Translations under genes and position numbers: made by a program
Assembly (NCBI GenBank): GCA_947367055.1
Contig: CANBCI010000003.1
Location: 161,508-225,507 of the forward strand
Reading direction: 5' to 3'
DNA length: 64,000 nt
From: an uncultured Alphaproteobacteria bacterium
GTDB taxonomy: Bacteria; Pseudomonadota; Alphaproteobacteria; Rs-D84
Shown here: positions 1-64,000 of the stretch, piece by piece
Layout: the number at the start of each line of letters is the position of its first letter
Position numbering within the stretch: position 1 is the stretch's first letter
The notes under the pieces: generated by a model
Databases searched by the model: none
What the model was told of the DNA's origin: nothing
What the model saw: only the letters and a program-made list of their open reading frames with translations

Positions 1-817
1 CATATCGCCCCATGGCCCAGCATACGAATACCGAGATAAATGAAAACACCGTTGTAAGAATACCCAGATTTAAATTCGTGTTAAACATGTAAACGGTGTA
101 CATTGTTATAATTGTTCCCAATGCCCCGGACAGGGTAAATCCGCGTAAAATCTCGATAAAAAATATAACGCGAATAATCGGGAATCGCATCATGCAACTG
201 AAAAAACCCAGGAAATCAACCGGCGCCCTTGACCGGTGTCGCGACGAAGAGATAAGCAAAGTTGCGGCAAATTCCAACACCGCCAATATCAGCAATACAT
301 AAGCCACCTGGACATACGAACTGGTTGAAATGAACAACCCCAGGGCCACCGGCGCGACGATTTTTGTTAAAAATGACACGGCGGAATTTAGTCCGACATA
401 TCGCCTCATCTGTGCGACGGATGCCTTTTCATGCAGCATTGTGTGCATCGGCAGATAAAAGAACACGCCACTGATACCATACAGAATACCCAATGGCATT
501 ACATATTCAATAGTTTTGTCGCCCAAAAATATTATCAACAGCAACAATATTATTTTAGGTATCAGATTAAATCGAAACACTGCGACTTTGTTTCGGCATT
601 TAACCCAGTATGCAATCGCAAAGAAACCGACTGCAATCACCGCGTAATAAAACAAATTATATATACCGACGGCAACTATTTCGTTTGACGCGTTTTGCAT
701 TATAAACGAAGTAAAGAATGTAAGCAGGAACAAATCCGATATTTTATGAAACGCGTTAAACAATATCATTAAATTTAGGTCACGCGACAATTTTACCGGC
801 GTGTCTTTAGATTTCAT
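1..817 (-). pseudogene. polytopic membrane transporter-like gene (MFS-like), start ATG at 817 with GGAGAGAGAG SD, interrupted by single in-frame TGA at 506-508; continues open to window edge
   Basis: Manual minus-strand translation gives MKSKDTPVKLSRDLNLMILF...GRQNY*ICNAIGYSDGISGVFFYLPMHTML...VFVCWAMGRY. It is hydrophobic throughout. One stop interrupts an otherwise roughly 270-codon frame. This ORF is not in the supplied track. Confidence 0.4.
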
Positions 818-927
818 AACTCTCTCTCCAGGAATAACAACGGAGGGTATTTTATCACAAAAATCCTATAAATGGAAATTTTATGTAAACATTTGACAGG
901 GGCACGCCCGCATTGCATAATAAGATT

Positions 928-1047
928 ATGAAAAGAGCATTTTTATTTTTGGTTGTAATTTGCACATTTGCGGTGTCGGCATGTGGCGTAAAATCCGAAT
1001 TGGCGCGTCCGAACGATTCATATCCGCGCAATTACCCGATATATTAA
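928..1047 (+). CDS. small predicted lipoprotein (39 aa, MKRAFLFLVVICTFAVSAC lipobox)
   Basis: A short ORF with a signal peptide plus Cys lipobox. TTGACA-17-CATAAT-like promoter lies upstream. It falls below the track size cutoff. Confidence 0.3.
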   Translation: MKRAFLFLVVICTFAVSACGVKSELARPNDSYPRNYPIY

Positions 1048-1067
1048 AAAAACAGAAAAATATATTT

Positions 1068-1152
<85 letters not shown>

Positions 1153-1246
1153 GGTGCATACATAAAAACATTTTATGATAAAAAATGCTTGATTTCCAGT
1201 AAAATTTACCCTAAAATCACACGCAGAATAAGAAAAGGCATATAAA

Positions 1247-1426
1247 ATGGCATCTAAAAAAGGCAATAAGGAAGTATTTGCATTGGCGAATCCGGAAACG
1301 GGGTACTTCTATATCAAATCTAAAAATACCAAGTCGGAAAATACCGCCGGCAAAATGAAAATGCGCAAATACGATCCGAAATTGCGCAAGCATGTGGTTA
1401 TGACCGAAAGAAAAATGCCTCACTAA
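1247..1426 (+). CDS. rpmG: 50S ribosomal protein L33
   Basis: The 59 aa product MASKKGNKEVFALANPETGYFYIKSKNTKSENTAGKMKMRKYDPKLRKHVVMTERK matches the L33 pattern. It is below the track cutoff. Confidence 0.85.
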   Translation: MASKKGNKEVFALANPETGYFYIKSKNTKSENTAGKMKMRKYDPKLRKHVVMTERKMPH

Positions 1427-1451
1427 TATTTGTGACGCATTACGCAATTTG

Positions 1452-1480
1452 AAATCCCCGCACCCGCGGGGATTTGCTTT
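1452..1480. terminator. bidirectional rho-independent terminator (AAATCCCCGC-ACCC-GCGGGGATTT)
   Basis: A 10 bp perfect stem lies between convergent rpmG and the OMP gene. Confidence 0.6.
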
Positions 1481-1481
1481 A

Positions 1482-2066
1482 CTAGAATATATATTCCAGC
1501 CCGATTGTGACGGCATGCCGGCGCCCCTTTAGCGTTGTTGGCACATCCAACGCATCAAAGTCAAACCGCGCCCAGGTGTGCAGCCAGTTCACCTTTAACG
1601 ACAACCCGTCGTATAACCATATCCGCGCGCCCAGCCCCAATCCATAAGTGAACGCCAGTTCGGATATGTCGAGTAATTCATCGTCATACGATATATGCCC
1701 GATGCCAAGTTCCCCCATTATAAACGGCGTGGTTTCAAATGGTAATATCGGTAATTCCAGCCGCGCCGTTAAATTTTGCATACGGAAATCATCAATATCA
1801 AATCCGGCCATATTCGCAGATAATGCGAAAGCGCCGGTGTTATACCCCGCACCGATACTGTAATTGCCAAAGTGCCCATGATACGACACAGAATCAGACA
1901 CCAAGTCAGCAATATTGATTTTGATATTTGATTTGGAATACGCGTCCAGCCCGGCATAAATAAAAAAGCCCTCGTCCTTTGGGTCACCGGACAGGCGTTC
2001 TGATTCGGCATACGCGGTGTTCGCGGCAAGAATCGTGGCCAACACGACCACGGATATTTTGTGCAT
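1482..2066 (-). CDS. outer-membrane beta-barrel protein (OmpA-like/OmpW-like porin family)
   Basis: It has a signal peptide, alternating hydrophobic beta-strands, and a C-terminal aromatic residue (…GLEYIF). Confidence 0.7.
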   Translation of the reverse strand: MHKISVVVLATILAANTAYAESERLSGDPKDEGFFIYAGLDAYSKSNIKINIADLVSDSVSYHGHFGNYSIGAGYNTGAFALSANMAGFDIDDFRMQNLTARLELPILPFETTPFIMGELGIGHISYDDELLDISELAFTYGLGLGARIWLYDGLSLKVNWLHTWARFDFDALDVPTTLKGRRHAVTIGLEYIF

Positions 2067-2208
2067 GGTTCATCCCCCATTGTTTGCATTTATACAAAAA
2101 CAAAAACCACTGGAAATTATTTCAAGTGGTTGGAGGTAGTAACAATACAAAACGAATTGCCCGGTTATTTATATATATCCCGGCCCCCAACCATTAGTTG
2201 GAGTGTTT
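2067..2208 (-). promoter_or_regulatory. conserved structured leader, copy C (P1 CUCCAAC/GGUUGGGG, P2 CCGGG stem, terminator CCUCCAACCAC...GUGGUUUUUGUUUUUG) upstream of OMP gene
   Basis: The minus strand reads ...ACACTCCAACTAATGGTTGGGGGCCGGGATATATATAAATAACCGGG...CCTCCAACCACTTGAAATAATTTCCAGTGGTTTTTGTTTTTG, 27 nt before the ATG. The architecture matches copies at 11695 and 54820. Confidence 0.5.
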
Positions 2209-2528
2209 AACGCCCGCACAGGCGGTTTTGTATAAGGGTTACTAGCCCCATTTGCAGCAGGACAGCCCATTGCAATCATATTGTATCATATACATTTACA
2301 ATTGCAACCGCCAAAATCTTTTAGAAGACCGGGGCGGGAGTCTACAGACACATCTTTGGTATGTGTTGGTTTATTCAATATATTCACCAACCTCCCAACC
2401 CCGAATGGGTTGAAAGTTTTACGCCTGTACGGGCAACCAAAGACCGAGTCTGTATATTCTCGGGCAACAGAAATCCTGTTGCAATCGGTACTATATCCTA
2501 AATATCCGGAATATGCAATAAAATAAAA

Positions 2529-2653
2529 CTGGATTGCCGCGGTCGCACTGCTCCCTCGCAATGACAAGGCCGAGATTAAACGCCCGGCAAACGAACGTTC
2601 GTATATTAAGTTCTTAATCCCTTTGTCATTGCGAGCGTAGCGAAGCAATCCAG
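2529..2653. repeat. nested-palindrome MITE/REP-like element, long variant (outer IR CTGGATTGC/GCAATCCAG, inner IR CGCAATGACAAG/CTTGTCATTGCG, core TTAAGTTCTTAATCCC)
   Basis: The inverted repeats are visible directly. It is a paralogous copy of the element at 3079-3172. Confidence 0.7.
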
Positions 2654-2678
2654 TTAATAACACTCGCAACACAAATTA

Positions 2679-2987
2679 TTATCGTATCCAAAACATATCT
2701 TGTTCAGACAAATCAAGCCAATCGGGATTTATTGATTCTATCAATGCAATTTTATTTTTGCGCGAACCAGATTTTAATTTTTTCTCTCGTTCCAAGGCAT
2801 CATTTACATAATTAAATTCTTCATAATATCCCAATTTATTGCAACCATATTTTGCGGTAAATGATTTTGGGGAAACTTTTGTTTTGTGTTCATGCACGCG
2901 GCGAACAACATCATTAGTGACGCCGACATACAGGGTGCCGTTGCGTTTGTTAAACATAATATAAACATAAAATTTATATTCTTTCAC
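2679..2987 (-). CDS. GIY-YIG nuclease superfamily protein (UPF0213/YhbQ-like)
   Basis: The N-terminal FYVYIM...GTLYVGVTNDVVRRVHEH motif is typical of a GIY-YIG domain. Length is about 100 aa. Confidence 0.7.
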   Translation of the reverse strand: MKEYKFYVYIMFNKRNGTLYVGVTNDVVRRVHEHKTKVSPKSFTAKYGCNKLGYYEEFNYVNDALEREKKLKSGSRKNKIALIESINPDWLDLSEQDMFWIR

Positions 2988-3078
2988 TTATTAAACTATA
3001 TCATATATTAGATTTTATTTCATATTATTTACAGTTGCCATGTGATTTAATAAATTGATTATGCTGCGCGCAATACCA

Positions 3079-3172
3079 CTGGATTGCTTCACTTCGTTCG
3101 CAATGACAAGTTCGTTATTAAGTTCTTAATCCCGTTGTCATTGCGAGGAGTGTTAACGACGAAGCAATCCAG
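3079..3172. repeat. nested-palindrome MITE/REP-like element, short variant
   Basis: It shares CTGGATTGC...CGCAATGACAAG...ATTAAGTTCTTAATCCC...TTGTCATTGCGAG...GAAGCAATCCAG with the 2529-2653 copy. It lacks a roughly 35 bp internal segment present in that copy. Confidence 0.7.
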
Positions 3173-3195
3173 TAAATAAATACAATTGGCACAAA

Positions 3196-3231
3196 TAAAA
3201 AAATCCCGTCGGTGATGAAACACCGACGGGG
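3196..3231 (-). terminator. rho-independent terminator (CCCGTCGGTG-ATGAAA-CACCGACGGG + U-run) for gene 3289..3624
   Basis: A hairpin plus A-run on the + strand lies downstream of the minus-strand stop. Confidence 0.6.
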
Positions 3232-3288
3232 CTCCCTTCCTTCCGGATTGTCCGGAAACTTTTGTGACCCGCAAAATATTTCGGGCTA

Positions 3289-3624
3289 TTATGCGGCGCG
3301 CAGTGTGGCCGGGCTTTCGTCGCCCTCTGCCGCGTCCATTATCTTTTTCGCCTCGGCAAAAACCATGCCCTTTACACGCAGCGCCAATGTCTTGGTATCC
3401 ATGGTTTCGGCCGCAATGTCAAAGTTATCTGTGCGTATCTGCAACGATACATACGCCCCCACCAGCGATGTGCGCGGCAAATCTTCTATTGAACGGGGCG
3501 CGTTGTTGTTCCCAATCTGTAATTCATCGGCCAGCGATATTATCTGCCGGTCTTCGTTCACCCATACCGTCGTCGTTAAAACTTGGTTCAGGGCAATCAT
3601 TATTTCTTTGATGTTCTTTGGCAT
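3289..3624 (-). CDS. hypothetical protein (111 aa), divergent from mraZ
   Basis: A clean ORF followed by a terminator. No family recognised. Confidence 0.45.
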   Translation of the reverse strand: MPKNIKEIMIALNQVLTTTVWVNEDRQIISLADELQIGNNNAPRSIEDLPRTSLVGAYVSLQIRTDNFDIAAETMDTKTLALRVKGMVFAEAKKIMDAAEGDESPATLRAA

Positions 3625-4001
3625 GTGCGGGTCCCTCCTTTCTGGGCTGGTGTTAAAATTTCAACCAAACTTTGTATTTACATCGTGTATTTACAAAAAT
3701 TTAATTAAAATTTATTGTTTCGTTTTTTGTTTTTCGCGAAAATCCGGTTTTTTGGCGGATTTTCGGGCTTTTTTGTTCTTTTCCCCTTGTCTATACACGA
3801 ATCATAGAACAAAAACGAATCGCAGGTCAAGCGAAAATTTCATTTATTTTAATTTTATTTTAATTTTTTCATGTTTTACTTATAAAACCATAAAATCCCA
3901 TAATTTGATTATAAAATGTCATTGACAACCAAATTTTGGCATGCTAAATTTTAATCGAAGCCAACCGAAAGACCGCGGGTCGCACCCAAACAAAGGTTAA
4001 A

Positions 4002-4454
4002 ATGTCATTGTTTCTCTCATCTTATGAAAATCGTTTGGATAGCAAGGGGCGTATTTCCGTACCCGCTTCTTTCCGGGCTTCGGTTTCTGGCGACAGTTTT
4101 CCCGGCGTTGTGCTTTACCGTTCTTTTACCAACAATTGTATCGAGGGCATGACCATGCGCCGAATGGAACAATTGGCCGCCGCGGCCGATAACAGCATGG
4201 GCGTCTTTGACGGGGCGTTGGACGATTTGTCGGCGATGCTGTTTGCGGATGCGCGACCGTTGTCGTTCGATGTGACGGGCCGCATTGTAATCCCGGCGGA
4301 TTTATTGGCGCACGCAGATATTCATGACACGGCCGTATTTGTCGGCCGCGGCAACAGTTTCCAGATTTGGAACCCCGACGCATTCCGCGCCGCCCAGGAA
4401 CGGGCACTGGGGAACCTGCGCACGGCGCGCCCGAATATAAAAATCGGCGCATAA
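4002..4454 (+). CDS. mraZ: transcriptional regulator MraZ
   Basis: It contains the LDSKGRISVPASFR motif plus a second repeat (DVTGRIVIPADL), the duplicated MraZ fold. A TTGACA-17-TAAATT promoter sits at about 3914-3942. Confidence 0.8.
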   Translation: MSLFLSSYENRLDSKGRISVPASFRASVSGDSFPGVVLYRSFTNNCIEGMTMRRMEQLAAAADNSMGVFDGALDDLSAMLFADARPLSFDVTGRIVIPADLLAHADIHDTAVFVGRGNSFQIWNPDAFRAAQERALGNLRTARPNIKIGA

Positions 4455-4575
4455 TAATCCAATTTAATTTTTATAAAAATATCCGCGGCCGTGCGGCGGC
4501 GCGAATGTACGGCACGCCGGTCGACGCAATGCCGCGGACGTATCACGCGCCACAGTTTTCCAATTGCGCGCAAAT

Positions 4576-4605
4576 AAAAATCCCGCAGGTTGCGGGATTT
4601 TATTT
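4576..4605. terminator. bidirectional terminator AAAAATCCCGCA-GGT-TGCGGGATTTT
   Basis: A perfect hairpin lies between mraZ (+) and the convergent large secreted-protein gene. Confidence 0.6.
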
Positions 4606-6869
4606 TATGGTGTCGGTGCCGTTTCTTTTTTGCAAGAACCATTATTATCTAGTGCCATTCCGGTCGGACATATGCACTGACCGCTATTATCACGAACCGA
4701 CCCGGTCCATGTACCGTTGGATAATACGCATTTGCTTTTCTCTGTAGTCAAACTAGTATTTACCGCATCATCCAACCATTCATGAATCTTGGCATCGGCC
4801 GTCACATTTTCAGACGACTCGCCATTAACACTCATACATGTGCCGATTATGGATTTGCACGCACTAATCGACGCATTGGACGGATTGGTGGTGTTGTATG
4901 AATATGTGTTATATCCGTATGTCGTGCTGTTCCGGTTCAGACAGGTCACCACCTCTGAAACGCAGGTTTCCGCATAATCGGACAGGATTGTATCCTGGGC
5001 CGCTTTTATTTGTGGCAGAACGCGTTCCATATAGTTTTTAATAACCTGGTTATTCGTTTGATATTGGTTGTTCGAAAAACTGTAATCCTGGCACATGTTC
5101 AGAACAGATGCGCACATACCGTCGGCCTTGCCAGTTTGACTGTCAATTCGGCCGATTTTCTGTTGCAGGAAATTTGCCATGACGGAATCCGCCTTGTCCG
5201 GGAATGTGCTGGTCACATACGCACTGATATAATCTGACAGGGTTCCGCTATCCCATGCGTTTTGGCCGCTGTTATAATTCCAGGTCGCATAGATTGTGCC
5301 GGTCTTGCTGTTTTTTGTATCACCGGGCGTTCCGGGCAAACTGCCCGCGACAACATCGCCCGCAACAATGAATTTGCCCGTCGGGTCCAGACAGTTTTCA
5401 TAATTCGTGCCGCAGACGAAATCTTCCTGCATGCACTTGTCCAATTCCGTCACGCATTCGCGCAGGTTGTACGCATTCTTTTGCTGGGACACCTGCAGAC
5501 GCGCGTTTTGCAGCAATACCTTTGCATTGCTGACCATTGATGACATTTGTGCATTGGACTCATTCAGGCTGCGTTCATACGCGATGCACTGCTTGTCAAT
5601 TTCCAGGTCATACGCGTTTGTGATGATTGATATGTCGACACCCTGGGCCTGGCAACTGTTCAGAACGGACGCCTTGCACCGGGCGGTTGCGGTCTTGTAA
5701 AGTTGCGCGCCGCGCTGGTTGCTGATGCTGTTTGTGGCGGATGTGTTCAGTATGCTGCCTGTGCCGATACTGGCCAGATTGAAGCCCGAACTATCCAACG
5801 AGAAATTCAACAGCCCGGACAAATCCGTTGAAACGCCCGATGTGGACGATGACGCCGTGCCGGTGTTGACATCAATAATCATGCCCTTGATTTTATCCAG
5901 GTTGCTTTTCAACTGGCTGGTGTCTGTGGATGACGACAGTTGTAATTCCGCCTCGGTCGCTTGGAACAAGCTCTCGACCTGGGTGGCCGTTAAACCGATG
6001 TAGCGCATGTTTTGCGCAACATTTTGCAATTCTTCGGTTGCCTTTTTCAATGCCTGTTCCGTCTTTTCATAATTGGCCAGATTGGAACTGCAGCTGCAAC
6101 GCCCCTGATTATCGTCCAGCACATTACAGAAATTATCCATACACGATGTGTACTGTGCCTTGCAAAAATCGGTGATTTGCGCCAATTCATCCATTGTTGC
6201 GGTGGTCGTTGCCGTGGATGTGGTTGTACCGCTATCCGTGGTCAGACCCATTTGAATTGACGGAACGCGCGCACTGACGGACGCGGTGGTTCCGCGAACG
6301 CCGACGCGGCCGGTGTACAGCGGCGCCGTCACCGTGTTTGACTGAATAATCGATGCGCGCGCGGCAACATTATTTCCGCCCGATGTTGTGACGGTATTGC
6401 GCCGTGTGGCGGTTGTCGTGGCCGAATTAGTGGTTGTGGCACTGCGCGCGGTGGATGTCGGGCGAACAGTTCTTGTCGATGATGCGGCGCGGGGCGCAAC
6501 CGTGCCGTTGGCCGCCGTTGTACTGCGCGCGGTGACGGTCGCGGTGCGTGTGCCGGCCGTACGCGAAGATGTGCCACGCGGTGATACGTTTCCGGTATTG
6601 GATGACACGACCCGTGTTGCGGTCGTTGTATTGCGGCCCGCATTGCGCGTTGCGCGCGCCGTGGGCGTTGCGACAACGGCCGGCGACACCGTCGGCTGGG
6701 GGGCCGGCTGCGTATTGGCCTGATCCGGCGCAATTTCTTCGTATTCCGCGCCAAACTGAACATAACCGTCATCGGTCATTTCAATTTCGTCATCGTAATA
6801 TATTGGCGCAACCTCCGCAAATGCGGGCAAAACCAATAATCCACTTAACACGGCAATAAATCTTTTCAT
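4605..6869 (-). CDS. large secreted Cys-rich protein (754 aa): signal peptide, approx 200 aa Thr/Ala/Arg-rich low-complexity region, coiled-coil, Cys-rich modules with EGF-like CxCxxG motif near C-terminus
   Basis: It has a signal peptide MKRFIAVLSGLLVLPAFA, many regularly spaced Cys, and GQCICPTGMALDNNGSC at the C-terminus. It looks paralogous to 51803..53659. Confidence 0.7.
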   Translation of the reverse strand: MKRFIAVLSGLLVLPAFAEVAPIYYDDEIEMTDDGYVQFGAEYEEIAPDQANTQPAPQPTVSPAVVATPTARATRNAGRNTTTATRVVSSNTGNVSPRGTSSRTAGTRTATVTARSTTAANGTVAPRAASSTRTVRPTSTARSATTTNSATTTATRRNTVTTSGGNNVAARASIIQSNTVTAPLYTGRVGVRGTTASVSARVPSIQMGLTTDSGTTTSTATTTATMDELAQITDFCKAQYTSCMDNFCNVLDDNQGRCSCSSNLANYEKTEQALKKATEELQNVAQNMRYIGLTATQVESLFQATEAELQLSSSTDTSQLKSNLDKIKGMIIDVNTGTASSSTSGVSTDLSGLLNFSLDSSGFNLASIGTGSILNTSATNSISNQRGAQLYKTATARCKASVLNSCQAQGVDISIITNAYDLEIDKQCIAYERSLNESNAQMSSMVSNAKVLLQNARLQVSQQKNAYNLRECVTELDKCMQEDFVCGTNYENCLDPTGKFIVAGDVVAGSLPGTPGDTKNSKTGTIYATWNYNSGQNAWDSGTLSDYISAYVTSTFPDKADSVMANFLQQKIGRIDSQTGKADGMCASVLNMCQDYSFSNNQYQTNNQVIKNYMERVLPQIKAAQDTILSDYAETCVSEVVTCLNRNSTTYGYNTYSYNTTNPSNASISACKSIIGTCMSVNGESSENVTADAKIHEWLDDAVNTSLTTEKSKCVLSNGTWTGSVRDNSGQCICPTGMALDNNGSCKKETAPTP

Positions 6870-7012
6870 ACGGAATCTTCCCTTCTATTATGATAATTTT
6901 ATCACAATGGCGCCCTGCAATCAAATGAAAAATAGGCGTTTGACAATGTGCGATTTGAAATGTTTTGCATATTCGCCCCGCGAAAAAAGGTTATGTTTTT
7001 TAATGAATTTTC

Positions 7013-7041
7013 TTGTAAAATATTGCAGTGATGTATATAAT
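7013..7041 (+). promoter_or_regulatory. sigma70-like promoter TTGTAA-17-TATAAT for PLD gene
   Basis: Consensus hexamers with 17 nt spacing lie about 30 nt upstream of the ATG at 7070. Confidence 0.45.
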
Positions 7042-7069
7042 CGCCAAAAAGAATTTTTTAGGGTGGAAA

Positions 7070-8659
7070 ATGTTTTCGCAATTCAAGAAAGTATCAATGT
7101 GTCTGGTGGCGCTGCCGCTGTTCGGGTGCACAACTGTGCCGACGACAACGCGCGACCCGCGCCTGAACGGATATGAGGCAAAAATAACCGACGCCGATTT
7201 TGATTACGACCCCATGCAGACCCCGATTGCACAGTGCTATGCCGGGGAACTGACAAACGGGTCTGAAATCAGTGGTGCCACACTTATCGAAGACGGCCTA
7301 TCCGCGTTTGTTATTCGTGCGGCCTTTGCACGCATGGCGACCAAGACCATTGATTTGCAAACCTATATCTACAGCAATGATTTCACATCCCACATTTTAA
7401 TCGGCGAACTGAAAAAGGCCGCCGACCGCGGGGTCAAGGTGCGAATACTGCTGGACGATTACGGCACACAGTCGGACATTGTCGATGTGATTTTGCTGAA
7501 CCAGCACCCGAATATAGAGGTCAAGGTTTTCAACACCGTATCAAACCGCACGCGCCTGTTGTATTATCCGCAGTTTTTAATGGATTTCAACCGACTGAAT
7601 TCGCGCATGCACAACAAACTGTTCATTGTTGACAATGTTGCGTACATAACGGGCGGCCGCAATGTGGGCAGCAATTATTTCTATCCGGAAACGGCATCAA
7701 ATTTCTCCGATACGGACGTATTGTTCCTGGGGGACATGACGCGTTATGCAACGCAAAGTTTTAATGAATACTGGACGCATCACCTGGCGATTCCGGCATC
7801 TGTTTTCCCAAAGGCAAACTCCAAAAAGGCCATGCGCAAATTAGAAGGGAAATTCCAACGTCTGCAGACCGAAGGTGCGGATGAACTGCGCAAGTACAAC
7901 ACGATTATTTCCATGGCGCAGCGCGAATACAAAACCAAAAAATTTGACTTCAGTTGGGGACACGGAAAGTTCTTGGCCGACCCCCCGCAAAAGGTTGAAA
8001 TGACCATGCGCGAAAAAGAATTGTATCGCGGCGAAATTATCACCGCGCTGCAAAACCTGTGGGATAAAACCCGCAACAATGTTTATTTGTCGGCGGCGTA
8101 TTTTGTCCCGGGCCAAGGTGGTCTGGAACACATGCTGCGCGAGGAAAATTCCGGCGTCCACCTGACCATTGTGACAAATTCGCTGGCGTCTACAAATGCG
8201 CCGACGGTTTATGCCAAGTGGGAAAAATACCGCAAGAAACTGATTGAATCGGGTGCGGACGTTTATGAATTTATGTTGTCGGCGGAAAATCTGCGCGGCA
8301 AGCAGCATGACCGCGAACGAAAGCAGTCTAGTTTTTCCGTTCTGCACAGCAAAACAATTGTGTTTGACGACGACATTTCATGGATAGGCAGTTTCAACCT
8401 GGATCCGCGCAGCGCGTATTTCAACACCGAAAATGTCGCGATATTTGAAAGCCGTGATTTCGCCCAGAAATTGCGCGACATGATTATAAAGGACACGCAG
8501 ACATCATGGCATGTGACACTGGACGACGGGCAGCCTGTTTGGACGGGAATGCGTCCGGGCGACCCGGCGCCGCGTGTATATCATCGCAGCCCCGACACCA
8601 CCATTTTCCGCCGAATATTGAAGGTGATGACGCGACTGGTGCCGGAAAAATTTGTGTAA
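7070..8659 (+). CDS. phospholipase D family protein / cardiolipin synthase-like lipoprotein (two HKD motifs)
   Basis: It carries HNKLFIVDN...GGRN and LHSKTIVFDD...GSFNLDPRS HKD motifs. The probable start is M at 7070 (lipoprotein signal ...LFGCTT). The track start 7028 overlaps the promoter. Confidence 0.8.
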   Translation: MFSQFKKVSMCLVALPLFGCTTVPTTTRDPRLNGYEAKITDADFDYDPMQTPIAQCYAGELTNGSEISGATLIEDGLSAFVIRAAFARMATKTIDLQTYIYSNDFTSHILIGELKKAADRGVKVRILLDDYGTQSDIVDVILLNQHPNIEVKVFNTVSNRTRLLYYPQFLMDFNRLNSRMHNKLFIVDNVAYITGGRNVGSNYFYPETASNFSDTDVLFLGDMTRYATQSFNEYWTHHLAIPASVFPKANSKKAMRKLEGKFQRLQTEGADELRKYNTIISMAQREYKTKKFDFSWGHGKFLADPPQKVEMTMREKELYRGEIITALQNLWDKTRNNVYLSAAYFVPGQGGLEHMLREENSGVHLTIVTNSLASTNAPTVYAKWEKYRKKLIESGADVYEFMLSAENLRGKQHDRERKQSSFSVLHSKTIVFDDDISWIGSFNLDPRSAYFNTENVAIFESRDFAQKLRDMIIKDTQTSWHVTLDDGQPVWTGMRPGDPAPRVYHRSPDTTIFRRILKVMTRLVPEKFV

Positions 8660-8699
8660 ATAAAACGCGTAAAAAAATGCCGCCCACGCGGCATTTTAC

Positions 8700-9110
8700 T
8701 TATTTGAAAAAATCCGGCATTCGTGGTTTTTTACCGTCATATATGGCAAGCGTTCCCGCCTTTAGTGCCTTGGCGTAATACTTGATTTTGAAATCGATTA
8801 TTTCCAATGTTTTGTTCAAGGATTCCAATTGTTCCTGGGCGACGCGTTTGCGTTCGACGAACATGTCATATCGCTGCTGTATGCTGTCATCGCCGACGGC
8901 GACCCATTCCATAAACTGACGAATATCAGTCAAACTCATCCCGGTTTTTTTCAAACACTCAATTATCCCCAGCGCATTTATATCATTCGGGCCGAAATCG
9001 CGTATGCCGCCGCGACGCTTTGCAATTTGCGGTAATAATCCGGATTTTTCATAAAACCGCAATGTGTGCTCGGACAATCCGGTCATCTTTGAAACTTCAC
9101 CTATTCTCAT
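8700..9110 (-). CDS. MerR family transcriptional regulator
   Basis: The N-terminal HTH (MRIGEVSKMTGLSEHTLRFYEKSGLL) is followed by a coiled-coil dimerisation helix. No C-terminal Cys cluster is present. Confidence 0.8.
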   Translation of the reverse strand: MRIGEVSKMTGLSEHTLRFYEKSGLLPQIAKRRGGIRDFGPNDINALGIIECLKKTGMSLTDIRQFMEWVAVGDDSIQQRYDMFVERKRVAQEQLESLNKTLEIIDFKIKYYAKALKAGTLAIYDGKKPRMPDFFK

Positions 9111-9124
9111 TTTATAAAAAACCT

Positions 9125-9155
9125 CTTGCGTTAGAGTTAAGTCTAGGGTTTATAA
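9125..9155 (+). promoter_or_regulatory. MerR-type promoter: TTGCGT -19 nt spacer (TAGAGTTAAGTCTAGGGTT, dyad TAGA..TCTA) - TATAAT
   Basis: A 19 bp spacer between -35 and -10 with an internal dyad is the hallmark of MerR-activated promoters. It is divergent from the merR-family gene. Confidence 0.55.
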
Positions 9156-9180
9156 TGCATAAAGTCAAGGAGGAAAAATT

Positions 9181-10128
9181 ATGAAATCATTTGTTTTTAT
9201 TGGTGTGGCGGCGGTCGTATTGGGCGCGGTCGGATTCGGAATTTATAAGTATAAGGAGTCAAAATTGCCAACAGTATATTTTTCGCGTGATATTTCCGCC
9301 GCAGGATTGGTGCGCGCGTATAATGCGGCGGGCTGGACACCAAATGGTGCGGTCGGCATCAAAATGTCCACCGGCGAACCACCCGCCAGCAACTACCTGC
9401 GGCCGGAGTTAATCGGCGACCTAGCATCACAGGTTCACGGAACCATTGTTGAATGCAATACCGGGTATGACGGCCGCCGCGCGCAAAGCGACGAACATTG
9501 GCGCGTTATTCGCGAACACGGATTTTTGGATGTCGCCCCCGTTGATATTCAAGACGAAGAAGGCAGCATGGCCATCACCGTTCCGAACCCGTTGCGCATT
9601 TCAGAAAATTATGTCGGAACGCATTTTGCAAATTATCCGTCATACATAATTTTGTCGCATTTCAAGGGGCATCAAATGGCCGGCTATGGCGGCGCATTGA
9701 AAAATATTTCAATCGGCTTTGCATCACGCATGGGCAAGGCATGGATTCATTCCGGCGGCACCAGCAAGGATGACCCGTGGCACGGGGAACAGGATGCATT
9801 TCTTGATTCCATGGCGGATGCGTCCGCCGCGGTTATCGATTATGTCGGCGCGGACAACATGCTTTACATAAATGTTCTTAACCGCATCAGCATTGATTGT
9901 GATTGCAACGGCAATCCGGCCGAACCCGATATTCACGACATAGGAATATTGGTGTCAACCGACCCCGTCGCCATTGACCAGGCCGGAATCGACATGGTGA
10001 CGGCGGCCCCGAACAATGCGGCGTTATTGAACCGGATTCATGAACGAAACGGCCTGCGAACGATAGAGGCCGCGGAAAAGCATGGTCTGGGGCACCGCAA
10101 ATACAAGCTCGTTGATTTGGATAAATAA
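9181..10128 (+). CDS. DUF362 domain protein (putative Fe-S protein) with N-terminal membrane anchor
   Basis: It has an N-terminal TM helix and an ...ISIDCDCNGNP... Cys motif. DUF362-like length. Confidence 0.6.
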   Translation: MKSFVFIGVAAVVLGAVGFGIYKYKESKLPTVYFSRDISAAGLVRAYNAAGWTPNGAVGIKMSTGEPPASNYLRPELIGDLASQVHGTIVECNTGYDGRRAQSDEHWRVIREHGFLDVAPVDIQDEEGSMAITVPNPLRISENYVGTHFANYPSYIILSHFKGHQMAGYGGALKNISIGFASRMGKAWIHSGGTSKDDPWHGEQDAFLDSMADASAAVIDYVGADNMLYINVLNRISIDCDCNGNPAEPDIHDIGILVSTDPVAIDQAGIDMVTAAPNNAALLNRIHERNGLRTIEAAEKHGLGHRKYKLVDLDK

Positions 10129-10143
10129 AAACGGAGGGAAAAA

Positions 10144-10680
10144 ATGAAAAAAATAACATTGGCTTTATTCGGTCTGGTCGCGATGCTGGCGGGCGGGGCC
10201 GACGCAAAAACATTGGTTGCTTATTATTCGCGTTCCGGCAACACGCAAACCATTGCGGAAATGATACGGGATGCCACCAGTGCCGACATATTTGAAATTA
10301 CAACCGCCGATGCAAACCATTACCCCGACGAATACAGACCAGCGACGGTTGTTGCCAAGGAAGAAATTGAATCCGGCAATTCCCCGGCAATCGCCGCTAC
10401 GCCGGACATGAGCCAATATGACACGGTCTTTGTCGGTTCGCCGTGCTGGTGGGGAACCATGGCCGGGCCGGTTCATACATTTTTAACAACGACCGACATG
10501 TCGGGCAAAACGGTCGTGCCGTTCAACACACACGAAGGCAGCGGCGCCGGCAGTGTTCACACCGACATTGAAAAATTGACACCGCAGTCGGCTCACAAAA
10601 ACGGCATCGCAATCCGCGGCAGCGAAGCGTCCAGTTCACGCGACACGATTAACGCATGGGTCAAAGAGATAGGAGAATAA
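10144..10680 (+). CDS. flavodoxin-like protein with signal peptide (exported)
   Basis: MKKITLALFGLVAMLAGGADA is followed by KTLVAYYSRSGNT, a flavodoxin FMN-binding loop. Confidence 0.65.
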   Translation: MKKITLALFGLVAMLAGGADAKTLVAYYSRSGNTQTIAEMIRDATSADIFEITTADANHYPDEYRPATVVAKEEIESGNSPAIAATPDMSQYDTVFVGSPCWWGTMAGPVHTFLTTTDMSGKTVVPFNTHEGSGAGSVHTDIEKLTPQSAHKNGIAIRGSEASSSRDTINAWVKEIGE

Positions 10681-10682
10681 AA

Positions 10683-11162
10683 ATGCAGAACAAATCAGCG
10701 GTTGTTTTTTTCTCGTTAAGTGGAAATACACGCAAAGTCGCGGAAAAAATCGCGCATGCAATCGGCGCGGATGCGATTGAAATAAAAACTGCCACGCCGA
10801 TAACCGGAACATATGATGAAATAGTGGAACGCGCCAAGGGCGATGTCGCCGCAAAACACACGCCCGAAATCGCGCCAATTGACATATCAAATTACGACCA
10901 CATTATCGTCGGCACCCCGACATGGTGGTACACAATGGCGCCGGCCGTTCGCACTTTTTTAAGCAGTACAGACTTTGCATCACGGCGCGTTGATGTATAC
11001 ATAACGCACGCGGGCTGGGCCGGCACCGGTGTACGCGACATGCAGGCGATTGCCAAATCCGGCGGCGCAACGGTCGGCACATCAATTGAAATTGAATTTG
11101 ACGGCCACGACATGCAAACGGATGGGGCGAGTGTCGAAAAATGGATAAATGAATTAAAATAA
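10683..11162 (+). CDS. flavodoxin family protein (cytoplasmic)
   Basis: The MQNKSAVVFFSLSGNTRKVA... FMN-binding loop is present. The ATG at 10683 is preceded by AGGAGAATAAAA. The track start 10656 is an upstream GTG/TTG extension. Confidence 0.65.
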   Translation: MQNKSAVVFFSLSGNTRKVAEKIAHAIGADAIEIKTATPITGTYDEIVERAKGDVAAKHTPEIAPIDISNYDHIIVGTPTWWYTMAPAVRTFLSSTDFASRRVDVYITHAGWAGTGVRDMQAIAKSGGATVGTSIEIEFDGHDMQTDGASVEKWINELK

Positions 11163-11187
11163 AAACCGGGGCACCTGCCCCGTTTTT
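11161..11187. terminator. bidirectional terminator AAAAACCGGGGCA-CCT-GCCCCGTTTTT
   Basis: A perfect hairpin flanked by A/T runs lies between convergent genes. Confidence 0.6.
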
Positions 11188-11515
11188 AATGATGCGCCGC
11201 GATATGCAGCAGTATACTGATTATAAATATGACCGTGACAATACCCAGAATAATTTTTTGGGGCCGGTGCGTGTGCCCGCCGTGACAATGTTCGCATTCA
11301 CATTTGCATTCGCGCATAACCAGCACCCACGACACCCCCAGCATTCCCGCCGAAAACACAAATATCCACGGTTCCAACCATTCGGGGATTATATGAAAAT
11401 GCGCAGATTCGGGCGCCACCAATCCAATGATTGACAGTGCAATCGGCAAACCGCAACAAAATATGTGCGGGACGATGCTTGCGACTATTCCAATTTTTAC
11501 GGCTTTGTTCTTCAT
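11186..11515 (-). CDS. MerT-like heavy-metal transport membrane protein (CC pair in TM1, cytoplasmic CKCECEHCHGGHTH metal-binding loop)
   Basis: It has three predicted TM segments. IFCCGLP resembles the MerT ACCLGP motif. Confidence 0.45.
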   Translation of the reverse strand: MKNKAVKIGIVASIVPHIFCCGLPIALSIIGLVAPESAHFHIIPEWLEPWIFVFSAGMLGVSWVLVMRECKCECEHCHGGHTHRPQKIILGIVTVIFIISILLHIAAHH

Positions 11516-11694
11516 GGCTGATAATTATAAATATATTTTTTTCATTTGCAAATCAATAAAGGTAGGCACAAATTCGCGTAAATTACCATTTGACCTTAAA
11601 AATCTTATGTGATTTAATCCGTGCTGACGACGGGGATCTCGTCGTTGGGTCTTACTAACCCGCAGTGTTGATGTCAGCGATGACATAAAATATC

Positions 11695-11834
11695 TCCAAC
11701 CTGTTATGCGGTTGGAGTGTGCCCAATATTTTGAATAAGCACGACAATTTCAACACATTGTTAGTAAGCTCCAACCACCAGATTTATTTGGTGGTGTTTT
11801 GTTTGATTAACCGCACAAAACAAGGAGTCTGGCG
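11695..11834 (+). promoter_or_regulatory. conserved structured leader, copy A (P1 CUCCAACC-UGUUAUGC-GGUUGGAG; P2 GUGC/GCAC; terminator GCUCCAACCACCAGAUUUAUUUGGUGGUG-UUUUGUUUG) upstream of PAP2 gene
   Basis: The hairpins and U-run are visible directly. The terminator ends 25 nt before ATG 11835. It is homologous to copies B and C. Confidence 0.5.
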
Positions 11835-12392
11835 ATGTCAAAAAAACTTAATATACTGATGGCGGTGTTGCTGTCGGGGCTGGTTCTGCTGCTGGTTTCG
11901 ACCAGGGCGCATGCCGGCGGACCATTTAGCAGTAAAAACAAACTGGGGGATGTCATGATGGTCATGAGTCCCACATACGCGCTGGGGATGACAATTATGG
12001 CCAAAGATTGGGCCGGGACGCTACAACTTGGCGAATCCATACTGGCCGCCCAGGTGGCCAGCGAGGGTATAAAAGCCCTGGAACTGGAACGGCGACCAAA
12101 CGGCGGGGATAAAAAATCTTTCCCCAGCGGCCATGCGGCGGGCGCATTTTCCGGGGCAATGTTTGTTCACAAAAGGTATGGTTGGAAACCGGCGCTTATT
12201 CCATATGCAATGAGCCTGGTCGCCGGCTGGAGTCGTGTAGAGGTCCGCGCGCATTATTGGCACGATGTTTTGGCGGGGGCGGCGGTATCGGCACTGTTCA
12301 CCTGGGTTTTGGTGGATAAATATGTACCCAAGGGTGTTGATGTCGCGGTCGGCATGGACGGCGCCCGCGTTGGTTTCAAAACCCAGTTTTAA
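11835..12392 (+). CDS. PAP2 family phosphatase (periplasmic/membrane phosphatidic acid phosphatase type 2)
   Basis: It carries the KSFPSGHAAGAFSGAMFV and YWHDVLAGAAVSA PAP2 signature motifs plus a signal peptide. Confidence 0.75.
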   Translation: MSKKLNILMAVLLSGLVLLLVSTRAHAGGPFSSKNKLGDVMMVMSPTYALGMTIMAKDWAGTLQLGESILAAQVASEGIKALELERRPNGGDKKSFPSGHAAGAFSGAMFVHKRYGWKPALIPYAMSLVAGWSRVEVRAHYWHDVLAGAAVSALFTWVLVDKYVPKGVDVAVGMDGARVGFKTQF

Positions 12393-12393
12393 T

Positions 12394-12425
12394 AAAAGCC
12401 CCATTCGGGGCATTTATTATTTAGA
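12394..12425 (+). terminator. rho-independent terminator GCCCC-ATTC-GGGGC + ATTTATTATTT
   Basis: A hairpin immediately follows the PAP2 stop. Confidence 0.55.
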
Positions 12426-12463
12426 TAATTCTTGGCGTCTATTATTTAGATATTCTTGGCGTC
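12414..12463. repeat. tandem direct repeat (2 x approx 24 bp: ATTATTTAGATA(A)TTCTTGGCGTC), second copy overlaps 3' end (…GACGCCA) of tRNA-Arg
   Basis: Direct visual repeat. TTCTTGGCGTC occurs at 12431-12439 and again at 12454-12463. Confidence 0.6.
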
Positions 12464-12532
12464 CCCAGCAGGACTCGAACCTGCATCTAATTCTTAGGAG
12501 GAACTTGTTCTATCCTGTTGAACTATGGGGAC
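12457..12532 (-). tRNA. tRNA-Arg (anticodon CCT)
   Basis: The reverse complement GTCCCCATAGTTCAACAGGATAGAACAAGTTCCTCCTAAGAATTAGATGCAGGTTCGAGTCCTGCTGGGGACGCCA folds as a cloverleaf. Anticodon loop is CTCCTAA. Confidence 0.8.
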
Positions 12533-12622
12533 GGCGAAATGTATTTTATTCCTTTTATTTTAATATTGCAAGTTGTGGTTGCCACTTGTATAATGCTTCA
12601 AACTAATCAAAAGGAAGGGTAT

Positions 12623-13561
12623 ATGGGCAGCAAACTGATAGGCTATGGTTCTTATTTGCCAGAAAGGATTGTCACCAACCAGGATTTTGAAAAAATCATG
12701 GATACGACCGACGAATGGATTGTCCAGCGCACGGGTATGCGCGAACGGCATTTCGCGGCGGATGATGAAACGGTTGTTGATATGGCTGTCGTGGCATCAG
12801 AACGCGCGTTGGCGTCGGCGGGTCTGACGATTGACGATATTGACCTGATAATAACGGCCACAACATCGCCGGAATTGGATTTTCCGTCCGTCGCGGTTCA
12901 GGTGGCGGGTAAACTCGGCGCACAGAAAAATGTGCCGGCGTTTGATGTGCGCGGCGCATGCACGGGCTATATTTACGCACTGCATTGCGCGCGGGCGTTT
13001 TTCACATCTGGAATCCACGACCGAATACTGATTATCGGTGCGGAAAAAATGTCGCGCTTTATCGATATGAATGACCGCAGCACGGCGGTTCTGTTCGGCG
13101 ACGGCGCGGGCGCAATGATATTTGAACGGTCAACATCCAGTTATTCTGGGATTATCGACACGGTTGTAATGGCCGACGGCCGCGAATTTGAAATGCTGCA
13201 CGGGTCAACGGATCACCGGATTATAATGAACGGTCCCGAAACTTATAAAAAGGCCGTGACCCTGATGCCAGAGGCTGCAAATTATATCATGCAGCATGCG
13301 GGCATTACCGCGGAAAATGTCGATTGGATTATCCCGCATCAGGCAAATTTGCGCATTATTCAAAGCGGTGCGCAGCGTCTGGGATTTCCGCTGGAAAAGA
13401 TTCTGGTCACGGTGGACAAGCATGCGAATACCAGCGGTGCGTCCGGCGTGCTGGCATTGGCGTATGGAATGGATAACGGCTTTATCAAACCGGGTCAGTT
13501 GATTTTGTATCCTGCATTTGGCAGTGGTCTGACCTGGGGTGCGGCATTGATTAGGGTGTAA
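12623..13561 (+). CDS. fabH: 3-oxoacyl-ACP synthase III
   Basis: The product MGSKLIGYGSYLPERIVTNQDFEK... contains Cys in ...GACTGYIYAL... and His/Asn motifs. Start is at 12623 after AAGGAAGGG. The track's upstream extension overlaps tRNA-Arg. Confidence 0.9.
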   Translation: MGSKLIGYGSYLPERIVTNQDFEKIMDTTDEWIVQRTGMRERHFAADDETVVDMAVVASERALASAGLTIDDIDLIITATTSPELDFPSVAVQVAGKLGAQKNVPAFDVRGACTGYIYALHCARAFFTSGIHDRILIIGAEKMSRFIDMNDRSTAVLFGDGAGAMIFERSTSSYSGIIDTVVMADGREFEMLHGSTDHRIIMNGPETYKKAVTLMPEAANYIMQHAGITAENVDWIIPHQANLRIIQSGAQRLGFPLEKILVTVDKHANTSGASGVLALAYGMDNGFIKPGQLILYPAFGSGLTWGAALIRV

Positions 13562-13565
13562 GGAA

Positions 13566-13856
13566 ATGGCAACGATAACAAGAAATGATCTGGCAAACCG
13601 TTTGCGCGCAAAGTTTGGTCTGACGACGGCGGATGCGTATAAACTGGTTGATGTTGTGTTTGATGAAATTCGTGAATCACTTATTCACGGGGAAGAGGTT
13701 AAGTTCGCAGGGCTAGGCAGTTTCAAGATTCTGACCAAGTCCGCGCGCATGGGCCGCAACCCAAAGACGGGCACGCCGGCGGTAATCAGTGCGCGCCGCG
13801 TTGCGTCTTTCCGCCCCAGCACGGAATTTCGCGCATTGGTCGCAAAAAAGAAATAA
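13566..13856 (+). CDS. ihfA: integration host factor subunit alpha (HU/IHF family)
   Basis: It carries the NDLANRLRAKFGLTTADAYKLVDVVFDEI...GRNPKTG IHF/HU signature. The fabH-ihfA linkage is typical of alphaproteobacteria. Confidence 0.85.
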   Translation: MATITRNDLANRLRAKFGLTTADAYKLVDVVFDEIRESLIHGEEVKFAGLGSFKILTKSARMGRNPKTGTPAVISARRVASFRPSTEFRALVAKKK

Positions 13857-13899
13857 TTGCAGCACATTAAATCACACACCGCCCGTTTGGGCGGTGTTT

Positions 13900-14718
13900 T
13901 TATTTCTGGGACTGATGTTCGATTATATTGACAAGTGGCTGTGGGACAACATATCGTTCAACATTTGGCAAAACGCGCGCCCATGCCGCATCCCCATTAC
14001 CAACAATGTTTATATCCAATTCGACGCCTTGACACTTTGCACTGGCCAAGGATTCCAGTATCTTGTTCGCACGCGTGTCAATCTGGGCATCTGGGCAATT
14101 GACATAAATCTTTATACATGGATTTCTTTTTGCATTGCCGCCATTTGCCAAAGCCAATTCCGACAACAGTTCGTCTTGCTTTTCCGGGTCCATGCTGTCA
14201 ATCGCCTCTTTGACAACATTGTTGACACTTAAGCGAAATGCCGCCAGCTTGTGTCCCGTTTGACGCTGAACCCCGTCCAGAATATAAATATTCATATCCT
14301 TTACGAACAAACCCGTCCGCGTCAGGGGATCTTTGACCTTTGGCGTTTCTACCCGGCCGATAACAGCATTAAAAAATGAATTGGAAGCATTTTGTGCGGG
14401 CGCAGGCTGCGTGACCGATGACATATGTTGCGGTGCAGCGGGCGCCGGTTGTGCGGCAGGTTGCGGTCGTGACTGGGCGGGCGTGGGCTGCACGGATTGT
14501 GGTTTGGGCGGCGTCGGGCGCAGGGCGTAGCGGTCGCCCACCATGTGAATAACCGCACTGTTCCAATATCCGCGCGCCACGGTTTCGGCAACCGACTGCG
14601 GAACAAAATCCTTGCCCTGTTTTATCAACTGCCCCAACCTATCATCGGATAATTTGGAAAATGATTTCATCATTTCAATAAATGAATGTTCGCTGATTAC
14701 CGGTGCCATGTTTCCCAC
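13900..14718 (-). CDS. hypothetical protein with Pro/Gln/Ala-rich central linker (272 aa)
   Basis: A clean ORF convergent on ihfA. No family recognised. Confidence 0.45.
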   Translation of the reverse strand: MGNMAPVISEHSFIEMMKSFSKLSDDRLGQLIKQGKDFVPQSVAETVARGYWNSAVIHMVGDRYALRPTPPKPQSVQPTPAQSRPQPAAQPAPAAPQHMSSVTQPAPAQNASNSFFNAVIGRVETPKVKDPLTRTGLFVKDMNIYILDGVQRQTGHKLAAFRLSVNNVVKEAIDSMDPEKQDELLSELALANGGNAKRNPCIKIYVNCPDAQIDTRANKILESLASAKCQGVELDINIVGNGDAAWARVLPNVERYVVPQPLVNIIEHQSQK

Positions 14719-14851
14719 CTTTGTGCTTGATTGATAATATGCATTATATCACAAAAAAGGACTTCCGTCAAAACATCTGAAATAGATTTATTCTTGCCAT
14801 TGGGGACAAATGGGGGTATCATTTGACCGGTAAAAAACAAGGATTACACAA

Positions 14852-17800
14852 ATGTCAAAATTGATTGTTGATGGAAATTGGGCGGCGGCCGACGTCGCAT
14901 ACAGATGCGTGGATTTTGCCGCGATTTATCCCATTACCCCCAGTAGCACTATGGGTGAATTGGCCGATGAATGGTCATTCCAGCATAAAAAGAATATATG
15001 GGGCGCCATCCCACAAATAATTGAAATGCAGTCCGAGGCGGGCGCCGCCGGCGCAATGCACGGCGCGTTGCAGATGGGGTCTCTCGCGACGACATTCACC
15101 GCGTCACAGGGCCTGTTGCTGATGATTCCGAACATGTATAAAATCGCCGGCGAACAAACACCGTTCGTAATGCATGTCGCGGCGCGCGCACTTGCAACGC
15201 ATGCGCTGTCAATCTTTGGCGACCACAGTGATGTTATGTCCGTGCGTTCGACCGGGTTTGCATTGCTGTCCAGTCACAATGTGCAACAGGCGTCTGACAT
15301 GGCCGCAATCGCGCATGCGGCGACCCTGCGGTCTCGCGTGCCATTTTTGCATTTCTTTGACGGGTTCCGCACCAGCCACGAAGAATCAATTTTGACACGC
15401 ATTCCGGACGAAGTTCTGCATGAAATGATTCCGGACGAATTGGTCTTGGCCAACCGCGCGCGCGGCATGACGCCGGACAATCCGACAATCCGCGGGACCG
15501 CACAAAACCCCGATGTATATTTCCAAGGACGCGAGGCGGCCAACCCGCTGTACTTCAAAACACCCGAAATTGTTCAGGAATGCATGGATAAATTCGCCAA
15601 ACTTACCGGCCGCAAATATAATCTGGTTGACTATGTGGGCGACGCAAACGCGGAAAACATCATTGTCGCCATGGGCAGCGCCTGCGAAACGATTGAAGAA
15701 ACATTGCCGCATTTGCCGGCGGGTCTGGGCTTGATAAAAATTCATCTGTACCGGCCGTTCCCGGTCGACGCGTTCCGCGCGGCGTTGCCAAAATCGGTAA
15801 AGCGCATCGCGGTTCTGGACCGGACCAAGGAACCGGGCGCAATCGGCGAACCATTGTATCAGGATGTTAAAACCGTTGTTGGGGACACGGCGGCGGTATT
15901 CGGTGGTCGCTATGGCCTGGGGTCCAAGGAATTCAAGCCCCGTGATGTCAAGGCGGTTTATGAAAACCTGATGCGGGATACATTAAAGCATAATTTCACC
16001 GTCGGCATTGATGATGATTTGACGGGATTGTCGCTAAAGACCGACCCGGCGTTTGCGGTCGAAGATCCGAATTTCAAAACGGCCATTTTATACGGCATCG
16101 GTTCGGACGGCACCGTCGGCGCGGTAAAAAACATTGTAAAAATCGTTGGTGAAAATTCGGATTTGTATCCGCAGTCTTATGCCGTATACGATTCGAAAAA
16201 GTCCGGCGGCCTGACCGCGTCGCACATACGCTTTTCCGACGCCCCGATTAAAAGCCAGTATTTGATAGAAGTCGCCGATTTCATCAGCGTTTCAAACTTT
16301 ATGATTGCGCGCCGCTTTGACGTGTTCCGCGGGCTTCGCGCCGGCGGCACGGTGATGATTAACACATCCATGGCGCCGGATGTAGCGTTTGCAAACCTGC
16401 CGCGGGACGCGCAGGAGCACCTTATCCGCATGCGGGCCAAGGTGTATTTCCTGGACGCGAACCGTGCGGCGGCGGAACTGGGACTGGGTAATCGCATCAA
16501 CACATTTATCATGTTGAATTTCTTTAACCTGACACATGTTATTGACCCGGCGGTCGCCGCCAAGTCAGCCAAGGTTGCAATTGAAAAAACATACAAGAAA
16601 AAGGGCATGGATGTGGTCGAGGCAAACTGGGCCGCGGTTGACCGTGCGTCGGAATTCCTGCATGAATATCAGTTGCCGTCGTCGGTATCAAGTTTTGCAC
16701 CGGATTTTGCGCCGTCCATGACTGCGGACGCGCCCGCGGAAATTGCAGGCACATTGGGTGAAATCGCCGCACAACGTGGCGACGCAATCCCGGTTTCCCG
16801 ATTCCGCGTTGACGGCGAATTCGGTGGCGGCCAATATCCGGTCGGCACCGCAAAATATGAAAAGCGCGCCGTATCAGACCGCGTTGCAACATGCGATTTG
16901 GAAAAGTGCATACAGTGCGGCAAATGCGCAACACTGTGTCCGCACGCCGCGATACGCATCAAAGCCATGACGGCAGACGAGGCGGAAAAGGCCCGCGCCA
17001 AAGGTATCATTGTTGTTCCGATGAAAACACCGGAGCTCGGACCCGACATGTACTTTACACTAAACATTTCGCCGGCGGATTGCACGGGGTGCAACATCTG
17101 TGTCAAAAACTGCCCGGTCAAGGCATTGGCATTGGCGCCCTATAACGAGGTAGCCGAAAAAAATCAATCGGCGTTTGACGCAGCGCTTGAAATACCGGAT
17201 GTGCCGCGCGAAAAGTTGAACCTGAATCTGCCAAAGCATATTGAAATGTTGCCGCATTATTTTGAATTCCCGGGCGCATGCGCAGGGTGCGGCGAAACAC
17301 CGTATATCAGAATGCTGTCCCACCTGTTCGGTGACAGAATGGTCGTCGCGAATGCGACGGGATGCTCGTCCATTTACGGGGCGAATTTGCCGACAACACC
17401 ATGGACCCGCGATGCGGGCGGCCGCGGGCCGGCATGGTCAAATTCCTTGTTCGAAGACAATGCGGAATATGGCCTGGGGATGCGCCTTGCCTTGAATCAA
17501 AAGCGCAATACGTTAAAGGGGCTGCTATTTGAATTAAATATCCCCAATGTTGAGGAAATGTTTAATGAAACAGACCCTGCAAAGCAGCGCGAGGCGGAAA
17601 CCATGCTGCGAAAAAAACTGGCGACAATCGATAGCCCGCGCGCGCGCATGGCGATGAGTTTGATTGGTGAAATCGTTGACAAGTCCGTATGGATTATCGG
17701 CGGCGACGGTTGGGCGTATGATATCGGATACGGCGGTCTGGATCATATTTTGCACAGTGGCGAAAATGTGAACATTCTGGTTCTGGATACCGAGGGTTAT

Positions 17801-18361
17801 TCCAACACCGGCGGCCAGCAGTCAAAATCAACCCCGTTCGGCGCCAGCATGAAATTCGCCATCGGCGGCAAGGAACATGCGAAAAAAGACCTGGGCATGA
17901 TTGCGATGATGTCGGGCGCATATGTTGCACAGGTTGCCCTGGGGGCAAACCCGGTACAAACCGCCCGCGCATTTCAAGAGGCCGCCGCATTCCCCGGTCC
18001 GTCGATAATATTGGCGTATGCACCGTGTATCGCGCACGGGTTCCAATTACAAAACGGCCCCGAACATCAATCGCAACTGGTATCAACGGGTGCATGGCCG
18101 CTATATCGGTTTAACCCGATGCTGATTGACGCGGGACAAAATCCGCTATCGCTGGATTCCCAGACTGAAAACCCGACACCGTTGGCGGATTTCCTAAAGA
18201 CGGAATCGCGTTTTGGTGCGGCGCGTGCGGCAAATCCGAATTTTGACCACCTGGTTGAAATGGCCGAGGATAATAACCGCTACAAGCGCGAACTAAAGCA
18301 ATACATTGCACACTTTGCAATGCAGAACAAACCGAACAAAAAAGTCAACGGCGAAGGTTAA
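14852..18361 (+). CDS. nifJ: pyruvate:ferredoxin (flavodoxin) oxidoreductase
   Basis: It is 1169 aa with the TPP motif GGDGWAYDIGYGGLDH. Two 4Fe-4S motifs are present: CIQCGKCATLCP and CTGCNICVKNCP. Confidence 0.9.
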   Translation: MSKLIVDGNWAAADVAYRCVDFAAIYPITPSSTMGELADEWSFQHKKNIWGAIPQIIEMQSEAGAAGAMHGALQMGSLATTFTASQGLLLMIPNMYKIAGEQTPFVMHVAARALATHALSIFGDHSDVMSVRSTGFALLSSHNVQQASDMAAIAHAATLRSRVPFLHFFDGFRTSHEESILTRIPDEVLHEMIPDELVLANRARGMTPDNPTIRGTAQNPDVYFQGREAANPLYFKTPEIVQECMDKFAKLTGRKYNLVDYVGDANAENIIVAMGSACETIEETLPHLPAGLGLIKIHLYRPFPVDAFRAALPKSVKRIAVLDRTKEPGAIGEPLYQDVKTVVGDTAAVFGGRYGLGSKEFKPRDVKAVYENLMRDTLKHNFTVGIDDDLTGLSLKTDPAFAVEDPNFKTAILYGIGSDGTVGAVKNIVKIVGENSDLYPQSYAVYDSKKSGGLTASHIRFSDAPIKSQYLIEVADFISVSNFMIARRFDVFRGLRAGGTVMINTSMAPDVAFANLPRDAQEHLIRMRAKVYFLDANRAAAELGLGNRINTFIMLNFFNLTHVIDPAVAAKSAKVAIEKTYKKKGMDVVEANWAAVDRASEFLHEYQLPSSVSSFAPDFAPSMTADAPAEIAGTLGEIAAQRGDAIPVSRFRVDGEFGGGQYPVGTAKYEKRAVSDRVATCDLEKCIQCGKCATLCPHAAIRIKAMTADEAEKARAKGIIVVPMKTPELGPDMYFTLNISPADCTGCNICVKNCPVKALALAPYNEVAEKNQSAFDAALEIPDVPREKLNLNLPKHIEMLPHYFEFPGACAGCGETPYIRMLSHLFGDRMVVANATGCSSIYGANLPTTPWTRDAGGRGPAWSNSLFEDNAEYGLGMRLALNQKRNTLKGLLFELNIPNVEEMFNETDPAKQREAETMLRKKLATIDSPRARMAMSLIGEIVDKSVWIIGGDGWAYDIGYGGLDHILHSGENVNILVLDTEGYSNTGGQQSKSTPFGASMKFAIGGKEHAKKDLGMIAMMSGAYVAQVALGANPVQTARAFQEAAAFPGPSIILAYAPCIAHGFQLQNGPEHQSQLVSTGAWPLYRFNPMLIDAGQNPLSLDSQTENPTPLADFLKTESRFGAARAANPNFDHLVEMAEDNNRYKRELKQYIAHFAMQNKPNKKVNGEG

Positions 18362-18473
18362 TCCCTTGCCATTGTCGGCGGACAAAAATCCCCCAGAACG
18401 GGGGATTTTTTATTTCTTTGTTTATCAATATTTTCGGTTGCATGCGGGGCGATGTTTGTTGTAAATTTATGGT

Positions 18474-18902
18474 ATGAAAAAAATTATTTTGATTTTTGCG
18501 ACAATGCTGTGTGCCTGCACGTTTCAGACCAAGCATCGCGGCTATGTATTTCCGGCCGATTTGGAATCGGAAATTGCGTCAATAAAAACAACCTCTCAAT
18601 TACAGGATGAAATCGGCGCCCCCCAGGTAAAGACAATCTATGGCGATACCGTCTGGATTTATTACGGGGCGGACGAAAATTACCGCGGGCCGTTGAAAAA
18701 AACATACACAAACCGCACGGTTCTGCTGGCCTGGGTTAATGGAAACCGCGTGACACAAACGCGCGTTCTGCACGATGCGGATTTGCCGCACGTCATGATT
18801 GACGAAGGTGAAACGGAAATCCCGGCGGCAATCGAATTGAACGCAATCCAGGAACTGTTTAACAATGTCGGTCGTTTTACACCGGCTGGATTGGGGCAAT
18901 AA
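18474..18902 (+). CDS. bamE: outer membrane protein assembly factor BamE-like lipoprotein (SmpA/OmlA)
   Basis: It has a lipoprotein signal (…MLCAC). Size and pattern are BamE-like. Confidence 0.55.
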   Translation: MKKIILIFATMLCACTFQTKHRGYVFPADLESEIASIKTTSQLQDEIGAPQVKTIYGDTVWIYYGADENYRGPLKKTYTNRTVLLAWVNGNRVTQTRVLHDADLPHVMIDEGETEIPAAIELNAIQELFNNVGRFTPAGLGQ

Positions 18903-18966
18903 ACAACAAAACATGTTTGCAAAACGACTAAAAAATGTGTAAAATAGGTATGTCGAGAGAATAAAA

Positions 18967-19503
18967 ATGAAAAAGATATTTTGTTCCATCTTATTGATTG
19001 CCATAACCACAAGTGCACATGCCGCCTTTACATCATGCGGGCCGGGATATGTCTTGGCGACCCATTCCAAAATTGACGGTATTCCCGCCGCCGAATGTCA
19101 AAAATTATGGTGCCGTGATTTGGAAACCGGGAAATCAATGGGGTCTGGCAACGCCGCGGCATCCGGGTATCGCGCAACATCCGCATCCCAGGAACTGTGT
19201 GATGCAAACGGCAATTGCGTCGAATGCTTTGGCGACCGCAAATGGTGCAGTGGCGAAGTCATGGGCGCATGGAATCCGGAATATGGCGCATACACACGCG
19301 GCGGCGACGATACCGCAACATACACATCATATTTAAAGGGTTCGTGCTTTGCATGGCGCCTAGAACAGCCGGACTGCGCAGACGGCAAGACCGCAATTTT
19401 GCAGAACGGCGAATGGATATGCACCACCCCCAGTGTTTCGACCGAGGCCGACCGTGCATCCAGCATACGGCGAACCGGCGGCGCACGACGCATATTGCGA
19501 TAA
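18967..19503 (+). CDS. secreted Cys-rich protein (178 aa, 12 Cys, CGPGY motif)
   Basis: It has a signal peptide MKKIFCSILLIAITTSAHA and a dense Cys pattern. It belongs to the same family as 54944..55435. Confidence 0.6.
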   Translation: MKKIFCSILLIAITTSAHAAFTSCGPGYVLATHSKIDGIPAAECQKLWCRDLETGKSMGSGNAAASGYRATSASQELCDANGNCVECFGDRKWCSGEVMGAWNPEYGAYTRGGDDTATYTSYLKGSCFAWRLEQPDCADGKTAILQNGEWICTTPSVSTEADRASSIRRTGGARRILR

Positions 19504-19615
19504 AAATCCGGGCCCATTTGGGCCCGAATTTATTTTATGCCAAATGTTTGTTTTTCCTAATTTTTGTGATATAATATCCGGTAATGAGAGAATGCAACCG
19601 TAAAGAGTATGCAAT

Positions 19616-20179
19616 ATGGCAAGCAAGAAATTAGATTTTAAGACCGGACAATATGTAGTGTATCCGACCCAGGGTGTCGGCAAATTATTACGCATAGAAG
19701 AACAAACCATCGGCGACCAGAAAATCAAGATGCTGGTGATTGATTTTGAACGCAACCACATGACTCTGCGCGTACCGTTGGAACGGGCGGAAATTTCGGG
19801 TTTGCGTCCGTTAATCACATCCAAAAAGATGGACGAGGCAATCGCCGCCGCCAAGGGCAAGGCGGGCGCAAAACGCATGATTTGGGCGCGGCGCGCGGCA
19901 CAATACGAAGAAAACATAAACTCTGGCGACCCAATGAAACTGGCCGAGGTTGTACGCGACCTGCAACGGCGCAGCGCGGCCGACACCATGACATTTTCGG
20001 CGCGTCAATTATACCTGCGCGCACTGGAACGCATGGCCCAGGAATTTGCAATCCTGCACAAGATTGATTTGGACGAGGCATCTGAAAAAATAGAAGATAT
20101 TCTGGGCGTGCCCAAGGAAATCGACTTGAACGCCATTGACATTGACGAAGACGAAGAAATAGAAGACGAAGAGTCATAA
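19616..20179 (+). CDS. cdnL: CarD/CdnL family RNA polymerase-binding transcription factor with acidic C-terminal tail
   Basis: The N-terminus carries the YVVYPTQGVGKL RNAP-interacting domain motif. A TGTGATATAAT extended -10 lies upstream. Confidence 0.8.
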   Translation: MASKKLDFKTGQYVVYPTQGVGKLLRIEEQTIGDQKIKMLVIDFERNHMTLRVPLERAEISGLRPLITSKKMDEAIAAAKGKAGAKRMIWARRAAQYEENINSGDPMKLAEVVRDLQRRSAADTMTFSARQLYLRALERMAQEFAILHKIDLDEASEKIEDILGVPKEIDLNAIDIDEDEEIEDEES

Positions 20180-20184
20180 AAAAT

Positions 20185-20213
20185 AAAATCCCGCATTTCG
20201 CGGGATTTTTTTA
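20185..20213. terminator. bidirectional terminator AAAATCCCGC-ATTT-CGCGGGATTTTTTT
   Basis: A hairpin lies between the convergent cdnL and the 3-gene operon. Confidence 0.6.
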
Positions 20214-20225
20214 TCGCAGATACAT

Positions 20226-20624
20226 TTACTTTGCCTTCTGCATTTGTGCTGCATGTTGAATCATAGCTGCACGTGCGCGTTCGGATTTCACCACCTGACG
20301 CACCATTTCAACCATAATCAAATTACGATTCCCGCCGCGCCGCATTAGAAAACCGTTACGCGGCACACCGTCTATTTTCAATATTTCTGGTGCGATTTCT
20401 ACACCCAGGTCTGCCGCAATTGCGGCAAATTTATCGCCCGCGCCGGTGCGTGGCACAACAAACATATATTCAACCATTTGACTTGCCCGTGCACCGGTCG
20501 TCACCTCGCGATTGATATAACCATAATCGGCAACAGCATCACTGATTTTTTTATACGTGTCTTCCAAATAAGTCATAATCAGACTGTTTGCAATCCAATC
20601 ACGCGTTTGATTTTTTTCATTCAT
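20226..20624 (-). CDS. hypothetical cytoplasmic protein (132 aa), third gene of secreted-protein operon
   Basis: Its start overlaps the upstream stop (ATGA). Confidence 0.45.
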   Translation of the reverse strand: MNEKNQTRDWIANSLIMTYLEDTYKKISDAVADYGYINREVTTGARASQMVEYMFVVPRTGAGDKFAAIAADLGVEIAPEILKIDGVPRNGFLMRRGGNRNLIMVEMVRQVVKSERARAAMIQHAAQMQKAK

Positions 20625-21301
20625 TTATTTACTCCTATAATTTGCTCATTAGTATAATACCTTTTATATTGATTATGAATTTTTGCCATAGCCTCAATAA
20701 ATCTCTGGCAAGTGGTCGAATCCGCATTTAGCCTGCGTGCAATTTCATCATCACGCAATATAGATTCGCATTCAGTACGAATATCGCCCAACGAAGCCAT
20801 ATCATTTACAGATTGCATATAACCATAAAATGGGTCACTAAATGCCCCATACGCATCACCAAAAACCTCTTTCATAATATTACTGTATTCTAACACGTTC
20901 CATTGTATTTTTGTACTGGTATCATCCAACGCTGCAAAACCGGCTTCTGTATATTTAGTAACCAAATTATTGTGTCTACGAATTGCATCTATGGACGTTT
21001 CCAAACAAACATTGATAGCATTCGGCCCTTGATATACAGACATGCACTGGAATAAAATTTCTGCTGGACTGATTGTTACAACACCGTCCTTTGCATTCAA
21101 GTGCGAATAAAAACTTTTCCAAATCTCGTCAGCCTCTAATATACCATAATTAACACTCCTCAATGCATTAAAAAAAGCTCTTCTCAGTGCGTCTGCATAC
21201 CACCGAACAGGGGTGTGTAAGTCAAGATAAGTTGATGGTGTGTCCGCCATACTTGTGCCAACTATCATTAAAAGCCCAATGGCTGCAATTATTTTTTTCA
21301 T
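20621..21301 (-). CDS. hypothetical secreted protein (226 aa, signal peptide MKKIIAAIGLLMIVGTSMA)
   Basis: It has a signal peptide and is translationally coupled to its neighbours. Confidence 0.55.
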   Translation of the reverse strand: MKKIIAAIGLLMIVGTSMADTPSTYLDLHTPVRWYADALRRAFFNALRSVNYGILEADEIWKSFYSHLNAKDGVVTISPAEILFQCMSVYQGPNAINVCLETSIDAIRRHNNLVTKYTEAGFAALDDTSTKIQWNVLEYSNIMKEVFGDAYGAFSDPFYGYMQSVNDMASLGDIRTECESILRDDEIARRLNADSTTCQRFIEAMAKIHNQYKRYYTNEQIIGVNK

Positions 21302-22194
21302 TTTAAAGCCTCCTCACATCTGTCGGCAACTTCGGCCGCGCGTTTAATTGCAGATATTTGTGTTGCGTTGAACACTGTCGCGGTTACCGATGCAACCGTT
21401 GCACCACCCGCCATTACATTTGCCATAGTATTCAAATTCTTTTCTTTTTGCTCGTCGCCACTACGCACGCTTTTTGAATTGGCCATTACACTAGATATTG
21501 TTCCCGCCAATCCAAGTCCAGCACCAACACCACTGGATGCCGTTGCACCATTCGCACGCTTATTCACACTGGATAAGTTTACGGTAGCCCACATGCCACA
21601 TTCTGTTACAACTTTCTGCGCACGAATTATATCTGCATCTGAATCCGTACCTAATACACGCGCCTGACCCAATACACGCGACAGATTATCAATACCTGAA
21701 ATACAGTTATTAATTTGCGATTGCAAATCACCCTTTATACGGTTTGAACCCGCAATAGCCGCACCAGCAATATTTGTGGCGGTATTTGTTGCCAACAGAC
21801 CCGTACGCCAATTTCCAAGTTTTCTAGATTTTTCATCACCTTTATCATTAAGTGCTGTCTTCATATTTTCCAAATTGCGTGCATAATCCCTCAATTCTTG
21901 TTCAAACGCACGTTCATCTTCAATCTTCAACATTGGCAGTTTTTCAAATGCCTCTAATTGCGCATCCAGCGAAGATTTAGCGACACCAACCGCTGTGGCC
22001 GCGCCACCAGCCACGGCCCCCACCGCGGTCACGCCTGTATTTATGCCAGCCATTGTTTTCATGTCTAATAATTCCGCCGAAATATTGCCACAATTCTGGC
22101 GTACATTATCAAGCGCAGTTGTCAGTTCAGTTGAGGCATATCCAACGGATTCATAACATAACAACAGTGCCGTAATTAAAAATTTTTTTTGCAT
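21298..22194 (-). CDS. hypothetical secreted Gly/Ala-rich protein (298 aa; repeated GxxxG/AxxxA segments)
   Basis: It has a signal peptide, is the first gene of the operon, and carries an AAGAGGG SD. Confidence 0.55.
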   Translation of the reverse strand: MQKKFLITALLLCYESVGYASTELTTALDNVRQNCGNISAELLDMKTMAGINTGVTAVGAVAGGAATAVGVAKSSLDAQLEAFEKLPMLKIEDERAFEQELRDYARNLENMKTALNDKGDEKSRKLGNWRTGLLATNTATNIAGAAIAGSNRIKGDLQSQINNCISGIDNLSRVLGQARVLGTDSDADIIRAQKVVTECGMWATVNLSSVNKRANGATASSGVGAGLGLAGTISSVMANSKSVRSGDEQKEKNLNTMANVMAGGATVASVTATVFNATQISAIKRAAEVADRCEEALK

Positions 22195-22450
22195 ACCGCC
22201 CTCTTTTCAAATTAAAATAACCGTCAATTTAGGAATGACGGTCGGGGAGTTTGCGAAATCAGTTTGCTATTGATTCTGCCGCTTTCGGGAAGCCCTGTTA
22301 TATAACGGCAGCCCCCCGACAATATACTAGTCGGGCGGATTTAACGATGATAAAACAGCTAATAAACCGAATATATTAACGATCTCTAATCACTGTTTCC
22401 CACCGAGCAAACAGGCTCGCAAAAGCCTACAACCCAATTCCCATTGAGTT
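22195..22450 (-). promoter_or_regulatory. long structured 5' leader of 3-gene operon: three-way alternative pairing CCGCCCGAC / GUCGGGGGGC / CUCCCCGAC enclosing CUGCCG...CGGCAG hairpin, then terminator CCGUCA-UUCCUAAAU-UGACGG + U-run 20 nt before SD
   Basis: Complementary segments are read directly from the sequence. A TTGTAA-17-TAAAAT promoter (with TGn) lies at 22458-22486 on the minus strand. Confidence 0.4.
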
Positions 22451-22491
22451 GGTTAATATTTTATCACAAAAGACAATAATTTACAACTATT

Positions 22492-22514
22492 AAATCCCGC
22501 GAACCGCGGGATTA
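22492..22514 (-). terminator. plsX terminator AATCCCGCG-AACC-GCGGGATT
   Basis: A hairpin lies immediately downstream of the plsX stop. Confidence 0.55.
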
Positions 22515-22541
22515 TTAACTTTTAATTTATATTTATTTTTT

Positions 22542-23615
22542 TTATTCAGTGACCGCATCATTCTGTAATTGGGCACGAACATGTGCAATTGCATGCGCGC
22601 GCGCCGCAATAACATCATTCAAATTTGCACCGGTCAAATCCGACGCATGCCGTATTGCGTTCGCAAACGCCAGCGCATCACTGTTTCCGTGCGTCTTTAC
22701 CGCAAACCCGCGCAACCCCAGGAACATGGCCCCAGCATAAGAACGCGGATCAATTTTATGCTTTAACCGCTTGAAAACATGAACCAGGAAAAACGCCCCG
22801 ATAATCGCCAGAAATGATTTTTTTAAGTTATCCATTAAAACGCGCTTTATCAGTTTCGCCGTTCCCTCCACCGTTTTCAAAACAATATTGCCTGTAAAAC
22901 CGTCCGTGACAACGACCTGAACATTTCCGGCACTGATGTCATTACCTTCTACGAATCCGATATATTCGTACGGCAATTCATCCTTGTGCTCCTGCAGAAT
23001 CTTGTTCAAATGCTGTAATTTTTCATTGCCCTTGGTGTCTTCTTCGCCAATGTTTAAAATGCCCAGTTTCGGTTTGCCCATTTTGCCGATAACCTCGGCA
23101 TAAACGCTGCCCAGGACCGCAAAATCAAACAGGTTTTCTTCGTCGCATTGAACATTTGCGCCCAAATCCAGCAACACAACACGCGAATCCCCGCCACCCG
23201 ACGGCAACATCGTCGTAATCGCAGGGCGCGAAATCCCGTCAATTGTTTTCAGCGCCAGTTTGGCCAGCGACATCAGCACACCGGTATTTCCCGCACTGAC
23301 AACGGCGGCGGAATTGCCCTCGCGCACATCTTTGATTGCCATATACATTGATGTATCCTGGGCATGGCGGATTATGTCGCGAACCTTGTCTGTACCCTTA
23401 ATCGCATTTGGCGCATGAATGATTTCGCAATTGCGCGCCACACGCGGATATTTCGCCAATAACTTGTTCAGACGTTTTTCATCACCAAATACGCGAAAAA
23501 ATACGCCGTCTTCGCCGTTTTGATACAGGAACTGGTTCATGCCGCCCATTACCGCGGCCGGTCCCTTGTCCCCGCCCATTGCATCAATTGATATTATTTT
23601 CTTTTCAGTTGACAT
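22542..23615 (-). CDS. plsX: phosphate acyltransferase PlsX
   Basis: The N-terminus IISIDAMGGDKGP and overall length match PlsX. rpmF lies upstream. Confidence 0.9.
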   Translation of the reverse strand: MSTEKKIISIDAMGGDKGPAAVMGGMNQFLYQNGEDGVFFRVFGDEKRLNKLLAKYPRVARNCEIIHAPNAIKGTDKVRDIIRHAQDTSMYMAIKDVREGNSAAVVSAGNTGVLMSLAKLALKTIDGISRPAITTMLPSGGGDSRVVLLDLGANVQCDEENLFDFAVLGSVYAEVIGKMGKPKLGILNIGEEDTKGNEKLQHLNKILQEHKDELPYEYIGFVEGNDISAGNVQVVVTDGFTGNIVLKTVEGTAKLIKRVLMDNLKKSFLAIIGAFFLVHVFKRLKHKIDPRSYAGAMFLGLRGFAVKTHGNSDALAFANAIRHASDLTGANLNDVIAARAHAIAHVRAQLQNDAVTE

Positions 23616-23685
23616 GGTGCATTAAAAAAGCAGAAAGGCAACGCAATCCAGCGCGCCAGTCTGCCCCTTCGATATTTTCGGTTGA

Positions 23686-23835
23686 TTATTTCGCGCCGCA
23701 CGCCGGACAAATGTGGTGCGGACGTTTCTTTTCACCGCATGTTTTGCAAACACTGGCCGGCATGATTGACAATGCATCATGTGAACGACGCTGTGCGCTA
23801 CGTGCTTTACTTGTTTTGCTTTTTGGCGTTGCCAT
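23686..23835 (-). CDS. rpmF: 50S ribosomal protein L32
   Basis: The 49 aa product MATPKSKTSKARSAQRRSHDALSIMPASVCKTCGEKKRPHHICPACGAK is below the track cutoff. Confidence 0.8.
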   Translation of the reverse strand: MATPKSKTSKARSAQRRSHDALSIMPASVCKTCGEKKRPHHICPACGAK

Positions 23836-23899
23836 TTTACTATCCTTTTATTTACAGTTTGCTATTTTAGTTAAATCTTTCACTTTTGCAAGAAAAACT

Positions 23900-24298
23900 T
23901 TAATCCGATATTACCTGGGCGACAAACATGCCATGATTGTGCATCAGTCCGATTACCGGCGTATAATCATCCAACCCCAGATAGAATTTATAACCTTGTG
24001 CCTCTAGCTCTGTAATCTTAGCCAGTTTGTATTCCGCGGTTGTCCCCGGGTACTCGTGCGGTTTGCAAAACACGCGCTTTTTAATATTCGGCAGCAAACC
24101 GTTTATAAATTCTTCAACCTTTTTCTGGCCCATGGCCCAGCGGCCGGTTATAAAAACAATCGTGAAATCCCGCCCCAACGATTCCAGCACCCGTATCATA
24201 TTCGGGTTCGGTTCGCCAAAATGATCATAGTCAGGTATTGCGAACTTCTTGGCCACGACCCCGTCTATATCACAAAAGATTGCCGGAATTTCATGCAT
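23900..24298 (-). CDS. HAD-like phosphatase (small, DIDGV motif)
   Basis: It carries FCDIDGVVAKK as HAD motif I. Confidence 0.5.
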   Translation of the reverse strand: MHEIPAIFCDIDGVVAKKFAIPDYDHFGEPNPNMIRVLESLGRDFTIVFITGRWAMGQKKVEEFINGLLPNIKKRVFCKPHEYPGTTAEYKLAKITELEAQGYKFYLGLDDYTPVIGLMHNHGMFVAQVISD

Positions 24299-24345
24299 TT
24301 GAATACACCCGTGCCCGGGCGAAAACGCCCGGGCACATTTGTTTT

Positions 24346-27300
24346 TTAGATGTCCAACAACTGCTGCTGCGAGGCACCATCGCGGGCCAGTTTTTCAGCC
24401 TTTTCCTCTTCGCGGGCGATTTCGCGAACACGGTGCACATACGCACCCGTACCCGCCGGAATCAGACGACCCACAATCAGGTTTTCATTGATACCCTGCA
24501 GTTTGTCGGTCGCGCCGCTAATCGCCGCGTCAACCAAGACCTTGGTTGTCTGTTGGAACGACGCGTTGGATATGAACGAACGCGATGTCAATGACGCACG
24601 GGTCAGACCGACCAAGACCTGTGATGCCTCGGCCAGGCGCCCATTGTCGCGTGCAACACGCGCGTTTTCTTCTTCGAAATCAACACGGTCAACAACCTGC
24701 CCCATTAGGAAGCCCGTATCACCCGGATTGATGATTTCAACACGACGCGTCATTTCGCGGATCATGATTTCAATGTGCTTGTCATTGATTGCCACGCCCT
24801 GCAGACGGTAAACCTGCTGAATCTGGTCGACCATAAATGTCGCCAATGCTTTCTGGCCCAGGATACGCAAAATATCCTGCGGAACCGGGTCACCGTCGAC
24901 CAACTTGTCAGCCTTTTTCACAACGTCCCCGCTGCGCACCAACAGGTTTGTACCCTTTGGCACGGCGTATTCGACCGGTGCGGAACCATCATCCGGTTCA
25001 ATACGAATGATGATTTTGGATTTCGCATCCTCCAGTTCAATCGTACCGTCAATTTCCGCCAGCAATGCCGGGTTGGCGGGACGACGCACTTCCAACAATT
25101 CGTTAACGCGCGGCAGACCGCCGGTAATATCGCTGGTACGTTTCGCCTGAACCGGGATACGCGCCAAGATGTCACCCGCCGCAACGGTTGCACCATTTGC
25201 AACGTTCAACACCGAATAAATCGGCAACAGGTATTCCGCAATCTTTTTACCGCCCAGGGATATTACATTGCCCTTTTCATCAACCAATGTGATTGCCGGT
25301 TTCAATGCCTTTTTCGTATTGGTTTTCCAATTGATAACCTTGCGCGAAATGATGCCGGTTGTGGAATCAACTTCTTCCTGGTATGAAACATTTTCAACCA
25401 AGTCGTTGAACTGAACAATACCGTCTTTTTCCGCAATAATCGTATTGGAATACGGATCCCATTCGGCAACTTTCGCGCCTTTTTCAACCTTGTCACCGTC
25501 ATTTACAATCAGCATTGACGCATACGGCAGGCTGGCCGTGAACAACTTTGCACCCTTGTCATCAACAATGGATATTTCGCCATTGCGGCTTAACACCACG
25601 ATACGACCGGCAGAGTTTTTAATCGTATTCACACCCGACAGTTTAACCGTACCGGAAACCGGAACCTCTATAAAGTGGCTTTCGGCACCACCGGATGCAA
25701 CACCACCGACGTGGAAGGTACGCAATGTCAACTGGGTACCCGGTTCACCAATGGATTGCCCAGCGATAATTCCGACCGGTTCACCAACATGCACCAGCGC
25801 ATTACGCGACAAGTCCATACCATAGCACTTTGCGCACAAACCGTCACTGTGACATGTCAACACGCTGCGCACATCAACCGACGGCAGGCCCGATTCATTG
25901 ATTTTCTTTGCGGCCGATTTTGTAATCAGTTCGCCGGCCGGTACAATGACTTCCTTGGTAATCGGGTGAACAATATCGTGCGCCGCCGTACGACCCAACA
26001 CAACATCGCCCAGCGCAACGGTCAGGGTTGAACCCTGATATACCGGCTTTGCGGTGATGAATTCCGTTGTACCGCAATCGTGTTCTGTAATAACCGTATT
26101 GTGTGCCAATTCAACCAAACGACGGGTCAAGTAACCAGCGTCCGCGGTCTTCAACGCCGTATCCGACATACCCTTACGCGCACCGTGGGTTGACGTAAAG
26201 TATTCGGACATGGTCAAACCTTCCTTAAAGTTTGAAACAATCGGAACTTCGATAATCGAACCGTCGGGTTTTGCCATCATACCGCGCATACCAGCTAACT
26301 GCTGAATCTGACCCTTGGAACCACGGGCACCGGACAATGCCATCATCAGGATAGAGTTCCAGTTGTCACCACTGGTCTTGCCCAGCGCGGCATACGCCAA
26401 ATCACCCAGTTTATCGGTTGTTTTCTGCCACAGGTCGACCAACTTATTATGTCTTTCGCCACCGGACAGCAAACCGTTCTGATACTGGTTTTCAATTTCT
26501 TCGGCCGATTTTTCCGCATTCGCGATAAGTTCTTTCTTTTCCTCCGGAATAACGATGTCGTCAAATCCGATTGAAATACCACTGCGCGCCGCCTGTTCAA
26601 AGCCGGTGTTTTTAAGCGCGTCGGCCAACAGAATCATTTCCTTGTCCCCGCAACGCTCGTATGTTGTCGCCAACAAAGCCTTGATTTCCTTAACCGGCAT
26701 AACCTTATTCACCAAATCAAACGGCATTTTGTCCGATTTCGGCAACAGTTCACCCAAAATCATGCGGCCGGCCGTGGTCTTGTAAGTTTTGCCGTTGATA
26801 CGCGCAACAATCGGGGTATGCAGCGTAATCGTCTTGTTTTCCAATGCCAACTGCACTTCGTCCATGTTCGCGAAACGCGGCGATTTTTCGTCATGTTCAC
26901 CATTGATAAGCGAGATGTAGTACACACCCAGAACCATGTCCTGTGACGGCACAATCATGGGTTCGCCGTTTGCCGGTGACAGAACATTGTTCGACGACAG
27001 CATAAGTGTGCGCGCCTCCAATTGTGCTTCCAATGAAATCGGAACGTGCACGGACATCTGGTCACCGTCAAAGTCGGCGTTAAAGCCCTTACATACCAAC
27101 GGGTGCAGACGAATCGCCTTGCCTTCGGTCAAGACCGGTTCAAACGCCAGCATGGACAGACGGTGCAACGACGGCGCACGGTTCAGCAAAACCGGATGTT
27201 CGTAAATAACCTTTTCCAGAATTTCCCAAACAACATCTTCGCCGTTTTCAACCATTTTGCGTGCGGTTTTCAATGTATTTGCATATTCACCCGCCATCAG

Positions 27301-28455
27301 TCGTGCATAAACGAACGGTTTGAACAATTCCAGCGCCATTGTTTTCGGCAAACCAACCTGATGCAGTTTCAGGGTCGGCCCCGACACAATAACGGAACGG
27401 CCGGAATAGTCCACACGTTTACCCAACATGTTCATACGGAAACGGCCCGATTTACCACGCAGCGAATCCGACAGGGATTTAAGCGGGCGACGGTTTTGCG
27501 ATACCATTGGGCGCGCCTTGTGTCCGTTGTCGAACAGGGAATCCACCGCTTCCTGCAGCATGCGCTTTTCATTGCGGACGATGATTTCCGGCGCGTGCAT
27601 TTCCATAAATCTTTTCAGACGATTATTGCGGATGATAACGCGACGATACAAATCGTTCAAATCGGATGCCGCAACATGCCCCGCGTCCAAAGTCACCAAC
27701 GGACGCATATCCGGCGGAATAACCGGGATAATGTCGGGCAACATCCATGCCGGATCCGTCTTGGAATCCATAAACGCCTCAACCAGTTTCAACTGCTTGA
27801 TAAGCGCTTTGCGTTTTGCCTCTGACTTGGTGTCCTGCAATTCCGCGCGCAGACGTGTGCGTTCGTCGCCCATGTCCAGGTTCGCGATAATGCTGCGCAC
27901 ACCTTCGGCACCGATGCCGACATGGAACGCGTCCGCACCGAATTCTTCGACAGCGTTTTGATATTCATCTTCGCTGATGACATCATACTGCTTCAGATTG
28001 GTCAAACCCGGTTCAATCACGATATACGCGTCATAGGATATAACCTGTTCCAATTTTTTCTGCGGCAGATTGTTAAGCAATGTCGCAATCTTGCCTTCAC
28101 GCAGGAACCATGTATGCGCAACCGGAATCGCCAGTTTAATGTGCCCCATACGTTCGCGGCGAACAGAGGCCGGCCCGATTTCCACGCCACAGCGTTCGCA
28201 AATCAGTCCCTTGTACTTGATTCTTTTATATTTGCCGCATGCGCATTCATAATCCTTGACCGGGCCAAAAATCTGCTGACAAAACAGACCTTCCGCCTCC
28301 GGCTTTAATGAATGGTAATTGATGGTTTCCGGCTTTTTGACTTCGCCGTGGGACCAAGACAAAATTTCTTCTGGGGACGCGATGGTGATTCGCAGTGCGT
28401 CAAACTGCTCTTTAGTTTCAATTTGTCCGAATATTTTCTGCAACATATTGGTCAT
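24346..28455 (-). CDS. rpoC: DNA-directed RNA polymerase subunit beta'
   Basis: It is 1369 aa with the NADFDGD catalytic motif and zinc-binding Cys residues. Confidence 0.95.
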   Translation of the reverse strand: MTNMLQKIFGQIETKEQFDALRITIASPEEILSWSHGEVKKPETINYHSLKPEAEGLFCQQIFGPVKDYECACGKYKRIKYKGLICERCGVEIGPASVRRERMGHIKLAIPVAHTWFLREGKIATLLNNLPQKKLEQVISYDAYIVIEPGLTNLKQYDVISEDEYQNAVEEFGADAFHVGIGAEGVRSIIANLDMGDERTRLRAELQDTKSEAKRKALIKQLKLVEAFMDSKTDPAWMLPDIIPVIPPDMRPLVTLDAGHVAASDLNDLYRRVIIRNNRLKRFMEMHAPEIIVRNEKRMLQEAVDSLFDNGHKARPMVSQNRRPLKSLSDSLRGKSGRFRMNMLGKRVDYSGRSVIVSGPTLKLHQVGLPKTMALELFKPFVYARLMAGEYANTLKTARKMVENGEDVVWEILEKVIYEHPVLLNRAPSLHRLSMLAFEPVLTEGKAIRLHPLVCKGFNADFDGDQMSVHVPISLEAQLEARTLMLSSNNVLSPANGEPMIVPSQDMVLGVYYISLINGEHDEKSPRFANMDEVQLALENKTITLHTPIVARINGKTYKTTAGRMILGELLPKSDKMPFDLVNKVMPVKEIKALLATTYERCGDKEMILLADALKNTGFEQAARSGISIGFDDIVIPEEKKELIANAEKSAEEIENQYQNGLLSGGERHNKLVDLWQKTTDKLGDLAYAALGKTSGDNWNSILMMALSGARGSKGQIQQLAGMRGMMAKPDGSIIEVPIVSNFKEGLTMSEYFTSTHGARKGMSDTALKTADAGYLTRRLVELAHNTVITEHDCGTTEFITAKPVYQGSTLTVALGDVVLGRTAAHDIVHPITKEVIVPAGELITKSAAKKINESGLPSVDVRSVLTCHSDGLCAKCYGMDLSRNALVHVGEPVGIIAGQSIGEPGTQLTLRTFHVGGVASGGAESHFIEVPVSGTVKLSGVNTIKNSAGRIVVLSRNGEISIVDDKGAKLFTASLPYASMLIVNDGDKVEKGAKVAEWDPYSNTIIAEKDGIVQFNDLVENVSYQEEVDSTTGIISRKVINWKTNTKKALKPAITLVDEKGNVISLGGKKIAEYLLPIYSVLNVANGATVAAGDILARIPVQAKRTSDITGGLPRVNELLEVRRPANPALLAEIDGTIELEDAKSKIIIRIEPDDGSAPVEYAVPKGTNLLVRSGDVVKKADKLVDGDPVPQDILRILGQKALATFMVDQIQQVYRLQGVAINDKHIEIMIREMTRRVEIINPGDTGFLMGQVVDRVDFEEENARVARDNGRLAEASQVLVGLTRASLTSRSFISNASFQQTTKVLVDAAISGATDKLQGINENLIVGRLIPAGTGAYVHRVREIAREEEKAEKLARDGASQQQLLDI

Positions 28456-28545
28456 GTTATTTTGCTCCTTTCAAAAAGAGTGAAAGTTTAGTGCGGGCGA
28501 CCGGCAAATTATTTCACCGGCCGCCGACCACGTACGTCTTCCCAC

Positions 28546-31500
28546 TTAATCCATTTTCTTTGGTGTCATCGCCAGACCCAAGCCCTGCAATTCGCGAACG
28601 AATACATTAAATGCCTCAGGGGTGCCGGTTTGGAAATCATTGCTGCCGGTGATGACGGAATCGTACATCTTGTTTCGACCCGCAATATCGTCGGATTTCA
28701 CCGTCAACATTTCGCGCAACAGGTGGGCCGCACCATGCGCCTCCAATGCCCAGACTTCCATTTCACCCAGTCTCTGTCCACCCATGTGGGCCTTACCGGA
28801 CAACGGCTGCTGTGTCACCAATGAATAATTGCCGACGGAACGCGCGTGAATCTTTTCATCAACAAAGTGATGCAGTTTCAGCATGTACATCACGCCGACC
28901 GTAACCGGACGTGCGAACTTTTCACCGGTCATTCCGTCATACAAGTCAAATTGACCTGTTTCCGGCAATTTGGCCAGTTTTAACATCTTGTGGATGTCGT
29001 CGGATGTCGCACCGTCAAATGTCGGGGTCGCCATCGGAACACCGTCGCGCAGCAACGCCGCCTCTGCCCGGACATCGGTATCGGTCATTTTTTCCAACTT
29101 TTCAGCGGTTTCCTTGCCGTATATCTTGCCCATGATATTGCGCAAATCGTCGGTGACCGCACGCTTTGCCTTGACTTCTTCCAAGACTTCGCCAATCTGC
29201 TGGCCCAAGCTGCGCGCTGCCATACCAAGGTGCGTTTCCAGAATCTGACCGATGTTCATACGGCTTGGCACGCCCAACGGATTCAGAACAATGTCAACCG
29301 GGGTTCCGTCAGCCAAATGCGGCATGTCTTCGATTGGAACAACCTTGGACACGATACCCTTGTTTCCGTGACGGCCGGCCATTTTGTCACCCGGCTGCAG
29401 TTTCATCTTGTGCGCGATGTAAACCTTGACCTCTTTCAAGACGCCCGCGTTCAGCGAATTGCTTTCGGTCGCCTTGGCAACTTCCGCATCCGCCTTTTCG
29501 TTCAACGCCTTTAATTTCAGAACATGCTGTTCGCGCAGTTCATCAATTTTTGCCTGCGCTTCCTTGTTCTTTACAACCAGTTTTTTAACATCGGCCGCAC
29601 GAATGCCTTCAAACACTTCCTGGGTCAATTTCTTGCCGATAAAGGGTTTCAGACTGCCGCTGCCGTTTTCGATTGTTTCGCCTTCGGCGATTTGGAAAAT
29701 CTGATCCGCAAAACCGCGTTCAATAATTGTCGTTTCTTCTTCGCGGTCCTGGTTTATCTTTTCGATTTTCTGCAATTCAATCATCTGGGTGCGTTCGTCC
29801 TTTTTGACACCATGACGCGTCAGAACATTAACACCGATAACCGTACCTTCTTCATTCGGTCCAACCTTCAGTGAGGTATCCTTGACATTCAAAGCCTTTT
29901 CACCAAAGATGTTGCGCAACAGCGCTTCTTCCGGTGTCAGCAGTGTTTCGGATTTCGGTGAAACGCGGCCAACCAGAATGTCGCCCTGCTTCACACGTGC
30001 ACCAACATAAATGATTCCGGATTCGTCCAGGTTTTTCAACGCTTCTTCGCTGACATTCGGGATGTCGCGCGTCAGGCTTTCCGGCCCTAATTGCGTATCG
30101 CGAACCTTGAATTCCTTTTCAACGATTTTGATTGATGTGAATGCGTCGTCGCGTGAAATGCGTTCGGAAATAACGATGGAATCTTCATAGTTATAACCGC
30201 GCCACGGCATAAACGCAACCAGCACATTGCGTCCCAACGCCAGTTCACCGTAATTCATAGACGCACCGTCGGCAATGATGTCGCCCGCGGATATGCGGTC
30301 GCCAACCTTTACCAATGGTTTCTGATGAATCAAAGTTTCACTGTTGCTGCGTTCAAACTTTTCCAAGTTATAAATGTCAACACCCGTCACGACATTGCGG
30401 CTGTTCATGCACTTTACAACGATACGGTTCGCATCAACGGATTCAACGACACCACTGTGTTTTGCAACCTTGCCGGTGCGGGAATCGCGCGCCACTTCGC
30501 GTTCAATACCCGTTCCGACCAGCGGGGCCTGAACACGCATCAGGGGAACCGCCTGACGCTGCATGTTCGAACCCATCAACGCACGGTTCGAGTCGTCACT
30601 TTCAATAAACGGGATCAGTCCGGTCGCAATGGACACAACCTGGCGCGGTTCAACGTCAATCAGGTCGATTTCACCCTTTGGCACCATCATAAATTCGCCG
30701 TTCACACGGGCCGTCACCATATCTTCGGCCAAGACACCCGCCGCGGTTATGGGCGTGTTACCCTGGGCGATTTTGTGGCCCAATTCCTCGTCCGCGGTCA
30801 AGTACACCATTTTGTCTGTAATTTTGTTGTTTTCAACAACATAATACGGTGTTTCGATAAATCCGTACGGATTAACGCGCGCGTATGTCGCCAAGTGGTT
30901 AATCAGACCGATGTTCGCACCTTCGGGTGTATGAATGGGGCAAAGTCTGCCATAGTGCGTCGGATGTACGTCGCGGACATCAATGCCGGCGCGTTCACGG
31001 TTTAGACCCCCGGGACCCAATGCGGAAATCAAACGTTTGTGTTCAACTTCGGACAACGGGTTATACGCATCCATAAACTGTGACAACTGCGATGTACCCA
31101 AAAATTCCGATACCAACGACATCAACGGTTTTACATTGATGACATCCTGCGGCTGCATATTGGCGATATTCGGACTCGACAACGCTTCGCGAACCAGACG
31201 TTCAATGCGAACCATGCCGGTACGGAAATTCTGTTCCAACAGTTCGCCAACCGTGCGCACGCGACGATTCGACAAGTTATCAATATCGTCGACCGTATCC
31301 TTGCGGTCAATGATATTCGTCAGCGTCTTCAGCACCGCCAGGAAATCCGCCTTGGTCAGCAGGCGTTCATCTTCCGGTTTTTTACCCGATTCGATTTTCA
31401 GGCGCTTGTTCATCTTAAAGCGGCCCACCGCAGACAAATCATAGTATGCCGCGTCAAAACCCTGTCGCATGAACAGGTTGATTGCCGCCTCTAATGTCGG

Positions 31501-32682
31501 GCGTTCACCCGGGCGGATGATGTTGTAAATTTCAATCAACGCTTCTTCGCGGTTCGTGGTCTTGTCCGCCATCAATGTGTTGCGCATGTGCGCGGAAATG
31601 GTGGAATTGTCAATGGAAATCAACGAAATGTTTTTGACATTCATCTTGTCCAAATCGGCCAGAACTTCTTCCGTGATTTCCGTGCCGGACTGGAATACAA
31701 CCTCGTCGCCGTTCATAACGGGATCAAACAAGTATTCACCAACCAAAGATTCCGGCATGATACCGAACTGCTTGGACGCGGCCATGATTTTGCCCAGACG
31801 CTTTGCGTTCAGCCTGTCGCCCTTGGACGCCAGAACCTTTTTGTCTTTCGGATTTATCAAATCATAATTCAAACGATATTTATCCAGGCCTTCGAAACTG
31901 TCGGTGTTTCCAACCCACATTTTGCCGTCAAACGACAACGGTATGGATTTATAAAACGCCCCCAGGATTTCAGTATCGCTCATGCCGCGGATATTCGCCT
32001 TGCGCGGATCGGCCAACCATTTCTTTTCATCGGCCGCCGACGGCAGGCAACGCAACAATACTGTCGCCGGAACCTTGCGGCGGCGGTCAATGCGAACATA
32101 AATCACACCCTTGGATTCTTCAAAATCAATCCAGCTGCCGTGTTCGGGAATAATGCGTGCCGTATAAGTTATCGGGTTGCCGGCAACCTTGGCTTCCTTG
32201 GTTGTGGCGAAAACGACACCCTGTGCGCGGTGCATTTGCGAAACGATTACTCGTTCAACACCAGACGCGATAAAGCTGCCGCGTTCGGTCATAAGCGGCA
32301 CTTCGCCCATAAATATTTCTTGGTCTTTGACCTCGCGCAATGACTTTTTGCCGTCTTCGGCGATGTCCCACAAAATCAATCTCAGCTTCAACTTCAGCTT
32401 GCTGGAATATGTCATATTACGCAGCATGCATTCTTTAACATTGTATACAGGCTTGTCCAAAGTATATTCCACAAATTCCAGGTCGGCGATGCCGGCATAA
32501 TCCTTGATTGGGAACATGGACGAAAATACATTCTGCAAACCGATATTTTTGCGATTTTCCGGCGCAACATCAGCCTGCAAAAAATCTTTGTATGAATTAT
32601 ATTGAATTTCAACCAAATCAGGAAGCGGAGTTTGCAAAAAACTTTTTCTAAAAGATTTTCTAAATTTCTGGATAACTGCCAT
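28546..32682 (-). CDS. rpoB: DNA-directed RNA polymerase subunit beta
   Basis: It is 1378 aa with conserved beta-subunit blocks. Confidence 0.95.
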   Translation of the reverse strand: MAVIQKFRKSFRKSFLQTPLPDLVEIQYNSYKDFLQADVAPENRKNIGLQNVFSSMFPIKDYAGIADLEFVEYTLDKPVYNVKECMLRNMTYSSKLKLKLRLILWDIAEDGKKSLREVKDQEIFMGEVPLMTERGSFIASGVERVIVSQMHRAQGVVFATTKEAKVAGNPITYTARIIPEHGSWIDFEESKGVIYVRIDRRRKVPATVLLRCLPSAADEKKWLADPRKANIRGMSDTEILGAFYKSIPLSFDGKMWVGNTDSFEGLDKYRLNYDLINPKDKKVLASKGDRLNAKRLGKIMAASKQFGIMPESLVGEYLFDPVMNGDEVVFQSGTEITEEVLADLDKMNVKNISLISIDNSTISAHMRNTLMADKTTNREEALIEIYNIIRPGERPTLEAAINLFMRQGFDAAYYDLSAVGRFKMNKRLKIESGKKPEDERLLTKADFLAVLKTLTNIIDRKDTVDDIDNLSNRRVRTVGELLEQNFRTGMVRIERLVREALSSPNIANMQPQDVINVKPLMSLVSEFLGTSQLSQFMDAYNPLSEVEHKRLISALGPGGLNRERAGIDVRDVHPTHYGRLCPIHTPEGANIGLINHLATYARVNPYGFIETPYYVVENNKITDKMVYLTADEELGHKIAQGNTPITAAGVLAEDMVTARVNGEFMMVPKGEIDLIDVEPRQVVSIATGLIPFIESDDSNRALMGSNMQRQAVPLMRVQAPLVGTGIEREVARDSRTGKVAKHSGVVESVDANRIVVKCMNSRNVVTGVDIYNLEKFERSNSETLIHQKPLVKVGDRISAGDIIADGASMNYGELALGRNVLVAFMPWRGYNYEDSIVISERISRDDAFTSIKIVEKEFKVRDTQLGPESLTRDIPNVSEEALKNLDESGIIYVGARVKQGDILVGRVSPKSETLLTPEEALLRNIFGEKALNVKDTSLKVGPNEEGTVIGVNVLTRHGVKKDERTQMIELQKIEKINQDREEETTIIERGFADQIFQIAEGETIENGSGSLKPFIGKKLTQEVFEGIRAADVKKLVVKNKEAQAKIDELREQHVLKLKALNEKADAEVAKATESNSLNAGVLKEVKVYIAHKMKLQPGDKMAGRHGNKGIVSKVVPIEDMPHLADGTPVDIVLNPLGVPSRMNIGQILETHLGMAARSLGQQIGEVLEEVKAKRAVTDDLRNIMGKIYGKETAEKLEKMTDTDVRAEAALLRDGVPMATPTFDGATSDDIHKMLKLAKLPETGQFDLYDGMTGEKFARPVTVGVMYMLKLHHFVDEKIHARSVGNYSLVTQQPLSGKAHMGGQRLGEMEVWALEAHGAAHLLREMLTVKSDDIAGRNKMYDSVITGSNDFQTGTPEAFNVFVRELQGLGLAMTPKKMD

Positions 32683-32847
32683 GGGTCTGAATCCTTTTTT
32701 CTTGTGCGTTTTGCAAACGAAAGCGACTGCTTATCGCTGTATCTTTTTTACGCCTGTGCGCCCGCCTAGGGAAAAATCCCCGGCGGGCTGGGCGTTGCGC
32801 CGCGATGCCGCGGCGACTTTTGGGCATTGCGCCCGTGCGTGATTAAA

Positions 32848-33213
32848 TTATTTCAATTCAATCTTGGCACCGGCGGCTTCCAATGTAGCCTTCATTTTTT
32901 CGGCTTCATCTTTAGCAACGCCTTCTTTCACGGCCTTCGGTGCGCCTTCGACCAAAGCTTTCGCTTCGCCCAGGCCCAAACCTGTGATGTCTTTTACAGC
33001 CTTGATAACAGCCAATTTGTTTGCACCGGCTTCGGCCAGAACAACATCAAATTCGCTTTTTTCTTCGGCGGCGGCGGCAGCCGGACCGGCCGAAACTGCG
33101 ACGGCGGCGGCGGCGCTAACGCCCCATGTTTCTTCCAACGCTTTGGACAGTTCAACTGCTTCCAAAACGGTCAATTTTGACAATTCTTCAACCAATTTTT
33201 GAATGTCTGCCAT
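32848..33213 (-). CDS. rplL: 50S ribosomal protein L7/L12
   Basis: The product is [19 protein letters not shown]...ELK. Confidence 0.95.
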
Positions 33214-33258
33214 TTTATTACTCCTATTCAGTAATTCAGAATGTTTCCATTCTGCGTG

Positions 33259-33738
33259 TTATTGATTCTTTTTTCCATACTCTGCCGAAACACGCGCCAA
33301 ACGCGAACCCGGTTCGACCAGGATGCGCGCGATTGTACCGCGAATTTCCAACAGGGAAGGAAGCTTGGATAATTGCACAACGCCGTCCGTATCCAGAACA
33401 TCCGCGTCCATTTTACCACCGATGATTGTCAAATTCGGATGCGCATCCGCAAATTTGGCCAATACCTTGGTAACCGCCAGTGCGTCGGTTGCAACCGCAA
33501 CCGCCGTCGGCCGTTTCATCATATCGGACACAGGTTCGAAATCGGTACCCTTTAGCGCCAGTTTCATCAAACGGTTTTTGACAACCTTGAAAACGGAAAC
33601 CAACGGGCGCAAATCATTGCGCAGGGATTCCATTTCCTGAACCGTCAAACCATGGTTTTCAATAATGAAAACACCGTTTGCTTCTTTCAAGGACGACTGC
33701 AACGCTGAAATCAAATCTGATTTTTCTTCGCGTCTCAT
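33259..33738 (-). CDS. rplJ: 50S ribosomal protein L10
   Basis: Sequence and position within the cluster. Confidence 0.9.
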   Translation of the reverse strand: MRREEKSDLISALQSSLKEANGVFIIENHGLTVQEMESLRNDLRPLVSVFKVVKNRLMKLALKGTDFEPVSDMMKRPTAVAVATDALAVTKVLAKFADAHPNLTIIGGKMDADVLDTDGVVQLSKLPSLLEIRGTIARILVEPGSRLARVSAEYGKKNQ

Positions 33739-34154
33739 AAAATCATACCCTTACTTCTTCTGTTGTTAACTTTCCATCGGATGCAACACCCGGATGGGGC
33801 CTTTTTCCTGCCCCAAAGAATTTTTTCTTTGTCTATGACGGCGGTTTCCCTTTAAGCGACGGTTGCCGCACCATCAGTCTCGGACAGAAATCTGTTTTTC
33901 GGAACCGAACGGTTATCGGTGAGCTTCCTTTGCACTTTTTTGAAAGTACTTACAGGCTGACTTAAACCGACTCACCTCAAGTTTTTCACCGAATAAATTT
34001 CCCGACATCAGGTTGACCCGCCAAGACGAACAAAAACCACGTTCACCATGCAACAATAACGGTGCACTAATGAAATACTTGCAGTTGTTGCACGATCTCT
34101 CGGCCGGAAGTATTGTTGTCAAGTCATATGACATCGTTCGATTCCTTGTTGTTC
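33739..34154 (-). promoter_or_regulatory. rplJ leader region (expected L10(L12)4 autoregulatory leader)
   Basis: A 415 nt untranslated spacer lies between rplA and rplJ. A conserved L10 leader is established in bacteria; it was not folded here. Confidence 0.35.
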
Positions 34155-34829
34155 TTATTTCACCTCAACCTTCAGGCCCGGGCCCTGGGTTGTGGCAACC
34201 GCCGCACCCAAGATATACTGACCCTTGGAGGATGACGGTTTTACCTTTTTCAACTGTTCAATCAACGCAACCGCGTTTTCAACCAGTTTCGCCGTTTCAA
34301 AGGACATTTTACCAATACCGGCGTGAATGATGCCCTTCTTTTCCGCACGATATTCAATCTGGCCCGCCTTGGCGGTTTTCACCGCTTCGGCCACATTGTT
34401 CGTGACAGTGCCCAATTTCGGGTTCGGCATCAGGCCCTTCGGACCCAATACACGCGCGATTTTGGACATTTTCGGCATCATGTCCGGTGTTGCGATAACG
34501 CGGTCAAAATTGATTTCGCCGCCTGCGACTTTTTCAATCAATTCTTCGCCGCCAACAACATCGGCACCCGCCTTTTTGGCTTCGTCCTGGGAATTTGCCG
34601 TAAATACCGCAACGCGAACGGTTTTACCCGTACCATTGGGCAAAGACAGCATTCCACGGATATTCTGATCCGCCTTGGTCACATCAACACCCAAACGGAT
34701 GGCGATTTCCAATGTTTCATCAAACTTTTTGGACGCATACGGACGCAAAGCCTCAATCGCATCGGCGATGGAATAAACCTTGTCCGTGTCCAGATTTGCC
34801 CAAGTCTTTTGTCTTTTTGTCTGTTTCAT
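34155..34829 (-). CDS. rplA: 50S ribosomal protein L1
   Basis: Sequence. Confidence 0.95.
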   Translation of the reverse strand: MKQTKRQKTWANLDTDKVYSIADAIEALRPYASKKFDETLEIAIRLGVDVTKADQNIRGMLSLPNGTGKTVRVAVFTANSQDEAKKAGADVVGGEELIEKVAGGEINFDRVIATPDMMPKMSKIARVLGPKGLMPNPKLGTVTNNVAEAVKTAKAGQIEYRAEKKGIIHAGIGKMSFETAKLVENAVALIEQLKKVKPSSSKGQYILGAAVATTQGPGLKVEVK

Positions 34830-34833
34830 GATA

Positions 34834-35265
34834 TTATTCCTCCACCTTTACGCCCATAGAACGGCACTGACCGGCGACGATGTTCATCGCAGATTCAATG
34901 GTAGAGCAATTTAAATCCGGCATTTTGTTTTCTGCAATTTCCTTAATCTGTGCCTTGGTAATCGTGCCAACAAAATCACGACCCGGTTTCTTGGAGCCCA
35001 GTTTCAGTTTCAACGCCTTTTTGATATAGTATGATACCGGCGGCAGTTTCATGATAAATTCAAAACTGCGGTCAGTATAAACCGTGATAATGCACGGAAT
35101 CGGCATACCCGGTTCCTTGTCGGCGGTTTTGTCATTAAACTGCTTGCAGAATTCGGCGATATTAACGCCCGCGGCACCCAACGCCGGGCCAATCGGCGGC
35201 GCAGGATTTGCCTGTTTCGCAGGGACGACCAATTTGACCAATCCCTTAACTTCTTTTTTTGCCAT
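34834..35265 (-). CDS. rplK: 50S ribosomal protein L11
   Basis: Sequence. Confidence 0.95.
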
Positions 35266-35384
35266 TTTGTCACTCCTTTTTCAGTTAGTGTCGTGGTACG
35301 ATGTGGCGCATCTACCACGGGGTTGCGGATTTTTAGCGGAACGATTCCACAAAACCCGCGAAAACTTTTTGTACGCGTCTGCGC

Positions 35385-35918
35385 TTATACTCTTTCGACC
35401 TGTTCAAATTCCAGTTCAACGCTAGTTTCACGACCAAACACCAGAATTGTGACCGTCATTTTTTGCTTTACATTATCAACATCGGACGCAACACCGTTGA
35501 AACCGGCAAACGGCCCGTCGATAACATGAACTTCCTGGCCCACCTCATACTCAACATCATCCGGCAGGAAACTACCCTCTTCCACCTGCTTTTGCAGACG
35601 GCGCGCCTCTTCTTCGCTGACGGCAATCGGCTTGTTTTTCGCCCCCAGGAACATAACAACCTGTGGCATCAGTTTAACCAGCGAGAATGTTTCGTTGTTC
35701 ATAACCATTTGAACAACAATGTATCCCGGAAAGAATTTGCGTTCCGCCTTGACGCGTTTTCCACCTTTGATTTCCACAACTTCGCGCGTCGGCACCAAAA
35801 TTTCGCCGAACAGCGCGTTCAGGCGCCGCTTGTCAATTTGTTCACGCAGGTTTCGCGCAACCTTGTCTTCGCACCCGGTGTGAACATTAACTACAAACCA
35901 CTGCATTTTGTCTTCCAT
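35385..35918 (-). CDS. nusG: transcription termination/antitermination factor NusG
   Basis: NGN and KOW domains are present, and it is positioned upstream of rplK. Confidence 0.9.
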   Translation of the reverse strand: MEDKMQWFVVNVHTGCEDKVARNLREQIDKRRLNALFGEILVPTREVVEIKGGKRVKAERKFFPGYIVVQMVMNNETFSLVKLMPQVVMFLGAKNKPIAVSEEEARRLQKQVEEGSFLPDDVEYEVGQEVHVIDGPFAGFNGVASDVDNVKQKMTVTILVFGRETSVELEFEQVERV

Positions 35919-35939
35919 ATGCGCATCCTTTGCCCGTGT

Positions 35940-36119
35940 TTAGAAAATCCAGCCTACAATCGCGTTCAGCACGCTGTCCACAACGAAAAAGAACAACGCC
36001 GCCAAACCAGAAAACACCAGAATCATTATCGTAGAACGAATTACGGTATCGCGCGACGGCCATACAATCTTGAACCATTCACTGCGTACTGATTTTATAT
36101 ATTCCAGTATTTTTTTCAT
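35940..36119 (-). CDS. secE: preprotein translocase subunit SecE
   Basis: The 59 aa product MKKILEYIKSVRSEWFKIVWPSRDTVIRSTIMILVFSGLAALFFFVVDSVLNAIVGWIF has a single TM. It is below the track cutoff. Confidence 0.8.
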   Translation of the reverse strand: MKKILEYIKSVRSEWFKIVWPSRDTVIRSTIMILVFSGLAALFFFVVDSVLNAIVGWIF

Positions 36120-36157
36120 AAAAACTGCCTGTCTATCCTGTTTTACTTGGTCATCCT

Positions 36158-36231
36158 TGGCAGGGGCAGAAGGAATCGAACCCTCATCCGCGGTTTTGGA
36201 GACCGATATTCTACCGTTGAACTATGCCCCT
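36158..36231 (-). tRNA. tRNA-Trp (anticodon CCA)
   Basis: The reverse complement AGGGGCATAGTTCAACGGTAGAATATCGGTCTCCAAAACCGCGGATGAGGGTTCGATTCCTTCTGCCCCTGCCA folds as a cloverleaf. Confidence 0.85.
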
Positions 36232-36477
36232 AAAAAGAACCAATTGCCTGCAATTTACAACGCCGGGCCAATATAGTCTGGGACAAGATAGCACAGCGCC
36301 ACAAAAAATCAAGCGGAAAATATTATAAGATTTTAATCGCGCCGGTGCAAGCAAAATATGCAATAAATATTCAAAATCAATCAGATAGGACGCGCGCACC
36401 ATCCGATACAAGCACTTTTTACTTGCGCGGCCCCCGCTTTTTTTTCTATGATTTACATACCAGGAGAGGAAAAATCG

Positions 36478-37154
36478 TGCAAAACCGCATAGAACCGCCA
36501 GTTTTAGTATCTCGTTTGATGACGTTTGTCTTGGCGGCGGCGCTGGTTGTATTAATGGCACTGGGGCTGACACTATACAAAATGTTCCCGCTAAACCGGC
36601 CGGAAATATTTTTCCTGGCATCCCAGCCGCGTGCCGATTTAGAAGTCCGGCTTATCGAAATGCCGCCAAATGATGAAAATTTGGCAAATTACAAAAAGGC
36701 TTTTATACGCGAATACATCAAGGCCCGAAACGAGGTTGTGCCCAATGCAAAGACAATGCGCGAAAAATGGGCGAACAACAGCGACGGCGTTGTGCGCGTA
36801 TGGTCTGACGACGCGGTATTTGCGAAATTCATTCAAACGGACATGTGGAACGCCCAGATGAACAACATACCGGATTTTGAGTTTTCATGCTCGGTTGAAT
36901 TTCAAAACGGTGCAATATCGCCATATTCAAACACTGACGACACATATATTGTAAATTTCCGTTATTTTTGTGCAGATAGTGATAGACAGATGGATAAAAA
37001 AGATTATAAAATAAAGATAAAGTTGGAAACAACGGACGGCGCAAAAATGAAATGGGCCGACCGCTTGGAAAATCCGTTGGGAATACGCGTGACGGAGTAC
37101 AAGGTGGAATCTGGAAACGGTGATCCGCTGGATACTGGGTTCCTGGCCGACTAA
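36478..37154 (+). CDS. virB8: type IV secretion system protein VirB8
   Basis: It has an N-terminal TM plus a periplasmic NTF2-like domain ending in NPLGIRVTEYKVE (VirB8 NPxG motif). Start is GTG at 36478 after GGAGAGG. The track's longer N-terminal extension is unlikely. Confidence 0.75.
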
Positions 37155-38720
37155 TTGATTTATGAAAGGATGATGGGCATGAGTTTTTCAAAAGCGTTCA
37201 AGTTAAATATATCCCTGTTGTGCATCGGCATGCTGTGCTTTGCCGCACCGGCGTTTGCCGAAGATTACGGCATACAGGAGGCATGGGACAACCCAAACGC
37301 CAACATGGCCAGCGGCAGCAGCAAACCCGGATACGCCCAATTGTCCTGGACCAAGGGCAGTGTTTTGCCAATCAAACTGCGCAACGGCATGGTGACAATG
37401 GTGACACTGCCAAACGGTGAACAAATTCAAGATGCCGTTATCGGGAACACGGGACTGTTCACAATTCAGGACGCGGTCCAGGGCGGCCGCACAATGATGA
37501 TAAGCCCGCAACCTGCCGTCCAGGGTGGCGATACAAACATGATTGTGACTGGCAAATCGGGAAATACATATGTGTTTTACCTGCGCGCGGAACCCGCAAA
37601 TTCCAGTGAAATTACATATTCACAGGTCGATATCGTTTTAGACGGAAACACCGCATTGCCCACAACGGGTACGGGCGCCACGACCGCATCCGGCGGAATG
37701 AATTCAATATTTGCGAAAAAATCCGCGGCGTCAAACACGGTTGGTGTTGACGGCGAAGATTACGGCTGGATAAAGTCCATGAAAATCGACCCGTCCGAAT
37801 TCCGCTTTGACCTGGACATTTTTGTTCCAAACCCTGATGATTATGTAATCGCACCGGAACGCGTATGGCGCGACAGAATATTTACATATATTGATTTTGG
37901 CGACAAGGTTATCGCCATGACCCAGCGCCCGGTCGTATCCCTTTTGGTCGAAGGTGGTGAATCCCCGGTTGGATTCCGCACCGACGGCGAAGACGGCCGC
38001 CTGTTGATTGTAGAGGCGGTCGGCGATATGGTTCTGCGCAGTGGCCAGCGAATTGTCTGCATTAAAAAGCGTGAAAAGCCGTTCCTGATTGCGGATACGG
38101 CATCCGTAATGGCCCTGGCCGAGGCGAATGTCGCCCAATCCATGATGTCCGGACAATCATTGAACAATATCGCGTATCAAATGGATGTGAACGCAATAAA
38201 CGCCGCCGGTACCAATTATACCGGGACACCGATATTCATGGGCCAAGGTGCCAGCAACACAACCGGTGCCGGATACTATATGCCCGCCGGATATGGCACA
38301 ATGATGACGGAAACTGTCACGGGTGGCGGCACGTCCGGCGTGACAATGATGCCGACCCAAAGACTAACGGCGGGTTCATATCTGCCACAAACAAATATAC
38401 CGCTGATTACCAGCAATCAAACCGGTGTCGCCGTTGAACTAAAATCCGACACATCAGTCAAGGCGCTGGATGATTATTGGACGGGTCTGCTGGCGAAATT
38501 CAGCGGCGATAACGGCCAGGGTCTGTTAACCCCGTACAAAGACATGGTGTTCTTTGCGGTTGATGAACAGGGTGTTGGTGATTTGGGTTCCGGTGCATCA
38601 ACGGCGCGTCTGTACCGCCTGCGCATAGGGCCGATGACGGATATTGACACGGCGCAATCGCTGTGCGACCAATTGCTGAAATTCAGCGGCGCCAGTTGCC
38701 ATGTCGTAAGAATCCAGTAA
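37155..38720 (+). CDS. virB9: type IV secretion system protein VirB9/TrbG-like, atypically long (521 aa) with Gly/Thr-rich insert and C-terminal SPOR-like domain
   Basis: The N-terminal domain is ...TGKSGNTYVFYL. The C-terminal VirB9 beta-sandwich is ...DYGWIKS...RIFTYIDFGD.... The C-terminus ...ARLYRLRIGPMTDIDTAQSLCDQLLKFSGASCHVVRI resembles SPOR. The true start may be ATG at 37179 (MSFSKAF… signal peptide). Confidence 0.7.
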   Translation: MIYERMMGMSFSKAFKLNISLLCIGMLCFAAPAFAEDYGIQEAWDNPNANMASGSSKPGYAQLSWTKGSVLPIKLRNGMVTMVTLPNGEQIQDAVIGNTGLFTIQDAVQGGRTMMISPQPAVQGGDTNMIVTGKSGNTYVFYLRAEPANSSEITYSQVDIVLDGNTALPTTGTGATTASGGMNSIFAKKSAASNTVGVDGEDYGWIKSMKIDPSEFRFDLDIFVPNPDDYVIAPERVWRDRIFTYIDFGDKVIAMTQRPVVSLLVEGGESPVGFRTDGEDGRLLIVEAVGDMVLRSGQRIVCIKKREKPFLIADTASVMALAEANVAQSMMSGQSLNNIAYQMDVNAINAAGTNYTGTPIFMGQGASNTTGAGYYMPAGYGTMMTETVTGGGTSGVTMMPTQRLTAGSYLPQTNIPLITSNQTGVAVELKSDTSVKALDDYWTGLLAKFSGDNGQGLLTPYKDMVFFAVDEQGVGDLGSGASTARLYRLRIGPMTDIDTAQSLCDQLLKFSGASCHVVRIQ

Positions 38721-38743
38721 TCCAAGCACGCGGCGGATAAAAC

Positions 38744-41107
38744 ATGATTAAAATAAAGCAACAATTTTCAGACCTGCGCAAAACAACGCCAAAGCATATC
38801 CAGTGGCTGCTGCTGGCGGCGGCGTTTATTGTGGTGTTGATATTGTTGACGCTACTGCTGACGGGCGGTGGGAAACAGGAAACAATCCAAAACACGGACG
38901 ATATTCCGGTACAATTAAACATAACGCCCGATGTAATCGACTGGGCGGACACGCCGGTTGATGAACGCCGCACGGAAACGATAAAAGTGTCGGCCAGTGG
39001 TCCGGTAAAAATCACGGCGGTTCGTGATACAAAAAGCATATCGGGATTTGAACACAAAGAAACCTGTCCCAACATGGGCGAAGTCAATGACAAAATCTCG
39101 TGCACGATAACGGTTGATTATGCACCAACCGCCGCCGCCGCCGCCGAAGGAAATGCACTGTTTATCGATTGGCGCGGTGCAAATGAATCCGACGCAATGG
39201 TGCGCACCGATAAAATTATCATCACATTGGGCGCGGTTGCACCCGCGGCGCCGGCAAATTTCATAGAACCAGAACCTGAGCCGGAAATTGTTATCCCGGA
39301 ACCGACGCCTGTAACGGCTGAAATTGTGCGTGAAATTGAAACAATCGCACCGTCTGATCCGTTTGCCGACGACAATGATGACGATTTTGTGGTCCCAGAA
39401 CCTGTACAACCCGCGCCACCGCCGGCAAAGCCGGTTGCAAATACACCGTCACGGGCAGAGGCATGCTCTGACTTTGCATTTGCGGGCTACAATTCAACTG
39501 GCAATCAAATCGGCTGGATAAAGCCAGAGGGCGGCGCATATTACTTTCACCCGTTTTCCGATAAAAACTGCGATACGCCGACGGGTATTTATAATCCGGA
39601 CAACGGCATAATTACATCAATTGACGGATCGGGTCAAAAAATCGGCACCGATGCGGAACATATCGGCCAGACGACAATTTCACTAAACGGCACGATTCCG
39701 CAACTGTCCAATGCGCCGGCCGTAAAAAAGGTGAACCGTGCACGGCAATTAACCACCGAAGAACTATCAACAGTCGCATTAAATGAGGGCATGGGCCAGG
39801 TTCCGTTGACCCCCGCGCCCGTGGACGTCAGTTTTGATTCCAGTGGCGACGTAATCCAGAATACGCAGCCATTTGACCGCTCATTTATACTGCGTCAATA
39901 TAAACCAATTCCGGCAACAATTGTTTCGGACATTCGTGCCGATGCAGAGGCATTGGCAAACAACACACTGCCGGTTCGCGCAACAGTTGACCGCAATGTC
40001 TATGCCGATAACGGCCGCACGGTTATTATACCGGCCGGGACCCTGCTGATGGGATATGTGACGGGCACATTGCCCGGCCCGTACACCACAATCGGGCGTA
40101 TGGATATCCGTTGGTACCAGTTTATATTGCCCAGTGGCGTTGAATTTAATTTCCAAAATAAAGAACAGGATCCGTTTTCCGCAGACGCCCAGGGGCGCAC
40201 CGGTGTTCCCGGCCGCGGCAGCACGGATTATCTGGAACAGTTTGTTATGCCGATGCTGACGGCGATTGTACCGGCGGCGGTAAACATGATTGCACCTGTC
40301 GCGGACAAGTTTGTTAACCAGATTGATTTGGACAATAACACCGTGGTTCAAAGCGGCACACTGCGTTCATCGGAATTGGCTAAAAATGAAATTATCACCG
40401 CATGGAATCAGGTGGCCCAGAAATTAATGGTTGATATGATGGAAAATACAGTACCGCCGTTTTCAATTGCGGCCGGCACGCGTATAACCGTGTATTCGCC
40501 GGTTGATTTGCAGGTCACATGCGGATCCGCAGCAGAAAACCCGGGCAAAAAATGCGCCATAAAAGAATACAATACCAGCAGACGCCGCAATGTTGTCAAT
40601 GATGCGCAACCGAATTATTCCGACGGATCTTGGGTCGGCCAGGTTCGCTCTTTCAACTGGGCTAAATATTGCGACGGGTACGCAAATGGTAAACTGTCAG
40701 ACTATCAAACAGAGAAAGTATACCAAGACGGCCTGGATTATAGTTCGGTTCTGTTCTATTGCCAATCCAACCAATACAAGGCGATAAACAACGCCCGCCA
40801 GGAGGCATTGTACCAGAATCAGCAGTCAACCAGCAATCAGAACAGCGTTGCCAGCATGGGCGGCATAGGGTCGACCACATACAATGAAAATGTTCTGGGG
40901 TTGCAGTATGCGGACGAAGATAAAACACAGATTGTAAATCCGTTTATACAATTGCCGACGGAAAACGCCCCGTTGATAACATGCGAAGACGGTTCAAATC
41001 CGGACGCAAACGGATGTTGCACCGGTGAAATATATACGGACATGGGTGACCAAGGATTTAATTGTTGCCCGGAAACCGGGGGCGATTGTTTCCCGCCGAT
41101 ACTGTAA
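38744..41107 (+). CDS. virB10: type IV secretion system protein VirB10/TrbI-like, atypically long (787 aa) with Pro-rich linker and approx 230 aa Cys-rich C-terminal extension
   Basis: It has a TM near the N-terminus, a PEPEPEIVIPEPTP linker, and the core ...RTVIIPAGTLLMGYVTG...RMDIRWYQFILPSG...TGVPGRGSTDYLEQF.... An extra domain ends in ...CEDGSNPDANGCCTGEIYTDMGDQGFNCCPETGGDCFPPIL. Confidence 0.8.
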   Translation: MIKIKQQFSDLRKTTPKHIQWLLLAAAFIVVLILLTLLLTGGGKQETIQNTDDIPVQLNITPDVIDWADTPVDERRTETIKVSASGPVKITAVRDTKSISGFEHKETCPNMGEVNDKISCTITVDYAPTAAAAAEGNALFIDWRGANESDAMVRTDKIIITLGAVAPAAPANFIEPEPEPEIVIPEPTPVTAEIVREIETIAPSDPFADDNDDDFVVPEPVQPAPPPAKPVANTPSRAEACSDFAFAGYNSTGNQIGWIKPEGGAYYFHPFSDKNCDTPTGIYNPDNGIITSIDGSGQKIGTDAEHIGQTTISLNGTIPQLSNAPAVKKVNRARQLTTEELSTVALNEGMGQVPLTPAPVDVSFDSSGDVIQNTQPFDRSFILRQYKPIPATIVSDIRADAEALANNTLPVRATVDRNVYADNGRTVIIPAGTLLMGYVTGTLPGPYTTIGRMDIRWYQFILPSGVEFNFQNKEQDPFSADAQGRTGVPGRGSTDYLEQFVMPMLTAIVPAAVNMIAPVADKFVNQIDLDNNTVVQSGTLRSSELAKNEIITAWNQVAQKLMVDMMENTVPPFSIAAGTRITVYSPVDLQVTCGSAAENPGKKCAIKEYNTSRRRNVVNDAQPNYSDGSWVGQVRSFNWAKYCDGYANGKLSDYQTEKVYQDGLDYSSVLFYCQSNQYKAINNARQEALYQNQQSTSNQNSVASMGGIGSTTYNENVLGLQYADEDKTQIVNPFIQLPTENAPLITCEDGSNPDANGCCTGEIYTDMGDQGFNCCPETGGDCFPPIL

Positions 41108-41112
41108 ATAAT

Positions 41113-41138
41113 ACCCCCGCGCATGCGGGGATTTTTTT
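41113..41138 (+). terminator. rho-independent terminator ACCCCCGC-GCAT-GCGGGGGATTTTTTT after virB10
   Basis: A perfect hairpin plus T7. Confidence 0.65.
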
Positions 41139-41414
41139 ATTAACCACAGGGGTTGAAAAAATAAAGAAATGATTTATATATGTTCATGTATTCGGCACGC
41201 ACATTCGCGTGCCGTTTTTATTATACGCCAATTTGCGCCGCCCTGAAAAACGCGATATTTTGCGATTCGGATACACCCCAACAAAAGCGACAAACGAATC
41301 GAAAAACATAATCGCATTTCAACCATTGGTTGTAACATTTTACAGCCTTCAATTCTTGCTCTATACCAAAAGGACAACCTGTCATAAGTAATCTAAACAC
41401 AAAGGAGGGATAAT

Positions 41415-41759
41415 ATGACACAAAAAGAAGCCGTACTAAACAATTCGGAAAAATTCCAGAACGCCGAACAATTATGGTTTTGGTTTCTGTATTCAAAATC
41501 CGTTCAACATGGTTTTGTACGGAATTTTGGACGCGCCACCCGCAGACCCTGTGAATTGCTGGATGTTGAAACGCTGATAACAAAATTGTACCTGTCGGGT
41601 CGGCTGAATGACGAACAATTGGCCGTCATGAAAAAGTTCGGCGACCGGCGGCGCGCGCCACACCAACATATTTGGCATGAAAACCGTGCCGCGGACTTAT
41701 GGCGCCGCGCAATGGAAACATTGAACACGGCATTTACACAACAGGGATGGATTGAATAA
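41415..41759 (+). CDS. hypothetical protein (114 aa) with strong SD AAAGGAGGG
   Basis: A clean ORF with an RBS, in a small operon downstream of virB10. Confidence 0.5.
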   Translation: MTQKEAVLNNSEKFQNAEQLWFWFLYSKSVQHGFVRNFGRATRRPCELLDVETLITKLYLSGRLNDEQLAVMKKFGDRRRAPHQHIWHENRAADLWRRAMETLNTAFTQQGWIE

Positions 41760-42192
41760 AACTATCGGCACACGGCATCCGGCGGGGAGATACGAATGCC
41801 CACGCCCGTTATACAAACATATTGGAACACTTGACATGATTATTATTGCATTTTCATCAAATACATCAAAAATATTACCACGAATTTTTTGCAGACATTT
41901 TCGGCACTGTGCGGTGATTATCCCGCACGCGGGTATGCAGCCCGAACTGCATTTATACCAATTTCTGCGACGCAAGCATGTTGCACGATTATCCCTAAAA
42001 TGCCGCGATATAAATGTGCTGCGCAGGCATGGATGGCATTTCTTATACATACCGGGCGACGTCACGATGCCAACAAATGCGGCGCGCGCCATGACATGCG
42101 TCAATTTTACAAAACGGGCAATCGGCATGCGCGCCCCATTTGTACAAACCCCGGACGCCCTGTACCGGCGACTAAAACACATGATAAAATGA
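41752..42192 (+). CDS. hypothetical protein (146 aa), overlaps upstream stop by 8 nt
   Basis: The ORF is followed by a terminator. Composition is less protein-like. Confidence 0.3.
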   Translation: MNKTIGTRHPAGRYECPRPLYKHIGTLDMIIIAFSSNTSKILPRIFCRHFRHCAVIIPHAGMQPELHLYQFLRRKHVARLSLKCRDINVLRRHGWHFLYIPGDVTMPTNAARAMTCVNFTKRAIGMRAPFVQTPDALYRRLKHMIK

Positions 42193-42222
42193 AATCCCCC
42201 GTTTCGGGGGATTGTTTTATTT
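42192..42222. terminator. bidirectional terminator AAATCCCCC-GTTTC-GGGGGATT
   Basis: A hairpin between convergent genes. Confidence 0.6.
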
Positions 42223-43800
42223 TGCCGCGCGCATTTTTATTATATACATTTGCGCAATCGCCAAGATATTTGACACCGTCCAGTACAGCACCAGTCCCGC
42301 CGGCATCCATGCAAACATGACCGTAAACAGCACCGGCATCCATTTCATCGCCTTTTGCGTTTGGGCGACCGGGTCATTCCCGGCATTTTTATTTGAACTT
42401 GCCGACTGCAAATATTGTTGCAGCCACATTGTCGCACCCATTAATATCGGCAGTATGAAATACGGGTCCATTGCCGCCAAATCCGAAATCCACAGGAAAT
42501 GCGCACTGCGCATCTGGACGGAAACCAGCAGCGCCTTGTACAACGCAAAGAATATCGGTATTTGAATCAGCATCGGCAGGCATCCGGACATTGGCGACGT
42601 CTTGTGCGTCTGATATAGACGCATCATCTCCATCTGCATGCGCGGTTTATCATTGGCATACAGTTTCTGAATCCGCGCCATTTCCGGCTGCATTTTCTGC
42701 ATGGCCATCATTGACGTATATGACTTGCGCGTCACCGGCCACAAAATCAGTCGCAACAGCACCGTCATCAAAATAATCGCAATACCGTAATTATGCACAA
42801 AAGAATTGAACATATTTATCAGCCACAACATCGGCTGCGCCAAAAACCAGAACCAACCGTAATCCATTGTTTCATTGATTCCCGCAATTTCTTTTGATGC
42901 CGCGGCAAGCGTACCCTGTTCACGCGGGCCCGCATATATGTTCGTGATAATTGTATCCGTCGCGCCGGGTGCAATTGCAACCGCACCCGCCGCCGCATCG
43001 GCGATAAACTTATCACCCGCGCCCTTTACACGAATTGTCTGATCCGGGCGGGAAATGGATACGATTGTTTCCCAATATTGTTCGGCAAACCCCGTAAATC
43101 CGTTAATGGTTGAATACGCATAGGATTTGTTTTCCAACTTGCGCCAATCACGATATTCAACATCGGAATTTACAAAAGATACCGCGCCGGTTTTAACGCC
43201 CGCCGATGATTTTTCGACCGCCCCGCGCACAATTCGCGCATATGGCGCAAATGTTGCGTTCGTCTTGGAATTGTTCTTTATTTCATCTGTGACGGTTATA
43301 ACATAATCCGCAATGGAAACGGTGCGCGTAAACTCAACACCCGACGCGTCGCGCCATGTCATCTTGTCGGGCGCACCACGCCATTTGGCATTGGCCACTG
43401 GTGCGGCGGCGCCCGTCGCAATGTACCCGACTTCGGCATAGTCACCCTCTGCCCCCAGCAGTGCCACACGCGCACCATTTAAATCTTTGGCCGACGCCGC
43501 AAAATCCGCCAGTTTTACATCATATATACGCAGGCCCTGAACACTGGCCGACAGTTTATCGGATGAAATTTGTTGTACGGGAACAGCACTCATATCCACC
43601 GCGGGCAATGCATCGGATACATTTTCCGCATTCTTTTTTGGGCCCATAATCCACCCGATTATCATCCATGCCGCAATCAGCATTATAAACCACCACAGCA
43701 TGCCGCCGATACGCGATGACGCCTTTGATGACTGCGACGCATTTTTATTCGCGTTCCACATGTTGAACCCGGAATTATTATTGTTCAGATATTTTACCAT
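42217..43800 (-). CDS. yidC: membrane protein insertase YidC
   Basis: A large periplasmic domain is followed by 5 TM segments with a conserved C-terminal region (…MSGCLPMLIQIPIFFALY…). Confidence 0.9.
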   Translation of the reverse strand: MVKYLNNNNSGFNMWNANKNASQSSKASSRIGGMLWWFIMLIAAWMIIGWIMGPKKNAENVSDALPAVDMSAVPVQQISSDKLSASVQGLRIYDVKLADFAASAKDLNGARVALLGAEGDYAEVGYIATGAAAPVANAKWRGAPDKMTWRDASGVEFTRTVSIADYVITVTDEIKNNSKTNATFAPYARIVRGAVEKSSAGVKTGAVSFVNSDVEYRDWRKLENKSYAYSTINGFTGFAEQYWETIVSISRPDQTIRVKGAGDKFIADAAAGAVAIAPGATDTIITNIYAGPREQGTLAAASKEIAGINETMDYGWFWFLAQPMLWLINMFNSFVHNYGIAIILMTVLLRLILWPVTRKSYTSMMAMQKMQPEMARIQKLYANDKPRMQMEMMRLYQTHKTSPMSGCLPMLIQIPIFFALYKALLVSVQMRSAHFLWISDLAAMDPYFILPILMGATMWLQQYLQSASSNKNAGNDPVAQTQKAMKWMPVLFTVMFAWMPAGLVLYWTVSNILAIAQMYIIKMRAAK

Positions 43801-43802
43801 GA

Positions 43803-44351
43803 TTATTTTCCACCCTTTTGTGCATTTAATTTTTTACGACGCGCCACCCACCAGTTAAACAGATACAACCCGACACCAACGCAAATACAAATATCAGCCA
43901 CATTAAACGCCGGCCAATGATGCGTCCCGATATGAAAATCCAAGAAATCAATCACCGCGCCAAAGCGTATGCGGTCAATCAGATTTCCAATCGCCCCGCC
44001 CGCAATCAAGGCCAACGCCGCCCGTTCATGCGCATCGCCACGACGAAACAGGTAATATAAAATAAACCCGATAACCGCACCCGTCGCAAAGATTATTATA
44101 AGCGGCGCGGTTTCCCCCAGCACGCGAAACATTGAAAACGACGCACCCGGATTCCATGTGAACACGATATTAAATACATCGCACACACGCGCCATTATAT
44201 ATGAAAACGGCACCAGATTAAACGCCGCACCAAACACCGGCACGCGTCCCAAAATCAGGTACAGCAAAATACCCTTGGTCAATTGGTCAACCGCAATAAC
44301 GCCCAATATTATCGCCAAATATTTAATTACCTTTTTCATCTTTTTCCCCAT
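43803..44351 (-). CDS. lspA: lipoprotein signal peptidase II
   Basis: It carries ...FNIVFTWNPGASFSMF...IDFLDF... LspA motifs. Confidence 0.85.
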   Translation of the reverse strand: MGKKMKKVIKYLAIILGVIAVDQLTKGILLYLILGRVPVFGAAFNLVPFSYIMARVCDVFNIVFTWNPGASFSMFRVLGETAPLIIIFATGAVIGFILYYLFRRGDAHERAALALIAGGAIGNLIDRIRFGAVIDFLDFHIGTHHWPAFNVADICICVGVGLYLFNWWVARRKKLNAQKGGK

Positions 44352-44435
44352 GTGAAAAAAATATAGCAGGCACGGCCCCCAAAAGCAAATAAAATGTCCC
44401 GGCGCCCCGGGACAAAAAAGAAAGACGAAAATATA

Positions 44436-46142
44436 TCAATCCTTGGTGTCTTCGCCCGCATTAAGCAGCGCATAATTATCCGCACGCAACGCGTCCAGCA
44501 TTTCTGAAATATCCCTATCCGATACGCCCAAATATTCCAATACCCCGCGCCCCAGGAAGAAAGATGTCTCAATTGTCTCGGGCAATGCTTCAAAGGCACC
44601 TTCTTTTAACAACTCCTTGGAATCCGCCAAGTTGCGCGCACGCGCGAATATTTTCACGCGGGGCGTAACACCCTTTACGGTTAAAATTGTTTTCCGCGCG
44701 GTCGCCGCATTATCCAACGCGACAACAACCGCACGCGTGCGGCGCGCGTTTAACCCCAGTTCACGTAGCACATCGCCATTTGAACAATCACCGTACGCAA
44801 CATTAAACCCACGGTCACGCCCCAGCATAACGGCACTGACATCCAAATCAAGCGCGACGTATGGAATGTCTTTTTCAATCATAAGTTGTGCGACAATCTG
44901 CCCAACGCGTCCAAATCCGCATATTACAACCGCCGGTTGTATTTCCGGATCGGCCCGGTTGAACTGGCGCGAATGGCGTTGTGCAAACAACCAACCGCGA
45001 CGATTCAAATAATCATATACGCACAATAATATTGGCGTGACCATAATGGACAATATTATTATCGCCGTCACAATTTCCGCATGGTTTTGCGGTATCGCCT
45101 CAATTCCGCTGGACTTCATAGTCTGCAGCATCAGCAACCCAAATTCGCCGCCCTGGGCCAAAACCAGCGCAATCAGCGAAGCATCCTGGGACGGAACACT
45201 GCGCACGCGCGCAACGATATAAATCGCGACAAACTTTATCGCAATTAACCCGATTAGTCCCAAGACGACTATATACCAATTGCTAATCAGCATCGGCAGG
45301 TTCAACCCCATTCCAAGCGATATGAAAAAGAATGCCATAAACAGCATTGCATACGGACTGATTTCCGCACTGACCTGGTGACGGTAAATCGTTTCAGACA
45401 TCAGCATACCCGCCAAAAACGCCCCCAGCCCCGCCGGCATTCCGATTAAATCCAGCACAACCGCCCACACCACTATGTTCAGCATCACCGCCAGCAAGAA
45501 TACTTCGCGTGATTTTAGACGGCATACAAGTTTTAACAACGGATTCAAAATAAACCGGCCGACAATAATAACCCCCAATATCAACGCCACTGACCAGACC
45601 AAAACATCAATCGCCGTCGCCCCCAGATTAAACGAACGGCCCGCAAACACCGGCAACATGGCCAGCAACGGTATCGACAGCAAATCTTGAAACAATAAAA
45701 TTGAAAAAGTCTGCCGCCCCGGTTCCGTATTCAATTGATTTCTTTCCGTCATCAGTTGCAGGTCTTCGGACGTGCTGGACATGGCCAGCATCAACGCCAC
45801 CATCATGCATCCCATAATCGACCAAGATGTAACCCCGTGCAGTATCGGAAACAGCATTACCGCCACCATCATGACCTGGGTCAGGCCGAATCCGAATATC
45901 GTGCGCCGCATATCCCACAGGCGTCGCATATTTATTTCCAACCCGATGTTAAACCACAAAAACAGTATTCCCAAATCCCCCAGGAATTTCCATGTCTCGG
46001 TCAATTCAAACAGGTTTAACAAATACGGCCCGGATAAAACGCCCGCAATCAAAAATGCCACCAACGCGCCGATTTTCGCCGTTCGCAATATATAGGCCAG
46101 CACAAATATAATTGCAAAAAATATCAAGATAGACAGCGACAT
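44436..46142 (-). CDS. CPA2 family monovalent cation:proton antiporter (KefB/KefC-like) with C-terminal TrkA-N (RCK) domain; TGA stop
   Basis: It has 12-13 TM segments plus a Rossmann motif VVICGFGRVGQIV. It ends ...EDTKD then TGA. Confidence 0.8.
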   Translation of the reverse strand: MSLSILIFFAIIFVLAYILRTAKIGALVAFLIAGVLSGPYLLNLFELTETWKFLGDLGILFLWFNIGLEINMRRLWDMRRTIFGFGLTQVMMVAVMLFPILHGVTSWSIMGCMMVALMLAMSSTSEDLQLMTERNQLNTEPGRQTFSILLFQDLLSIPLLAMLPVFAGRSFNLGATAIDVLVWSVALILGVIIVGRFILNPLLKLVCRLKSREVFLLAVMLNIVVWAVVLDLIGMPAGLGAFLAGMLMSETIYRHQVSAEISPYAMLFMAFFFISLGMGLNLPMLISNWYIVVLGLIGLIAIKFVAIYIVARVRSVPSQDASLIALVLAQGGEFGLLMLQTMKSSGIEAIPQNHAEIVTAIIILSIMVTPILLCVYDYLNRRGWLFAQRHSRQFNRADPEIQPAVVICGFGRVGQIVAQLMIEKDIPYVALDLDVSAVMLGRDRGFNVAYGDCSNGDVLRELGLNARRTRAVVVALDNAATARKTILTVKGVTPRVKIFARARNLADSKELLKEGAFEALPETIETSFFLGRGVLEYLGVSDRDISEMLDALRADNYALLNAGEDTKD

Positions 46143-46170
46143 TTATTTTCTCCCTCCGTATATAAACGCA

Positions 46171-46995
46171 CTATACCAGAACACGCGCCATTTGTGCAAA
46201 TGTTTCGGGTGAAATTTGTTCGGCCCGTTCCGCGCCGGTCAACCCGAACTGCGCCCAGTCAACACCCGGCATTATACCGCGTATCATTTTGCGCCGCTGG
46301 CCGAAAAGTTTGGCGGTGATTTTTTCCAACTTCAACACATCGCCCAGCGCCCGAATTTTATCTTGGTTTGGGACAACCCCGACAACGGCGCTTTGCACCT
46401 TGGGCTGGGGCGTGAATGCGGTGCGCGGCACATTAAACAAAATCTTTGCATCCGCAATCAGTGCCGTTAAAACCCCCAAGCGCCCGTATGCCGCATCGCC
46501 CGGCCGCGCGGTGATGCGTTCGGCCACCTCGCGCTGGAACATCAATGTCATGGACTTTATGGGCGCGCCACCCGCCGCACGAATTAACCAGCGCACAAAC
46601 AATTCCGTTCCGACATTATACGGCAAATTCGCACATATTGCATACTCTGCCCCCCCCAGCTTTTCAAAATCAACATTCAAGGCATCGTCGTATATAACCA
46701 TCAATCGACCGGCGGACGCACGTTCTATTTCCGATAAAATTGGCTGCGTGGTCGTATCCTTTTCAATCGCGATAACACGCGCGGCCCCCGCCGTCAACAG
46801 CGCCCGCGTAAGGCCACCGGGGCCCGGTCCAACTTCAACCACCGTCATGCGTTCAATATCGGGCACACTGCGCGCGATGCGTCCCGTCAAATTCAAATCA
46901 AACAGGAAATTTTGCCCGAACTGCTTTTTCGGAACAAGCCCGGACGCGCGCATCATGCTTGACACCGGCGGCAAAGATTCAATCGCGGATGTCAT
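46171..46995 (-). CDS. rsmA: 16S rRNA (adenine1518-N6/adenine1519-N6)-dimethyltransferase
   Basis: It carries the GQNFLFD motif and a SAM-binding VVEVGPGPGGLT motif. Confidence 0.85.
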   Translation of the reverse strand: MTSAIESLPPVSSMMRASGLVPKKQFGQNFLFDLNLTGRIARSVPDIERMTVVEVGPGPGGLTRALLTAGAARVIAIEKDTTTQPILSEIERASAGRLMVIYDDALNVDFEKLGGAEYAICANLPYNVGTELFVRWLIRAAGGAPIKSMTLMFQREVAERITARPGDAAYGRLGVLTALIADAKILFNVPRTAFTPQPKVQSAVVGVVPNQDKIRALGDVLKLEKITAKLFGQRRKMIRGIMPGVDWAQFGLTGAERAEQISPETFAQMARVLV

Positions 46996-47591
46996 ATTGT
47001 CTTGCGCCCCCCGAACGCCAGGCTTAACGTTCCGTCATCCAGAAAATCCAAATCACCGCCCAATGGAACACCCGACGCCAATTCAGAAAACGCCGCCCCG
47101 CAATTGTCCCCAATAACCGACATTACATAATGCTGGGTTGTTTTACCCTCGACCGTATTGGGCAATGCAAAAATAATTTCCGTAATATTTTCATCCTTTA
47201 TGCGCCCAGGCAGTGTCGCAATATTCAAATCATCGGGCATTGTTCCCGCCGCCCCCGACAGCAATCCCCCCAAAATATGATACCGGCCGCGAAAAACAGA
47301 TGACTTTTCCAAGACCCACACATCACCAACATCGCGAACAACACATAATTGTCCGTTGGCGCGCGACGCGGTGCGGCAAAACTCGCACGCGGATGCATCG
47401 CGATCGGTCAACATTCCGCACACCGGACACGGCGCGATATTTTCCGCCGCATCATTTAACGCCGCCGAGAGTTGCGCCGCGCGCCCCGTCTTGTCCTGCA
47501 GCAAAGACAGAACAATGCGTTGCGCGGCGCGATTACCAACCCGCGGCAATTTAGCAAACTGTTTAATCAACTTCTCAATTTTCGAATTCAT
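46992..47591 (-). CDS. recR: recombination protein RecR
   Basis: It has an HhH domain, a C4 zinc finger (CPVCGMLTDRDASACEFC), and a Toprim domain. Confidence 0.9.
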   Translation of the reverse strand: MNSKIEKLIKQFAKLPRVGNRAAQRIVLSLLQDKTGRAAQLSAALNDAAENIAPCPVCGMLTDRDASACEFCRTASRANGQLCVVRDVGDVWVLEKSSVFRGRYHILGGLLSGAAGTMPDDLNIATLPGRIKDENITEIIFALPNTVEGKTTQHYVMSVIGDNCGAAFSELASGVPLGGDLDFLDDGTLSLAFGGRKTI

Positions 47592-47602
47592 AACAAAATC
47601 AC

Positions 47603-48817
47603 TTAATGAAACACATAACTGTCAATTCCGGCGGCGGACGCCCGCTGACGCAAAGATGATGCCGCGGCGTCCGACAATCCGTTCACACGCACGCGCCACA
47701 TTCCATTTGGTGCCTTTTCAATCACTGGCGCGACATTTAACGAACTTTTCACATTGGCAACCTGATTTGCGGCCGCATCACGCGATGAAAACGCACCAAA
47801 CTGAACCCCGGCCGCACCGACGCCAGATGCCGCACCACCAGATGACGCGGTCGATTTTGCCGGCGCCGAATTATGCTGCGCACCACTTGTCGCCGCAACA
47901 TACGCCGCATTAAATGTCGGCGCGGCAGCGGCATTTGACTTTGGCTGTGCGACGGGCACTGGCGCAGATGACGCGGACGATACGGGCGACGCCACCACGG
48001 CGGCGGCATCAGGCGCAACACCCGACAACGCGAAACCCTTGTTTAACATCTGGACCGATACGTTCGCACGCACATCCTTGTTTTCCGCCCCCAAGACCAC
48101 GGACATCATGCGTTTTCCGCCGCGTTGCGCGGTCGCAACCAGCGAATATTTAGACTTGTTCGTAAAGCCGGTTTTCATCCCGTCACACCCCGCATACGAC
48201 CCCAGCAACCGGTTGCCGTTTGTATATGTTTTGCCGTTGTATGTCCATGTCTTTATTCCGAAATATTTCCAGTATTGCGGGAAATGCTTATACACCGCCA
48301 TGGACAGCAATGCAATATCACGCGCAGTCGACAAATGATCATCATTCGGCAGTCCGGACGAATTTTCGAAATTGGTCTGACTAAGTCCGATTTCATTGGC
48401 AACGCGGGTCATAAGGCCGGCAAAATTGCCCTCCTTGCCCCCTTTAAGGTTTTCCGCCAACACCCGCGCAACATCATTTGCGCTTAAAACCGCGACAGCC
48501 TTTATCGCGTTTTCAACGGAAATCTTGCTGCCCGCGGCCAGGCCCAGTTTTACCGGCGACGCGTTTGCGGCAGACTGTGATACAATCAGATAATCATCCA
48601 GATGCAGCCGCCCGTGTTCCAGCGCATCAAATGTCAAATACAGTGTCATTATCTTGGTCAATGACGCCGGATAATTCGGCTGGGTTGCGTTTTCCTGATA
48701 CAATATGCGCCCGGTATCCATATCGGCAACCAAGGCGGCCCGATACTGCGCCGCACGCGCCGGCGCGCATAATGCCGCCGCAAAAAATGCACAAATAAGA
48801 ATGCCCCTTGCCTTCAT
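47603..48817 (-). CDS. D-alanyl-D-alanine carboxypeptidase (PBP5/DacC-like) with C-terminal SPOR domain
   Basis: It carries SLTKIMT (SxxK) and SGN motifs. The C-terminus ...VQFGAFSSRDAAANQV...WRVRVNGLSD...SYVF is a SPOR domain. Confidence 0.8.
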   Translation of the reverse strand: MKARGILICAFFAAALCAPARAAQYRAALVADMDTGRILYQENATQPNYPASLTKIMTLYLTFDALEHGRLHLDDYLIVSQSAANASPVKLGLAAGSKISVENAIKAVAVLSANDVARVLAENLKGGKEGNFAGLMTRVANEIGLSQTNFENSSGLPNDDHLSTARDIALLSMAVYKHFPQYWKYFGIKTWTYNGKTYTNGNRLLGSYAGCDGMKTGFTNKSKYSLVATAQRGGKRMMSVVLGAENKDVRANVSVQMLNKGFALSGVAPDAAAVVASPVSSASSAPVPVAQPKSNAAAAPTFNAAYVAATSGAQHNSAPAKSTASSGGAASGVGAAGVQFGAFSSRDAAANQVANVKSSLNVAPVIEKAPNGMWRVRVNGLSDAAASSLRQRASAAGIDSYVFH

Positions 48818-48882
48818 ACAACAAATACTACAAAAAATCCGCCCCCATGGTCAAGGGCGGATAATTTATTGACGAAAAGAAA

Positions 48883-50253
48883 TTAACCCAGTTTGCGCAG
48901 GGAAATTTTTTCACCGTCAACGATAACCAAAATACCGGATTCCAGTCCGAACCATTTGGCCGCCGCGATTGCATCCTTGGACGCGAACATTTCCGCGTCG
49001 CACTTGGAATGCACGCCGCGCGACAGGCACAGTTGATTTGCCACCACATCTTCGCGTGCGATTGCAAACACCGGCACATCCGGACGACGGCACGCAATCA
49101 ATGTCGCCGGCACCGTCGATTCAGAGAACACGACAATCGCCGCCGCGTTATTCAATTCGGCCATAACCGTCACTGACAGCGCCCAATCATTTTCCGGCAA
49201 ATCTTCGGCATCAGACCAATCCTGGCCGTTTTCAATGGAATCTTGGTCCGCGTTCTGCAGGACTTTTGCCATTGTTTCAACAACGAACGGCGGGTTGGCG
49301 CTGATTGTGGTTTCTTCACTGGTCATGGTTGAGTCAACATGCAGATATGCGGCCGTTGCAATATCGGAAATTTCCGCACGGGTCGGGAAATCGCTGTTGA
49401 CCATGGAACCCAACATCTGCGTCGCCATAATAACCGGCTTGTTGCGTTCACGGCACAGGCGGATTATACGACGGGAAATCGCAGGAACCTTTTCAAAGGA
49501 AACCTCTACCGCCAAATCGCCACGCGCAATCATGATGCCGTCGGCCACATCAATAATGGATTCAATTTTTTCAACCGCCTGGGGGCGTTCGATTTTCGCA
49601 ATGATTTTTACCGGATGCGATGTGCGCGCCGTAATAAACTCACGCGTTTCGATAACATCTTCGGGCTTTTGAACAAATGAAATCGCGACATAATCCGGGT
49701 TCTTGGTCAACGCATATTCCAAATCAGCACGATCTTTCGCAGTCAATACGGATGTAGCAACCTCTGTATCGGGCAGATTGAACCCGCGACGCGACCAAAT
49801 TTCAGTACCGCGGACAACGGTTGCCTCGATGCTGTCGGAATTGACCTTTTCCACCTTCATTTCAATTTTGCCGTCGTTCAGCAAAACGCGGTCGCCCGGC
49901 TTTAATGACTTGATAACATCCATATCCGGCAATTGAACGCGATTGGAATTACCCGGCGTTGGGTCGGAATCGAAAACAAATTTCTGGCCCGGGACGATTG
50001 GGAAACGATCTTCGGTTTCAAAGTTTCCGATACGGTGTTTCGGCCCCTGCAGGTCGACCAGAACCGCAACCGGGCGACCGGTTTTTGCGCTGTATTCACG
50101 AATAATGTCTATTTTTTTGCCCTGGGCGTCACCAACGTCATGGCTAAAATTCAGACGGCATACATTAACACCGGCTTCAATCATTTGCTGCAATACTTCG
50201 CGGCCTTCGCTGTTCGGGCCGATAGAAGAAGTGATTTTTGTAAATCTTTTCAT
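48883..50253 (-). CDS. pyk: pyruvate kinase
   Basis: It carries MKRFTKITSSIGP... and pyruvate kinase barrel motifs. Confidence 0.9.
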   Translation of the reverse strand: MKRFTKITSSIGPNSEGREVLQQMIEAGVNVCRLNFSHDVGDAQGKKIDIIREYSAKTGRPVAVLVDLQGPKHRIGNFETEDRFPIVPGQKFVFDSDPTPGNSNRVQLPDMDVIKSLKPGDRVLLNDGKIEMKVEKVNSDSIEATVVRGTEIWSRRGFNLPDTEVATSVLTAKDRADLEYALTKNPDYVAISFVQKPEDVIETREFITARTSHPVKIIAKIERPQAVEKIESIIDVADGIMIARGDLAVEVSFEKVPAISRRIIRLCRERNKPVIMATQMLGSMVNSDFPTRAEISDIATAAYLHVDSTMTSEETTISANPPFVVETMAKVLQNADQDSIENGQDWSDAEDLPENDWALSVTVMAELNNAAAIVVFSESTVPATLIACRRPDVPVFAIAREDVVANQLCLSRGVHSKCDAEMFASKDAIAAAKWFGLESGILVIVDGEKISLRKLG

Positions 50254-50342
50254 GATTTGTTCCCTATTCTATTTTTGTTTTTCTTGATTTTTGCGAATAA
50301 TCATATATCATAAAGTTTTGAAATAAACAAGGGGAAATCTAC

Positions 50343-50591
50343 ATGAAAAATGCAAACCACGGCGCAATTGACAACCAGCAGTTGTTAAGCATTATTGAAC
50401 GAATTGAAAAATTGAACGAAGAAACGGCCGCCATCGCCGCCGACATCAAGGAAATTTATAGCGAGGCTAAATCCGCCGGATTTGACCCGAAATATATCCG
50501 CCAGATGATACGTCTGCGCAAAATGGATCCGGACGAACTGGACGAGGCGGACGAACTGACCCAGATGTACCGCAGCGCGCTGGGGATATAA
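50343..50591 (+). CDS. UPF0335/DUF2312 (GapR-like) protein
   Basis: It is 82 aa with LLSIIERIEKLNEE...IKEIYSEAKSAGFDPKYIRQMIRLRKMDPDEL, conserved in alphaproteobacteria. Confidence 0.7.
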   Translation: MKNANHGAIDNQQLLSIIERIEKLNEETAAIAADIKEIYSEAKSAGFDPKYIRQMIRLRKMDPDELDEADELTQMYRSALGI

Positions 50592-50599
50592 TTCAGATA

Positions 50600-50914
50600 A
50601 TGAAAAACTTTACCAAACGCATTGAAAATTTTGTCTGCGCCCATTGCGGCGCAGAATGCGTTGGAAACGGATATACCAATCATTGCCCGAAATGCCTGTG
50701 GTCGCGCCATGTCGACAACAACCCGGGCGACCGCGCGGCGTTATGCGGCGGCATGATGCGCCCAGTATCTGTTGAAAAATGCGGCGACGAATTTATAATA
50801 ACGCATAAATGCGAAACATGTGGCAAGACAATTCGTCAGCGCGCCAGCGATGATGACAACATGGACGAAATCATCCGCATCAGCGCAAATTCATCATTTA
50901 TATTCGGGAAATAA
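50600..50914 (+). CDS. RNHCP domain-containing protein
   Basis: It has the YTNHCPKC motif and a CxxC…CxxC arrangement. Confidence 0.55.
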   Translation: MKNFTKRIENFVCAHCGAECVGNGYTNHCPKCLWSRHVDNNPGDRAALCGGMMRPVSVEKCGDEFIITHKCETCGKTIRQRASDDDNMDEIIRISANSSFIFGK

Positions 50915-50986
50915 AACATAGATTTTATAAAAAATTCACGGCGGCATAAATGCCACCGTGATAAATTTTAATACCGCACCATATTA

Positions 50987-51778
50987 TTACGGATTTTTAG
51001 CGTTTTGGCGTGCCGCGGCCTGTTGCTGGTTATAATTATAAGTCGCAATCTGCACCAGGAATTTTTGCGCACAATCCAAAACCTCGTCGCGACGGCTGGT
51101 GCCACCGGTCCCGGTTGAACTATCTCTTATGGTGCTACAATTAGCCAGTATTCCTTTATAAGGATTCTCATCCGCGGATTTCTCTATAATCTTCCAGGTT
51201 TCCGCAATTTCCAAGTCACGTCGCAACTGCTTTTTCGCATCGGTTATATTGCCGGCGTTAATTGCGTTCACAACCGTCTGGACATTTTGTTGCAAACATG
51301 CCGCGGCGTTAACCGGACTCGTCGCAGACAGCATGCAGTTCTGCGTACCGGCCAAGACTATGTTTTTATCGGTTGAATTGGCCGCGCCGCTGGATGAATT
51401 TTCCGCCTCGGCACCGGCCGCCTGCAAACTGGTGGTCAAAACGGCCTTTTTAAGTTGCGTCTTAAACCGGCGCATCATTGCATCCAGATATTCATACTGC
51501 TTGTACATCTGCTGAGTCATGATAGTGGTTTTCAGCGCGATAACCTCTTTCATGGCCTGTTTTGTTGTCTCACTCGACGGGTTTATCGTGTGGTTTATAT
51601 TATACGCGTGAACACTGCATAATGCAATTTCCGGCGAAATATATTCATTTTCATCTTTTTCACAGCCATTGCTTGTCGCGGCAACAACAGGGGAAACCCG
51701 CAACGCACACGTCATAACTGTCGCACATACGCAAGGTATTTTTAGCAAATTAAAAATTATTCTTTTTGTTTTTACCAT
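50987..51778 (-). CDS. hypothetical secreted protein (263 aa), Cys-containing, adjacent to large Cys-rich paralog
   Basis: It has a signal peptide and Gln-rich helical regions. Confidence 0.5.
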   Translation of the reverse strand: MVKTKRIIFNLLKIPCVCATVMTCALRVSPVVAATSNGCEKDENEYISPEIALCSVHAYNINHTINPSSETTKQAMKEVIALKTTIMTQQMYKQYEYLDAMMRRFKTQLKKAVLTTSLQAAGAEAENSSSGAANSTDKNIVLAGTQNCMLSATSPVNAAACLQQNVQTVVNAINAGNITDAKKQLRRDLEIAETWKIIEKSADENPYKGILANCSTIRDSSTGTGGTSRRDEVLDCAQKFLVQIATYNYNQQQAAARQNAKNP

Positions 51779-51802
51779 TTATAATAATTACCATTTTGCG
51801 TT

Positions 51803-53659
51803 TTATTTACAAGTATGTGTACCTACATCCCAGTTTTTGCCGGCCGCAATACAGTCTTGAATTGCTTGACTATTTGCATTCAAATCCGGCATTTTGAACA
51901 GATTTTTTGTTGCCTTTTCAACTGGGCCCATTGACTTTACACTATCCGTCATATTAAATTGGCATTCGCCGTTTACATCCTCTGAATAACCAAATGGACA
52001 ACTACATGTACTGCTTAATGTCCAAACACCCCCAGAATTTTTGCATTTACATTCAGCGGTTCCAGCCGCAACGGAAGTACTGCAATAAGAGCTGTTCTGG
52101 CTGGTTGTATCACTAGTTACAGGACCGGTGCCTACTTTTTTAGAATACGTTGACTTTAAGTCTTTAACACAAACTTTTTCCGGCAATTGTTTAAGATTAA
52201 CCGCTTTCTGTAGTTCCGATAATGTATTTTCATTTACCGCACAATAAATTACGCCGTCATTTGCGGGTGTTGTATTTCCCCCAAACAGGCCCGAACCGTA
52301 TATCGCCGGTGCATCCTGTTCAATTATGCGTTCCAGAATCTCAACATCAATTGACGCCTGTTTCTTGCGTTTGCCGAATATTTTTGAATTATCCAATGCG
52401 GCCGACGCACATCCGACACGAATGCTGTCGTCACCATTTTCTTCGCTGTCAAGCCAATCGCGGTAAACCTGATCCGAACTGCTTAATGTCTTGTTCAATG
52501 TACAGTACATATCATCTTCGGCGGGGATAACCATACCCAGTGTGCAAGAATGCCCACCCTTGGCACCATAACCCGCCACGGATTTACCATTTGAACAATT
52601 TCTTTCATCGTATGTATATCTCTTATTACCCTTTTCAGGATATGCACACAAATACTGTCCCCAGATATTACAACTGCCCTCAAGCATCATGTAGATATCC
52701 GTAATATCAACACCGACAGACTGTGCGGTTATCAACGCGTCGTACATTTCATCCAAAACATCATTGTACGGTTCAAAGAATTGCTCTGCCCGGTCCTTGA
52801 ACACCTTTACACGCTTTGGCCCGGCGCAATTGTTTCCCTTTTTATCGCACCCGGCATATTCAAACGCCGTTTCCATTGTCGCCTTTAGAGATTTCATTGC
52901 GACCTCGGCATTTTCAATTTTTGACAGGATTTCACCCGAAATCTGTTCACGCAGCAATATGTCACTTGATACGCCGTTTTGCGCTGCGGCAACCTGGGCG
53001 GCGGTTAATTGCGTTTCACCGGACGGACTAGACACCATGCCGGCGGCGGCCGCGGTTGTCGCCGTGGCCGCGGCGTTCGCCGTTGCCTGGGCGGTTAATT
53101 GTTTCTGTTCCTCTAGCGCGGCCTGCATCTGTTGCATTTGCTGGGCATTCTGGGCGGCCATTTCAGCCTGCATCTGTTGCATTTGCATCTGCATTTGTTG
53201 CATCTGCTGGGCGGACTGCTGCGCGGCGGCATTTTGCGCCGCGGCCGCGGCCTGGGCGGCGGCCTCGTTCGCCTTGGCGGTCGATGACGCAACCAGTTGC
53301 GCCGAAATATATTGAACTAAATCATTTCCGTATTGCTTACACGCGTCATTTGATTGGACACAGCCCGATACAATCGCCGATGTGACATCCATTGATGTGC
53401 AACCGCCCGTCGCACATTTCGGCTGTGCACAGCGCATAATCAACGCATTGCAATTTCCAAAATCAGCCGTGGCCGGCGTTCCCGCCGCATTGCGCGAATT
53501 GATAAGCGAATTCCAGTTGTTGTTGTTATTTGCGCCCGACGGATTAAAAGCGGTTAAATTATTGCCATTCGTGGTTGCAATCACCGCGCCCGCGTCAAAC
53601 ATCGGCGCAAAGGCAATCGCAGATATTGCGGACAAAAAAATCAATGATATGCGTTTCAT
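51803..53659 (-). CDS. secreted Cys-rich coiled-coil protein (approx 618 aa) with Gln/Met-rich repeat (QQMQQMQMQMQQMQAEM) and C-terminal EGF-like motifs (ECKCKNSGG…STCSCPFGYSEDVNGEC)
   Basis: The likely start is MKRISLIFLSAISAIAFA (AGAGAGAA SD) rather than the track start 53737. The CSCPFGY...C stretch fits the EGF-2 pattern. Confidence 0.65.
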   Translation of the reverse strand: MKRISLIFLSAISAIAFAPMFDAGAVIATTNGNNLTAFNPSGANNNNNWNSLINSRNAAGTPATADFGNCNALIMRCAQPKCATGGCTSMDVTSAIVSGCVQSNDACKQYGNDLVQYISAQLVASSTAKANEAAAQAAAAAQNAAAQQSAQQMQQMQMQMQQMQAEMAAQNAQQMQQMQAALEEQKQLTAQATANAAATATTAAAAGMVSSPSGETQLTAAQVAAAQNGVSSDILLREQISGEILSKIENAEVAMKSLKATMETAFEYAGCDKKGNNCAGPKRVKVFKDRAEQFFEPYNDVLDEMYDALITAQSVGVDITDIYMMLEGSCNIWGQYLCAYPEKGNKRYTYDERNCSNGKSVAGYGAKGGHSCTLGMVIPAEDDMYCTLNKTLSSSDQVYRDWLDSEENGDDSIRVGCASAALDNSKIFGKRKKQASIDVEILERIIEQDAPAIYGSGLFGGNTTPANDGVIYCAVNENTLSELQKAVNLKQLPEKVCVKDLKSTYSKKVGTGPVTSDTTSQNSSYCSTSVAAGTAECKCKNSGGVWTLSSTCSCPFGYSEDVNGECQFNMTDSVKSMGPVEKATKNLFKMPDLNANSQAIQDCIAAGKNWDVGTHTCK

Positions 53660-53748
53660 ATTCTCTCTGCTACAAATTTTAACACAAAGTTCGAATAAAA
53701 CAAAGCAAAAAGATATACACCGTACGCTTAAAAACAAAAAGCGGCAGA

Positions 53749-54039
53749 TTATTTCTGTCGCTTTTTGGTGGCGGGCCTTTCGCCCTCCAGTAATTTCATT
53801 TGCATTTCCATAATGGTCTTTTCACGGTCGCGTATCACTTCCAGCAGGCGGTCGTTTTCCAACTTTATGCTGTCCAGCTCACGGCGGCCGACCTCCACCT
53901 GATTTGACAACTGACGGTGCCGGCCGCGATTAAACAACCCCGTCACCAACGCACCCACCAGCGCGCCGCTTGATGCGCTTAACAAATCCGATAAAGTTTC
54001 AACCAATGGTGTCGCCATACGCAAATCATACCGCAACAC
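53749..54039 (-). CDS. small membrane/coiled-coil protein (DUF1043/YhcB-like)
   Basis: It has an N-terminal TM plus a coiled coil. Confidence 0.45.
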   Translation of the reverse strand: MLRYDLRMATPLVETLSDLLSASSGALVGALVTGLFNRGRHRQLSNQVEVGRRELDSIKLENDRLLEVIRDREKTIMEMQMKLLEGERPATKKRQK

Positions 54040-54052
54040 CGCGCAAAATGCA

Positions 54053-54655
54053 TTAGGAGTGTTTTCTTAATCCCGTCTTTTTATCCACCCAAACCTCTTC
54101 GGCGGCGATTTCCATCATCGGCATGTCGGATGCGCTGTCCGAATAGGAACGCACGACACGCGGCACAAATTTGTTTTGAACCGCCCATGCATCCAGGGCA
54201 CGCACCTTGTTCGCACCCCAGCACAAAAATTTATATTTCCACGGCCGCGTTTTTTCCATTTCAGAACACATAACCGCGTCAAACTTTATATCCCGCACCA
54301 GGTTCGGCAGCAAATAATCCGGTGATGCGGAAATCAGAACAACCTTGCGCCCGGCGTTGCGTTCGGCCTCAACCTGCTCCTTGGCCCAGCCAAAGCGTTC
54401 GCGTTTATGCTGCTTGATAAAGCCGGGGGCGAATTTCTTTACCATTTTCGGCGTTAGAAAGCGACGCATCGCTTCGCGCCACCAAGTGCCGCCGGGATTA
54501 AACATGCGTGCAATTGCCGCCACGCCCATAATCGGCAGAAACAGCCACGGCCGCAAACTTCTGCGGAAACAATACTTTGCAAATTCAACATTAGAGTCGT
54601 GCGCAGACAATGTTCCGTCAAAATCAAACACGACAACATCTACTTTTTTTAACAT
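54053..54655 (-). CDS. HAD-IB superfamily hydrolase (phosphoserine phosphatase-like)
   Basis: VVVFDFDGTLS is motif I. Confidence 0.7.
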   Translation of the reverse strand: MLKKVDVVVFDFDGTLSAHDSNVEFAKYCFRRSLRPWLFLPIMGVAAIARMFNPGGTWWREAMRRFLTPKMVKKFAPGFIKQHKRERFGWAKEQVEAERNAGRKVVLISASPDYLLPNLVRDIKFDAVMCSEMEKTRPWKYKFLCWGANKVRALDAWAVQNKFVPRVVRSYSDSASDMPMMEIAAEEVWVDKKTGLRKHS

Positions 54656-54819
54656 TTTCTTTTATCCTTATGTTTTACTGTTCGTGGCATTATAGCAACC
54701 TTTTGCTTGCGCCGCAAATCTTATATTGATATTATTATTTTGTTATCGGGTGTTTCGATAATGGGGTTTAGCGACCCCGTCGTATACGTCGGCACGTCGC
54801 GTTATGACGCGCAAAAAAT

Positions 54820-54943
54820 CTCCAACCCATGGGTTGGAGGGGTGGAAATATCAAAAATACCACCACTATTTATACGATAGTCGCTAACCTCCAACCACAC
54901 AGATTCTGCGTGGTTTTTTCATATGATGTTATGGAGAACGACA
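54820..54943 (+). promoter_or_regulatory. conserved structured leader, copy B (P1 CUCCAACC-CAUG-GGUUGGAGG; P2 GGUGG/CCACC; terminator CCUCCAACCACACAGAUUCUGCGUGGUU-UUUUC) upstream of Cys-rich secreted protein gene
   Basis: Visible directly. The terminator U-run ends about 24 nt before ATG 54944. Confidence 0.5.
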
Positions 54944-55435
54944 ATGAAACAATTTTTTATAGCATGCGCCGGCGCTATTGCAACCGCACAGGCTTTGGCG
55001 GTAATATCACCCCAACAAAACTACTGCATACTTTGCCAAATACCAAACCTGGGAGCAGGCGAAACGATTACATACGCCGATGTATGCTATTCTGATGAAT
55101 TGGCCGATTGCAAGTCTTTTCGTCCGTCCGTTATCGGAACTACAAATCATGTGCAAACTCTTTCAAGTGGAAAACTGAATTGCACCGTAAATTACAATAC
55201 CGTCAGTGCAACATGCACTAAAACCATATCCTATCGGTGCGAAAGCGGATACTTCGGCACCCCGACCAAAGGAATCTCTGGATGCACCAGTTGCGCCGAC
55301 GCCACCGGAAACAGCAATGCAACATCAAAGGTGGGTGCAACCGCAATCACCGATTGCTATATACCGGCCGGCAACTCCGACGAAGACACAACCGGACATT
55401 TTTCATATACCGACGATTGCAAATATTCAAACTAA
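54944..55435 (+). CDS. secreted Cys-rich protein (163 aa; CESGYFG…C EGF-like motif)
   Basis: It has a signal peptide MKQFFIACAGAIATAQALA and 14 Cys. The start is at 54944 (GGAGAA SD), not the track start 54923. Confidence 0.6.
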   Translation: MKQFFIACAGAIATAQALAVISPQQNYCILCQIPNLGAGETITYADVCYSDELADCKSFRPSVIGTTNHVQTLSSGKLNCTVNYNTVSATCTKTISYRCESGYFGTPTKGISGCTSCADATGNSNATSKVGATAITDCYIPAGNSDEDTTGHFSYTDDCKYSN

Positions 55436-55459
55436 AAACGGGGGCCCGGCCCCCGTTTT

Positions 55460-58400
55460 TTATTTCTTTGACGCGTTTGTTTTTCTTTTCTTGAAACGCA
55501 GCGCGGCCTTGATCCGGCGACGCATTCCCTCCATTAGGAAGAACAGCGCCGGCGTCAACACGAATGTCCAAACCAAGGATGCCGCCATACCGCCAATCAT
55601 AACCGCGGCCATCGCGACCTTCATGCCGTCGGTCGACCACAACTGGGGCAACATACCCGTTATAACGGCAATTGATGTCATAAGAACCATGTTCTTTTTA
55701 TCAGTCAATTCCGTCCAGAGCGCGACACGCGGAACCGCGCCGTCGGATATGCGTTTTATCGTCGGTTCCAACACCAGAATGTTGTTGTTAACCACAAGTC
55801 CGACCAACATAACAAACGCCAACATGGCACCGACATTCATTGACGCCCCGGACAGGAACAACATCACGAACACGCCGGCAAAACTGGTGATGATTGATGT
55901 TGCAATGGTCAACGGATGCACCAACGAATTCAATATCGCCGCCAGCAACATGAATGTCAATATCGTCGCCAGCAAGAATGCCTGGCCGATTTCACCGGTG
56001 GTTTCACTCTGTGTTTCGGACATGCCGCCGAACTGGGCATAGTAACCCATTTCCCATTCCATGGCGTCAAGTCCGGCCTGAATCTTTTGCTGAACCGGGC
56101 CCATGGTGGATTTGCCGATGTTTATGTCAATCTCGGTTATTCTGGTTTTATCCAGACGGTTGATGTTCGACGTTGCTGGCATACTTTTCACATCGCCCAA
56201 TTCGGACACGGCTACCATGCCCTTTTGCGAGTTTACATACACATTGTCAAACAGCGCGCCATTCTTGAACGGTTTTGCAAATTCCAGAATAATCGGATAT
56301 TCCTCGCCCCGCTCCTTGTACTTGTAATCGTCATTACCATACAGCGCCGCACGCAATGCCGAACCGGCATAGGAATTTGACACACCCCAGAAATTCATTT
56401 TCGACTGGTCCGGAATAAACTGAATTTCATTATTCGGGCTCGGCACCGCCAAGACTGCCGTCTGAACTTCGGGTATGCCGTTTATCATGTCTATGATTTG
56501 GGCGGCATACGCTTCGCGTTTGGCATCGTCCTCGCCATAGATGTTTAAAACCATATCGCTGGATACCGATGAAGACATTCCGGCGCCGGCTTTTATCTGA
56601 ACCTCCAAATCCGGAATTTCGGCCAATTTCGGCAGGATTTCACGCGCCAGTTTTTTATCGGAAATCTTGCGCTTGCCCAATTCTTCAAGCGTCAGTTTCA
56701 CGCTGATATTATGCAGGCCGCGTTCACCGATTTTAACCGTCGACGCCTTTACATCCGGGAAACCTTTCAGCACATCTTCAATTTGCGCCGCCAGTTGTTC
56801 GGATTTTTCATAAGTTGCACCCATGGGCGCACGCGCGGTTATTGTGATTTCATTTGTGTCGGTCGACGGAGCAAATTCATTTCCAACAAACCGCATCAGG
56901 AATGTTGACGCAATCAGCACCATAAACGCCCCCAGAACCACGCGCCCCGGATGCCGGAACTGATAGTCAAACCATTGACGCAATGGCGTCTTTTCCGGAT
57001 CGACCGGTGCCGATGCCGCGACCGGCGACTTGCCCTCCTTTGGGGCCGATAGGCGCAAAAATTTCGCAATCATCATTGGCGCCAGCGTGAACGAGAACAT
57101 CAGCGACAGCAATGTCAGATATACGACCGTCATACCGAACTGCGCCATGAACTGCCCCGCAATTCCACCCATAAACGCCAGCGGCAGGAACACCACAACA
57201 TTCGTTCCAACGCCCGCCAGAACGGAAACGGCAACTTTCTTGGTCCCGTCAATAGCCGCGTTTTCTGGATTCTTGCCCTTCTTCATTTCCTGCAATGCGG
57301 ATTCAATCAAAATAATCGCATTTGACACCAAGGTCCCCAGCGCAGATGAATACGCCAACAGTGTCATTGCATTGATTGTAAATCCGCTGCCGTCCATAAA
57401 GAAGAATCCGGCAATCAATGATGCGGGAATAACGACACCCGCGATAATTGTTGAACGCCAGTTGCGGGTAAACGCCAACAATACCAAAACCGTAAAGATG
57501 ATACCCAGAACAATTCCCCAAATCGTGCTGTAGGTTTCGTCCAGAATTGATGTGGATGAATCAGACACAATCTGCATTTCGGCACCGGGGAAACGCGTCT
57601 GCATATCGGCAATCAGGCCGGGCATGCGTTCACGCAAAGCCTCTGAAATCTTAATCGCATTTCCGTCGGACGATTTTACAACCGATGCAATAACGACATT
57701 TTCACCATTGTAGCGCGCACCGTTTTCAATGTCGCGCGCGGCGTCGACGACGGTCGCAATGTCGGAAATTTTGAACTTCTGGCCCTCCATCGTGACGATT
57801 TGGACATTTTCAATTTCTTCGACCGATTTGAATTCGCCAATAAACCGAACATTCGACGACCCGGTTCCACTTTCAATTTTTCCGCCCGGCACATTCAGAT
57901 TTTTATTCCCCAGCGCCGAAACAATATCAATAATCGTCACACCGCGGGCCGCCATCATGTCCGGATCCATTTGGATGCGCACCGCGCGTTCGCGGCCGCC
58001 GAATACGGACACGCTTGCAACACCGTTTATGGCGGTTATCTTGTTCGACAGGACGTTGTCCACATATTCTTCCAAATCGCGCGCGTCCGCACCACGCAAA
58101 ACAATGTCCACAACCGATTCCTGCAACGGGTTCAGTTTTTCAACAACCGGCTGCTTTAGCGCGTCCGGGAATTCCGACGCCAATGCGTCAATTTTTGTTT
58201 TGACTTCGGACGCCTTGTCATTGACATTTACCCCCAAATTAAATTCCGCCATAACATACCCGCCGTTTTCAAACGCCTGGGATGTGATTTTTTTCAAACT
58301 GGCGACTTCGGAAATTGCGTCTTCGGCCTTTTTGATAACCTGGGATTCAATTTCAGACGGTTCGGCACCGGGGTACACGAATGTCGCGGTCACCATTGGA

Positions 58401-58519
58401 AAATCCAACGACGGCGTGCGTTCAATGTTCATTTTCGGAAAAGACACCAATCCCAACACAACCCAGAACAACACAAACATAAGCGTGGTAATCGGGCGTG
58501 TGACGAAAAACTTTAACAT
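55460..58519 (-). CDS. RND family efflux transporter permease (AcrB/HAE1-like)
   Basis: It is 1019 aa with 12 TM segments and two large periplasmic loops. Confidence 0.9.
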   Translation of the reverse strand: MLKFFVTRPITTLMFVLFWVVLGLVSFPKMNIERTPSLDFPMVTATFVYPGAEPSEIESQVIKKAEDAISEVASLKKITSQAFENGGYVMAEFNLGVNVNDKASEVKTKIDALASEFPDALKQPVVEKLNPLQESVVDIVLRGADARDLEEYVDNVLSNKITAINGVASVSVFGGRERAVRIQMDPDMMAARGVTIIDIVSALGNKNLNVPGGKIESGTGSSNVRFIGEFKSVEEIENVQIVTMEGQKFKISDIATVVDAARDIENGARYNGENVVIASVVKSSDGNAIKISEALRERMPGLIADMQTRFPGAEMQIVSDSSTSILDETYSTIWGIVLGIIFTVLVLLAFTRNWRSTIIAGVVIPASLIAGFFFMDGSGFTINAMTLLAYSSALGTLVSNAIILIESALQEMKKGKNPENAAIDGTKKVAVSVLAGVGTNVVVFLPLAFMGGIAGQFMAQFGMTVVYLTLLSLMFSFTLAPMMIAKFLRLSAPKEGKSPVAASAPVDPEKTPLRQWFDYQFRHPGRVVLGAFMVLIASTFLMRFVGNEFAPSTDTNEITITARAPMGATYEKSEQLAAQIEDVLKGFPDVKASTVKIGERGLHNISVKLTLEELGKRKISDKKLAREILPKLAEIPDLEVQIKAGAGMSSSVSSDMVLNIYGEDDAKREAYAAQIIDMINGIPEVQTAVLAVPSPNNEIQFIPDQSKMNFWGVSNSYAGSALRAALYGNDDYKYKERGEEYPIILEFAKPFKNGALFDNVYVNSQKGMVAVSELGDVKSMPATSNINRLDKTRITEIDINIGKSTMGPVQQKIQAGLDAMEWEMGYYAQFGGMSETQSETTGEIGQAFLLATILTFMLLAAILNSLVHPLTIATSIITSFAGVFVMLFLSGASMNVGAMLAFVMLVGLVVNNNILVLEPTIKRISDGAVPRVALWTELTDKKNMVLMTSIAVITGMLPQLWSTDGMKVAMAAVMIGGMAASLVWTFVLTPALFFLMEGMRRRIKAALRFKKRKTNASKK

Positions 58520-58547
58520 TTGATTTTCTCCTATCCTTATAAAAAAC

Positions 58548-59168
58548 TTATTTCTTTATTTTAACCTTCACACCGTCGGAAACGCGCGACAGTATTATGA
58601 CATCGCCATCATGCAGACCGTCCGTAATAACCGCGGTATCCGCATCCGTGCGCGCAATCTTGACATGACGACGCGCCGCCCGGTCGCCGTCGACGACAAA
58701 AACATCACTGCCGATTACGGCATAGGCTGGGACAAAGAAACCGTGCATTTCATATTCCGCGTAATTCAGACCGTCCGCAACCCCGCGCGTGCGAACCGTA
58801 TGCATGCCGGTGTCCAAATCAATGCCGCGCGACACAGAAACAATCACGCCGTCGCCAATTTTCTGGCCCGGTTTTAACACACCGACGCGGCCGCCGGACA
58901 CCATTGCACGATTGCCCTTTACGGTAACAGGCTCGGTCAAAACACCCGACATATTTTTAGCCTCCATAACCTCGACAATCAGTCCCGAATCCGCCGCCGC
59001 GCGCGCCGGATTGAACACAAACAGCCGATTTTCCACCGCAACCATTGCAAAGCGCCCTATTACCCACAGCACCACGATTAACACCAACACCGCATAGATT
59101 CTTTTCTTGTTCCGCGGGCGTTTTGACCATACTTTTAGTTGTTCAAATTTTTCCAATAATGCTTCCAT
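58548..59168 (-). CDS. efflux RND periplasmic adaptor (membrane fusion protein), unusually short (206 aa)
   Basis: An N-terminal TM is followed by beta-barrel/MP-domain-like sequence. Coiled-coil hairpin and lipoyl domains appear to be missing. Confidence 0.6.
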   Translation of the reverse strand: MEALLEKFEQLKVWSKRPRNKKRIYAVLVLIVVLWVIGRFAMVAVENRLFVFNPARAAADSGLIVEVMEAKNMSGVLTEPVTVKGNRAMVSGGRVGVLKPGQKIGDGVIVSVSRGIDLDTGMHTVRTRGVADGLNYAEYEMHGFFVPAYAVIGSDVFVVDGDRAARRHVKIARTDADTAVITDGLHDGDVIILSRVSDGVKVKIKK

Positions 59169-59170
59169 TT

Positions 59171-60502
59171 TTATTCACCCAATTTTTTGATTGATTCAAC
59201 AGACATTAACAAACCGTACTTTGCCTGCAGCAAGGCCGTATCCAACTGATACAGGCCCGCCGACACTTCGGCCAGTTCGACGGCCGATGTCTGGCCTGCG
59301 GCAAAGCGTTCGGTTGAAAACTGGTACGCCTTGGCCGCCAGATTGCGCGCGTTTTCCAGCGTCGCCAAATTGTCACGCAAATGGTTGTATTTCTTTATCG
59401 CGTTGTCATATTCCTCTGTCTTCAGCTTCTTTGACTTGTACAGGTCCTGGCGCGCGGCCTCGGCATCCATGGCATCCATGGTCGCGTTTGCACGATGCAG
59501 CCCACCACTAAACAACGGCATTTGCATTGCCAGCCCCCAATACGCCGACTGGGTTCCCTTTTTATCAAACATTGTGTCAAATTCGTTGCCCATGGCGAAA
59601 TAGTTATAAGACGCCGTCGCCGCCAGTGTCGGCAGATATTCCGCACGCGATGATTTCACCTTGGATTCGTACATTTTCACCTGCCCGGCCAAAACGTCCC
59701 ATTCGGGCGTGTTTTCCAATTTTCCCGCATCCAAGGCCGGGAATGATTTTGGAAAATCGTCGGTCAGTGTGATTTCTTCATTCACATCTATCCCCGCAAA
59801 AATCTTAAGCATGCGGTACGCGGTGTCACGATTAAACTCCGCATTGGACAGATTGATTTCCTTGGTTGCGATGTCGGATTCAATTTTAACCAGGTTGCTG
59901 CGGCTGGCGCGGCCCGCCGCCCCCAGATTGCGACGCGCATTGCGTGCCGCCTGTAAATCAGATTTTGCGATTTTTACAATGTCGTCCGTCATTTTTGCGG
60001 TCCAATACAAATCAGTCGCGCTGTATTTAACCTCGCGGCGAACCATTTCACGGCTGGCCTCGGACATCTTTATGGCGGCCTTTACACTTTTAACCGCGTT
60101 GCCGATTTTACCAAATGTATAAATCGGCTGGCTGGCGCTGACGCCGACGGTGAACATGTTATCCGGAATTTCCAGATACACCGACTGATTGGCCAGCGAC
60201 TCGTCAATCATCGCACCCAACTGCGACGGCAGTGTAACGCCACGTGCCTTGGATGGGTCTTCGACATTAACCAGGTTCATGTATGTCGCCGATCCGTCTA
60301 TTTTGAACCAGCGGTTTGCATTAACCGCATCCAACTGCGCGGTGGCCTTTTTCACATTGGCCTCGGCCTTTTTTAAATCCTCCGATTCGTGCATGATCAT
60401 GTCAACCGCCGTTTGCAATGACAAATCCATGGCGGCGACACCGCGCGAAAACACACACGCGCACAATGCGCACGCAATAAATGCAAATCGCTTGTTAAGC
60501 AT
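59171..60502 (-). CDS. TolC family outer membrane efflux protein
   Basis: It is 443 aa with a signal peptide and coiled-coil/beta-barrel repeats. Confidence 0.85.
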   Translation of the reverse strand: MLNKRFAFIACALCACVFSRGVAAMDLSLQTAVDMIMHESEDLKKAEANVKKATAQLDAVNANRWFKIDGSATYMNLVNVEDPSKARGVTLPSQLGAMIDESLANQSVYLEIPDNMFTVGVSASQPIYTFGKIGNAVKSVKAAIKMSEASREMVRREVKYSATDLYWTAKMTDDIVKIAKSDLQAARNARRNLGAAGRASRSNLVKIESDIATKEINLSNAEFNRDTAYRMLKIFAGIDVNEEITLTDDFPKSFPALDAGKLENTPEWDVLAGQVKMYESKVKSSRAEYLPTLAATASYNYFAMGNEFDTMFDKKGTQSAYWGLAMQMPLFSGGLHRANATMDAMDAEAARQDLYKSKKLKTEEYDNAIKKYNHLRDNLATLENARNLAAKAYQFSTERFAAGQTSAVELAEVSAGLYQLDTALLQAKYGLLMSVESIKKLGE

Positions 60503-60944
60503 TTTCCAACTCCATATCTGTTAAAATCTTTTCTATTTCCCGCAGGGCATTTGTAAAACGCGCCTCGTCCTTTTGGGAAAGGCCACTAAACATTTTCTCA
60601 ATGCCGCCACGAAATTTTTCAATTGCGGCCGCCGCCAAATCCACGCCGCGGGCCGTGCATTCATACCAAGTATTGCGACGGTCCGTTTCATCAACCGCGC
60701 GCGAAACAAATCCGTCGCGTTCCAGTTTACGGAATGCCGCGCACAAATTCGGCGTGGTAATCTGTTCGCAACGCGCGATATCCTTCAGACGCGTGCGTCC
60801 GCTGACATACAGCCGTACCAGAATATTTAACTGCTGCCGCGGCAACGTGGGTGACTGTGTGGGTTCTTTTTTTAGTTTATATGCCAGTTTGTCCAACAAT
60901 AAAATATTGTTTTCCATCAACTGAACAAATTCCTTGCGCGCCAT
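60495..60944 (-). CDS. MarR family transcriptional regulator
   Basis: It has a winged HTH and is the first gene of the efflux operon. Confidence 0.8.
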   Translation of the reverse strand: MARKEFVQLMENNILLLDKLAYKLKKEPTQSPTLPRQQLNILVRLYVSGRTRLKDIARCEQITTPNLCAAFRKLERDGFVSRAVDETDRRNTWYECTARGVDLAAAAIEKFRGGIEKMFSGLSQKDEARFTNALREIEKILTDMELENA

Positions 60945-61117
60945 GTAATTATCCTTTATAATAATTAATGAAGTGTTTAATTGTTAAAAATCTGAATAAT
61001 TATATATTTTAACAATTCTATTGCAAGCAAAAAATTCACAATTTTTTATTTTTATTCCCACGGCTGGATTTTTATTATTGCAAAACCCGCAAAGATAATT
61101 ATAATCAATAGCGCTTT

Positions 61118-61191
61118 TGGGGTGTCGTCTAATGGTAGGACAAGAGATTTTGGTTCTCTTTATCATGGTTCGAATCCGTGCGCCCCAACCA
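61118..61191 (+). tRNA. tRNA-Gln (anticodon TTG), U1-A72 first pair
   Basis: TGGGGTGTCGTCTAATGGTAGGACAAGAGATTTTGGTTCTCTTTATCATGGTTCGAATCCGTGCGCCCCAACCA folds as a cloverleaf. Confidence 0.8.
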
Positions 61192-62088
61192 GAATAAACA
61201 AAGTCACCCAAAAGGTGGCTTTCCTTTTGGAAAACCAAGATTTTTGCAGAGTTCGAAAATGTGATTTAAAATTTATTGACACTTTCGAACTAATTATAAA
61301 CGTATTGCAAGAATATGACATTTTTGATATAAATTTTATGAAGAGGTCTGGCATATGACTGGTATTGACTATATAAAAAATGCTGTTTTTGAATTGCTAA
61401 AAAATAATTCTAATGGGCATGATGATAAACATGTATTTCGCGTTTATAATACTGCCATGAATTTTTGTGACGATATTCCGTCGGCCAACCACGATTTAGT
61501 CGCAGCCGCAGCCCTGTTGCACGATTGCGACGATTACAAATTATTTGGCGAAGAATCAGAAAGGCTATTGACGAACACAAGACGCATATTATCAGGTTCT
61601 GGATTTGATGCCGAATTTTGTGAAAATGTTATCAATATAGTAAAAACAATTGGATACAGCAAGCGGTTGAAAGGTATTAAAGCGTATGGTATTGAAGGCG
61701 AAATTGTATCTGATGCTGATATGTGCGATGCATCGGGGGCAACTGGTATGTTGCGTTGTATTGAATATCGTTCTAGCAGTGGCCAACCATTTTTTGATCC
61801 AAATTATTTACCCTGTGAAATGGATGCCGCGACATATAGAAAATCAAAAATTGATCCATGCGTAAATCATTTCTTTGTTAAAATATTTCATTTGCGAGAT
61901 ATGTGTTTGACAGAACCAGGACGTAAATATGCGGCAAAAAAACATAAAGCCATTGTTGATTTCCTAAAAACATATTTTGACGAAGTCAATGCACCACAAA
62001 TATGGTACGATTTGTTGAAAAAATATGAATAAATAACCCGCATTCCGCCAGCACCCAGCACCCCACAACCACGATAAACAAAGTCACC
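61192..62088 (+). mobile_element. low-GC islet at tRNA-Gln 3' end flanked by approx 27 bp direct repeats (61183-61208 and 62061-62088), each followed by a similar hairpin terminator
   Basis: DR1 is CCCCAACCAGAATAAACAAAGTCACC and DR2 is CCCCACAACCACGATAAACAAAGTCACC. The enclosed HD gene is visibly AT-rich. Confidence 0.45.
61355..62032 (+). CDS. HD domain phosphohydrolase
   Basis: H...HD motif (HDDKHVFRV…LLHDCDD). Confidence 0.7.
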   Translation: MTGIDYIKNAVFELLKNNSNGHDDKHVFRVYNTAMNFCDDIPSANHDLVAAAALLHDCDDYKLFGEESERLLTNTRRILSGSGFDAEFCENVINIVKTIGYSKRLKGIKAYGIEGEIVSDADMCDASGATGMLRCIEYRSSSGQPFFDPNYLPCEMDAATYRKSKIDPCVNHFFVKIFHLRDMCLTEPGRKYAAKKHKAIVDFLKTYFDEVNAPQIWYDLLKKYE

Positions 62089-62138
62089 GCACAGGTGACA
62101 TTTTCTTTGATTTCCTAATATTTTATGCTTCTTTCGAA

Positions 62139-62687
62139 CTATTTTTTATATTTAACATAAACCAGTTCATCGCATTTGCCTGTACATTTTGCCCAGGATG
62201 CCATTGGCCGACGTTCCAAAAATTCATAACCATTGCGCTTTGCAACATTTTCTGAACGGATATTTCCGTCATCTATTTCAATGATTATTTTATTAAAGCC
62301 AAAGTTAAACAATTCTTGTTCAAGGGCGGACAGTGCCTCACCCATATATCCATTGCCAGATGCAGGCTTCGTCTGCCAGTATCCTACATAACCGGAATCT
62401 GCCCCCGTACGCTTAAAACGTATGCGACCAATAAATTCATTATCATGAAATATACCATAGCAGACAGCTTCATCCGTCACACGCTGCTGAATACGTTTTT
62501 GCAACAGTGCCTTAACATCATCGGGGGATTTTATATATTCCATGAAACCTTGAAAGCTTTCTATATAATCACGACTGCCGTCCATGGCATTATAAATCAT
62601 TTGTGCATTTTCATCGGTTGCATCCAACGTGCGCAATTCCAGCCGTAGTGTTAATATTGTCTCCGCAAATTCTGACAAAGGCCTCAT
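62139..62687 (-). CDS. GNAT family N-acetyltransferase (RimJ/RimL-like)
   Basis: It has the GNAT core (…IGRIRFKRT…GYMGEAL…). The start MRPLSEF is preceded by AAAGGA. Confidence 0.7.
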   Translation of the reverse strand: MRPLSEFAETILTLRLELRTLDATDENAQMIYNAMDGSRDYIESFQGFMEYIKSPDDVKALLQKRIQQRVTDEAVCYGIFHDNEFIGRIRFKRTGADSGYVGYWQTKPASGNGYMGEALSALEQELFNFGFNKIIIEIDDGNIRSENVAKRNGYEFLERRPMASWAKCTGKCDELVYVKYKK

Positions 62688-62908
62688 ATACAATCCTTTT
62701 ACATTATAGTTACCTGTATTATAGCACGATATCAAAACATGGCCTAGCCATTACCACAAATTAGCAGCATGGCCTTTACTTGTTCAATTTCCGGTGCCAT
62801 TTTGATTAAATCATTATAATAATTGGTTCGAAAATTGCCAGTCAGGCACAACCAAAATAAACAACACCGCCAAGAAGGGTGGTGCTTTTATCAATTCACA
62901 CAAAAATA

Positions 62909-63811
62909 TTATTCCGCATCATAATATTTATGGAACATCTTGGCGGCGGCACGCAATGATTTTTCAATATTAGAATTATTTTCGGCCGGCCCCCAACTTT
63001 TTATATCACTGCGTTCACCAATTCCCAAACATTTCCCAGGATTCAATTCCAGCGTTAACGGAAATTTGTATTTCATCTTTTTGAGCTCGCAAAAAAAACG
63101 TTTAAAATCAATTCCACCCATATGAAACGGATTATGAAAATCAACGCACGGATATGTATTGTGCAAATGGAATGTGAAAACACGATCTTTTAATATTTCC
63201 AATGTTTGCCAAAAATGCTTTTCCACATCTTTTTGGGCCTCTGGACTTTCAGATGCATACGCATGCCCCACATCAAAGCAAAATCCCAAATTATCCGCTT
63301 TGATTCTGTCTTTAAAATATTGTAAATTATTATGGTACGCAAACAGTGACCCCCGCATCCACGTTGTTTCAATCGCTATTTTCATACCATGCTTTGCGGC
63401 ATGTCGCGCCAATGCGTGTGCCCATTTCACGCACAATTCCATGCGCGCCGGATGTTCGGATAGTGGGAAAGCCCCTTCGTCTGGGTGTATAACCGCTACC
63501 TGTATCCCAAGCTTTGCATAATAATCAATACAGTCTTTGATATATTCCAACCGCTGTTTATATACTGCCACATCAAAAGACAATTGTCCGCCCACCATCG
63601 GCAAATGACCGCTGAAAAAGCGCAAGCCGGCATTACGCATTACTTTGTTGATTATTTTTGGATTCGTAGAAAAATGTCCGACGGACGGGAAATATTCCGC
63701 CGCGGAAAATCCGGTCTTTTTCAGAATTGCCGGCAAAGAAAAAAAATCGATGCCATAATCCTTGCTGGGGTGTTGACATTCAAACCAGCCGATATTAATA
63801 GACAGTTGCAA
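62909..63811 (-). CDS. sugar phosphate isomerase/epimerase (xylose isomerase-like TIM barrel)
   Basis: TIM-barrel AP-endonuclease-2/xylose-isomerase-like pattern (…AVIHPDEG…FDVGHAY…). Confidence 0.65.
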   Translation of the reverse strand: MQLSINIGWFECQHPSKDYGIDFFSLPAILKKTGFSAAEYFPSVGHFSTNPKIINKVMRNAGLRFFSGHLPMVGGQLSFDVAVYKQRLEYIKDCIDYYAKLGIQVAVIHPDEGAFPLSEHPARMELCVKWAHALARHAAKHGMKIAIETTWMRGSLFAYHNNLQYFKDRIKADNLGFCFDVGHAYASESPEAQKDVEKHFWQTLEILKDRVFTFHLHNTYPCVDFHNPFHMGGIDFKRFFCELKKMKYKFPLTLELNPGKCLGIGERSDIKSWGPAENNSNIEKSLRAAAKMFHKYYDAE

Positions 63812-63900
63812 AATATTCTCCTTTGGCGGAATTATATCATAATTTGGAAATGAAAATATCTGAAATTTTCTAAAATTTTACGTACTTTCGAACCGATAGG

Positions 63901-64000
63901 TTATTTATCAATCTTGAACTTTGGGTACATCTTCATATCACGCGGCACGCCATAAAGTTGAAAAGCACAACGCATGGCCACCGCATCACAGGCCATATCA
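63901..64000 (-). CDS. 3' end of a minus-strand gene truncated by window edge (…MACDAVAMRCAFQLYGVPRDMKMYPKFKIDK*)
   Basis: An open frame runs to the edge and ends in TAA at 63901-63903. Confidence 0.3.
   Translation of the reverse strand, partial: DMACDAVAMRCAFQLYGVPRDMKMYPKFKIDK

Follow-up and report, generated by a model that had tools for sequence, protein, structure and literature searches.

In the ANTAR/EutV system with its EutX (Rli55) decoy sRNA, and likewise for CsrA with CsrB, the RNA motif of the regulator occurs in mRNA leaders and is iterated in a decoy RNA. Terminator/antiterminator platforms, such as T-box, PyrR, BglG/LicT RAT and ANTAR targets, have an intrinsic terminator in the leader, an alternative helix that uses the 5' part of the terminator stem, and a conserved structured domain whose formation precludes termination; they occur in many copies per genome, at functionally related genes. 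sRNA-Xcc1 (Rfam RF02221) is described as an 88-nt trans-acting sRNA of Xanthomonas integron cassettes. Its G-rich closing helix of 9-10 bp encloses two hairpins, of which the first has an AU-rich loop containing AAUA and the second is short, and ACC and U's come after it. As an 88-nt sRNA it was seen by Northern blot (PMC2996969), and Xylella has 7 copies, 5 of them in tandem (PMC12189769). It has been reported 5' of symE and an ORF6N gene (10.1101/2025.06.18.660453; 10.1101/2020.03.17.996009), and directly 5' of diverse accessory genes (PMC12189769; 10.1101/2025.06.18.660453; 10.1101/2020.03.17.996009).

Here, we describe a leader RNA of ~190 nt that is present in four copies (A, B, C and a degenerate D) in a 64-kb stretch of DNA from an uncultured alphaproteobacterium, referred to as the window. 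We consider it probable (roughly 0.72) that each copy, in which promoter, leader and terminator together form a self-contained unit, regulates the gene that follows by transcription attenuation through two exclusive folds. The leader shares all of the features listed above with the terminator/antiterminator platforms. It differs from them in having a three-way junction (3WJ) whose closing helix would serve as the antiterminator. This helix is rivalled by a near-identical upstream box (P1), and the loop and joiner of the junction are engaged by a long anti-antiterminator rod that is specific to each copy. In Rfam, none of these platform families matches the leader. With sRNA-Xcc1 it has in common the G-rich closing helix (GGCCGGGGG:CCCCCGGCC there, GGUUGGAGG:CCUCCAACC here), the succession of two hairpins, ACC and U's, and a multi-copy, at times tandem, arrangement. 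In contrast to sRNA-Xcc1 as described, the module here is part of a ~190-nt leader on chromosomes of gut Alphaproteobacteria, where it is accompanied by a competitor box, a 5' domain particular to each copy and a terminator that overlaps it.

A preliminary description of this DNA, made from the sequence alone, assigned the element to no described riboswitch or leader family. Rfam agrees: the gathering threshold was reached by no family, RF02221 included, in the whole window, nor in copy B or in 14 related copies, and in copy B RF02221 was absent even at E up to 10. T-box and the other Rfam cis-regulatory families were neither above nor near threshold in the window and the related copies. RF02221 did score below its gathering score of 53 on related copies (32.5 bits for L015, 36.8 bits for L071 and L009), with E < 0.01 in 3 of the 14 tested. 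In three relatives, the model covers the module over its full length (positions 1-87), and the RF02221 consensus structure fits the fold called State II below exactly, comprising the helix of 3' arm and distal box, P2 and the CUAU hairpin. A BLAST search of E. coli genomes with the RF02221 consensus gave no match, and none of 12 loci rescanned with Rfam, out of 42 on viral contigs with the pattern GGCCGGGGGG...CCCCCGGCC, was RF02221. Literature searches returned unrelated primers and aptamers only for the box sequences, and for "Enterousia"/"riboswitch" only general riboswitch papers, none of which dealt with Enterousia.

Copies of the leader in the window

Two covariance models were used, R1, made from relatives and scanned over the window, and R2, which describes the 3WJ module. 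The features of the four copies are given below, with the evidence for each in brackets.

Copy A: 2095-2307, minus strand; core is the covariance-model match at 2126-2250(-), 90.1 bits
2280-2307, minus: promoter, TTGCAA, 16 nt, TACAAT, with TG upstream of it (promoter scan)
2252-2275, minus: hairpin H1 (MFE fold)
2204-2249, minus: 5' domain with G-box 2246-2249, strand a 2238-2244, strand b 2225-2233, H3 2211-2224 and joiner (MFE fold)
2196-2203, minus: P1 5' arm, CUCCAACU (sequence and R1 match)
2127-2193, minus: 3WJ module with 3' arm GGUUGGGG, P2, CAAU-b'-AUUG hairpin, a' and distal box CCUCCAACC (R2 45.3 bits, E 1.8e-9)
2095-2129, minus: terminator, CCACUUGAAA-UAA-UUUCCAGUGG with one mismatch, then UUUUUGUUUUUG (MFE fold)
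1482-2066, minus: gene for an outer-membrane beta-barrel protein, SD GGGGGA at 2073-2078 (Pfam OMP_b-brl, E 9.6e-7)
Copy B: 11590-11805, plus strand; core is the covariance-model match at 11646-11778(+), 102.8 bits
11590-11618, plus: promoter, -35 TTGACC at 11590-11595, extended -10 TGaTTTAAT at 11610-11618 (read from the sequence; matches family TGnTAnnnT)
11626-11646, plus: hairpin H1 at the predicted RNA 5' end (MFE fold)
11647-11693, plus: 5' domain with G-box GGG, strand a 11653-11659, CC, strand b 11665-11671, H3 11671-11686 and A-rich joiner
11694-11701, plus: P1 5' arm (box 1, CUCCAACC), the competitor strand (sequence and P1 covariation)
11709-11777, plus: 3WJ module (R2 62.5 bits, E 5e-14; State II fold backed by covariation)
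11710-11718, plus: shared 3' arm of the module, GGUUGGAGU
11719-11744, plus: P2 of the module, loop CCAAUAUUUUGAAUAA
11745-11760, plus: CAAU-b'-AUUG hairpin of the module
11760-11767, plus: strand a' of the module
11768-11776, plus: distal box of the module, G followed by CUCCAACC
11774-11805, plus: intrinsic terminator, hairpin 11774-11795, then GUUUUGUUUG (terminator scan and MFE fold)
11835-12392, plus: gene for a PAP2 phosphatase with signal peptide, SD AAGGAG at 11822-11827 (Pfam PAP2, E 3.4e-14)
Copy C: 54727-54919, plus strand; core is the covariance-model match at 54762-54898(+), 84.1 bits
54727-54735, plus: extended -10, TGaTATTAT (sequence and family alignment)
54745-54759, plus: hairpin H1 (fold)
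54763-54819, plus: 5' domain with G-box GGGG, strand a 54768-54775, strand b 54779-54786, long H3 54787-54812 and joiner AAAAAAU (MFE fold)
54820-54827, plus: P1 5' arm, CUCCAACC (sequence)
54831-54897, plus: 3WJ module with 3' arm GGUUGGAGG, P2 GGUGG/CCACC, CUAU-b'-AUAG hairpin, a' and distal box CCUCCAACC (R2 53.7 bits, E 1.1e-11)
54895-54919, plus: terminator, CCACACAG-AUU-CUGCGUGG, then UUUUUU (MFE fold)
54944-55435, plus: gene for a Cys-rich secreted protein, SD GGAG at 54933-54936 (signal-peptide-like N-terminus read from the translation)
Copy D, degenerate: 2308-2495, minus strand, adjoining A on its upstream side; covariance-model match at 2331-2462(-), 57.6 bits
~2490-2495, minus: -10, TATAGT
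2466-2480, minus: hairpin H1 (fold)
2331-2462, minus: core (R1 57.6 bits, R2 47.8 bits)
2392-2416, minus: P1, CUUUCAACCC/GGGUUGGGAG (fold)
2331-2340, minus: distal box, CUCCCGCCCC
2308-2337, minus: 3' hairpin with a poor U-run, overlapping the -35 of A

From 5' to 3', a unit begins with an extended -10 promoter and a hairpin at the 5' end, continues with the copy-specific 5' domain, P1, the 3WJ module and an intrinsic terminator, and is followed ~50 nt further on by an SD with ATG. After the four copies, the next-best R1 match in the window reached only 17 bits, and no match fell inside a gene of the ORF list. The window contains the word CTCCAACC 7 times, where 1.15 occurrences would be expected, and 0 of 100 shuffles reached this count.

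The sequence and the covariance model place A, B and C where the preliminary description had put them, with P1, the variable P2 stems (GUGC/GCAC, GGUGG/CCACC, CCGG/CCGG), the conserved P2 loop and, ahead of each start codon, a hairpin with a U-run. Its coordinates for the element have to be extended, the true start being ~55-70 nt further upstream, and the stretch thus missed contains H1, the G-box, strands a and b, and H3. The "degenerate P1-like hairpin" that it noted at 2386-2420 is present and is part of the complete fourth copy D, so that D and A form a tandem pair of units.

A simple sigma-70 scan listed no plus-strand promoter in the region of C, and it did not flag the promoter of B because the T at position 2 fails the rule of the scan. 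Across the family, a -10-like hexamer is located 60-100 nt 5' of P1 in 111 of 122 relatives; the family extended -10 is TGnTAnnnT, with the TA...T columns at least 90% conserved, and the H1 loop is mostly a GNRUU pentaloop. The simple terminator scan of copies A, B and C flagged B only, since the hairpins of A and C, which were found by folding, have one stem mismatch each. A strict terminator test was passed by 108 of the 122 copies, with the hairpin beginning at the CC of the box.

Covariation of two alternative folds

On comparative grounds, we show two mutually exclusive predicted folds (State I and State II), together with a promoter, a terminator and a defined position relative to the gene. 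Alignment with MAFFT alone gave a poor RNAalifold consensus, and it was replaced by per-sequence folds projected on the alignment and by covariance-model alignments. The long-range helix of State I was present in 115 of 122 single-sequence MFE folds, and the MFE fold of copy B shows both a:a' and b:b'; these two helices covary across the family with all four Watson-Crick pair types. The genome-contig relatives were found with the box sequences fixed, and the competing helices were also evaluated in 65 distinct relatives that were found by a pattern leaving the boxes unspecified. In these, changes in the 5' arm of P1 go together with changes in the 3' arm and in the distal box (e.g., CUCCUGAC/GUCAGGAG/CCUCCUGAC), and whole-box subfamilies swap all three strands.

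Counts of double changes overstate the number of independent events, because the copies are related paralogues and orthologues and the alignments are covariance-model-fitted, and with this proviso, in the 65 relatives P1 was 81.5% paired, with 46 double-change cells against 21.3 in shuffles, and the helix of 3' arm and distal box was 93.2% paired, with 52 against 11.3 (0 of 500 shuffles); across the family, State I was 94.9% paired, compared with 76% in shuffles and ~40% with the partners slid, with double changes at 24 pairs; and the fold of the 3WJ module was 93.4% paired, compared with 78% in shuffles, with double changes in 8 of 10 closing pairs. State II further accounts for non-nested covarying pairs, namely (194,214) with UA55/AU45, (3,17) with GC66/AU26 and (120,224) with GC89/UA12, and the metagenome copies, an independent set, show these pairs again. 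In the P2 loop, conservation of GAAUA and AAUA is at least 90% at each position, as measured in sequences chosen without regard to them. One strongly covarying pair, 6:192, is accounted for by neither fold; it is not part of a helix, since 56 of 111 copies have no pairing at 8:191, by which it would be extended.

The central proposal of the preliminary description, that the P1 3' arm can pair with either the P1 5' arm or the box ahead of the terminator, is thus borne out by the covariation of both helices in the 65 relatives. Its equation of this second box with the 5' arm of the terminator has to be given up, as only the last 2-3 nt of the box fall within the terminator stem. Three features go beyond that description: the pairing of the 5' domain with the 3' module, the closure of an autonomous 3WJ by the alternative helix, and the tandem arrays.

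The calculated energies of State I and of the forced State II were -62.6 and -49.5 kcal/mol for A, -66.1 and -54.2 kcal/mol for B, and -65.8 and -53.7 kcal/mol for C. State I is stabler by 12-16 kcal/mol in silico.

Family distribution and downstream genes

More than 190 relatives were found in MAGs of gut Alphaproteobacteria (Candidatus Enterousia and allies) and in gut metagenomes. They include more than 118 loci on genome contigs, almost all from gut Alphaproteobacteria MAGs, and a metagenome set of 78 copies across 100 loci. One match seemed to contain a tRNA T-arm, but this was simply a genuine copy read on its reverse strand. The association with gene starts in a single orientation, which had been put forward as a check on the element, holds for 115 of 129 copies: these are followed by an SD and an ORF on the same strand, with the start at a median of 51 nt past the box end, while 14 of 129 have no obvious ORF within 400 nt. 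Additional copies occur at ~1 per 120 kb of flanking sequence, which, together with the four copies in 64 kb, suggests at least ~15 copies per genome.

Tandem arrays, named in advance as a sign against a leader, do occur, yet each of them terminates at a gene start. One locus (L191) has four tandem units. Another (L197) has five tandem stand-alone modules whose closing helices are compensatory; this array begins 7 nt past a TATAAT, lies upstream of two canonical leaders and was seen once in ~1.3 Mb. Over the same ~1.3 Mb, stand-alone modules were present only in L197 and L045, and in the window the module is always inside a leader. The motif was also found on three IMG/VR viral contigs. The combination of an own promoter and terminator, tandem arrays and a likeness to an 88-nt sRNA family also fits free-standing sRNA genes.

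The genes behind A, B and C are as previously characterized, encoding OMP_b-brl and PAP2 proteins (Pfam) and a Cys-rich protein with a signal peptide. The accompanying view that only envelope genes are involved is right as regards secreted and envelope genes but too narrow, since ~25% of the copies precede small HTH-like proteins. Pfam and PHROGs gave nothing on the downstream proteins apart from OMP_b-brl, PAP2 and weak HTH matches, so that the regulon offers no metabolite hint. The Cys-rich protein behind C matched nothing in Pfam or PHROG and falls in one cluster with 6 other leader-associated proteins that have a common C-terminal CYIPAG...CYY motif. In L052, a related MAG, the syntenic site lacks both leader C and its gene, an absence that suggests cassette-like behaviour.

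Proposed mechanism

In State I, the G-box and strands a and b of the 5' domain would pair with three elements of the 3' part, namely the joiner a', the hairpin loop b' and its CCUC, to form a long rod with a four-way junction (b:b', H3, P1, P2) at its end. Box 1 would keep the shared 3' arm GGUUGGAGG in P1, the terminator would form, and transcription would halt about 30-50 nt ahead of the start codon. In State II, the 3' arm would instead pair with the distal box CCUCCAACC(A/G) and close a compact 3WJ, composed of the closing helix, P2 and the CUAU:AUAG hairpin, while the G-box would fold locally on CCC. Because this closing helix takes the bottom 2-3 bp of the terminator stem, RNA polymerase would read through into the gene. 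Termination at the U-run and conditional read-through are thus predictions made from the sequence.

We infer from the modelled energies that State I, and with it termination, is the default, because it is 12-16 kcal/mol stabler; for the same reason, switching must be kinetic or strongly assisted. Presumably, a trans-acting effector (protein, small molecule or RNA) recognizes the 3WJ and stabilizes State II during transcription, most likely contacting the invariant GAAUA...AAUAA loop of P2, and it would thereby switch on a regulon of secreted and surface proteins and small HTH-like regulators. The small HTH-like proteins behind ~25% of the leaders would be the first candidates for this effector. 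Against this picture stands the variable core of the 3WJ (a'), a feature seldom met in a small-molecule pocket. The rare stand-alone module arrays could serve as decoys for the effector; the five-module array fits the decoy logic of EutX and CsrB by analogy only, the architecture of the motifs being unrelated.

A wider reading, which we hold tentatively and with the odds somewhat against it, is that this is a previously unrecognized form of effector-dependent antitermination. An sRNA-Xcc1-like 3WJ would be the antiterminator, the box and the 5' rod would keep it unfolded, the modules would be decoys, and the system would set much of the secreted and surface proteome together with small HTH regulators. 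Under this reading, the widespread sRNA-Xcc1 RNAs of integrons, phages and islands would be antiterminator domains that act in cis and not classical trans-acting sRNAs.

Alternative explanations

The units may also be regarded as genes for trans-acting sRNAs related to sRNA-Xcc1, with the terminated ~180-nt transcript or a processed ~70-90-nt 3WJ as a product that acts on other mRNAs or titrates a protein, and with the position in front of genes being secondary or dual. This agrees with the own promoter and terminator of every unit, with tandem arrays that have no ORFs between them (four units in L191, five modules right after a -10 box in L197), with the sub-threshold likeness of the module to RF02221, and with sRNA-Xcc1 having been Northern-detected (PMC2996969) and having 7 copies in Xylella, 5 in tandem (PMC12189769). 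We nevertheless think it unlikely. An SD and ORF on the same strand lie within ~50 nt in 115 of 129 copies, and because a gap of ~50 nt has no room for another promoter, the downstream genes would be expressible solely by read-through. A covarying helix that overlaps the terminator is needed by an attenuator and not by a plain sRNA, stand-alone modules are rare (L197 and L045 in ~1.3 Mb), and sRNA-Xcc1 itself has been reported 5' of symE and an ORF6N gene (10.1101/2025.06.18.660453; 10.1101/2020.03.17.996009).

It appears improbable that the 3WJ is a cis RNA that modifies RNA polymerase for processive antitermination in the manner of put from phage HK022 or EAR from Bacillus, in which case its own and later terminators would be ignored, no external effector would be needed and the 5' domain would set the frequency of the junction. 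No Rfam antiterminator family was similar at E up to 10, and simple structural antitermination suffices because the closing helix physically overlaps the terminator stem. Processive antitermination would suit a module that is placed directly between promoter and terminator, is autonomous and can be iterated, and whose relatives have been reported on phages, integrons and islands before diverse cargo genes, as well as the motif on the three IMG/VR contigs; the elaborate, covarying, copy-specific anti-antiterminator domain, on the other hand, implies regulated switching.

Several copies per genome (4 in 64 kb), tandem arrays and the lack of leader C and its gene at the syntenic site of the related MAG would also be features of a repetitive or mobile element of the REP/BIME/MITE/Correia type, which has promoter-like and terminator-like sequences without a dedicated switch. 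The copies are, however, not near-identical: a:a', b:b', H3 and P2 differ with compensatory changes of all four pair types, and both alternative folds have been kept by selection. This, the constant orientation to the next gene with a tight spacing to the start codon, and the 0 matches inside genes of the window make such an element very improbable.

A ribosome-mediated leader-peptide attenuator or an SD-sequestering translational switch, with the perfect GGAGG of the shared 3' arm as ribosome-binding site or the CUCC of the boxes as anti-SD, is scarcely credible in spite of a short SD-plus-GUG/ATG ORF within the leader in 50 of 122 copies, since GGAGG is paired in either fold, the true SDs are 3' of the terminator, beyond the conserved element, and the short ORFs vary in presence, frame and length (the P1 loops of A, B and C each have an ATG in a different frame, and that of D lacks one), the leader-peptide reading being rejected because these frames are not conserved.

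Implications

Transcription attenuation through two exclusive folds would make these leaders, if true, a large new orphan class of regulatory leader RNA in a gut lineage that is known from metagenomes only. The switch is directly testable in vitro without culture, since covariation already defines both conformations. Its design is unusual in that three strands vie for one arm and each copy has a private anti-antiterminator, which may keep dozens of paralogous switches free of cross-talk. If true, it would also offer a concrete, testable rereading of sRNA-Xcc1, a poorly understood family that is carried by mobile elements in pathogens of plants and animals. In the gut lineage itself, it would mark out a co-regulated set of unannotated Cys-rich secreted proteins that are likely to matter for interaction with the host or with neighbours.

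Leader copies in the window

On the evidence of the sequence, the leader is a real and well-supported new family of attenuator-type leader RNAs. When the sequence was re-read, the positions and quoted sequences of the three copies in the preliminary description were found to be right. The copies and the genes behind them are as follows.

Copy A: 2095-2307, minus strand, before an OMP_b-brl gene
Copy B: 11590-11805, plus strand, before a PAP2 gene
Copy C: 54727-54919, plus strand, before a gene for a Cys-rich secreted protein (54944-55435, plus strand)
Copy D: 2308-2495, minus strand, degenerate copy

The sequence CTCCAACC occurs 7 times in the window as compared to 1.15 times expected by chance (7 reached by 0 of 100 shuffles), and leaders A, B, and C have single-sequence fold z-scores of -4.3 to -4.9. 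In their folds, a GGGG-plus-7-nt segment about 50 nt 5' of hairpin P1 pairs with 7 nt plus CCUC preceding the second box, and a second long-range helix is nested within this one; the sequences of both helices vary among the three copies with complementarity kept. Because these helices reach about 50 nt 5' of P1, the leader is about 190 nt long, not 140 nt, so that the element had been correctly placed but its extent, with the long-range helices undescribed, had been underestimated.

Searching the window with R1, a covariance model of the leader (131 positions), gave exactly four copies, B (102.8 bits), A (90.1 bits), C (84.1 bits), and D (57.6 bits, 2331-2462, minus strand), with the next match at 17 bits. 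R2 (69 positions), which models only the module, i.e., the three-way-junction part of the leader, again found just these four. Copy D, previously taken for a degenerate hairpin at this site, is a complete unit that forms a tandem with A, immediately upstream of it, and has a weak terminator overlapping the -35 of A.

The region 470-567 on the minus strand, which follows the 1071-1152 tRNA gene at a downstream distance of about 500 nt, matches R1 weakly and only in part (17.2 bits, E 0.04). An outer helix resembling a:a' (CUGAUAC/GUAUCAG) and a hairpin resembling P2, with UAUUGAAUA, are present there, but P1 and the boxes are not, and the region may be a decayed leader copy. On the minus strand of 11694-11717 and 54820-54839, P1 and the A-rich joiner resemble an intrinsic terminator (CTCCAACC...GGTTGGAG, then ATATTTTATG or ATTTTTTGCG) and were flagged by a terminator scan; the resemblance may be incidental, or the sequence might stop antisense transcripts from entering the leader.

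Distribution and shared architecture

An exact-pattern genome search (P1 plus second box, one genome per species) listed at least 118 loci, almost all in gut Alphaproteobacteria MAGs, and the hosts among the matches listed include Candidatus Enterousia, "Rickettsiales bacterium", and rumen, horse, mouse, and human gut bins. Conserved genes common to the window and Enterousia MAG loci have 70-78% nucleotide identity, and matches of the window PAP2 gene were restricted to ENA metagenome contigs. Metagenome contigs were searched with the P2 loop and CWAT/ATWG motif only, a pattern chosen to remove box ascertainment bias, and the first 100 metagenome loci held 78 copies confirmed by R1. Three IMG/VR contigs classed as viral (L121-L123) carry the exact P1-plus-second-box pattern.

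One architecture is common to all 122 of the 122 full-length instances.

5' part: extended -10 TGnTAnnnT; H1; G-box; strand a, CC, strand b; H3; A-rich joiner; P1
Middle: P2 (loop GAAUA...AAUAA, sometimes with an extra inserted hairpin); C(U/A)AU, strand b', AU(A/U)G; strand a'
3' end: CCUCCAACC; hairpin and U-run; SD and start codon

Of 116 relatives, 55 have a GNRUU pentaloop in H1 (GUGUU 24, GGGUU 11, GAGUU 7, GUAUU 7, and others); in the window, H1 lies at 11626-11646 (B), 2252-2275 (A), and 54745-54759 (C). The RUU of the pentaloop could pair with AAU of GAAUA in the P2 loop, which is invariant and leaves no covariation signal possible.

Promoter, terminator, and downstream genes

A -10-like hexamer is present 60-100 nt upstream of P1, mostly at 80-90 nt, in 111 of 122 copies, and its TA...T columns are at least 90% conserved in the family alignment. 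The strict terminator test, in which the hairpin starts at the CC that ends the box and U occupies at least 5 of the following 8 nt, was passed by 108 of 122 copies (median stem 7 bp, -6.9 kcal/mol). The one-orientation link to gene starts that had been proposed was borne out by a same-strand SD and ORF behind 115 of 129 copies, the ORF starting a median of 51 nt past the second box (40-60 nt in 76 copies), and there is no room for a second promoter between leader and ORF. Among the 14 copies with no nearby ORF are L013, L030, L034, L046, L062, and L065, several of which share conserved-looking sequence after the terminator (e.g., UGUGGUGAUGYGACC in L030, L034, and L062) that may represent a further non-coding element or a start site lying farther off.

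The downstream proteins form clusters of secreted proteins (one family of 28 and two of 7 each), a family of 18, mostly of about 75 aa (range 55-210), and 12 small proteins of about 60 aa; many singletons outside the clusters have signal peptides. Clear Pfam matches were limited to the OMP beta-barrel and PAP2 of the window, a PHROGs search of the downstream proteins gave no match, and the small proteins matched HTH_31/HTH_3 weakly.

tRNA genes lie about 70-330 nt from the leader or leader-controlled gene at copies A and B (window 1071-1152 and 12460-12532, both minus strand) and in two or more related loci (L009 1406-1478; L029 144-216), and leaders may insert beside tRNA genes. The genes flanking leader C and its Cys-rich gene (54656-55459) are also neighbors in a related MAG (L052, 3792-4321), where they flank a different gene, of 150 aa and on the opposite strand, and no leader; being absent from this interval, the leader C-gene unit behaves like a variable cassette.

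Two mutually exclusive folds

In State I, the shared 3' arm pairs with box 1, the 5' arm of P1. Across 111 model-aligned copies, this nested structure (G-box:CCUC, a:a', b:b', H3, P1, and P2) is 94.9% paired, as compared to 76.0% in column shuffles and 38-47% with partners slid by 1-3 columns, and both partners have changed in 24 pairs. All four Watson-Crick pair types are used in a:a', b:b', H3, and P2; P1 does not vary in this set, in which the search pattern had fixed it.

Strong covarying pairs that do not nest within State I emerged from mutual information with APC correction. Pair (194,214) (U-A 55, A-U 45) belongs to a local C(U/A)AU:AU(A/U)G hairpin with b' as its loop, and pair (3,17) (G-C 66, A-U 26, G-U 15) to a local G-box:CCC hairpin with strand a as its loop. 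Pair (120,224) (G-C 89, U-A 12) joins the nucleotide after the P1 3' arm to that before the second box and lengthens the helix GGUUGGAGG:CCUCCAACC. Taken as a structure, the non-nested pairs are 93.5% paired versus 81.5% in shuffles, and the extra covarying pairs replicate in the independent metagenome set. There, the boxes vary by subfamily, with the P1 5' arm, 3' arm, and distal (second) box changing together.

Box subfamilies (P1 5' arm; shared 3' arm; distal box)
CUCCUGAC; GUCAGGAG; CCUCCUGAC
CCUCUCGC; GCGAGAGG; CCUCUCGCC
CUCCUG(U)C; GCAGGAG; CCUCCUGCC
CCCCAAC; GUUGGGG; CCCCAACC

In a gap-free alignment of the three boxes from 65 distinct copies of the metagenome set, pairing reaches 81.5% in P1, with 46 double-change cells (21.3 in shuffles), and 93.2% in the helix of the 3' arm with the distal box (State II), with 52 such cells (11.3 in shuffles; 52 reached by 0 of 500). 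An R2-based State II alignment is 93.4% paired versus 78.0% in shuffles and at most 64% when slid. The distal helix is usually longer than P1 (9-10 bp versus 7-9 bp). It takes in the CC that ends the box, often with one base more, and since the terminator stem begins with these 2-3 nt, State II excludes the terminator and vice versa. The switch hypothesis of the preliminary description was essentially correct in its alternative 3' arm pairings, which covary, and incomplete in missing the 5' long-range helices.

Strong, isolated Watson-Crick covariation (U-A 47, C-G 44, A-G 9) links the pyrimidine that immediately follows the G-box to the purine at the foot of the P2 3' strand (alignment A4 columns 6 and 192; about 11651 and 11743 in copy B), and it replicates in the metagenome set (U-A 43, C-G 18). 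This pair fits neither state, and its neighbor 8:191 is unpaired; it may reflect an intermediate of strand invasion or, in a bent State I, a tertiary pair.

In the CUCCUGAC/GUCAGGAG subfamily (metagenome loci L174, L189, L199, L201:4095-4264, L228, L247, and L248), H3 is far longer and contains an additional GC-rich hairpin (e.g., GUCGGAAUAUGUUCAAAUGGCGCAGAUGCGCC...), which suggests a lineage-specific elaboration of the 5' domain.

Tandem arrays and stand-alone modules

In locus L197, five stand-alone modules lie in tandem directly after TATAAT (170-561), followed by two canonical leaders (628-765 and 854-986) and a gene for a clear XRE-family HTH protein. The module closing helices have compensatory changes (GGGG:CCCC, GGAG:CUCC, GGAUG:CAUCC), and the linkers permit a P1-like hairpin between the distal box of one module and the next module. 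Other stand-alone modules are rare: about 0.73 Mb of genome loci gave one more, at L045:1136-1201. The occurrence of such modules indicates that the module is an autonomous folding unit, and for this reason a putative effector would be assigned to State II rather than to the 5' domain.

In locus L191 (177-982), four complete promoter-leader-terminator units follow one another at intervals of about 205-255 nt, and a single SD and ATG lies behind them at about 1027; unit 2 has a compensated P1 change (GGCUGGAG with CAUCCAG) that its distal box does not share.

Relation to known RNAs

The preliminary description recognized no described riboswitch or leader family here, and likewise no Rfam family was at threshold in the window or in relatives. 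The only recurrent sub-threshold match is RF02221, sRNA-Xcc1 (32.5-36.8 bits versus a gathering score of 53), which covers the full model and is placed exactly on the module; its Rfam consensus structure, a closing helix and two hairpins, equals State II of the leader. sRNA-Xcc1 is described as an 88-nt sRNA of Xanthomonas (PMC2996969), reported upstream of symE in integron cassettes (10.1101/2025.06.18.660453) and of an ORF6N gene in APSE phages (10.1101/2020.03.17.996009), and Xylella has seven copies, five in tandem (PMC12189769). The comparison was made through the Rfam model, and the relation is one of resemblance, not membership.

Probable default state and proposed mechanism

Sequence and covariation support two exclusive folds, one coupled to the terminator, together with a private promoter and a fixed position before the gene. 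The minimum free energy fold (State I) was compared with a fold forced to include the distal helix (State II).

Predicted energies of the window copies (State I; forced State II; kcal/mol)
Copy A: -62.6; -49.5
Copy B: -66.1; -54.2
Copy C: -65.8; -53.7
Copy D: -64.5; -48.0

From these modeled energies, we infer that termination is probably the default state, and read-through would therefore need State II to be trapped or stabilized. A putative effector would bind the three-way junction during transcription, probably at the invariant P2 loop, with the near-identical upstream box acting as competitor and the copy-specific rod as anti-antiterminator. Terminator/antiterminator leaders are a known kind of mechanism; the family, the three-strand competition, the private anti-antiterminator, and the link to sRNA-Xcc1 appear to be undescribed. 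The private a/b sequences may prevent cross-talk among paralogous leaders, and the module arrays may act as decoys.

Follow-up and report, generated by a model that had tools for sequence, protein, structure and literature searches.

The leader of the three-gene operon A-B-C is one member of a multi-copy RNA family and is not peculiar to this operon. The operon lies in the window, the 64 kb stretch of DNA that was analysed here. About 100 copies of the family were found, in two sequence variants, and they have in common a conserved structure, three mutually exclusive helices, a pseudoknot and an association with genes. The riboswitch-like layout that a sequence-only reading had proposed for the leader, a series of stems followed by a terminator as expression platform, is real and under selection at the RNA level, as its helices are conserved and covary. 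We consider it probable that the family comprises new cis-acting transcription attenuators of the order Rs-D84, which depend on an effector and terminate by default. A riboswitch is a candidate reading of these sequences, and we infer which way the leader switches, that an effector exists and that termination takes place in vivo.

Organization of the leader

The leader comprises 257 nt, from about 22451 to 22195 on the minus strand, and its parts follow each other in the order promoter, H1, H2, region 1, region 2, P2, P3, region 3 and terminator (Table 1). The near-consensus extended -10 promoter has the layout previously described for it and aligns with TGATATAAT, the extended -10 conserved among related leaders; the transcript probably starts near 22451. 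The plsX gene upstream of the operon has its own terminator at 22493-22513. The leader also proved to be structured as predicted, since it folds better than dinucleotide shuffles (z = -4.05, with 0 of 200 shuffles as good). In the H1 equivalents of other copies the arms differ yet stay complementary, as read by eye, the arms being out of register in the MAFFT alignment.

Table 1. Features of the A-B-C operon, its leader and the further family copies in the window.
Feature	Position	Strand	Description
Promoter	22458..22486	-	-35 TTGTAA at 22486-22481; 17-nt spacer including TG at 22466-65; -10 TAAAAT at 22463-22458
H1, 5'-terminal hairpin	22430..22451	-	CAACUCAAU-GGGA-AUUGGGUUG; predicted by folding
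H2 hairpin	22413..22428	-	AGGCU-UUUGCG-AGCCU; TTTGCGA in context tgtaggctTTTGCGAgcct
Pseudoknot 5' strand	22423-22417	-	UUUGCGA, H2 loop and 3' edge
Variable middle domain	22339..22412	-	CGGUG, two ...AUCGUUA segments, variant-1-specific hairpins
Region 1	22330..22338	-	CCGCCCGAC; with region 2 forms the anti-P1 hairpin
Region 2	22312..22320	-	GUCGGGGGG; P1 5' strand
P2	22276..22311	-	CUGCCG/CGGCAG stem, internal loop UUAUAUAACA/GAAAG, distal GGG-CUU-CCC
P3 hairpin	22257..22275	-	AAUCA-AUAGCAAAC-UGAUU
J3/1, pseudoknot 3' strand	22250..22256	-	UCGCAAA; between P3 and region 3
Region 3	22241..22249	-	CUCCCCGAC; P1 3' strand; its final AC(C) doubles as the base of the terminator stem
Intrinsic terminator	22209..22242	-	ACCGUCA, loop UUCCUAAAU, UGACGGU, then UAUUUUAAUUU
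SD and spacer of gene A	22195..22204	-	AGAGGG; ATG follows at 22194-22192
Gene A	21298..22194	-	298 aa; signal peptide, four invariant Cys, Gly/Ala-rich hydrophobic helices
Gene B	20621..21301	-	226 aa; secreted, all-helical
Gene C	20226..20624	-	132 aa; without signal peptide; 'DYGY' family
Operon-end intrinsic terminator	20185..20209	-	
Second copy (variant 2), promoter and leader	11590..11834	+	3' module 11705-11806; 74.3 bits
Third copy (variant 2)	54703..54943	+	3' module 54827-54925; 75.4 bits
Fourth copy (variant 2)	2067..2307	-	3' module 2095-2197; 67.5 bits
Degenerate fifth copy	2317..2405	-	gene-less; abuts the promoter of the fourth copy on its upstream side; 30.3 bits

Three helices compete for the same strands

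The three mutually exclusive complementary segments that had been read from the leader are present in the sequence, and they are conserved and covary together. Region 2 can pair either with region 1 or with region 3, and the pairing with region 3 closes a three-way junction. In 31 copies helix 1:2 is 94.8% paired with changes on both sides at 5 pairs, much of the covariation in this helix and in helix 2:3 coming from few lineage splits, mainly that of variant 1 versus variant 2. The outer P1 is 97.6% paired, with covariation, and the terminator stem 96.3% (31 copies), with covariation of its three inner pairs. All three values lie far above those of slid controls. The junction structure has 95.2% of its cells paired and double changes at 9 pairs, which was reached by 0 of 500 shuffles. 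Regions 1, 2 and 3 change jointly, reading CCUCCAAC/GGUUGGAGG/CCUCCAACC in one set of copies, CUCCUGACC/GGUCAGGAGG/CCUCCUGACC in another, and CCCUGAC/GGUCGGGG/CCCCGACC or UUCCCGAC/GGUCGGGAGG/CUUCCCGACC in further ones.

The hairpins enclosed by P1 behave in the same way. The earlier described CUGCCG (22311-22306) / CGGCAG (22281-22276) hairpin is present and covaries, its P2 pairs changing between CG, UA, UG and others, and in other copies the tips of P2 are capped by tetraloops. P3 changes in sequence and keeps its complementarity both in variant 2 and in the closest orthologs. Owing to the hypervariable J3/1, the junction strands hold few unpaired bases that are invariant, which is atypical for a small-molecule pocket.

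The intrinsic terminator that had been placed before the SD was recovered as ACCGUCA (22242-22236) pairing with UGACGGU (22226-22220), followed by the interrupted U-run UAUUUUAAUUU, and a terminator is present in every copy. The ACC of region 3 is common to the P1 3' strand and the 5' arm of the terminator. This ACC/GGU overlap is invariant and therefore the overlap of P1 and terminator has no covariation support of its own. According to the computed energies the terminator state is the MFE of the window leader, and 21 of 22 leaders favour it over the P1 state, by 0.6-13.8 kcal/mol. A short form of the element (L058, L015) keeps exactly the competing elements and has lost the rest.

A variable pseudoknot links the 5' domain to the junction

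A pseudoknot, which had not been part of the sequence-only account, was found between 22423-22417 and 22256-22250. It is 6-7 bp long across copies and its sequence varies from copy to copy. In 58 variant-2 copies six pairs are 100% Watson-Crick, and each of the central four positions occurs with three or four pair types. The longest Watson-Crick match of J3/1 averages 7.09 nt within its own leader versus 5.21 nt in the leaders of other copies. In one unit at L132 the H2 loop complements the J3/1 of a neighbouring unit and not its own. The pseudoknot is compatible with both states of the leader.

The leader belongs to a multi-copy family

Family members were collected with nhmmer and covariance-model searches, and the hosts are uncultured 'Candidatus Enterousia' of the order Rs-D84. 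Conservation upstream of orthologs, on which the sequence-only reading had let its interpretation depend, was found for the closest orthologs of A (62% identity) and for many paralogs; leaders directly upstream of A orthologs and paralogs score 82-105 bits with the covariance model. The window itself holds four full copies and one remnant, that is, four beyond the leader first noticed. These surfaced only with covariance models, as a plain pattern search of the window for GTCGGGGGGCTGCCG gave no further copy. The second copy precedes a PAP2 phosphatase gene (11835-12392), the third a gene for a Cys-rich secreted protein with its likely start at 54944 and its end at 55435, and the fourth an OMP beta-barrel gene (OMP_b-brl, 1482-2066). 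The U-runs of the four full copies lie at 22209-22219, 11795-11806, 54908-54915 and about 2095-2105.

The distance from the end of the U-run to the start codon is 15-30 nt, always on the strand of the gene, so that there is no space for a second promoter. The downstream genes are diverse and include secreted and Cys-rich proteins, OMP, PAP2 phosphatase, ABC transporter and small HTH proteins. What they have in common is an envelope theme, with no pointer to one metabolite or ion. Of 52 downstream ORFs, 38-39 have signal-peptide-like N-termini, compared with 18-20 among 52 background ORFs (p about 2-3e-4). At L132 four units stand in tandem and three of them have no gene after them, therefore the family RNA can also be a stand-alone transcript. 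Some copies adjoin prophage genes.

The proteins of the operon

The three genes are coupled by ATGA as reported before, with overlaps on the minus strand at 21301-21298 (A/B) and 20624-20621 (B/C). The assignment of two secreted proteins and a small cytoplasmic one also stands, signal-peptide-like N-termini being present in A and B and absent in C. That the products have no recognisable family was borne out in Pfam, NCBIfam, PHROGs and PDB sequence searches, where A, B and C gave no significant match, but uncharacterised homologs of A number more than 1,500. A profile search over 1.84 billion representatives brought up only 427 relatives of equal length, and word-indexed searches returned 8 homologs of B and 2 of C. 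The AF2 model of A (pLDDT 47.7) is too poor for use. The good model of B (pLDDT 78) gave no fold match in the PDB, the best hit having E = 0.8 and TM <=0.22. Suggestions of VirB5-like proteins or chaperones found no support in profile, sequence and fold searches, nor did the idea of a pore-forming toxin after the same kinds of search. The proteins A, B and C are lineage-specific and without annotation.

Gene A followed by B forms a conserved cassette, in which the partner in the B position is secreted and varies between loci. Gene C occurs in a subset of loci only; the conserved cassette is the A-B pair alone. About two thirds of the A genes have no detectable leader.

Comparison with known RNA families and attenuators

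The curated Rfam models (4,227, with all known riboswitch classes, T-box and leaders) gave no match at the gathering threshold for either variant, and the whole window yielded only 4 tRNAs. When three copies were searched in E-value mode (E up to 10), only chance-level matches and a sub-threshold sRNA-Xcc1 match appeared. This model, RF02221, scores 27.5 bits at 22233-22320(-) (gathering threshold 53, E = 0.011) and is the only Rfam model with a non-trivial score on the window leader. The likeness consists of two hairpins, the first with AUA..AA, inside a G-rich/C-rich closing stem; variant-2 copies have no match. In Xanthomonas, sRNA-Xcc1 is described as a trans-acting sRNA encoded by an integron (PMC2996969), whereas the element studied here is without an integron, serves as the leader of a gene and includes a 5' domain, a pseudoknot and a terminator. 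A literature search on RNA elements in Rs-D84 returned nothing.

As in the 1:2, 2:3, 3:4 logic of the trp leader and in transcriptional ON riboswitches, four consecutive segments form mutually exclusive pairings. The last pairing is an intrinsic terminator just before the SD and the 2:3 helix encloses a structured domain, as in attenuator and riboswitch platforms, and the units can stand in series like tandem glycine, TPP and T-box elements. The leader likewise has the conserved covarying 5'-leader domain and the terminator that excludes the structured domain (in silico) by which riboswitches are generally recognised. In contrast to trp-type attenuators there is no conserved leader peptide: as read by eye, AUG or UUG codons near region 2 lie in different frames and give unrelated peptides between copies, and no SD is seen at the 5' end of the leaders. 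Ribosome-mediated attenuation was therefore rejected, no frame being conserved. Known riboswitch platforms differ in that no known aptamer sequence (Rfam) is present here, and in that the three-way junction closed by the 2:3 helix is linked to a 5' hairpin through a pseudoknot of variable sequence.

In SAM-I (S-box) riboswitches P1 closes a junction of several helices and competes with the expression platform, and one of the junction strands forms a pseudoknot with the loop of a hairpin. All of these features recur here. However, SAM-I has a four-way junction with conserved ligand-contacting bases and turns genes OFF, whereas the present leader has a three-way junction, a hypervariable pseudoknot and a computed default of OFF, and there is neither sequence similarity nor an Rfam match. 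The c-di-GMP-I/GEMM and cGAMP riboswitches occur in high copy before many envelope, secreted and adhesin-type genes and define regulons. The family resembles them in that one RNA device is repeated before many genes for surface and extracellular proteins; it differs in fold and matches neither RF01051 nor RF01786 nor related models, whatever the threshold. ANTAR sites are two tandem hairpins with hexaloops (A1, G4), and RAT is a hairpin of roughly 29 nt overlapping a terminator. With P2 loops of 14-16 nt and P3 loops of 7-13 nt no such motif is seen, and antiterminator motifs of the TRAP and PyrR type were not seen in the leaders by eye.

A model for the switch and its alternatives

In the model that we propose, transcription would start from the extended -10 promoter, and H1 and H2 would fold first. 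Regions 1 and 2 would pair once both are transcribed, followed by P2 and P3. If region 3 stays free, its ACC would join the downstream arm to give the full intrinsic terminator, which is the computed ground state, and transcription would stop about 15-30 nt before the start codon. Alternatively, region 3 would displace region 1 and pair with region 2, forming the P1-P2-P3 three-way junction; this would remove the ACC from the terminator and let RNA polymerase read into the gene. The pseudoknot between the H2 loop and the strand from P3 to region 3 would tie the 5' domain to the junction. A putative effector may tip the balance toward the junction state, and candidates are a small molecule, an ion, or a protein that binds either the junction or the P2 loop, which is A/U-rich and conserved.

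Other explanations were weighed against this cis-acting switch. The units might be stand-alone sRNA genes, whose roughly 200-nt products act in trans through CCUCC/GGAGG segments or the variable heptamer, their proximity to genes being secondary. Each unit has indeed its own promoter and terminator, the L132 tandem has three ORF-less units among its four, a gene-less remnant lies in the window, and one L132 unit carries an H2 loop that fits the J3/1 of its neighbour instead of its own. Nevertheless we regard this as unlikely, as nearly all of the roughly 100 copies precede an ORF of their own strand by 15-30 nt with no promoter space between, the variable heptamer finds its complement inside its own molecule, and the conserved 1:2 / 2:3 / 3:4 competition is needed by a cis switch and not by a trans sRNA. 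Roles as cis switch and as trans sRNA could coexist. The interrupted U-run of the window copy (UAUUUUAAUUU) would also suit a constitutive structural 5' UTR that acts as mRNA stabiliser, insulator or processing signal, with the terminator-like hairpin as a leaky or protective stem, and pseudoknot and hairpins would give such an RNA a nuclease-resistant 5' end. A static structure can however hardly account for the compensatory change that maintains each of the three exclusive helices, and the short form retains exactly the competing elements, which makes this reading quite unlikely.

Conservation could finally act at the level of DNA, if the CCTCCAACC-N-GGTTGGAGG palindrome were the operator of a dimeric HTH repressor or the unit a mobile promoter cassette. 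The palindrome is a perfect inverted repeat, about 7 copies are followed by small XRE-type HTH genes, and a roughly 75-aa XRE-like protein whose gene also bears the element is a candidate repressor; multiple copies and prophage genes beside some of them would fit a mobile cassette. But G-U wobbles outnumber true mismatches in helix 1:2, and the covariation of P2, P3, the H2 stem and a pseudoknot with strands 110 nt apart makes sense only in RNA. Because the wobble pattern and the long-range covariation indicate RNA, an operator or a mobile cassette is very improbable. The terminator and the strand-specific placement relative to the gene favour RNA as well, and there are neither terminal repeats nor target-site duplications as for a mobile cassette.

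Biological significance

Since the same device stands before many, mostly secreted or envelope, genes, the cis-acting switch would define a regulon. With some reserve we put forward that it may represent a new class of complex-fold riboregulators, combining a three-way junction with a long-range pseudoknot and three-way strand competition, that responds to one signal and controls the transcription of much of the secreted and surface proteome. In the boldest version of this view the 4-nt core of the pseudoknot, strictly Watson-Crick yet variable between copies, would serve as a functional 'address' and would not reflect neutral drift. It would prevent cross-pairing among the copies of one cell, or let specific RNAs open specific leaders.

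Orphan riboswitch-like RNAs this rich in covariation are rare and usually yield new ligands or regulatory proteins. Here 64 kb of a roughly 0.9 Mb genome contain five copies, in a family that precedes many genes for secreted and surface proteins. For RNA design the element offers a clean natural three-way strand competition combined with a pseudoknot of freely variable sequence. The analysis also flags a large unannotated two-gene surface cassette, consisting of a conserved A and a variable secreted B. The hosts are uncultured, genome-reduced gut Alphaproteobacteria in which few transporters can be recognised and which probably live at the expense of host cells or neighbouring cells (PMC12306168). 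Identifying the trigger of the switch would show what is sensed by these bacteria in the gut and how their surface is controlled.

The A-B-C operon and its leader

The sequence-only reading had described three ATGA-coupled minus-strand genes, A, B and C, behind a riboswitch-like leader. The overlaps were found in the sequence, as were the promoter TTGTAA-17-TGnTAAAAT, three complementary leader segments (regions 1, 2 and 3; CCGCCCGAC, GUCGGGGGG and CUCCCCGAC), the CUGCCG/CGGCAG hairpin and an intrinsic terminator (ACCGUCA-loop-UGACGGU), whose U-run stops 15 nt short of the ATG. This confirms the observation, and the finding goes beyond what was first described. The gene A leader is 257 nt long and strongly structured, with z = -4.05 in a folding check in which it beat 200 of 200 dinucleotide shuffles. 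Since plsX upstream and the operon each end with their own terminator, the promoter, leader and A-B-C form a self-contained unit.

Genes, signals and leader copies in the window
Feature	Position	Strand	Remark
Terminator	22493-22513		own terminator of plsX, the upstream gene
Promoter	22486-22458	-	of the A-B-C operon
Leader copy	22211-22322	-	before gene A
Gene A	21298-22194	-
Gene B	20621-21301	-
Gene C	20226-20624	-
Terminator	20185-20209		operon end
Leader copy	11705-11806	+	before PAP2 phosphatase (Pfam assignment)
Leader copy	2095-2197	-	before OMP beta-barrel (Pfam assignment)
Leader copy	54827-54925	+	before Cys-rich secreted protein
Leader remnant	2317-2405	-

Conservation and copies of the leader

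The leader was sought upstream of orthologs, as had been proposed, and was found there. Nhmmer with the window leader gave matches directly 5' of A homologs at 14 loci (E down to 7e-16), and R1, a covariance model built on the 3' module, scores 82-105 bits on this set and on the closest A orthologs (62% identical in A). A leader copy is detectable for only about a third of all A genes. A close A ortholog (L210/L211) is without leader, and in L210:1-200 the 3' end of a tRNA gene and a terminator are followed by a short 5' region. In many other A paralogs a TATAAT box lies no more than about 20 nt from the start codon, leaving a very short leader or none.

With R1 a second, commoner sequence variant was found. 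Variant 2 differs from variant 1, to which the gene A copy belongs, in P1 (GGUUGGAGG/CCUCCAACC), a shorter P2 and a different P3, and a covariance model, R2, was built specifically for it. Together both models detect four full copies and one remnant in the window. Just 5' of the remnant, 2400-2990(-) holds a GIY-YIG-type gene (2679-2987) and then non-coding DNA containing inverted repeats of the GTCATTGCGAG...CGCAATGAC type. Scanning metagenomes with a pattern and then applying R2 yielded 68 more copies in rumen, gut and other metagenome records, and four more adjoin prophage genes on viral contigs. No Rfam family was found for variant 1 or variant 2; the only non-trivial score was 27.5 bits for sRNA-Xcc1, whose threshold is 53.

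Architecture, covariation and pseudoknot

From 5' to 3' a unit consists of an extended -10 promoter TGATATAAT, the 5'-terminal hairpin H1, whose arms differ among copies and remain complementary, hairpin H2 (GGGGyG-7 nt-CCC), an optional hairpin H3 and A-rich linker, region 1, a loop of 4-8 nt, region 2, the junction hairpins P2 (conserved loop gAAUAUAUUGAAUAAg; variant 1 has an extra hairpin inserted) and P3, the strand J3/1, region 3, the terminator with its U-run, and a spacer of 15-30 nt before SD and start codon. Region 2 can pair either with region 1 (anti-P1) or with region 3 (P1). A short form (L058, L015) is without H2 and H3, and its H1 itself overlaps region 2. Common to all forms, the short one included, are the anti-P1 segment, P1, P2, P3 and the terminator; the shared P2 loop is A/U-rich with two GAAUA-like repeats.

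The claim of three mutually exclusive segments is borne out, as regions 1, 2 and 3 co-vary across lineages, much of this covariation reflecting few lineage splits. In 19 variant-2 copies 95.2% of the cells of the junction structure are paired, nine pairs are changed on both sides, and none of 500 shuffles equalled this. Among 31 copies of both variants pairing amounts to 94.8% for helix 1:2 (five pairs with both sides changed), 97.6% for the outer four pairs of P1 and 96.3% for the terminator (region 3 ACC counted in), all far above slid controls. Because the ACC/GGU shared by P1 and terminator is invariant and the lineage splits are few, the P1/terminator overlap is consistent with the data, not independently proven.

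In addition to the features described earlier, the H2 loop and J3/1 complement each other and form a pseudoknot. Its six core pairs (columns 13-18 with 216-221 of alignment A11, which is anchored partly by the match itself) are Watson-Crick in 58 of 58 variant-2 copies, all 348 cells being free of G-U pairs and mismatches. Each of the four central positions shows three or four pair types out of AU, GC, CG and UA (at one position AU 23, GC 12, UA 12 and CG 11), and the H2 stem covaries too. As an independent check, the longest Watson-Crick match of J3/1 was compared between its own upstream 158 nt (mean 7.09 nt) and those of other copies (5.21 nt); by eye, the match lies in the H2 loop in most of 89 copies. 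In the window A leader UUUGCGA (22423-22417) pairs with UCGCAAA (22256-22250), in its closest orthologs UGGUAA with UUACCA. Near-identical orthologous leaders differ by several paired pseudoknot substitutions, e.g., UAAGAAC, UCAUAAC and UCGAAAC. This freely varying sequence could stem from leader swapping by recombination or from selection for distinct codes. Judged by sequence and covariation, the leader is a new multi-copy family of pseudoknotted, predicted attenuator leaders in Rs-D84 bacteria.

Proposed mechanism and alternatives

When folded without the pseudoknot and unconstrained, the four window leaders adopt the 1:2 hairpin and the full terminator. In 21 of 22 leaders a fold in which region 2 has to pair downstream is 0.6-13.8 kcal/mol less favourable, and such pairing shortens or abolishes the terminator. 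Since region 1 is transcribed first, termination is the expected default: region 1 would pair with region 2, the full terminator would form and transcription would stop, whereas a putative effector favouring the junction state would allow read-through into the gene. As read-through requires something that favours the junction, the leader is read as an ON-type attenuator with a putative effector. The riboswitch-like reading is supported in silico by conserved, covarying, mutually exclusive helices and the terminator. The SD region of the window's A leader, GAGGGCGG (22195-22210), is complementary to region 1 (CCGCCC; 22330-22338) and partly to region 3 (CUCCCC), so that a segment unpaired with region 2 could also mask the ribosome-binding site; such masking could add translational control.

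A static, stabilising UTR would give no reason for three mutually exclusive helices to be conserved, and a DNA operator or mobile cassette leaves the wobble pairs and the covariation across 110 nt unexplained. Stand-alone trans-acting sRNAs were suggested by the remnant copy in the window and by L132:130-1010, a locus from another record with four complete tandem units of promoter, leader and terminator, three without a gene. However, tandem attenuators are a known arrangement, and the intramolecular complementarity together with the constant gene-proximal position favours action in cis. Within this array the last unit alone precedes an ORF (84 aa), and the H2 loop of unit 2 (UGAGAAC) has no match to its own J3/1 (GUUAUGA) and matches that of unit 1 (GUUCUCA).

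For a cis-acting attenuator, the effector would most likely act at the junction or the P2 loop, as these parts are common to all forms, the short form included. Candidates for it are a small molecule, an ion and a protein; because J3/1 is hypervariable and the junction has no invariant bases, the prediction leans slightly to a protein or to a P2-loop site.

Encoded proteins and predicted regulon

In agreement with the statement that the products have no recognisable family, sequence searches of Pfam, NCBIfam, PHROGs and PDB were negative for A, B and C. More than 1,500 proteins are homologous to A; none has a name, and they stem from MAGs of gut and rumen with the label Alphaproteobacteria or 'Candidatus Enterousia'. 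Enterousia-type organisms belong to order Rs-D84, have genomes of 0.75-1.0 Mb and are without TCA cycle and respiration (PMC12306168). When 1.84 billion representatives were searched with a profile, only 427 relatives emerged, all of about 300 aa. Features of protein A are a signal peptide, four cysteines that never vary and hydrophobic helices rich in Gly and Ala, and its AF2 model is all-helical and poor (pLDDT 47.7). Window B has 8 detectable homologs and a good helical AF2 model (pLDDT 78), for which no PDB fold match was found. At about 80 loci a gene for a signal-peptide protein of 207-1332 aa and widely variable sequence always lies 3' of A (gap -4 to +4 nt). As this partner is constant in place and C-like 'DYGY' proteins are present only in a subset of loci, the conserved cassette consists of A and a variable secreted partner, presumably with a function at the cell surface. 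In L202:5600-12250 and L205:890-8620, on contigs classed as viral, leader copies and an A-B cassette adjoin phage-like genes (by eye: tail, tape-measure, late-control-D and lysozyme). The surface cassettes may be neighbours or cargo of prophages.

Leader and next ORF always share a strand, and the U-run ends 15-30 nt 5' of the ORF. By a crude heuristic, signal-peptide-like N-termini occur in 38-39 of 52 downstream ORFs (at least 70 aa) compared to 18-20 of 52 window ORFs (Fisher p 2-3e-4). Of two Cys-rich secreted window proteins without family match, 18967-19503(+) and 54944-55435(+), the leader precedes the second alone; the first follows a lipoprotein-like gene (18474-18902), which has none. 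Similar Cys-rich proteins (...TKCTKCPGK...) are common 3' of the leader in metagenomes. Exceptions to secreted products include a small 'PDYPTG' family and a small HTH protein that recurs in about 7 cases (about 73-110 aa; HTH_31 below threshold). XRE-type HTH loci (most 73-80 aa) with a leader lacking H3 are L047:369-714, L079:603-950, L109, L092, L156, L138 and L155. This small protein may belong to the regulon and control its own gene, or it may be a candidate for the effector. Judged by the genes that follow it, the leader family marks a predicted regulon in Rs-D84 bacteria, with products that are mostly secreted or envelope proteins.

Follow-up and report, generated by a model that had tools for sequence, protein, structure and literature searches.

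Core complexes of known type IV secretion systems

Core complexes of type IV secretion systems (T4SS) have been solved for pKM101 (TraN/O/F, 3JQO), R388 (TrwH/F/E, 7O3J), Xanthomonas citri (VirB7/9/10, 6GYB) and Cag (6X6S). These complexes need the VirB7 lipoprotein; a SPOR-like VirB9 end, an ASH-like VirB10 domain and a Cys-rich VirB10 tail are absent from all of them. The genes of the Rickettsiales vir homolog (rvh) T4SS are split over several loci, with virB8-virB9-virB10-virB11-virD4 kept contiguous. H. pylori ComB is encoded by the comB6-10 and comB2-4 operons; comB8, comB9 and comB10 form an operon to which the other com genes, including the VirB4 homolog, are unlinked. The Bordetella Ptl T4SS has no coupling protein and exports a periplasmic, Sec-delivered substrate; its VirB4 and VirB11 homologs are kept in one operon. 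The P-type T4SS of sphingomonad megaplasmids are annotated and known from genes alone. Those of Sphingosinicella sp. BN140058 p1 (NZ_CP035502.1) and the Erythrobacter aureus YH-07 plasmid (NZ_CP031358.1) comprise VirB2, B3, B4, B5, B6, a VirB7-like lipoprotein, B11, D4 and a MobA/MobL relaxase.

The window analysed here, a 64-kb stretch of DNA taken as a whole, is chromosomal DNA of the gut alphaproteobacterium Candidatus Enterousia (order Rs-D84), whose genome is <1 Mb. It carries virB8, virB9 and virB10 in the same order as the megaplasmids. Unlike the megaplasmids, the locus is chromosomal, has only these three genes and lies amid housekeeping genes. Its closest annotated relatives (VirB9 38% identical) lie in complete virB2-B11/virD4 and MobA/MobL clusters, and the megaplasmid VirB9 NTD and CTD are 38-42% identical to those of Enterousia (hhalign E 5e-42). 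All the solved core complexes are only marginally similar in sequence to the Enterousia proteins, R388 TrwF giving a weak match to the VirB9 NTD, and the Enterousia operon encodes no VirB7. With rvh the triad shares a chromosomal location and vertical inheritance in a reduced-genome, host-dependent alphaproteobacterium; unlike rvh, it has a terminator after virB10 and no B11 or D4 within 10 kb. The window holds no second virB8 or virB9 of the duplicated rvh type. The operon resembles that of ComB in being unlinked to a VirB4 homolog, and ComB10 is among the few solved relatives of VirB10 detectable by both sequence and fold. However, no ComB6 or ComB7 lies upstream in the Enterousia operon, and the 246-aa ComB10 chain (2bhv) is without Ig-like, mid, Cys-rich or SPOR-like domains.

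The operon and its borders

The three genes form a single operon on the + strand, with intergenic gaps of 23-24 nt. It is divergent from tRNA-Trp and secE and ends in two terminators.

36158..36231, - strand: tRNA-Trp (CCA), by ARAGORN and Rfam; conserved left border of the operon
36477..37154, + strand: virB8, 225 aa, by Pfam VirB8 and the gene call in the identical contig L001
37179..38720, + strand: virB9, long form, 513 aa, by Pfam CagX
38394..38717, + strand: SPOR-like C-terminal domain of VirB9, aa 406-513, ending ...RLYRLRIGPMTDIDTAQSLCDQLLKFSGASCHVVRIQ; borderline Pfam SPOR
38744..41107, + strand: virB10, long form, 787 aa, by Pfam TrbI/VirB10
38906..39238, + strand: N-proximal periplasmic Ig-like (ASH/PapD-like/MSP) domain of VirB10, with conserved C108 and C120
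39458..39733, + strand: mid domain of VirB10, aa 239-330, small and beta-rich, two Cys, no known family
40520..40978, + strand: VirB10 C-extension up to the CC module, aa 593-745, partly helical, by alignment and AF2
40979..41104, + strand: terminal CC module of VirB10, aa 746-787, ~40 aa, by alignment
41115-41130 and 41193-41214, + strand: two intrinsic-terminator-like hairpins with T-runs, by sequence and consensus scan; operon end
41415..41759, + strand: orf114, a conserved 114-aa gene 3' of virB10 with its own AAGGAGGG ribosome-binding site and no signal peptide

Beyond tRNA-Trp, the - strand continues with secE, nusG, rplKAJL and rpoBC. nusG and rplK were identified by Pfam. The secE ORF of the window as scanned (35887-36078) gave no Pfam match, and its label comes from the precomputed Pfam SecE match to the same gene in the identical contig L001, which also supplied the virB8 gene call. 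The first-pass annotation had placed the operon where tuf normally sits, which is right as to position only, the operon being on the opposite strand. The terminator that it reported at 41113 is borne out by the two hairpins, but its virB8 start at 36478 had to be moved to a GTG at 36477, which is preceded by a AGGAGAGG ribosome-binding site. The gene orf114 (median identity 70.5%) follows virB10 in 74 of 80 loci from genomes and 46 of 80 from metagenomes; it had no match in Pfam, NCBIfam or PDB.

Family assignment

All three proteins score above the Pfam gathering cut-offs: VirB8 39.8 bits against VirB8 (PF04335, cut-off 23.2); VirB9 77.6 bits over aa 54-297 against CagX/VirB9 (PF03524, cut-off 34.2), a family matched by all 41 VirB9 orthologs; and VirB10 62.1 bits against TrbI/VirB10 (PF03743, cut-off 35). 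The locus is, as initially identified, a T4SS VirB8/9/10 core operon, and no other T4SS gene lies nearby. The NCBIfam scores are 14.9 bits for VirB8 (NF010439, equivalog cut-off 188), 51.5 for VirB9 (TIGR02781, 217.7) and, for VirB10, 57.8 with T4SS_VirB10 (NF038091, 220) and 53.5 with ComB10 (NF038092, 300). All are below the equivalog cut-offs; the triad represents a deeply divergent branch, assignable to no named equivalog.

VirB8 is predicted to be bitopic, with a short cytoplasmic tail, a single TM helix (LMTFVLAAALVVLMALGLTLY) and a periplasmic VirB8 domain.

VirB9 and its SPOR-like end

VirB9 was expected to be unusually long with a Gly/Thr/Ala-rich insert, and both features are present. 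A Sec signal peptide (aa 1-27) is followed by the NTD, a Gly/Thr/Ala linker (156-190), the CTD (191-300), a nearly invariant helical stretch (301-335), a low-complexity Gly/Met/Thr linker (336-405) and the SPOR-like domain. Identity is 99% in the CTD, 94% in the helical stretch and 86% in the SPOR-like domain.

The SPOR assignment proposed for the C-terminus is borderline. Against Pfam SPOR (PF05036, cut-off 21 bits), the isolated C-terminus scores 21.4 bits but the full-length protein only 18.0, and the alignment covers only the second half of the profile (positions 41-75). The profile is nevertheless matched at E <= 0.01 by 40 of 41 VirB9 orthologs (best 4.4e-6), and precomputed PF05036 matches occur in near and distant orthologs. 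AF2 predicts the beta-alpha-beta-beta-alpha-beta order of SPOR domains (E416-422, H427-439, E457-462, E478-486, H489-503, E507-512, with a short extra helix H451-456) at a pLDDT of only 50-68. The whole VirB9 model is poor (pLDDT 45), so the SPOR fold is tentative. Like the SPOR domains of FtsN, DamX, DedD, RlpA and the DacC-like PBP of this window (47603-48817), the VirB9 end is ~70-100 aa, C-terminal and periplasmic, with Pfam SPOR matches family-wide; unlike them, it has a 20-aa insertion in its first half. The DacC-like SPOR itself scores 25.8 bits, and the VirB9 end resembles it weakly (hhalign E 1e-3, probability 21%, second half only). Since VirB9 carries this SPOR-like domain, it is reasonable to infer that the protein is tied to peptidoglycan through it.

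At 430-432 aa, the megaplasmid VirB9 is likewise long; it shares the terminal ..VRLRVGPF...C....G.SC.V motif, and its Pfam SPOR scores, 13-16 bits, stay below the threshold. A SPOR-like end thus already exists in the annotated, complete conjugation systems of Sphingosinicella and Erythrobacter. The N-proximal region of megaplasmid VirB10 aligns with the Ig-like domain of Enterousia with both Cys kept; the plasmid proteins gave no fold or family match of their own. Judged by the condition that the first-pass annotation itself set, long forms in related annotated T4SS, the long SPOR-like VirB9 and, apparently, the two-Cys N-proximal VirB10 domain are two features not unique to Enterousia.

VirB10 architecture

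VirB10 is, as first described, about twice the usual length and has extra domains. A cytoplasmic tail and TM helix (aa 1-44) are followed by the Ig domain (~55-165), a Pro-rich region (166-238), the mid domain, a linker, the TrbI beta-barrel with two antenna helices (376-592) and the Cys-rich C-extension (593-787). VirB10 thus keeps the topology of its family, with a TM anchor at the N-terminus, then a Pro-rich region, and towards the C-terminus a beta-barrel that has a two-helix antenna. The barrel is 83% identical. The cytoplasmic tail and TM helix are 73% conserved, with R12, P16, Q20 and W21 invariant, which points to a conserved partner in the inner membrane or cytoplasm.

Residues 55-165 were recognized as an ASH/PapD-like/MSP Ig-fold (PF15780; NCBIfam choice-of-anchor D) by both fold match and profile score. 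The mid domain, with the consensus CSDFAF.GYN..G.QIGWIKPE.GAYYFHPFSDK.C..PTG.YNPDNGII...KIGTDAEHIG, is predicted with a pLDDT of ~80 and is 71% identical within the genus; Pfam gives no match at E <= 10. It is kept in all relatives of the chromosomal clade down to 25% identity and is absent from plasmid VirB10. The C-extension had been described as ~230 aa with 12 Cys; it is ~195 aa with 10 Cys, all invariant in 59 homologs. Its first part (593-745), 49% identical within the genus, has four of these Cys (593, 604, 643, 673) and AF2 helices at 653-694, and gave no Pfam match. All 14 Cys of VirB10 are invariant.

The only PDB sequence matches for VirB10 are ComB10 and CagY. Its architecture is absent from every structurally characterized VirB10 matched (chains of ~180-220 aa), in agreement with the view that it is atypical of characterized VirB systems. 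To our knowledge it is also absent from rvh, where we know of no SPOR-like VirB9 end or long VirB10. Megaplasmid VirB10 has neither mid domain nor Cys-rich extension with CC module; the mid domain and the Cys-rich C-extension are specific to the chromosomal clade.

The six-Cys CC module

VirB10 ends in a previously undescribed module with the consensus C.DG..PD.NGCC[TP]GE.YTDMGD.GFNCCP..GGDCFPPI[L]. Its six Cys are invariant, its identity across the genus is 91%, and no sequence match was found in Pfam, NCBIfam or PDB. A supposed resemblance of the VirB10 tail to secreted Cys-rich proteins of the window was not upheld: BLASTP E-values are >2 and the motif occurs in no other window ORF. Elsewhere in the same genomes, the module is found in 1-3 copies in small Sec-signal proteins, in a lipoprotein, in an 84-aa protein with a TM anchor and in a bitopic protein of 679 aa. 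CC-module proteins are encoded within an operon for MacB_PCD/FtsX proteins and an ABC ATPase, and in one relative (L097) a stand-alone 111-aa CC-module protein lies directly 3' of virB10. We read it as a putative docking module of the periplasm or cell surface. A functional analogy to Ptl would be possible if the channel has the small Sec-signal CC-module proteins as its clients.

Conservation and distribution

The same triad is found with intact ORFs in ~160 related contigs; the related Candidatus Enterousia/Rs-D84 MAGs include a 958,618-bp circular chromosome. The synteny nusG-secE-tRNA / virB8-9-10 / orf114...yidC is conserved in 80 species and, among 42 further contigs from metagenomes, in 36. 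Median identity over the 80 species is 59% for VirB8 and 77% for VirB9, compared with 62% for YidC and 66% for LspA. VirB9 is more conserved than either housekeeping protein. The triad is under extreme purifying selection, its family membership and domain layout are established, and its synteny is conserved.

In two relatives (L097 and L181) the operon is enlarged to 8-9 genes. The L097 additions are a 48-aa lipoprotein, two bitopic proteins (one with a weak VirB8 match), the CC-module protein, a secreted 116-aa protein and a lipoprotein, every one with a signal peptide, lipobox or TM helix. No added gene in L097 or L181 matched an ATPase or another cytoplasmic-enzyme family.

An obligate symbiont or parasite lifestyle has been proposed for Rs-D84 (PMC12306168). 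The genomes are <1 Mb with a coding density of 81-94% and no accumulation of pseudogenes; nucleotide biosynthesis is absent and standard importers are lacking (PMC12306168). The published survey of these genomes does not mention T4SS (PMC12306168).

Search for the remaining components

Pfam was run on 38 other window ORFs and found no further T4SS family; outside the operon there are 35 non-overlapping ORFs of >=150 aa, and the scan included 30 of them. Likewise, tblastn with a complete T4SS probe set over the entire 64 kb found no other T4SS gene. By both methods the window has no VirB2, VirB3, VirB4, VirB5, VirB6, VirB11, VirD4 or pilin gene, and no relaxase or integrase was found among the Pfam-scanned ORFs near the operon. 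Within 10 kb of the triad, tblastn detected none of these T4SS genes in 2.7 Mb of related loci, ~170 of which bear the triad. They are also missing from the precomputed Pfam tables for seven divergent lineages with different genomic contexts. Directly 3' of virB10, where terminators follow, no virB11 or virD4 was detected in any lineage by tblastn or Pfam. The 245-nt spacer between the tRNA and virB8 holds no lipoprotein ORF that could be VirB7; VirB7-like lipoproteins are present in the relatives L093, L097 and L181 and in the Erythrobacter plasmid. The term "stand-alone" in the first-pass annotation thus applies to the neighbourhood, i.e., the 64-kb window and the 10-kb flanks in relatives, and not to the genome.

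Models for the triad

The best overall explanation, which we hold to be slightly better than an even bet, is a P-type-derived T4SS scaffold that became a fixed chromosomal trait, has its remaining parts elsewhere and serves exchange with a partner. In this view a type IV secretion-type machine, vertically inherited in Rs-D84/Enterousia and derived from P-type (VirB/D4-like) alphaproteobacterial systems, has its envelope-spanning scaffold encoded by the operon. VirB8 would provide the inner-membrane anchor and a periplasmic ring. VirB10, anchored in the inner membrane by its conserved tail and TM helix, would span the periplasm through the Ig-like domain, Pro-rich region and mid domain, and its barrel and two antenna helices would form the outer-membrane pore. 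VirB9 would encircle the VirB10 barrel, its SPOR-like C-terminus tying the ring to peptidoglycan, and the Cys-rich VirB10 tail with the six-Cys module would serve periplasmic or surface docking. VirB3/4/6, and perhaps B11/D4, would be encoded elsewhere in the genome by analogy to the split rvh and ComB systems. The machine may mediate contact-dependent exchange between this metabolically crippled bacterium and the partner cell that it is predicted to rely on.

It is conceivable, at a probability well below even, that VirB8, VirB9 and VirB10 work without VirB4, B11 and D4. Such a module could be a peptidoglycan-anchored outer-membrane pore or an attachment/junction structure, acting with the VirB7-like lipoprotein, VirB8-like paralogs and small secreted proteins of the relatives; transport would be passive or coupled to another machine, e.g., the MacB-type ABC system of the CC-module operon. 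This would fit a triad never linked to a T4SS ATPase in ~170 contig stretches and seven lineages of varied context, enlarged operons whose added genes have no ATPase or cytoplasmic-enzyme match and, in L097, encode membrane and secreted proteins, a CC module common to VirB10 and proteins from the MacB_PCD/FtsX operon, and genomes lacking standard importers. However, we know of no functional T4SS or T4SS-derived machine without VirB4, the retention of VirB8 and of the VirB10 cytoplasmic tail is most easily fitted to an inner-membrane complex, rvh and ComB are precedents for split loci, and the data cover ~2-7% of each genome. That the triad is an autonomous, ATPase-less descendant of a conjugative T4SS, forming a peptidoglycan-anchored trans-envelope pore or junction for attaching to and drawing from partners, is accordingly offered as a tentative and rather doubtful proposal. 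Several lineages of Alphaproteobacteria, including at least one whose genomes are reduced, would use such a device.

A role as the comB8-9-10 equivalent of a competence T4SS, importing DNA across the outer membrane, is improbable. The content and order of the operon are the same, the ComB10 profile scores nearly as high as VirB10's own, ComB10 is with CagY the only PDB sequence match, and imported DNA could supply nucleotides to an organism that cannot make them. But the ComB10 score is far below its equivalog cut-off, and in sequence the triad is closest to conjugative VirB systems of alphaproteobacteria rather than to ComB. Since ComB also requires ComB4, the VirB4 homolog, the same problem of a missing ATPase arises. 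It is very improbable that the triad is a functionless, decaying leftover of a plasmid T4SS or of an integrated conjugative element. In favour are a T4SS gene set of only three out of about eleven and relatives that are plasmid-borne conjugation systems, but the conservation data contradict decay: the ORFs stay intact across the related contigs, VirB9 outranks YidC and LspA, every VirB10 Cys is invariant, and the chromosomal position is fixed across the genus in small, densely coding genomes with no pseudogene accumulation. Neither a relaxase nor an integrase lies nearby.

Significance

The locus adds to T4SS biology: i) a VirB9 fused to a SPOR-like, putatively peptidoglycan-binding, domain; ii) a VirB10 with a new mid domain besides its ASH-like Ig domain; iii) an undescribed 40-aa six-Cys module common to VirB10 and secreted proteins; and iv) chromosomal core-complex operons that form a clade and are never linked to motor ATPases. 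If the ATPases are encoded elsewhere, this would be another split T4SS, like rvh; if the machine truly works without VirB4, it would, as far as we know, be the first such T4SS-derived machine described.

Enterousia and other Rs-D84 are widespread in livestock, wild-animal and human guts, with genomes of <1 Mb, no obvious route of nutrient import and no known partner organism. Because the triad is as conserved as housekeeping genes and never lies beside motor ATPases, it may form a contact organelle with partner cells. As a T4SS-type scaffold whose conservation exceeds that of YidC, it is the best available candidate structure for partner interaction.

Organization of the virB8-virB9-virB10 locus

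The segment 36477-41107 is taken up by three plus-strand ORFs, virB8, virB9 and virB10, with intergenic spacing of 23-24 nt. The products belong to the Pfam families VirB8 (39.8 bits), CagX (77.6 bits) and TrbI (62.1 bits), all above the gathering score. NCBIfam names the same families, but every score falls far short of its equivalog cut-off; this triad of T4SS core-complex genes is thus a deeply divergent branch. The operon and the genes tRNA-Trp, secE, nusG, rplKAJL and rpoBC are transcribed divergently; beyond its 3' end are orf114, yidC, lspA, a kefB-like gene, ksgA, recR, a DacC-like PBP gene and pyk.

Features of the window
4605-6869, minus: large secreted protein, 754 aa
36158-36231: tRNA-Trp, divergent from the operon
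36477 (GTG start), plus: virB8, 225 aa; the RBS AGGAGAGG precedes the start
37179 (ATG), plus: virB9, 513 aa
ending at 41107, plus: virB10, 787 aa
41115-41130 and 41193-41214: two terminators (hairpin plus T-run), 3' of virB10
41415-41759, plus: orf114, 114 aa, own RBS, no signal peptide
41697-42182, minus: 161-aa Cys-rich ORF overlapping the 3' end of orf114
47603-48817, minus: DacC-like D,D-carboxypeptidase (PBP) with a bona fide C-terminal SPOR domain (Pfam 25.8 bits)
51803-53737, minus: large secreted protein, 644 aa
55460-60502, minus: RND efflux set of AcrB-family pump, adaptor-like ORF and outer-membrane factor

Downstream of virB10, the small gene orf114 is present at 74 of the 80 loci taken from genomes and at 46 of 80 from metagenomes; its product matched nothing in Pfam, NCBIfam or the PDB. 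Because its motif ELLDVETLITKLYLSGRL..EQL has the look of a helix-turn-helix, orf114 may encode a regulator. The overlapping 161-aa Cys-rich ORF is found at 80% or more of its length in only 12 of 80 loci, at 33-44% identity, and is probably not a real gene. The RND set (1019-aa AcrB-family pump, short 206-aa adaptor-like ORF, 443-aa OEP/TolC-like factor) is notable in a genome that was reported to lack standard importers.

Conservation in Candidatus Enterousia

A metagenome contig with an identical locus exists. VirB9 proteins 74-82% identical to that of the window occur in 80 species-level genomes of uncultured Alphaproteobacteria, many of them named Candidatus Enterousia and one of them a 958,618-bp circular chromosome. 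Enterousia belongs to the order Rs-D84 and has been proposed to live as an obligate symbiont or parasite (PMC12306168). The triad is intact and adjacent in all 80 genomes, flanked, where the flanks are covered, by nusG/secE upstream and by orf114 and then yidC downstream. Of 42 further metagenome contigs whose flanking sequence was long enough, 36 showed this arrangement too; in the exceptions, large secreted proteins are inserted. Median identity to the window proteins is 95% for L11, 89% for NusG, 77% for VirB9, 70.5% for orf114, 66% for LspA, 62% for YidC, 59% for VirB8 and 56% for VirB10. By region, identity reaches 99% in the VirB9 CTD and 86% in its SPOR-like end, and in VirB10 it is 83% in the TrbI barrel, 91% in the last 42 residues and 73% in the cytoplasmic tail and TM helix. 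The triad is under selection, and its identity, intactness and flanks exclude a pseudogene or decaying remnant.

Architecture of VirB9 and VirB10

VirB9 consists of a Sec signal peptide, the NTD and CTD (CagX, aa 54-297), a nearly invariant helical stretch, a Gly/Met/Thr-rich linker and a SPOR-like end of ~100 residues. This end matched Pfam SPOR in 40 of 41 orthologs at E <= 0.01 (best 4.4e-6), the alignment covering only the second half of the profile. For the window protein the score was 21.4 bits with the domain alone and 18.0 bits for this region in its full-length context; the cut-off is 21. In the AF2 model the secondary-structure elements run in the SPOR order, apart from a short additional helix; the model was built from 41 close homologs, a diversity too shallow, without the distant homologs (alignments A4 and A5), and at a pLDDT of 45 it was too poor for a fold search. 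Aligned by hhalign to the SPOR domain of the DacC-like protein, the comparator within the genome, the VirB9 C-terminus gave a weak match (E 1e-3, probability 21%). On this evidence the domain is called SPOR-like, a probable assignment and not a proven one. Among PDB sequences VirB9 had one marginal match, TrwF (E 1.6e-3). No paper tying VirB9 to SPOR was found in the literature.

The AF2 model of VirB10 (mean pLDDT 65, globular parts about 80-88) starts at its N-terminus with a tail and a TM helix, and further comprises a Pro-rich region, a mid domain and a 195-aa extension with 10 invariant Cys. The mid domain (239-330) is small, beta-rich and of no known family. Only CagY and ComB10 were matched among PDB sequences, both marginally.

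A Cys-rich module shared with small secreted proteins

The last 42 residues of VirB10, C.DG..PD.NGCC.GE.YTDMGD.GFNCCP..GGDCFPPIL, are shown by an exhaustive profile search to be a separate module, termed here the CC module, which recurs elsewhere in one to three copies per protein. It had no match in Pfam, NCBIfam or PDB sequences. A 362-sequence family of small Sec-signal proteins carries it, all of them unannotated alphaproteobacterial MAG proteins; members (for example P0301, P0313, P0324, P0333, P0341 and P0377 in alignment A3, and the genes at 10001-10645 of loci L084-L088) are about 180-270 aa long, with an N-terminal two-Cys helical region and two or three CC modules. The module is also present in a lipoprotein, an 84-aa membrane-anchored protein and a 679-aa bitopic protein. 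CC-module proteins and the triad occur in the same genomes, as seen from a common MAG locus-tag prefix (K2I81) and from JAFURB01 contigs 7 and 8. Their genes are placed in a MacB-type ABC operon or beside gcrA. In Enterousia the small CC protein is the final gene of the conserved operon, the order being 107 aa, 447 aa, MacB_PCD/FtsX permease, (241 aa), ABC ATPase, 188-225 aa, CC protein. T4SS genes adjoining CC-module proteins were looked for and not found.

The first-pass annotation had likened the VirB10 tail to a secreted Cys-rich family in the window. This kinship was ruled out by BLASTP and motif searches, in which no window ORF resembled the tail; the large secreted Cys-rich proteins at 4605-6869 and 51803-53737 are a family other than that of the CC module. 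Further large secreted proteins of this kind are encoded at:

L032 15073-17328, minus
L157 3984-6227
L145 1909-5457

Together with the two of the window, they are 644-1182 aa long and rich in Cys, with Ser/Thr/Arg-rich low-complexity N-terminal parts. The two window proteins and that of L032 (751 aa) are loosely related (E 1e-9 to 4e-3), and similar ones are variably inserted directly beside the triad in some species. They match no known family and could be surface proteins or effectors.

Plasmid and chromosomal relatives

Among annotated proteins, the closest relatives are the VirB9 of two megaplasmids, one from Sphingosinicella and one from Erythrobacter, with 38% identity over NTD and CTD (hhalign E 5e-42). 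These plasmids carry a complete cluster, virB2, B3, B4, B5, B6, a VirB7-like lipoprotein, B8, B9, B10, B11 and D4, and also encode a MobA/MobL relaxase. Their VirB9 is likewise long (430-432 aa), has the C-terminal motif VRLRVGPF...C....G.SC.V in common with Enterousia, and gives sub-threshold SPOR matches at its end. In their VirB10, the N-proximal region can be aligned to the Ig-like domain of the Enterousia protein, both Cys being kept, whereas the mid domain and the Cys-rich tail are missing. Fusion of VirB9 to a SPOR-like end is therefore older than the chromosomal clade, as probably is the Ig domain of VirB10; regarded earlier as atypical, these features are not unique to it, since both appear to occur in annotated, complete plasmid T4SSs.

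The more distant chromosomal relatives have a GC of 30 to 53% and identities of 25-41% for VirB10 and 38-63% for VirB9; the mid domain is kept throughout, and a divergent CC module in the nearer ones. Six further lineages were examined (L089; L091/L099; L092; L093; L097; L181). The genes lie amid housekeeping genes at a different chromosomal site in each, with neighbours including mutS/thrS, hpf/secF, a PBP1 gene and lptF/G. Some lineages add a VirB7-like lipoprotein, two extra bitopic proteins and small secreted proteins. Two low-GC relatives have enlarged operons:

L097 4488-11912
L181 3692-10440

These encode a 48-aa VirB7-like lipoprotein, whose ..SPCAC motif also occurs in the Erythrobacter plasmid, a pair of bitopic proteins (~200-260 aa), virB8-9-10 and then small proteins. 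The small proteins of L097 are a 111-aa CC-module protein, its gene directly 3' of virB10, a secreted protein of 116 aa, homologs of which occur in L092 and L093, and a lipoprotein. Searched against Pfam and NCBIfam, the unknown neighbours in the distant lineages gave only one weak VirB8 match (a bitopic protein of L097, 263 aa) and lipoprotein signals; no ATPase gene is present in the two enlarged operons.

A paralogous pair of ~410-460 aa, with no family match, is conserved just upstream of virB9-virB10 in L091 (759-3397) and L099 (5261-7961); virB8 is not adjacent there, and an opposite-strand hpf lies between the pair and virB9. In one species (L002), virB9 and virB10 are separated by an inserted 120-aa ORF (11611-11973, plus); judged by eye, it resembles the 23S rRNA intervening-sequence proteins, a four-helix-bundle family.

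Search for the remaining T4SS components

The triad has no ATPase gene nearby. Outside the operon the window has 35 non-overlapping ORFs of 150 aa or more; 30 of these were among the 38 ORFs beyond the triad that were searched against Pfam, none of which matched a T4SS family. By tblastn, VirB2-B11/D4 probes, a complete set from the nearest plasmid relative, detected only B9 and B10 in the 64 kb. VirB4, B6, B11 and D4 are absent within 10 kb of the triad in the six further lineages, and in all 2.7 Mb of fetched loci the plasmid probes found them only in the two plasmids. The related loci cover 10 kb on either side of the match, a few per cent of each genome. No paper tying Enterousia or Rs-D84 to type IV secretion was found.

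A model for the triad

The analysis establishes the triad's family membership, its domain layout, its selection and the local lack of ATPase genes; on the powering of the triad machine and on its cargo, we infer rather than observe. The triad might function autonomously, as an envelope module with no ATPase, perhaps together with the MacB-type system, which has the CC module in common. This idea, which we consider unlikely, stays alive on two counts: in seven lineages no ATPase gene is linked to the triad, and none of the genes added in the enlarged operons matches an ATPase or other cytoplasmic-enzyme family. A ComB-like role in DNA uptake seems improbable; it is a variation in function, and the data cannot tell it apart from this module or from the split T4SS considered next.

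We lean towards a split T4SS for three reasons: i) an inner-membrane complex best accounts for VirB8 and for the conserved VirB10 cytoplasmic tail; ii) to our knowledge, no VirB4-less T4SS has been described; and iii) only a small part of each genome was surveyed. In the rvh and ComB systems, T4SS parts are split between loci. By analogy, the inner-membrane and ATPase components would be encoded elsewhere in the genome, and the triad would, rather probably, be one part of a split but functional T4SS-type machine.
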